DNA of 16,084 nucleotides from Myxococcales bacterium (GTDB lineage: Bacteria > Myxococcota_A > Polyangia > Polyangiales > Polyangiaceae): NCBI GenBank assembly GCA_016720545.1, contig JADKKK010000003.1, forward strand, positions 601,516 through 617,599. Direction: 5' to 3'. The translations under genes and the position numbers were made by a program. A model generated the notes under the pieces. The model had not been told where the DNA came from and did no database searches. It saw only the letters and a list, made by a program, of their open reading frames with translations. This document shows positions 1-16,084 of this stretch, one piece after another (positions within the stretch are counted from its first letter, which is position 1; every line of letters starts with the position of its first letter).

Positions 1-7
1 CGCAGCC

Positions 8-1519
8 GTGACCACGAGGAGCACCGACGGCGGATCGACGCCGACACGTCGAGCTCGCGGCGACTGGCAGACACCGCTCGAGCTTGCGCGCGCCGCGCTG
101 GCGCTCGCGATCGATGACGCTCGGCCACACCCCGCGTCGGTCGTCGAGCCGACATGCGGGCGCGGCGCCTTCCTCGTGGCGGCGCGCGAGCGCCTCCCCG
201 AAGCGACGCTGCTCGGCTACGACCTCGACGCCGCGCACCTCGGCGCCGCGAGGCAGGCGCTCAAGGCCTTTGCGGGCCCCGCGAGCCTGCGCCAGGCGAA
301 CTTCTTCTCCCACGACTGGCGGCGGGCGCTCGCTCGCCTCCCGGAGCCCATCCTCGTGACAGGCAACCCGCCATGGGTGACGAGCTCGGTGCAGGGCGCG
401 CTCGGCGCTGGAAACCTGCCCGTGAAGGGCACTCGTGGCCTATCGCTCGGGCGCTATGGTGCGCTCACGGGGCAGAGCGACTTCGACATCTCCGAGTGGA
501 TGCTCCTGCGGCTCATCGAGGCGCTCGCCGGCCGCCAGGGGACATTGGCTGTACTCTGCAAAAGCCAGGTCGCCCGGCGCGTGCTGGCGAGCGACGTGGA
601 GGCGCGCTTCGGCGCGCGGCCTGGCGGGCTCTGGCGTCTCGACGCTCGGAGGCACTTCCGAGCGTCGGTGGACGCGGTGTGGTTCGTTTGCCATTTCGCG
701 CGTGGCGAGCGTGAGCCCGCGCGCCCCGGCGAGTGGCCCGTGCGCGGCTCCCTCGACGCCTCGGCGCCCGAGGCGTGGCTCGGGCTCCGCGACGGCGCCC
801 TCGTGCCCGACACGCGGAGACTCCGCGAGACGCTCCACCTCGAGGGGCTGTCGGCGACCGAGTGGCGCTCCGGCCTGAAGCACGACTGCGCCGCGGTCAT
901 GGAGCTCACGCGGGAGGCGGGGGGGGGCGGGAGCGGCTGGGTCAACGGCCTGGGCGAGGTCGTCGAGCTCGAGCCCTCCGTGGTGTTCCCGCTGCTGAAG
1001 GGCGCCGATCTCGCGCGGAGTGGCCCGGACCGCGCGGTGATCGTGCCGCAGCGCGCGCTCGGCGAGGACACCACCCGCCTGCGCGAGACCGCGCCGCGCG
1101 CCTGGGCGTATCTGACGTCGCACCGCGCGCGCCTCGACGCGCGCAGGAGCGCCATCTACCGCGGACGCCCGCCATTCGCGATCTTCGGCGTCGGCCCCTA
1201 CGCGTTCGCGCCGTGGAAGGTCGCCGTCTCTGGGCTCCACAAGCGCCTGCTGGTCTCGCTGCTCGGGCCGCGCGGCGAGGGTGCGGCCCCGGTGATGTTC
1301 GACGACACGTGCTACTACCTCCCCTTCGACGACGAGGCCGAGGCCACGCGCGCCGCCGACGCTCTCCGCTCGCCGCTCGCCGCCGACTTCCTGAGCGCGC
1401 GGGTGTTCTGGGACGCGAAGCGCCCTATCCAGAAGAGCGTGCTCCAGCGCCTCGACCTCGAAGCGCTGGCGCGGGCGATGGGTGCAAGTCCCAGCTTGCA
1501 GGCACCGCCCGCGGGCTGA
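8..1519 (+). CDS. Stand-alone N6-adenine DNA methyltransferase, gamma class (catalytic domain plus TaqI-like C-terminal target-recognition domain). It may be 5'-truncated by the window edge, because the frame is open back to nt 2.
   Basis: The 503-aa ORF starts at GTG. The motif order X-I-IV is typical of gamma-class amino-MTases: 'GDWQTPLELA' (motif X-like, ...TP), 'VEPTCGRGAFLVAA' (SAM-binding motif I), and 'ILVTGNPPWV' (motif IV, NPPW, at nt 365-376). The C-terminal ~170 aa ('PFAIFGVGPYAFAPWKVAVSGL...PVMFDDTCYYLPFDDEAEA...VFWDAKRPIQKSVLQRL') resembles the TaqI-like C-terminal specificity domain of Type II/IIG adenine MTases. The TGA stop is at 1517-1519. Confidence 0.72.
   Translation: MTTRSTDGGSTPTRRARGDWQTPLELARAALALAIDDARPHPASVVEPTCGRGAFLVAARERLPEATLLGYDLDAAHLGAARQALKAFAGPASLRQANFFSHDWRRALARLPEPILVTGNPPWVTSSVQGALGAGNLPVKGTRGLSLGRYGALTGQSDFDISEWMLLRLIEALAGRQGTLAVLCKSQVARRVLASDVEARFGARPGGLWRLDARRHFRASVDAVWFVCHFARGEREPARPGEWPVRGSLDASAPEAWLGLRDGALVPDTRRLRETLHLEGLSATEWRSGLKHDCAAVMELTREAGGGGSGWVNGLGEVVELEPSVVFPLLKGADLARSGPDRAVIVPQRALGEDTTRLRETAPRAWAYLTSHRARLDARRSAIYRGRPPFAIFGVGPYAFAPWKVAVSGLHKRLLVSLLGPRGEGAAPVMFDDTCYYLPFDDEAEATRAADALRSPLAADFLSARVFWDAKRPIQKSVLQRLDLEALARAMGASPSLQAPPAG
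365..376 (+). other. MTase catalytic motif IV (N-P-P-W)
   Basis: The codons aac ccg cca tgg are in the frame of the 8..1519 ORF. (D/N/S)PP(Y/F/W) is the signature of amino-methyltransferases. Confidence 0.7.
919..927 (+). repeat. G9 homopolymeric tract inside the MTase CDS, encoding part of a Gly4 inter-domain linker (EAGGGGSGW)
   Basis: Read directly from the sequence: gcg ggg ggg ggc ggg, giving nine consecutive G at 919-927. Confidence 0.85.
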
Positions 1520-1528
1520 AGCCCTGGT

Positions 1529-4500
1529 TCAAGGATCGGGCAGGCTCGACTCGAGCGGCATCACGTAGGTCGACGTGAGCTGACGCATCACCTCGATGTT
1601 CGTCACGTAGCGCTTCAGCGTCGCGTCGGCCCCGGGGTTCTCGGGGTCGAGCTGCGGCTTGCCGCCCGCGAGCAGCAGCTTGGGGGTCCCGTCGGCGTTC
1701 ATGCGCACCGACCCGTTAGCCTCGCGCTCCACGAGATACGCGATCGTGACGAGGCGGTTCGCCCACTCCAACATGCGGGCGCCGATGCTCTTCTGATGGT
1801 CGAGCTCGAAATCCCGCTCGGTGCCGGTGGTGTGGGCGCGGTAGGTGAGCCCCGTGGCCGGGTTGATGAAGGTGTAGGTCTCGCCGACGGGCCAGGTCAC
1901 GGTCTCGCCCGCGCGGGACACGATCCGGGAGTCGTCGAGGAAGGCCTGCGACCAGCTCGTGGGGAAGAGCATCGTGCCCCACACCATCGCGTAGAGCTGC
2001 TGGCTCCAGCCGAACGCGGGGTCTACGACCCTGGCCGAGGCCGGGCGCGTCCCCAAGGAGCCGAGGTTCCGCCACGGCGGGTAGACCAGAGCGTTCGAGC
2101 CGTCGACCCACGGCGCCATGGACTCCACGTCTCCCGTGAGCACCGCCCCCATGAGGCGCTGCACCTGCGTGGGGTACAGCGTCGCGAAGTTCACGTTCTT
2201 GTAGCGGCCATCGACGAAGTCTTCTTTGGAGTTCGAGATGAAGGTATCGAACGCCTCCGACAGGTAATAGAGCGCCCAGGTCTTGTCGTAGAAGGACCCC
2301 ACTTGGGTCTGGTAGTCGGACCACCAATAACCCTGCCCGTAGTCAAAGTCGTTGTGGATGTAGCGCCCCTGTCCGAGGGGCAGCGCGAACGGGTATTTCG
2401 TGTCCTTCGTGGGCGCCGAGTCCGCCATGAAGATGTCCTTCCGGACACCGTAGGGCGCGATCGCGTAGCAGTCATCCGCGCCCGTCGAGCAGTACGAGCC
2501 CGGCTCCGGTCGCATGAGCGAGCGCGTGAAGAGATCGAACGCCAGGGTCGACGCGAGCGAGAGCGGTCCGTAGTTTCCGTCGGCGAGGAGGCTCTTGTCG
2601 GGGGCCGTCGGGTCGGGGGTCTCGAGCACCATCGCGAAGCCGAAGGTCTTCGCGATGTTCTGGATGGCGTCCAGGTAGTGCGACTGCGTGCGCGCCACCA
2701 CGTCCCACGAGTTGAACGTGACGCGGTTTCGACGGAAGGCGTCGAGGATGTACCGGTTCTCGTAGCCCTGCTCGAGGAAGCGCACCTGCTCGTAGGCGTC
2801 GGCGCCGGAGTCGTAGGAGAACGACGGGACGTTGCCCGAGTCGGAGTACTCGTCGGACGAGAACATGTACCCGCGCCGCACCCGCCCGGTCGGATCGGTC
2901 ACTCGCTCGACCCGCGTGAAGTCGGGGTAGTCGGGGTCGGTCACGAAGTCGCTCATGTCGCGATAGTCGACGACGTCGAGCGGCGCGCCCGTACACGTGG
3001 CCCCGAGCGGCGCGGTCGGGCTGGGCGTGCACTCACCGAGGAGGCCGAACTCCTTCGCGTACTCGCTGTAGTGGATATAGCGATAGTTGGCGTTGTTCGG
3101 CTCCGGGAAGGAGATCACGCCGAAGAGACCGGGTGAGGTCGCGAAGGCGGTCCGGCGGTAGGCGTCGCGCTTCGCGAGCGGCGAGCTCGAGGTGACGGTG
3201 ACCGAGGGCGCGTTCCACACGTCGACCGTGCCGCCGTACCCGAAGCGCACCGCCGCGCGGTCGTACTTGCCAATGATGAAGAAGTCTTGGACGTGGTCAC
3301 CGGGGTAGTCCATCACGCTGCTGCTGGCCGACGCGTTGATGAGCCCGTCGGTCTCGCGCTGCGTGAGCGGGTCCTTCCAGCGGGGGCCGATGCACTCCTC
3401 GCCGTCGGTGTTCCCATCTGCGCAGGTCTTCTTCACGGTGCCGTTGTTCGTGCGGAGCTGCCAGTACTCGCTGCCGTAGTTGAGCGAGTCGAAGGTGCCC
3501 GCGAAGTTGTGCCGCAAGCCCACCGCGTGCCCGAACTCGTGGGAGAACACGCTGTCCGAGAACTTCTGGCGCGCCCAGGCGAACACCTTGTCGCGCTTCG
3601 TGCGGGCGGCCTCGGGATCCGCGGGGTCGATGGTCCCGAACAGCCGCTGGGCCTCGCGGGCGAGGCCGACCAGGTTGTCCGCCTCGGGCCCCTCGCGCCG
3701 ACACGAGTGCCTGTGGGCGCGACCCACGCGCTTGCGCGCCTCGTAGGCCCGCCGGAAGGCCGGCGTGCCCAGCGCGCGGAGCGGTGAGGCCTTGGCCGCG
3801 AGCTCCTTCGTGACCGGGAGCCGCGGGTCTTGCCCAGCGAGCTGCGCCATCTCGGGGGTCACGATCTGCGCCTCCAGCGAGGAGCCGCGCAGCTTCGCGA
3901 GCCTGTCGGCGATCACCGCGTCGCCGGCGCCCATCCGCCCCGACTGGCTGAGCTCTCGCATGCGGTTCTTGCGGCGCAGCGTGGGCGGCAGCAGACGCGA
4001 CGCTCCTGGCTTCCCCGTGACGAACGGCGCCATGACCTTCGGGTCGAACGCCTCGTGGCGCGACGCGACCTCGGCCGCGCTCATCCCGCCCGGGAGGGGC
4101 GCGCCCCGGGTGTTCTGCTTCACCCAGTCGGCCACGTTCTGCCCCTTCACGAAGGCGGTCGGCGCGATCTCGCCGTTCAGCAGGCCGACGAGATCCGTCA
4201 GCGTGGCGGAGGCGCGGTCGAGCACGGACCGCCACTGGTTCACGCTGCCAGCGATCTTCTCGCCGGTGAGCGGGTCTTCGGCGTCGACCATGATGCCCCA
4301 CGGCGACTGGCGCTGTGGGCTGTCGACCAAGGAGAAGAGGTTGAAGCGCAGGTCGCCCACTCGAGGGCTGATGGGCTCGGTGCCGCACGCCGGATCGTCC
4401 TTCGATGGGTCGACCGGGTTGTGGCACAGCACGAACACGCGCGGCACCTGACGCTCGCCCTCGCCCAAGGGTGGCGTGAAGTCGTCCGACCAGGTGGCCG

Positions 4501-5830
4501 GCCACCCGAGGCGCTCCTCGCAGCCCGCCTCCTTCGTGCGACGACACTCGACGAGGCGCGCGGCCAACACGCCGGCGCGCACGGTGTCGCTCCAGGTCTC
4601 GACGACCTTCTTGGAGCCCTCGAAGAGGTCCTCGGGGAAGCCGCGGTTCGTGTGCCACACGGTGGTCTTCACCTTGCGATCTCGGAGCGGGATCGTGCAC
4701 GCGTGCCGAAACTCGTCGCAGCGCGAGCCGCGCCCGACCTTCTCGCACTCGTCCTCGGTGCCGTTGCCGTCGACGTCGCGGTGGACGTCGGCGCCGGCCG
4801 GCGTGGTGGCGGTCGTGCCGCAGGCGACGGCGTCGTCGTGCGAGCGCTGCCAGATGTTCCACCGCGAGGCGAAGCGCTTCCAGCGGTCGTCGACGATGCC
4901 GTAGCGGCGGTCGTAGCCGAAGCGGTCGTTCGTGAAATACCCGAACATGTCCATCTTCTTGCCGTCGTAGTCGGCGGGCTCGTAGTCGGTGTCGACGACC
5001 TTCTTGAACGCGAGCCGCAGCTTCACCTCGCTGGGGTTGCAGCTCGTCTGCGGGAGCTCGCCCACGAGCCAGCATGCCGGAAAGTCGCCCCACTCCTCGT
5101 CGTGGATGACTTGGGGCGCGGCGAAGGCCTTCGCGGTCACGTCGAAATAGCCGTCTTTCAGGCGCAGCTCGGGAGCGTCTGGGCTCTTCGGATCGTCGAC
5201 CCAATACGAGATGGGGTCCCACTTCACCGCGCCGTAGAGGCCGATTTGCGAGGGGCCGTCGAGGTCGTACGCGTCGGTGACGAGGTTCTTCGACCAGTCG
5301 ACGCGCATGTACTGGCGCTCGTACCAGCGCTGGTCGACGTCGTCCTCCACGACGACGTTGTTCTCCTCGCCGGTGGAGGTGTTGTAGCTGCGGGCGATGT
5401 TGAAGTGCTTGAGGATGGCGAAGCTCGCCACGATCTGGCCGTCGTTCGTGCGACGCGGCGGTCCCACGCGGGGCTCGTCGTTTCGGGCGGGGCCGACTGT
5501 GCCCTTGCCGTCCGTAGCGTCGACGAGCTCGTAGGCGAGCCGCGCCACGAGGAGGTTCTGGGTGACCTCCCAGCGGATGCGCACGGTGGGCTGCGCGTCG
5601 GAGGCGGTGAAGAGCGACTCGGAGCCCGCCCCGGGGGCGACGTCCACGACCGTCGTGCGGAAGTAGAACTCGGGATCGTCGTCGACGCTCGCGAGGTCTT
5701 TGCCCACGAAGAACTCCTTCGGGAGCACCCCGCTCTGCACCTGATCGATGGGCGGCCTCTCCCCCGCACACCCTGAGCCAGCCAGCGCGCAGCTCAGCGC
5801 GAGCCCGAACACGATCGCAGCCTTCGACAT
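1529..5830 (-). CDS. Large secreted, possibly lipoprotein, metzincin-type zinc metalloprotease (1433 aa from the preferred start). It resembles the DUF5117/DUF4953-type 'zinc-dependent metalloprotease' proteins.
   Basis: The ORF is 1529..5926. The preferred start is the internal ATG at 5828-5830, which is preceded by GGGAGGG (5837-5843 on the minus strand) about 7 nt upstream. It yields an N-terminus 'MSKAAIVFGLALSCALAGSGC' with an n-region, a hydrophobic core and an AxA/lipobox-like site. The zinc-binding metzincin motif HEFGHAVGLRH (H-E-x-x-H-x-x-G-x-x-H) lies at ORF residues 796-806 (nt 3509-3541). There are several Cys-flanked Asp-rich loops (for example 'DVDGNGTEDECE'). The stop is TGA at 1529-1531. 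Confidence 0.8.
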   Translation of the reverse strand: MSKAAIVFGLALSCALAGSGCAGERPPIDQVQSGVLPKEFFVGKDLASVDDDPEFYFRTTVVDVAPGAGSESLFTASDAQPTVRIRWEVTQNLLVARLAYELVDATDGKGTVGPARNDEPRVGPPRRTNDGQIVASFAILKHFNIARSYNTSTGEENNVVVEDDVDQRWYERQYMRVDWSKNLVTDAYDLDGPSQIGLYGAVKWDPISYWVDDPKSPDAPELRLKDGYFDVTAKAFAAPQVIHDEEWGDFPACWLVGELPQTSCNPSEVKLRLAFKKVVDTDYEPADYDGKKMDMFGYFTNDRFGYDRRYGIVDDRWKRFASRWNIWQRSHDDAVACGTTATTPAGADVHRDVDGNGTEDECEKVGRGSRCDEFRHACTIPLRDRKVKTTVWHTNRGFPEDLFEGSKKVVETWSDTVRAGVLAARLVECRRTKEAGCEERLGWPATWSDDFTPPLGEGERQVPRVFVLCHNPVDPSKDDPACGTEPISPRVGDLRFNLFSLVDSPQRQSPWGIMVDAEDPLTGEKIAGSVNQWRSVLDRASATLTDLVGLLNGEIAPTAFVKGQNVADWVKQNTRGAPLPGGMSAAEVASRHEAFDPKVMAPFVTGKPGASRLLPPTLRRKNRMRELSQSGRMGAGDAVIADRLAKLRGSSLEAQIVTPEMAQLAGQDPRLPVTKELAAKASPLRALGTPAFRRAYEARKRVGRAHRHSCRREGPEADNLVGLAREAQRLFGTIDPADPEAARTKRDKVFAWARQKFSDSVFSHEFGHAVGLRHNFAGTFDSLNYGSEYWQLRTNNGTVKKTCADGNTDGEECIGPRWKDPLTQRETDGLINASASSSVMDYPGDHVQDFFIIGKYDRAAVRFGYGGTVDVWNAPSVTVTSSSPLAKRDAYRRTAFATSPGLFGVISFPEPNNANYRYIHYSEYAKEFGLLGECTPSPTAPLGATCTGAPLDVVDYRDMSDFVTDPDYPDFTRVERVTDPTGRVRRGYMFSSDEYSDSGNVPSFSYDSGADAYEQVRFLEQGYENRYILDAFRRNRVTFNSWDVVARTQSHYLDAIQNIAKTFGFAMVLETPDPTAPDKSLLADGNYGPLSLASTLAFDLFTRSLMRPEPGSYCSTGADDCYAIAPYGVRKDIFMADSAPTKDTKYPFALPLGQGRYIHNDFDYGQGYWWSDYQTQVGSFYDKTWALYYLSEAFDTFISNSKEDFVDGRYKNVNFATLYPTQVQRLMGAVLTGDVESMAPWVDGSNALVYPPWRNLGSLGTRPASARVVDPAFGWSQQLYAMVWGTMLFPTSWSQAFLDDSRIVSRAGETVTWPVGETYTFINPATGLTYRAHTTGTERDFELDHQKSIGARMLEWANRLVTIAYLVEREANGSVRMNADGTPKLLLAGGKPQLDPENPGADATLKRYVTNIEVMRQLTSTYVMPLESSLPDP
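3509..3541 (-). other. HEXXHXXGXXH zinc-binding active-site motif of the metalloprotease
   Basis: The translation is HEFGHAVGLRH. Coordinates were computed from the ORF end (5926) and the residue index. Confidence 0.8.
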
Positions 5831-5836
5831 GACGCG

Positions 5837-5843
5837 CCCTCCC
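5837..5843 (-). promoter_or_regulatory. Shine-Dalgarno (GGGAGGG) for the metalloprotease start at 5830
   Basis: The minus-strand mRNA reads CTGGGAGGGCGCGTC-ATG. Confidence 0.55.
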
Positions 5844-5930
5844 AGTCTCGTGGGCGCACGCGGCGACAGCGCCGGATCGTGCGCAAGCCAAGCGGCGGTT
5901 CTACCATCTGCCAACGCCGCGCGCACCGGC

Positions 5931-5958
5931 CGCGAGCGCTACGATCGCGGCGCTCGCG
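5931..5958 (-). terminator. GC-rich hairpin with a 9-bp perfect stem (cgcgagcgc / gcgctcgcg) and a 10-nt loop. It is a candidate terminator or attenuator downstream of the kinase gene (minus-strand operon) and upstream of the protease gene.
   Basis: The inverted repeat was read from the sequence in the 173-nt intergenic region 5831-6003. No U-tract follows it, which is common in high-GC genomes. A second palindrome, ctcgcgcgag, lies at about 5979-5988. Confidence 0.3.
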
Positions 5959-6003
5959 TGTGTGAGTCTCTTGCCTACCTCGCGCGAGCGCGTGACCAGT
6001 CGG

Positions 6004-8049
6004 CTACTTGGCGCAGCGAAACCCGACGTCGGGCTGACGGTTGTCGGGGGCGGCCTTCGCGCGCGCCGTCGCGCGGAGGGACGCCGGCGTGACGCTGCTC
6101 CACGAGCCACCTCGCACGACCCGGGCCACGGTCCCGCAGGCGGTCTCGCCGTACGGACAGAAGGGCGCGTCGACCCACTCGGCGACGTTGCCGGCCATGT
6201 CGAACGCGCCGAACGGGCTCACCCCGGCGGGGAACGCGCCGACGGGGGAGGTGCCCTCCCAGCGATCGTCCCCATCGACCAGAGCGGCCACCGTGTCGAC
6301 GCTCCGCCGCGAGGGGATCCCGCAACCCTTGTCGCAAGCGTTCACGCGGAGCGGAGTGGGGGCGTCGTGGCCCCACGGGAACGGCCGCGCCTCGGGGCCT
6401 CGGGCGACGATCTCCCACTGGGCCTCGGTCGGGAGCGCCTTGTTCGCCCAGCGGCAATACGCCGCCGCGTCGTCGAACGAGACGCAGTTCATCGGGTGCT
6501 CCGCGGTGCCGTCGCGTCCCTCGTTGCAGAAGCGGCTCCACGCCACGCGCTCCTCTTTGGTAGCGGTGGGCCACGCGGCGTCCTTGTGGCCGGCGCGGCA
6601 GCCCCCGCGCTTCACGCACTCGGCGTACTCCGCGACGGTGACCTCGGTCATATCCATGCAGAACGCATTTACCTGCTCGGTGTGCGCCGGCTGCTCTTCG
6701 CGCGGGCCTCCATCCGCGCCGACGAACCCGACGGTGGCCGCGACGCGCACCATGCCCTTGGGGCAGTACGGCAGCGCGCCCGGCGTGACCGCGGCGTCCT
6801 CCGGCTCGCCGGCGGGGCCGCGGGGGCGGAGGAGCACCGCGACCCCGCCGAGGGCGGCGAGCACGAGGGCGCCGGCGGCCAAGACCCGAGGCGAGGGCCC
6901 GCTGACCGGGAGCGGCGCGGGCTCGGCCGCGGGCTCGTCGGAGTCGGCGACAGCGTCGCTCGGGGTCACGGCGAGCGACGCACGGAGTGGCGCAGCGGGC
7001 GCCCCCGTGGCCACGGTGGCGGCGTCGCCGAGGCGCGCGTTCGCGGTGGCCGAGAGGGGTGTGACGATCCCGTTCGGATCGGTCCGCGGGCGGCTGTCGG
7101 GCAGCGAGGGGCGCCGGGGCGGGACGGAGGTGGCGGGCGGCGCGAACCCGCACAGGGCGCAGAGCGCCGCGTAGGCCTCGGTGGCGTCGCCGTAGCGATC
7201 GCGCGGCTCGCGCGCCACGGCGCGGGCGAACCAGGTATCGAACGAGCCCGGGAGCGTCGTGGGGGCCCCGAGCTCGCGGGCTCGCTGGCTGGCCGGGGGG
7301 ATGGGCTCGAGCACGAGCTCGCGAAAGAAGCCCCGCACGCGGCCACCCTCGCCTGCGCCCCCGTCGCCGCGCGCCGCGAGCCAGAACTCGTGGCCGGTGA
7401 GCATGTGGAACGCGAGGAGCCCCAGGGCCCACACGTCGGTCGCGGGGCTGATGTCGGCGCTCCGCTCGGTCTGCTCCGGGGCCATCCAGAGGGGAGAGCC
7501 GATGGCGCCGGTGTTCGCGCGCGCCTCCTCCAGGAGCTTGGCGATGCCAAAGTCAAGAACCTTGACCGTATACGCCTCCTGCGCGCGCTTCGAGTGCGCG
7601 AGGAACACGTTCGCGGGCTTCAGGTCGCGGTGCACGATCCCGGCGGCGTGCGCCGCGCCGAGCGCGTGGCACACCTGGCCGAGGATGGCGGCCGACTCGG
7701 CCAACGTGAACGGGCCGTGGCTTCGCACGGTGGCGGAGAGATCGTCGCCGACGAGCAGCTCCATCGCGAGCCACGGGGTTCCCGTGGCGGCGTCGACGCC
7801 CGCGCCCACCACCTCCACGACGTGCTCGCTCGCGATGCGCGCGCCGACCCTCGCCTCGAGCGCGAACTTCTCCCGAAGCTCGGGGCTCGAAGCCATTCCA
7901 AAGTGCATGAGCTTGAGCGCGCGCGGGCGACCCGTGGAGAGCTGCTCGGCCAGATAGACCGCCCCCATCCCGCCGGACGCGAGCCTCCGGACGACGCGGA
8001 ACTCGGCGGCGAAGAGCGTCCCCTCGGCCAGGTCCGCGTGGCTAAACAC
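6004..8049 (-). CDS. Ser/Thr protein kinase (Hanks-type) with a single TM segment and a C-terminal FGE-sulfatase-like (SUMF1/PF03781-like) extracytoplasmic domain
   Basis: The ORF is 681 aa and starts at GTG. The kinase has a Gly loop 'LASGGMGAVYLA', an invariant Lys in 'ALKLMH', a catalytic loop 'HRDLKPANVFL', and 'DFG' and 'WMAPE' motifs. A hydrophobic helix 'VLAAGALVLAALGGVAVLL' spans roughly nt 6829-6888. The C-terminal domain contains the FGE-family landmarks 'CMDMTEVTVAEY', 'CVSFDDAAAYCRW', 'LPTEAQWE', 'GNVAEWV' and 'RGGSW'. It lacks the conserved Cys pair of catalytic FGEs, ending 'RGGSWSSVTPASLR'. Confidence 0.85.
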   Translation of the reverse strand: MFSHADLAEGTLFAAEFRVVRRLASGGMGAVYLAEQLSTGRPRALKLMHFGMASSPELREKFALEARVGARIASEHVVEVVGAGVDAATGTPWLAMELLVGDDLSATVRSHGPFTLAESAAILGQVCHALGAAHAAGIVHRDLKPANVFLAHSKRAQEAYTVKVLDFGIAKLLEEARANTGAIGSPLWMAPEQTERSADISPATDVWALGLLAFHMLTGHEFWLAARGDGGAGEGGRVRGFFRELVLEPIPPASQRARELGAPTTLPGSFDTWFARAVAREPRDRYGDATEAYAALCALCGFAPPATSVPPRRPSLPDSRPRTDPNGIVTPLSATANARLGDAATVATGAPAAPLRASLAVTPSDAVADSDEPAAEPAPLPVSGPSPRVLAAGALVLAALGGVAVLLRPRGPAGEPEDAAVTPGALPYCPKGMVRVAATVGFVGADGGPREEQPAHTEQVNAFCMDMTEVTVAEYAECVKRGGCRAGHKDAAWPTATKEERVAWSRFCNEGRDGTAEHPMNCVSFDDAAAYCRWANKALPTEAQWEIVARGPEARPFPWGHDAPTPLRVNACDKGCGIPSRRSVDTVAALVDGDDRWEGTSPVGAFPAGVSPFGAFDMAGNVAEWVDAPFCPYGETACGTVARVVRGGSWSSVTPASLRATARAKAAPDNRQPDVGFRCAK
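6007..6777 (-). other. FGE-sulfatase-like (SUMF1-type) domain of the kinase, probably non-catalytic
   Basis: See the kinase CDS. The active-site Cys...Cys motif after RGGS(F/W) is absent. Confidence 0.65.
7180..8007 (-). other. Protein kinase catalytic domain (approximately residues 15-290 of the STK)
   Basis: This is the span covering the kinase motifs listed for the 6004..8049 CDS. Coordinates were derived from the ORF end and residue indices. Confidence 0.75.
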
Positions 8050-8058
8050 GAGGTCATG

Positions 8059-8793
8059 TTACCCTGAAGCTGGCCGCCCCCGCGCGGAACCGCGCGAGTC
8101 GCGGACCAGCGAGGTGAGCACGACGTCGTCGAGGGGCTCGAAGCGCCCGGCGAGCGTGAGCCCAGCGGGCAGGTGCTCGAGCGCGACGGTGAGCGCGATC
8201 TCGAACGCGCCGCGCTCGGCGTCGATCGACACGACGCGCGCGTCCTGAAAGCCAAAGTAGCGACGGACCTCGGGATAGAGGCACTTGTAGAGGGTCTCCT
8301 TCGCGGAGAACACCAGGGTGAGGGCGCGCCCGCTCGACCAGCCGGTCCGCTCGCAGAGCTCGGGGAGCTCGCCGTCGGTGGTGATGTGGGCGCCGATGCG
8401 GCGCGGGGCGTCGTCGTTCATCCACCGCTCGACGTCGACGCCGACCGCGCCCACGAGCCCGCTGCCGCTCGCCGCCGCCACGACCACGCCCGTGGTGTGC
8501 GCGATGCTCCCCGCGGCGCCGGCGGGCCAGAGCGGCTCGCGGTTCGGGCCCTGGCCTAGGGGCTCCTCCGCGAGGGCGTGCGCGCAGTCGCGGAGGGCGG
8601 CCCGCGCGCAGTAGCGCCCCGCGAGATACTCGAGCCGCCGCTTCGGCACCGCCCCCGCGAGCGACGCGGGGAGCGGAATGCCGTCGAGCTCGGCCACGGT
8701 GGCGATCACCGCGTCGGTCGCGAGGTCCACGCGCACGGCGCGCGCTGCCACGTCGGCGGGGAACAGGTGGGCCGGCAGCTCGAGCGCGCGCAC
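8059..8793 (-). CDS. 4'-phosphopantetheinyl transferase (Sfp/EntD/PfaE-type)
   Basis: A raw 369-aa ORF (8059..9168) overlaps the PKS 3' end in another frame. Only the C-terminal ~244 aa look like a PPTase: 'PKRRLEYLAGRYCARAAL', 'WPAGAAGSIAHTTG', 'GVDVE' (nt 8428-8442) and 'FSAKETLYK' (nt 8284-8310). These match the three conserved PPTase blocks. The proposed GTG start at 8791-8793 lies 2 nt after the PKS TGA (8796-8798), but no clear SD is present. The stop is TAA at 8059-8061, and the kinase GTG begins 9 nt later. Confidence 0.72.
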   Translation of the reverse strand: MRALELPAHLFPADVAARAVRVDLATDAVIATVAELDGIPLPASLAGAVPKRRLEYLAGRYCARAALRDCAHALAEEPLGQGPNREPLWPAGAAGSIAHTTGVVVAAASGSGLVGAVGVDVERWMNDDAPRRIGAHITTDGELPELCERTGWSSGRALTLVFSAKETLYKCLYPEVRRYFGFQDARVVSIDAERGAFEIALTVALEHLPAGLTLAGRFEPLDDVVLTSLVRDSRGSARGRPASG

Positions 8794-8795
8794 GC

Positions 8796-11700
8796 TCAGG
8801 CCGCGGGTGTGGTCGGGTCGGTCGCGACGAGCCGCACGGCGAGGCCCTTGGCCTCGTAGATGCGCTTGCCGTCGACCCAGAGCGACCCCTCCGCCACCAC
8901 GACGCGCGCGGGGACTCCGTCGCACACTTCGTCGCGGACCTCGGTGAGCTCCACGTCGACGACCACGACGTGGTTCGACGGGATGACCTGGCCGCGGTAC
9001 TTCCACGACATGGTCACGCCCGCGGCCTGCGTCTCGAAGCGCGGCGCCGCGAGCCCGCGGCCGAGGTCGAGCTCGATGACGAGCGCTTGGAGCGCCTGGA
9101 GGAGCGCCTCGATGCCGAGCGAGCCCGGCTGTACCGGGTCTTGGTAGAAGTGGGCCTTGAAGAACCACTGGCGCGCGGCGACGTCCTTCTCCGCCCGCAG
9201 ACGGCCGAGGCCCGCCTTGCCCGCGAGCTCGCCCTCGCGCCAGAGACCCGTGAGCCGGTCGATCATGACCAGGCGCTCCTCGGGGAGCCGCAGCGAGCCG
9301 CCGAAGTAGCGCGCAGGACAGTCGCCGAGCTCGACGCGATGGTCGCTCGCGTCGACCAGGCGGGCCCGGTGCGCCGGCGTCATGGGGAGGCCGGCTTGGT
9401 CCTTCATGGTGTCGCCGGGGAAGAACCCGAAGACCGTCTTTAGCGTGTAGATTACACGCTCACCTGCGGTCATCACGACGTCGAAGCCCATGATGACGAT
9501 CGCGTCGGCCTTGGAGATCGACGTGAGCTTCGTGGTCACGGTGAGCGTGCCCACGTCGGGGGTGATCTCCACGTGCTGCGTGCCGGTCCCGTCGAGGTTC
9601 CGGAAGTAGAGGTTGTCCTCCGAGTCGAGGGCGCCGCCGGTGTACGAGGCGAGCCACCCGCAGGGCTGGAGCGCGGTCTCGAGCATGACGGGGAACGGCA
9701 TGGCCCGCGCGTTGTTCTGCGTGAAGTACCACTCGTCCGCGGGCACGTCGTAGTCGATCACCGCGACGCTCCCGACCTCCATGCCGCCGATGCGCCCGGT
9801 GACGCTCGTGACGCGCGACATGAAGTGGTACGGCGGCCCGGGCAGCCGCGCGACGCGGCGGGTGCCGTCGAAGCGCGCGTACATCGGCCCGAACGCCGAC
9901 GACGGGACGCCCCACGCGCACGCGAGCAGCGACGCGTAGTCGAAGCGGAAGCCGTCGACCACGGCGACCGGGCGCGGGTCGCGCGCGGCCTCGCGCAGCG
10001 CCGGCACGTCGAGGCGACCCGCATCGAGCGGCCACGCCGGCACGAGGCGGAGCGCCATGCGCTTGCAGTGGAACGCCTTGCGTCCGTCGACGGTGCCGAG
10101 GATGTCGGCGTAGAGCGTGGGCGTGAGGCCTCCCACGACCTCCTCGACGAAGATCTCGTAGACGACCTCCTTCGACGTGGGCACCGCCTGTCCCCGGCAG
10201 CGCAGGCTGTAGTTCTCCTCGGGGACCGGCTCGAAGCGCGAGCCGTCGTGATCGAGGGTGTGGCCCAGCGCGGTCATCAAGATCTGCATGGCCTGAAGGC
10301 CGCCCTCGAGCATGAGCGTGCCGGGCATGCAGGGGTCATTCTTGAAGTGGCCGTCGAAGAACCAGTGCTCGGGGGTGAGCGACAGCACCGCGCGGAGGTA
10401 GCCGCGGCCCCACGGGCCACCGTTCGGCTCGAAGGCCGTGACCTCGTCCAGCAGACGCATCTTGCCGCCAGCGATGGTGGGCGTGCGCGTGTGCGAGTCG
10501 GCGTGATCGAGCTCGGGCCCGAAGCACTCCCCGAGGCGGCCCTCGACGAACGCGGTGATCTGGTCGCGGCTGAAGGCCCTTCGCGACGACAGCGCGCGCG
10601 GCGGATCGAGCCGAGGGTTCGCGACCGGCGTCGCGGCCTCGGGCGACCAGAGCACGCCCGCCGAGCCGGCGAGCTCTTCGTCGGTGAAGAACCCCGCCTG
10701 ACCGCTCCGCACGCTCATGCGAAGCTCGCCGTTCACCCAGCAGTTGTAGTGGAAGAAGAAGAGCCGGATGCCGTTCTGCTCGGCGTGCCCGTCGACGAGG
10801 ATCTCGTAGTGGAGCGTATCGCCGAGCGTGGGCAGCGGGCCGTGGCTCTTCAGCTCGCAGCCGAGCAGGCGATACACCCGCTCGCCGCGGTTCAGGAAGT
10901 CGGCCCCGAGCCACGAGATGAGCATGAGGTCGGCCTGGCCCGACTCGACCAGCAGGCCCGCGGGCATGCGACCCTCGTGGAGGTACCACGCGCCCGGCGT
11001 GACGTCGGTCTCGGTCCAGATGGTGCCGAGGCCGAGCGTGCCCGGTGTGCCCTCGATCCCGAGCACGCGATCGGCGAGCAGCAGCGGCGGCTCGGGCATG
11101 CGCACCTGGCGCGCGTAGCCGTCCTGCTGGCGGAACAAGTCCCCGAATATTTTCGATATTTCGCCGCTGGCGTGGATCTCGAGGCCCGCACGATCGAAGG
11201 TCGGCCCGGTGGGCGTGCGAGGCCTTGGCGTGGCCGCGCGCGGAGCCACCTTCGCCTCGGGGGCCTTGGCGGGCGCCGCGAGGGCCTGGGTGGGCGGGGC
11301 CTTGGCGAGCGGGCTCTCGCTCTTCGCGGGGGACGGCGCGGGCGCCGCCGACCTCGCGAGCACGGGCGCGGCGCGCGGCGCCTCGACGGCCGCCGGTGTC
11401 GGTGCCGGGACGGGCGCGACAGGCGTAGGCCGCGCGCCTGGCGCCGGAGCGACCAGCGCTTCGTGCCGCGCGTCGTCGGCGTGGGGCGAGGCGTCCGCGC
11501 CGCCGCGCGCCCAGCGGCCAAGCGGGGCGAGCGTGACGTCGACGAAGCGCGCTTGCAGCTCGATCTGCTGACGCATGAAGGCCGTGTGGAGCTCGGCCAG
11601 CCGCGCGTGGTGCGCGGTGAGCGCGCCGAGCGGCGGCGGCGAGGCGTGAGGCGACGGGTGCGGCGGCGCGAGGTGCGGCGCTTGCGCCACCGCGGACCGC

Positions 11701-14700
11701 GCGACCGGGCTCGCGGGCCGCGGCGCGGGAGCGGTCGGTCGGGGCGCCGGGGTCGAAGGCGGGGCAGGTCGCGTCGCCGTCCCTACGGAAGCGAGCATCG
11801 GCGGCGGCGCCATGTATTCGCCCTCGTCGTGAGAGGGCGCGAGCGGCGCGGGCTGGTGGGCGTGCCCGTTCGCGGGAGTCGAGGGAGTAGAGACCGCGGC
11901 CATCATGGGGAGCTCTTGCGTCATTCGTGGGGGCGTGCGCGGCACGGCGTCGGGGTGGGCGGGGAGCGAGAGGAGCAGCGTCGGGGCCGAGCGGGCCGGC
12001 GGCGCCTCACGACCTCGCGCGAGGCGCGCGAGGATCGACTCGAGCGCCACGGGCGCGCCCGCGGCGAACAAACGGGCCGCGGCCTCGGCCGCCTGGAGGA
12101 GCGAGGAGCGCCCGTAGCGATCGAGCGCGATCGCGACGTGCGGCCTCTCGCCCAGCACCTCGTCGATCCATTTGGTGCATCCTGCATGGGGTCCGTGCTC
12201 GATGAACACCCGAACGCCGTCGGCCCAGGCGCGCTCCACGAGCGCCGGAAAGTCGACGAGGTTCATCGCCTGGCCCGTGAGCGCGTCGGCGGCGGTCTCG
12301 GTCGTGGCCACGTAGCTGGAGAGGCTCGCGTGCGTGTAGAAGCGCATCCACGGCATCGAGATGGTGGGGCGCGTGTGGAGCGCGCGCCACCTTGACTCGA
12401 ACTCGCGCGCCTCCGGGCAGTGCATCACGAAGTCGTAGCCGGGGGTCCGCACCGCGCGGCGGCCTAGCTTGGCGCCGACGCGCGCGCAGGCCTCCGGCTC
12501 GCCCGAGAACACCATGTCGGTGGGCGAGTTGATGATCACGAGGTGGGCGCGGGTCTCGCCCTCGAGGGCGGCGCGAACGTCGCCGATCGGGGCGCGCACC
12601 CGCCAGGTGGCCCACTCGGGCGTGGCGTCGGCGTCGAGGTTCCAGGCGGGGCGCAGGCAGGCGAGCTCGCCGCAGAGCCAGCGGTCGTAGACGCGCGTCT
12701 CGGCGACGTCGGACCGGAAGCCGTCCAGATCGGTCCACGCGCCCAGGGCGAAGAGCGAGTTGGTCTCGCCGGAGCAGTAGCCGATGGCCGCGGTAGGCTC
12801 GAGACCGAAGGTGCCGCGCGTGAGCTCCGTGTGGAGCTGACCGAGGTACGAGGCGCCCCAGAGCTTCTCGAGGGGCGTCGTCTGCCGATCCGGGACGTCG
12901 TCGTACACCCAGCCCGCCGCGTCGCGCACCGAGGCGGCGCGGGCCCCGAAGCTGTCGACCAGCTCCGGGAACGCGAGGGCGAGATCGCGGCCCATGTGCG
13001 GGTAGGCGCCCGCCGCGCCGGTGAACACGAACGCGAGCTCGCCCTCGAGCGGACCGCGGCCGAAATGCACGCCCTCGTCGAGCGCGGCGGTCGCGTCCGA
13101 CGCGAGGGCCGCGGGCGGGAGCGCGCGGAGCAGGGCCGCCGCGCGCGCGAGGCGCTCGGCGTACTCGCGAGGATCCTCGGCGACGACGGCGAGGCGCAGC
13201 GCAGACGCGGGCAGCGCAGACGCCTCGGCCGCGGAGAGCGTGCGCCCGCTCTCGACGGAGGCGATCAGCGCCGCGACGTCCACGGCGCCGAAGAGCCCCA
13301 GCTCCGGCGCGGGCGTCAAAAAGATCGGATCTGTCGGAGGGGTAGGGGGCGCCTCGACGTAGGTGGTGCTGTCGCCCGCGATCGACGCGACCCGCACACG
13401 CGCGCGGCGCGTGCCCGCGGTGGGGAGCCACGGCATGGGGCCTACGGCCGACGGGAGCGCGCGCCGCGCGCACGCCTCGATCGCGGCGGCGACGTGCAGC
13501 AGCCCCGAGGCGGCGTGCGCGTGCCCGAAGCGCGGCGTGAGCCCCTCGGAGTCGGGCGTGAGCGCCAGATCCAGCGTGGGCTCGGCCCCGTCGAAGAGAT
13601 CGTCGGTGAGCAGCGCGAGCACCGGATCGCCGTCGCGCACGGCGTCCGCGTGGCGCTTGCACACGAGCAGCACGGCGGCGTCGCCCGGCTCGCGGTGGCT
13701 CGCTGGCAGCACCTCGCGGGCGGCGCGCTCAGCCACCGGCTCGCACGCGAGGTCGACCGCGCCCACGACCGCGGCGTCGATCTCGCCAGCGCGGAGCGCC
13801 CGCGCGCCGATGGCGAGCGCGGTGAGCCCGGAGCGCTCCTCGGACGAGACGGTGTAGCTCGGCCCGCGCACGTCGAGCTGGTGGCTCAATCGATTCGCGA
13901 CGATGTTGGGCATGCAGCCGATGACGGAGGCCCCGGTGAGGCCGTCCCGCGCGAGCGCGGTCGGGAGCGCGTCGACCCAACGTCGCTCGCCGCGCCAGCG
14001 CACGGCGTGCCGCGCGACCTCCGCGTCGGTCTGCATGCCAATGAGGACGGAGGTACGCTCCTTCGGCAGCCGCGCGAGGGCGTCGGCCATGGCCGGGCTC
14101 TTGGCCATCGCGAGCAGCCAGGTCTGTTGTGGGAGCGACGCGCGCAGGTCGTTGGGGGGAAAGCGCAGCCCGCCCGCGTCGAGCTCGATGGTCGCGGCCC
14201 TCGCCGTGGCGCCGCTCGACGCGGCGGTGGTGAGGAGCCCCTCGCGAAGCTCTTCGGTCGCCGAGCCCGCGCGCACGGCGCGCGCGACGACCGCGATCTC
14301 GACGTCAGAGCGCGCGCCCGCGCCGCCCGAGGTCGCGCCGGGCAGCCACTCCTCGAGGAGGAGGTGGGCGTTGTTGCCGCCGAAGCCGAAGTTGCTGATG
14401 GCGGCCCGTCGCGGCGTGCCTGCGGGCGACCCCCAGGGCTCCTCCTCGCGGAGCAGGCGGAACGCGCCATCGGCGAGCTCGTCGAGCGGGGCGTCCGCGT
14501 GGCGCGTGGGCGGGCGAACCTGCTCGCGCATCGCGGCGAGCACCTTGATGACGGCCGCCGCCCCCGAAGCCGTGATGAGGTGCCCGACGTTCGACTTGAG
14601 CGAGCCGATCGGCACTCCTCGCGCGCCCTCGAACACCGCGCGCATGCTGCGGATCTCCGCGCCGTCGCCCACGCCGGTCCCGGTGGCGTGACACTCGACG

Positions 14701-15626
14701 AGCGAGATGTCGCTGGGCGAGAGGCCGCTCTCCGCGTACGCGGCGCGGAGGGCGCGGATCTGGCCTTCCTCGGAGGGGACCATGAGGCCGCGGCTCCGGC
14801 CGTCGTTCGAGAGGCCCACGCCCCGAATGACGCCGAGGATGCGGCGCCCGTTGGCGACCGCGTCGTCGAGGCGCTCGAGGAGGAGAAGGGCGGCCCCCTG
14901 CGCGGGCACGAGGCCGTCGGCCTCACGATGAAAAGGTCTGCTCTGTCCTGTAGGGCTCAGCGCGCGCAGCGCCGAGAAGCCGCCGTGAAGGAACAGATCG
15001 TCTGCGTGGTTCACGCCCCCGGCGAGCGCGAGATCGGCGCGCCCGTCATGGAGCGCGAGGCACGCGAGCTTCAGCGCGTAGAGCGACGACGCACACGCGG
15101 CGTCCAGGGCGAAGGCTTCGCCCCCGAAGCCCACCGCCGCGGCGGCGAGCTCCGCGGGCAGCCCCGACATGAAGCGGTTTCGCGGATCGGCGCCGCGCCC
15201 CTCGCCCGACCAGACCTCGAGCGCGAGATCGACCAGGCCCGGGGTGGGGTAGCTCAGGTTTCCGAGCACGAGCGCGCCGCGAGGCCGGGGCTCGAGGGGA
15301 GAGAGGCCCGCGCTCCGGAGCGCCTCGCGCGCGGCGTGGATCGTCCACGAGAACACGGGGTCGAGCCCTCGCAGGCTCGCCGCGTCGACCGCGAAGCCCT
15401 CGGGGTCGAACACCGCGTCGAAGCCGGTCACGTGGCCTCCGACGTCGCTCGAGATCTCGCGCGCCAGCTGCTGACGGCTCGCGCCCGCGTCGAGGCCCCA
15501 GAGGCCAGCCGCGGCAGGCCCTATCGCCGAGCGGCCCTCACGCACGAGGGCCCAGAGGGCCTCGGGCGTGAGCGCAGAGGGGAGGACGCAGCCTTGGCCG
15601 ACGATCGCGATCGGGGGAAACTTCAA
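8796..15626 (-). CDS. PUFA/secondary-lipid synthase subunit, PfaC/Pfa3-like (2276 aa), with domain order KS - CLF - AT - Pro/Ala linker - (pseudoDH+FabA-DH) x2 and no C-terminal AGPAT domain
   Basis: The active KS carries Cys178 in 'DAACASSLYAL', plus 'ECHATGTGVGD' and 'NVGHLITASGAA'. In the second KS-like region the Cys position reads 'TVSSEERSGLTAL' (Cys replaced by Glu), which is the CLF-type partner seen in PfaC. The AT has 'LEPTAAIGYCSGETNSLFALGAW', aligning to FabD 'GHSLGEYSAL'. Two FabA-type active sites are 'HFKNDPCMPGTLMLEGGLQAMQIL' and 'HFYQDPVQPGSLGIEALLQALQAL', each preceded by a hot-dog pseudo-DH repeat. The TTG start at 15624-15626 has GGAG 6 nt upstream. The stop is TGA at 8796-8798. 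Confidence 0.85.
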   Translation of the reverse strand: MKFPPIAIVGQGCVLPSALTPEALWALVREGRSAIGPAAAGLWGLDAGASRQQLAREISSDVGGHVTGFDAVFDPEGFAVDAASLRGLDPVFSWTIHAAREALRSAGLSPLEPRPRGALVLGNLSYPTPGLVDLALEVWSGEGRGADPRNRFMSGLPAELAAAAVGFGGEAFALDAACASSLYALKLACLALHDGRADLALAGGVNHADDLFLHGGFSALRALSPTGQSRPFHREADGLVPAQGAALLLLERLDDAVANGRRILGVIRGVGLSNDGRSRGLMVPSEEGQIRALRAAYAESGLSPSDISLVECHATGTGVGDGAEIRSMRAVFEGARGVPIGSLKSNVGHLITASGAAAVIKVLAAMREQVRPPTRHADAPLDELADGAFRLLREEEPWGSPAGTPRRAAISNFGFGGNNAHLLLEEWLPGATSGGAGARSDVEIAVVARAVRAGSATEELREGLLTTAASSGATARAATIELDAGGLRFPPNDLRASLPQQTWLLAMAKSPAMADALARLPKERTSVLIGMQTDAEVARHAVRWRGERRWVDALPTALARDGLTGASVIGCMPNIVANRLSHQLDVRGPSYTVSSEERSGLTALAIGARALRAGEIDAAVVGAVDLACEPVAERAAREVLPASHREPGDAAVLLVCKRHADAVRDGDPVLALLTDDLFDGAEPTLDLALTPDSEGLTPRFGHAHAASGLLHVAAAIEACARRALPSAVGPMPWLPTAGTRRARVRVASIAGDSTTYVEAPPTPPTDPIFLTPAPELGLFGAVDVAALIASVESGRTLSAAEASALPASALRLAVVAEDPREYAERLARAAALLRALPPAALASDATAALDEGVHFGRGPLEGELAFVFTGAAGAYPHMGRDLALAFPELVDSFGARAASVRDAAGWVYDDVPDRQTTPLEKLWGASYLGQLHTELTRGTFGLEPTAAIGYCSGETNSLFALGAWTDLDGFRSDVAETRVYDRWLCGELACLRPAWNLDADATPEWATWRVRAPIGDVRAALEGETRAHLVIINSPTDMVFSGEPEACARVGAKLGRRAVRTPGYDFVMHCPEAREFESRWRALHTRPTISMPWMRFYTHASLSSYVATTETAADALTGQAMNLVDFPALVERAWADGVRVFIEHGPHAGCTKWIDEVLGERPHVAIALDRYGRSSLLQAAEAAARLFAAGAPVALESILARLARGREAPPARSAPTLLLSLPAHPDAVPRTPPRMTQELPMMAAVSTPSTPANGHAHQPAPLAPSHDEGEYMAPPPMLASVGTATRPAPPSTPAPRPTAPAPRPASPVARSAVAQAPHLAPPHPSPHASPPPLGALTAHHARLAELHTAFMRQQIELQARFVDVTLAPLGRWARGGADASPHADDARHEALVAPAPGARPTPVAPVPAPTPAAVEAPRAAPVLARSAAPAPSPAKSESPLAKAPPTQALAAPAKAPEAKVAPRAATPRPRTPTGPTFDRAGLEIHASGEISKIFGDLFRQQDGYARQVRMPEPPLLLADRVLGIEGTPGTLGLGTIWTETDVTPGAWYLHEGRMPAGLLVESGQADLMLISWLGADFLNRGERVYRLLGCELKSHGPLPTLGDTLHYEILVDGHAEQNGIRLFFFHYNCWVNGELRMSVRSGQAGFFTDEELAGSAGVLWSPEAATPVANPRLDPPRALSSRRAFSRDQITAFVEGRLGECFGPELDHADSHTRTPTIAGGKMRLLDEVTAFEPNGGPWGRGYLRAVLSLTPEHWFFDGHFKNDPCMPGTLMLEGGLQAMQILMTALGHTLDHDGSRFEPVPEENYSLRCRGQAVPTSKEVVYEIFVEEVVGGLTPTLYADILGTVDGRKAFHCKRMALRLVPAWPLDAGRLDVPALREAARDPRPVAVVDGFRFDYASLLACAWGVPSSAFGPMYARFDGTRRVARLPGPPYHFMSRVTSVTGRIGGMEVGSVAVIDYDVPADEWYFTQNNARAMPFPVMLETALQPCGWLASYTGGALDSEDNLYFRNLDGTGTQHVEITPDVGTLTVTTKLTSISKADAIVIMGFDVVMTAGERVIYTLKTVFGFFPGDTMKDQAGLPMTPAHRARLVDASDHRVELGDCPARYFGGSLRLPEERLVMIDRLTGLWREGELAGKAGLGRLRAEKDVAARQWFFKAHFYQDPVQPGSLGIEALLQALQALVIELDLGRGLAAPRFETQAAGVTMSWKYRGQVIPSNHVVVVDVELTEVRDEVCDGVPARVVVAEGSLWVDGKRIYEAKGLAVRLVATDPTTPAA
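8799..9989 (-). other. Second pseudo-DH + FabA-type dehydratase/isomerase pair
   Basis: This covers PKS residues ~1880-2276. The FabA-motif His is in 'HFYQDPVQPG', at about nt 9150-9152. Confidence 0.65.
10049..11195 (-). other. First pseudo-DH + FabA-type dehydratase/isomerase pair
   Basis: This covers PKS residues ~1478-1860. The active-site His1760 codon is at 10347-10349, in the FabA motif HFxxDPxxPG. Confidence 0.65.
11204..12014 (-). repeat. Roughly 270-aa low-complexity Pro/Ala-rich linker (PAPRPTAPAPRPASP..., APAKAPEAKVAP..., with GC-rich near-repeats at the DNA level)
   Basis: PKS residues ~1205-1475 are dominated by P/A/T/S/R. They create long spurious ORFs in other frames, for example 10892..11521- and 11209..11571+. 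Confidence 0.7.
12029..13049 (-). other. Acyltransferase (AT) domain carrying a non-canonical G-Y-C-S-G-E nucleophile motif
   Basis: This covers PKS residues ~860-1200. The Cys951 codon lies at 12774-12776. Confidence 0.65.
13409..14219 (-). other. Chain-length-factor-like inactive KS (CLF)
   Basis: This covers PKS residues ~470-740. The catalytic Cys position is occupied by Glu in 'SSEERSGL'. Confidence 0.65.
14352..15620 (-). other. Ketosynthase (KS) domain, predicted active (Cys178; His motifs present)
   Basis: This covers PKS residues ~3-425. The Cys178 codon lies at 15093-15095. Confidence 0.75.
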
Positions 15627-15632
15627 CGGGGG

Positions 15633-15636
15633 CTCC
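15633..15636 (-). promoter_or_regulatory. GGAG Shine-Dalgarno for the TTG start of the PfaC-like gene
   Basis: The minus-strand mRNA reads ...CCCCTGGAGCCCCCG-TTG-AAG-TTT. Confidence 0.45.
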
Positions 15637-15698
15637 AGGGGCGCGCGCGCCTCCAGGGCACGCGCGTGGACGTGGTCGAGGGGGGGCGAGGCGAGGAC

Positions 15699-16084
15699 CT
15701 ACGCGGTCGCGTTGGCCGTGGTGCCGCTCGGCACCGCGTACATCTCGACGTCGACGAGATCGGCGATGCGGGCGCCGTCGCTGCCGGCGAGCGTGATGTC
15801 ACACACCACCCGCTCGGGGGTCTGGCTGCGCACGAGCAGCGCGCACTGGATGGGGCCGGCGGCGGCGTGGCCCGCGTACCCGAGCTTGCCGATGCGGAGC
15901 GGCAGGGTCTGGCCGAGCGAGCCGAGGCCGCACAGGATGGCGAGCTGGAGGGCGCCGTCGACGGCCGCGGGGTCGGTCTCCCACGCCTCGGTCGGCCAGC
16001 CGACGTCGGAGGTGCCGGAGAGCGTGGCGCGAGCGCCGCGCGGGGAGAGCCCGTCGACCGAGCGGATCACCTGAAAGTCGTGAC
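15699..16084 (-). CDS. 3' end (C-terminal ~128 aa) of the upstream PfaA/Pfa2-like PKS subunit. It is partial and continues beyond the right edge of the window.
   Basis: The frame is open to the window edge. The translation '...DGALQLAILCGLGSLGQTLPLRIGKLGYAGHAAAGPIQCALLVRS...VVCDITLAGSDGARIADLVDVEMYAV' resembles the second half of a PKS-type hot-dog DH, which is the C-terminal domain of PfaA-type subunits. The stop is TAG at 15699-15701. Confidence 0.55.
   Translation of the reverse strand, partial: HDFQVIRSVDGLSPRGARATLSGTSDVGWPTEAWETDPAAVDGALQLAILCGLGSLGQTLPLRIGKLGYAGHAAAGPIQCALLVRSQTPERVVCDITLAGSDGARIADLVDVEMYAVPSGTTANATA

Follow-up and report, generated by a model that had tools for sequence, protein, structure and literature searches.

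A locus in which a PUFA-synthase-type protein ends without the 1-acylglycerol-3-phosphate acyltransferase (AGPAT) domain of its myxobacterial counterparts, and is followed at once by a PPTase gene, raises the question of whether it represents a new kind of lipid synthase or a variant of a known one. The operon found here, in the 16,084-nt stretch of DNA that was analysed (the window), is an uncharacterised branch of the known PUFA-synthase-type lipid synthase family and does not amount to a new type of system. The region probably covers the 3' portion of a four-gene operon, pfa1-pfa2-pfa3-PPTase, in the Polyangiaceae MAG of an uncultured soil-type bacterium; pfa1 and most of pfa2 are predicted from the sequences of relatives. 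The minus strand encodes, in transcription order, the C-terminal end of a Pfa2/PfaA-like protein, an intact Pfa3-like protein of 2276 aa and a PPTase of 244 aa:

15702..16084, minus strand: 3' end of a pfa2/pfaA-like gene, encoding the C-terminal part of a PKS-type dehydratase (PS-DH; Pfam 2.3e-8); stop codon at 15702-15704, gene cut by the window end.
8796..15626, minus strand: pfa3-like gene, 2276 aa, KS-CLF-AT-linker-(DH'/DH)x2, no AGPAT; TTG start 75 nt past the pfa2 stop.
14337..15614, minus strand: active ketosynthase (KS), aa 5-430; Pfam ketoacyl-synt and Ketoacyl-synt_C.
13227..14279, minus strand: KS-like chain-length-factor (CLF) domain, about aa 450-800; second Pfam ketoacyl-synt stretch.
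12156..13043, minus strand: PfaB-like acyltransferase (AT), aa 862-1157; NCBIfam TIGR02816 pfaB_fam, 3.3e-17.
11217..11984, minus strand: Ala/Pro-rich low-complexity linker, about aa 1215-1470; 24% Ala, 22% Pro.
10032..11192, minus strand: first pair of pseudo-DH and FabA-type dehydratase/isomerase, about aa 1479-1865; best of four Pfam FabA stretches at aa 1721-1853.
8799..9929, minus strand: second pair of pseudo-DH and FabA-type dehydratase/isomerase, about aa 1900-2276; NCBIfam FabA models at aa 2110-2268.
8059..8793, minus strand: Sfp-type PPTase of the EntD/PptT-like (F/KES) subfamily, 244 aa; Pfam 4PPT_N 7.5e-21, ACPS 5.6e-13.

The preliminary description of this DNA had proposed the domain order KS-CLF-AT-DH2, as in myxobacterial Pfa3, and this is borne out by Pfam, NCBIfam and the catalytic motifs, all of which are intact. 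Pfam reports ketoacyl-synt in two stretches (1.6e-64), Ketoacyl-synt_C (3e-35), FabA in four stretches (7e-86) and a weak Acyl_transf_1 match at aa 938-1156. A GGAG lies 6 nt upstream of the TTG start, and the N-terminus, MKFPPIAIVGQG, agrees with the homologue consensus; the identical protein is recorded in NCBI for a Polyangiaceae MAG (P0001). The predicted catalytic residues of the KS, Cys178 (DAACAS), His313 (HATGT) and His349 (NVGH), are invariant in the homologue alignment. In the CLF a glutamate takes the place of the catalytic cysteine, with SSEERSG opposite DAACASS in a local KS/CLF alignment. The AT carries Ser952 in a GYCSG motif and a His1069 that is invariant among homologues; among PDB structures it matches Shewanella baltica PfaB best (9ry8, 3.3e-16); the serine motifs align, and the similarity is remote (62 bits). 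The Ala/Pro-rich linker accounts for a bump in GC skew at 11001-12000. The first dehydratase pair contains the active-site motif H1760-FKNDPCMPG, whose columns are invariant in the alignment, and the second contains H2159-FYQDPVQPG. The protein closes with ...VRLVATDPTTPAA, directly after the second FabA-type dehydratase, and the DNA continues with TGA, GC and GTG.

The lack of AGPAT, likewise claimed from the first reading, holds. An HMM trained on AGPAT tails from Pfa3 homologues, which finds 41 ORFs in related loci, gives a best E of 0.66 over the six frames of the window with all filters off, and PF01553 has no match in the window; a separate AGPAT ORF next to the gene, which had been named as grounds for refuting the proposal, is found in no frame of the window. 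It could be argued that an ordinary KS-CLF-AT-DH2-AGPAT protein has here been truncated recently, become a pseudogene or been misassembled, given that characterised myxobacterial Pfa3 proteins have AGPAT (PMC8436480, PMC4882568), that the MAG carries a Polyangiaceae label and that one relative (L154) has a frameshift near the C-terminus. This explanation is very improbable, and already largely refuted. About 40 of the 120 best homologues, all members of the window's clade among them, stop at this position or up to 11 aa further on, and an independent assembly (GCA_035433285.1, locus L156) yields the same gene calls and agrees with the window at 99.56% identity across 15,254 nt. The intact catalytic motifs, a PPTase start 2 nt past the stop with no AGPAT remnant in any frame, and the position elsewhere in the tree of the AGPAT-bearing Aetherobacter and Minicystis proteins, which are only about 45-57% identical, all argue in the same direction.

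The PPTase gene begins, as first described, 2 nt past the pfa3 stop, with a GTG codon, as the junction sequence shows; its 4PPT_N and ACPS domains both score above Pfam gathering thresholds. The spacing suggests translational coupling. The enzyme has the motifs KRRLEYLAGR, PLWPAGAAGSIAHT, GVDVERW and FSAKETLYK, and an orthologue alignment shows the subfamily signature WPxGxxGS(I/L)xH, GxDxE and FxxKE(S/T)xxK. Its best PDB matches are EntD (7bcz, 2.3e-24) and PptT. Assignment as a PptT, EntD or Npt equivalog was rejected, the scores being 88, 75 and 70 bits against NCBIfam cut-offs of 365, 169 and 370. The motifs of the PfaE kind, P0 (hRxhLS) and P1b ((F/S)NxSH), are absent from the window PPTase, which has the P1b' form GSIAH together with FSAKET. 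The whole PPTase-linked sub-clade has an EntD/PptT-like enzyme (GSIxH, FSAKET); other Type-L-like clusters adjoin a PfaE-like PPTase (FNxSH, W..KEA). An EntD/PptT-like rather than PfaE-like PPTase is the one really distinguishing trait of the locus, and it was missed by the preliminary description.

The linkage of this PPTase to pfa3 is conserved and specific. In six genome loci the PPTase lies 6-47 nt past the end of Pfa3 homology, a distance between HMM-hit boundaries, unlike the true stop-to-start distance of 2 nt in the window. Eleven metagenome contigs have a PPTase at least 47% identical and upstream sequence present; in ten of these a PfaC-type DH2 ends 25-50 nt upstream. PPTases with 43% identity or less are never linked to Pfa3 in the metagenome contigs. 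These observations bear on the idea that a general Sfp-type enzyme of the organism, serving all PKS/NRPS and other carrier proteins, is encoded beside pfa3 by chance. Reliance on a single broad-spectrum Sfp-type PPTase is common among myxobacteria and their relatives, the enzyme falls in the broad EntD/PptT group, and on one contig (L095) a 47% identical PPTase has no Pfa3 upstream. However, linkage in 10 of 11 informative contigs, the 2-nt junction, and an adjacency kept down to about 62% Pfa3 identity, in MAGs labelled as two phyla, make a chance neighbour quite unlikely, as does the occurrence of pfa3 and the PPTase together even where pfa1 and pfa2 are missing (L153).

In a neighbour-joining tree of the KS and DH2 regions only, computed without the Shulse & Allen reference set, the PPTase-linked clade and the larger AGPAT-less clade that contains it both have a bootstrap of 60/60, and AGPAT is missing from all members of the larger clade. 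Since the absence of AGPAT and the coupling to a PPTase are both conserved in the clade, they are not an artefact. The term 'non-canonical' that was first applied to this make-up is nevertheless overstated: AGPAT is absent from the C-terminal end in 31 of 69 evaluable Pfa3-like loci, among them those of cultured Streptomyces (Streptomyces tendae), Tahibacter aquaticus and Mycolicibacterium, and a same-strand PPTase lies directly downstream in 21 of the 69, five of which are AGPAT-less and outside the window's clade (L017, L018, L034, L036, L051). The proposal of a distinct sub-type stands as far as the conserved clade and its EntD/PptT-like PPTase are concerned; it does not as regards the lack of AGPAT, which is common, or PPTase linkage, which is already described for Type L of Shulse & Allen. 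As Type L is usually PPTase-linked, the outcome that had been named as refuting, a described type with the same linkage, is largely what is found.

The upstream part of the operon can be judged from relatives. Of the pfaA homologue, the window covers no more than the final 126 aa (PS-DH match at 15705-16082 on the minus strand), and these are 98% identical to the C-terminus of the Pfa2 fragment (KR and PS-DH) of L157 and 77% identical to that of the complete Pfa2 of L002. L002 has the order ER, Pfa2 (2235 aa, KS-AT-3xACP-KR-DH), Pfa3 (81% identical to the window's) and PPTase, and L003 and L154 have the same order. L153, a member of the clade, has pfa3 and the PPTase with neither pfa1 nor pfa2 upstream, so that not all clade members have the four-gene layout. 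Downstream of the PPTase, no gene is shared by the compared loci except with the closest relative, L157; the unit thus ends at the PPTase.

A mechanism can be proposed from the intact catalytic motifs and established Pfa synthase chemistry. The co-translated EntD/PptT-like PPTase would convert the tandem ACPs of Pfa2 to the holo form, as its conserved coupling implies. The Pfa2 AT would load malonyl units, the Pfa2 KS and the Pfa3 KS-CLF would extend the chain iteratively, the KR, the PKS-type DH and the two FabA-type dehydratase/isomerases would place cis double bonds, and the trans-acting ER would reduce selected enoyl intermediates. Because there is no AGPAT domain, the synthase does not itself esterify the finished chain onto 1-acyl-glycerol-3-phosphate. 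Release from the ACP most likely falls to the PfaB-like AT within Pfa3 (Ser952/His1069), a role extrapolated from proteins with only remote similarity: the Thraustochytrium AT-like domain works as a thioesterase (PMC8003026), and bacterial PfaB as a terminal acyltransferase (PMC12895367). The chain could leave as the free acid, by hydrolysis, or be passed to a soluble carrier, and enzymes encoded elsewhere would then use it; alternatively, the acyl-ACP could be the direct substrate of a PlsC-type acyltransferase encoded at another place in the genome. The product is predicted only as a class, a long-chain unsaturated acyl chain, and the original caution that it cannot be predicted from the window stands.

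The destination of this chain allows further readings. The synthase might feed a specialised non-membrane pathway encoded elsewhere, such as a PKS/NRPS line, an olefin (ole) or another tailoring system, which would account for both the PKS/NRPS-type PPTase and the missing AGPAT. EntD/PptT-like PPTases form the PKS/NRPS group in the Shulse & Allen scheme, AGPAT-less fused pfaBC synthases serve hybrid PKS-NRPS-lipid clusters of Streptomyces and other bacteria (PMC13291983), and Type L has been proposed to supply olefin synthesis in some hosts. Yet there is no PKS, NRPS, ole or tailoring gene in the window, or within 10 kb in L002, L153, L154 or L157, flanking genes show no conservation across the clade, and a genuine Photobacterium PUFA synthase is also served by an EntD-like PPTase; such a pathway is therefore unlikely. 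The observations can also be joined in one tentative and rather doubtful picture, in which the clade represents a cassette, complete in itself and horizontally mobile, of ER, Pfa2, AGPAT-less Pfa3 and EntD-like PPTase. The ancestral PfaE-type activator would have been replaced, and the cassette would have moved between Gemmatimonadota and Myxococcota, releasing a free or carrier-bound polyunsaturated acid for a role other than direct phospholipid acylation (signalling lipid, hydrocarbon or specialised-lipid precursor); the Pfa3-PPTase pair might even be a separable unit, as in L153.

The literature treats AGPAT as the hallmark of terrestrial (myxobacterial) PUFA synthases and as the route by which the product is loaded into lipids. 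Close to half of the Pfa3-like genes sampled are without it, and one clade, the Polyangiaceae MAG included, couples an AGPAT-less synthase with a non-orthologous EntD-type PPTase. The picture of how Pfa enzymes work is unchanged. The compact four-gene unit brings its own activator, and its heterologous expression could probe AGPAT-free chain release and the products that such synthases make in soil and sediment bacteria.

Among known systems, Type L (Shulse & Allen 2011; Sorangium cellulosum So ce56, Plesiocystis pacifica, Streptomyces coelicolor, Nakamurella, Saccharophagus) is defined by pfaD (ER) in first place and a fused pfaBC, with a PPTase most often in direct proximity. The window has the fused pfaB-pfaC homologue, with KS, CLF, AT and two FabA-type DH in one protein, and close relatives have the ER gene in front, followed by the pfaA homologue and then this fusion. 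The 5' layout of Type L (ER first, pfaA with tandem ACPs and KR) is present in L002, L003 and L154 and absent in L153, and lies outside the range of the window, which shows the last third of the cluster only. Type L PPTases are reported with the PfaE motifs P0 and FNxSH, whereas the window PPTase is of EntD type (GSIAH, FSAKET).

The AGPAT-less proteins of Streptomyces tendae JCM 4610, Streptomyces spp., Tahibacter aquaticus DSM 21667 and Mycolicibacterium sp. BiH015 are also KS-CLF-AT-DH2, end 0-7 aa past the second DH and have an ER gene upstream wherever that flank is covered (it is not for L027); they differ in being 43-45% identical and in having no PPTase within 1.5 kb downstream. The myxobacterial Pfa1-Pfa2-Pfa3 systems (Aetherobacter, Minicystis rosea, Sorangium; Gemperlein et al.; PMC8436480, PMC6731297) share the gene order, the AT between CLF and two FabA-type DH, about 45-57% identity and a Polyangiaceae-labelled host. 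In contrast, the window protein lacks the C-terminal AGPAT, and also the extra segment of roughly 370 aa that precedes it in the Minicystis type, and belongs to a separate, strongly supported clade. Its PPTase is inside the operon, whereas those of Sorangium, Aetherobacter and Minicystis are at a separate locus (PMC8436480, PMC4882568), a difference the preliminary description had correctly drawn.

In the marine pfaEABCD loci (Shewanella, Moritella, Photobacterium), PfaB stands as a protein of its own, the ER gene closes the cluster and PfaE usually belongs to the W/KEA, FNxSH type, whereas the window AT (aa 862-1157) lies within Pfa3. These loci and the thraustochytrid synthases, whose products are EPA and DHA, nevertheless have the same catalytic domain set, and the window AT is a homologue of PfaB; Photobacterium relies on an EntD-like PPTase, and thraustochytrid subunit B is a KS-CLF-AT fusion too (PMC4882568).

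The region at 8059-16084 singled out in the preliminary description carries the end of a Pfa2 (pfaA-like) gene, a complete gene for Pfa3 (fused pfaB-pfaC-like) and a phosphopantetheinyl transferase (PPTase) gene. The G+C content is 72% across the window, and every credible gene of this region lies on the minus strand. The genes of the window are as follows.

15705-16082 (stop 15702-15704), minus: Pfa2 fragment entering from the window end; part of a PKS-type dehydratase (Pfam PS-DH, 2.3e-8)
8796-15626, minus: Pfa3-like gene, 2276 aa; TTG start 75 nt past the pfa2 stop
8059-8793, minus: PPTase gene, 244 aa; GTG start 2 nt past the Pfa3 stop; 4PPT_N and ACPS domains (Pfam)
6004-8049, minus: Ser/Thr protein kinase fused to an FGE-sulfatase (formylglycine-generating-enzyme-like) domain, 681 aa; starts 9 nt past the PPTase stop
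1529-5926, minus: 1465-aa protein; a short Met-zincin (DUF4953) match at aa 792-810 is its only match
8-1519, plus: 503-aa ORF, annotated as a gene by NCBI in the near-identical locus L156

The Pfa3 start codon (15626) is preceded by GGAG, 6 nt on its 5' side. In the protein, Pfam detects ketoacyl-synthase in two stretches, Ketoacyl-synt_C, FabA in four stretches (7e-86) and, weakly, Acyl_transf_1. Residues 862-1157 form a PfaB-family AT (NCBIfam, 3.3e-17); among solved structures this segment best matches PfaB of Shewanella baltica (9ry8, 3.3e-16), in an alignment that includes the serine motif. The catalytic residues of the KS are present (Cys178, His313 and His349), Ser952 of the AT lies within GYCSG, His1069 is invariant among aligned homologues, and the FabA-type catalytic motifs (HFKNDPCMPG and HFYQDPVQPG) are intact. 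In the second KS-like domain, Smith-Waterman alignment places Glu at the position of the KS cysteine, and this domain was therefore assigned as the chain-length factor (CLF); blastp of the Pfa3 KS against the CLF gave no match at 1e-3. The AT and the dehydratases are separated by a 256-aa Ala/Pro-rich linker. GC skew reaches +0.16 at 11001-12000, compared with about 0.02-0.06 elsewhere, which is a compositional effect of the GCN/CCN codons of this linker on the minus strand rather than a separate feature. The protein ends ...VRLVATDPTTPAA, followed by TGA, GC and the GTG of the PPTase gene.

No large protein of the window contains PF01553, the 1-acylglycerol-3-phosphate acyltransferase (AGPAT) family, by Pfam. 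An HMM made from nine AGPAT tails, each from a different Pfa3 homologue, gave a best E of 0.66 against the six-frame ORFs of the window with all filters off; the same HMM matched 41 ORFs in related loci. The HxxxxD motif, suggested earlier as a check for AGPAT, is uninformative here, as its five matches in Pfa3 all fall within the KS, CLF and DH domains. The preliminary description had reported a PfaC-like subunit with its own AT and no AGPAT, ending at the second FabA-DH and followed 2 nt on by a PPTase, and the domain, motif, HMM and junction data bear out every detail. The independent public Polyangiaceae MAG assembly GCA_035433285.1 (L156) is 99.56% identical over 15,254 nt and agrees in its genes and in where Pfa3 ends; its public record stops at a contig end and was reached through a protein identical to the window Pfa3 (P0001), whereas the complete 2276-aa sequence had no exact match. 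The locus is real, intact and conserved.

The upstream genes can be read from relatives. L002 (Pfa3 81% identical) carries on a single strand the ER gene pfa1 (540 aa), Pfa2 (2235 aa: KS-AT-3xACP-KR-PS-DH), Pfa3 (2299 aa) and the PPTase (242 aa). The gene order is the same in L003 (69%) and in L154 (65%), the latter with a frameshift close to the Pfa3 C-terminus, and L157 (94%) shows the Pfa2 C-terminus, Pfa3 and the PPTase. The Pfa2 fragment of the window is 98% identical to the Pfa2 end of L157 and 77% to that of L002. An exception is L153 (Pfa3 62% identical; 6634-14326), where pfa3 and an EntD-like PPTase lie together with DUF1877 and AraC-type genes upstream in place of pfa1/pfa2; either the synthase genes are split over that genome or the locus is a remnant. 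At 3405-10008 of L001, from a Myxococcales MAG (Pfa3 61% identical), the Pfa2 homologue consists of two 1098-aa proteins, KS-AT and ACP-KR-DH, and the ER gene is in divergent orientation.

All-against-all BLAST of the downstream ORFs found no shared partner (thioesterase, PlsC, ole, PKS/NRPS) beyond near-identical relatives. The kinase gene is absent from the closest relative, L157 (83-88% nucleotide identity), where the PPTase directly precedes the next gene; it is therefore an insertion/deletion difference outside the pfa unit, and the functional unit ends at the PPTase. Downstream of its PPTase, L157 has a counterpart of the 1465-aa protein (90% amino acid identity); other related loci have none. 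No Pfam family scores over threshold for the 503-aa ORF, the weak match being Methyltransf_25 (0.0029).

As judged from its aligned motifs (KRRLEYLAGR, PLWPAGAAGSIAHT, GVDVERW and FSAKETLYK), the PPTase of the window's clade is of the EntD/PptT (F/KES, P1b') type. Its top PDB matches are EntD (7bcz) and PptT, and its NCBIfam matches are PptT, EntD and Npt, each far under the equivalog cut-off. Among metagenome contigs with upstream sequence and a PPTase at least 47% identical, a PfaC-type DH2 end lies 25-50 nt upstream in 10 of 11; with more distant PPTases on metagenome contigs this linkage was never seen.

In a neighbour-joining tree of KS and DH2, AGPAT is absent from all members of the window's clade (the window Pfa3, homologues P0002-P0018, L001 and L002). 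Bootstrap values are 60/60 both for this larger clade and for the PPTase-linked sub-clade (the window Pfa3 and P0002-P0016); no PPTase is present in L001, a member of the clade, or in L155, a locus of the sister group. The window's MAG and L030 (90% identical) are labelled Polyangiaceae, and the next relatives (L002, L003 and P0008; 69-81% identity) Gemmatimonadota, Gemmatimonadales and Gemmatimonas sp. This mix of labels across phyla suggests horizontal cassette transfer or binning errors. A literature search on the clade in Gemmatimonadota returned nothing relevant.

A protein search with Pfa3 gave more than 7000 relatives, the best 120 of which fall into three C-terminal classes: about 40 proteins with no tail, proteins with a tail of about 300-400 aa bearing AGPAT (e.g. 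Aetherobacter Pfa3), and proteins with a tail of about 700-830 aa comprising an extra segment and AGPAT (e.g. Minicystis). The long tail, as against one of about 330 aa, is found in the majority of AGPAT-bearing homologues (P0030-P0117, L032 of Minicystis rosea and L050 of Enhygromyxa salina) and implies a segment of ~370 aa between the second FabA-DH and AGPAT, which is not listed in the published domain schemes as quoted. Some long-tailed homologues have PS-DH matches in the precomputed Pfam list.

Scanning genomes at one per species turned up 80 loci, which were annotated with our own profiles; 69 of them were evaluable. Among the 38 with AGPAT, a PfaE-like PPTase (W..KEA, FNxSH) lies downstream in 10, an EntD-like one on the opposite strand in 1, and 27 have no PPTase; for the 31 without AGPAT the corresponding numbers are 5 (downstream), 6 (EntD-like, the window's clade) and 20. 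In Streptomyces tendae, other Streptomyces, Tahibacter aquaticus and a Mycolicibacterium, the Pfa3-like protein ends 0-7 aa past the second DH, without AGPAT. In L068 (Streptomyces sp. NPDC006622; 16471-17704) the Pfa3-like ORF continues for 411 aa beyond the second DH with no AGPAT-profile match. A near-unique PPTase linkage in the window's clade, seen with a first, narrow HMM seeded from the clade alone, was an artefact and the claim is withdrawn; iterated jackhmmer showed that PfaE-like PPTases adjoin many other Pfa3-like loci.

These data bear on how the locus is to be read. Truncation or an artefact at the AGPAT-less Pfa3 end is effectively excluded by the intact motifs, the lack of an HMM match, the agreement of the independent assembly, the tailless third or so of the best 120 homologues and the AGPAT-less clade in the tree. 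A housekeeping PPTase lying next to pfa3 by chance conflicts with a coupling that is conserved, clade-specific and 2 nt in length. Supply of a specialised-metabolite pathway is possible but unsupported, since partner genes occur in none of the flanks seen (the window, L002, L153, L154 and the downstream ORF comparison).

Pfa synthases extend the chain iteratively with malonyl units on tandem ACPs and process it by KR and DH; cis double bonds arise by FabA-type isomerisation, and the ER acts in trans. The present data give the set of domains, the intact active sites, the layout of the operon in relatives and the conserved PPTase coupling. The linked PPTase would prime the Pfa2 ACPs, and the PfaB-like AT, rather than an AGPAT, would most likely release the chain. 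Such a role for the AT is supported by a thraustochytrid synthase, whose AT-like domain is a thioesterase (PMC8003026), and by bacterial PfaB, which serves as a terminal long-chain acyltransferase and may hand the chain to a soluble ACP or hydrolyse it (PMC12895367).

In the myxobacterial literature, whose only subjects are Sorangium, Aetherobacter and Minicystis, the emphasis is on AGPAT and on a PPTase that is not linked. Shulse & Allen define Type L clusters by pfaD at the 5' end together with a pfaBC fusion, and report that the PPTases of these clusters are usually adjacent, with PfaE motifs. Because of this literature and the genome-scan counts, neither the absence of AGPAT nor the PPTase linkage, nor even the two combined, is unique to the window locus. 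The 'distinct sub-type' proposed earlier is supported only in part; what stands is an uncharacterised clade within the known Type-L-like pfa family. What sets this clade apart is a Pfa3 that lacks AGPAT and is coupled, probably in translation, to a PPTase with EntD/PptT-type motifs, unlike the FNxSH and W..KEA of the PPTases beside other Type-L-like loci.
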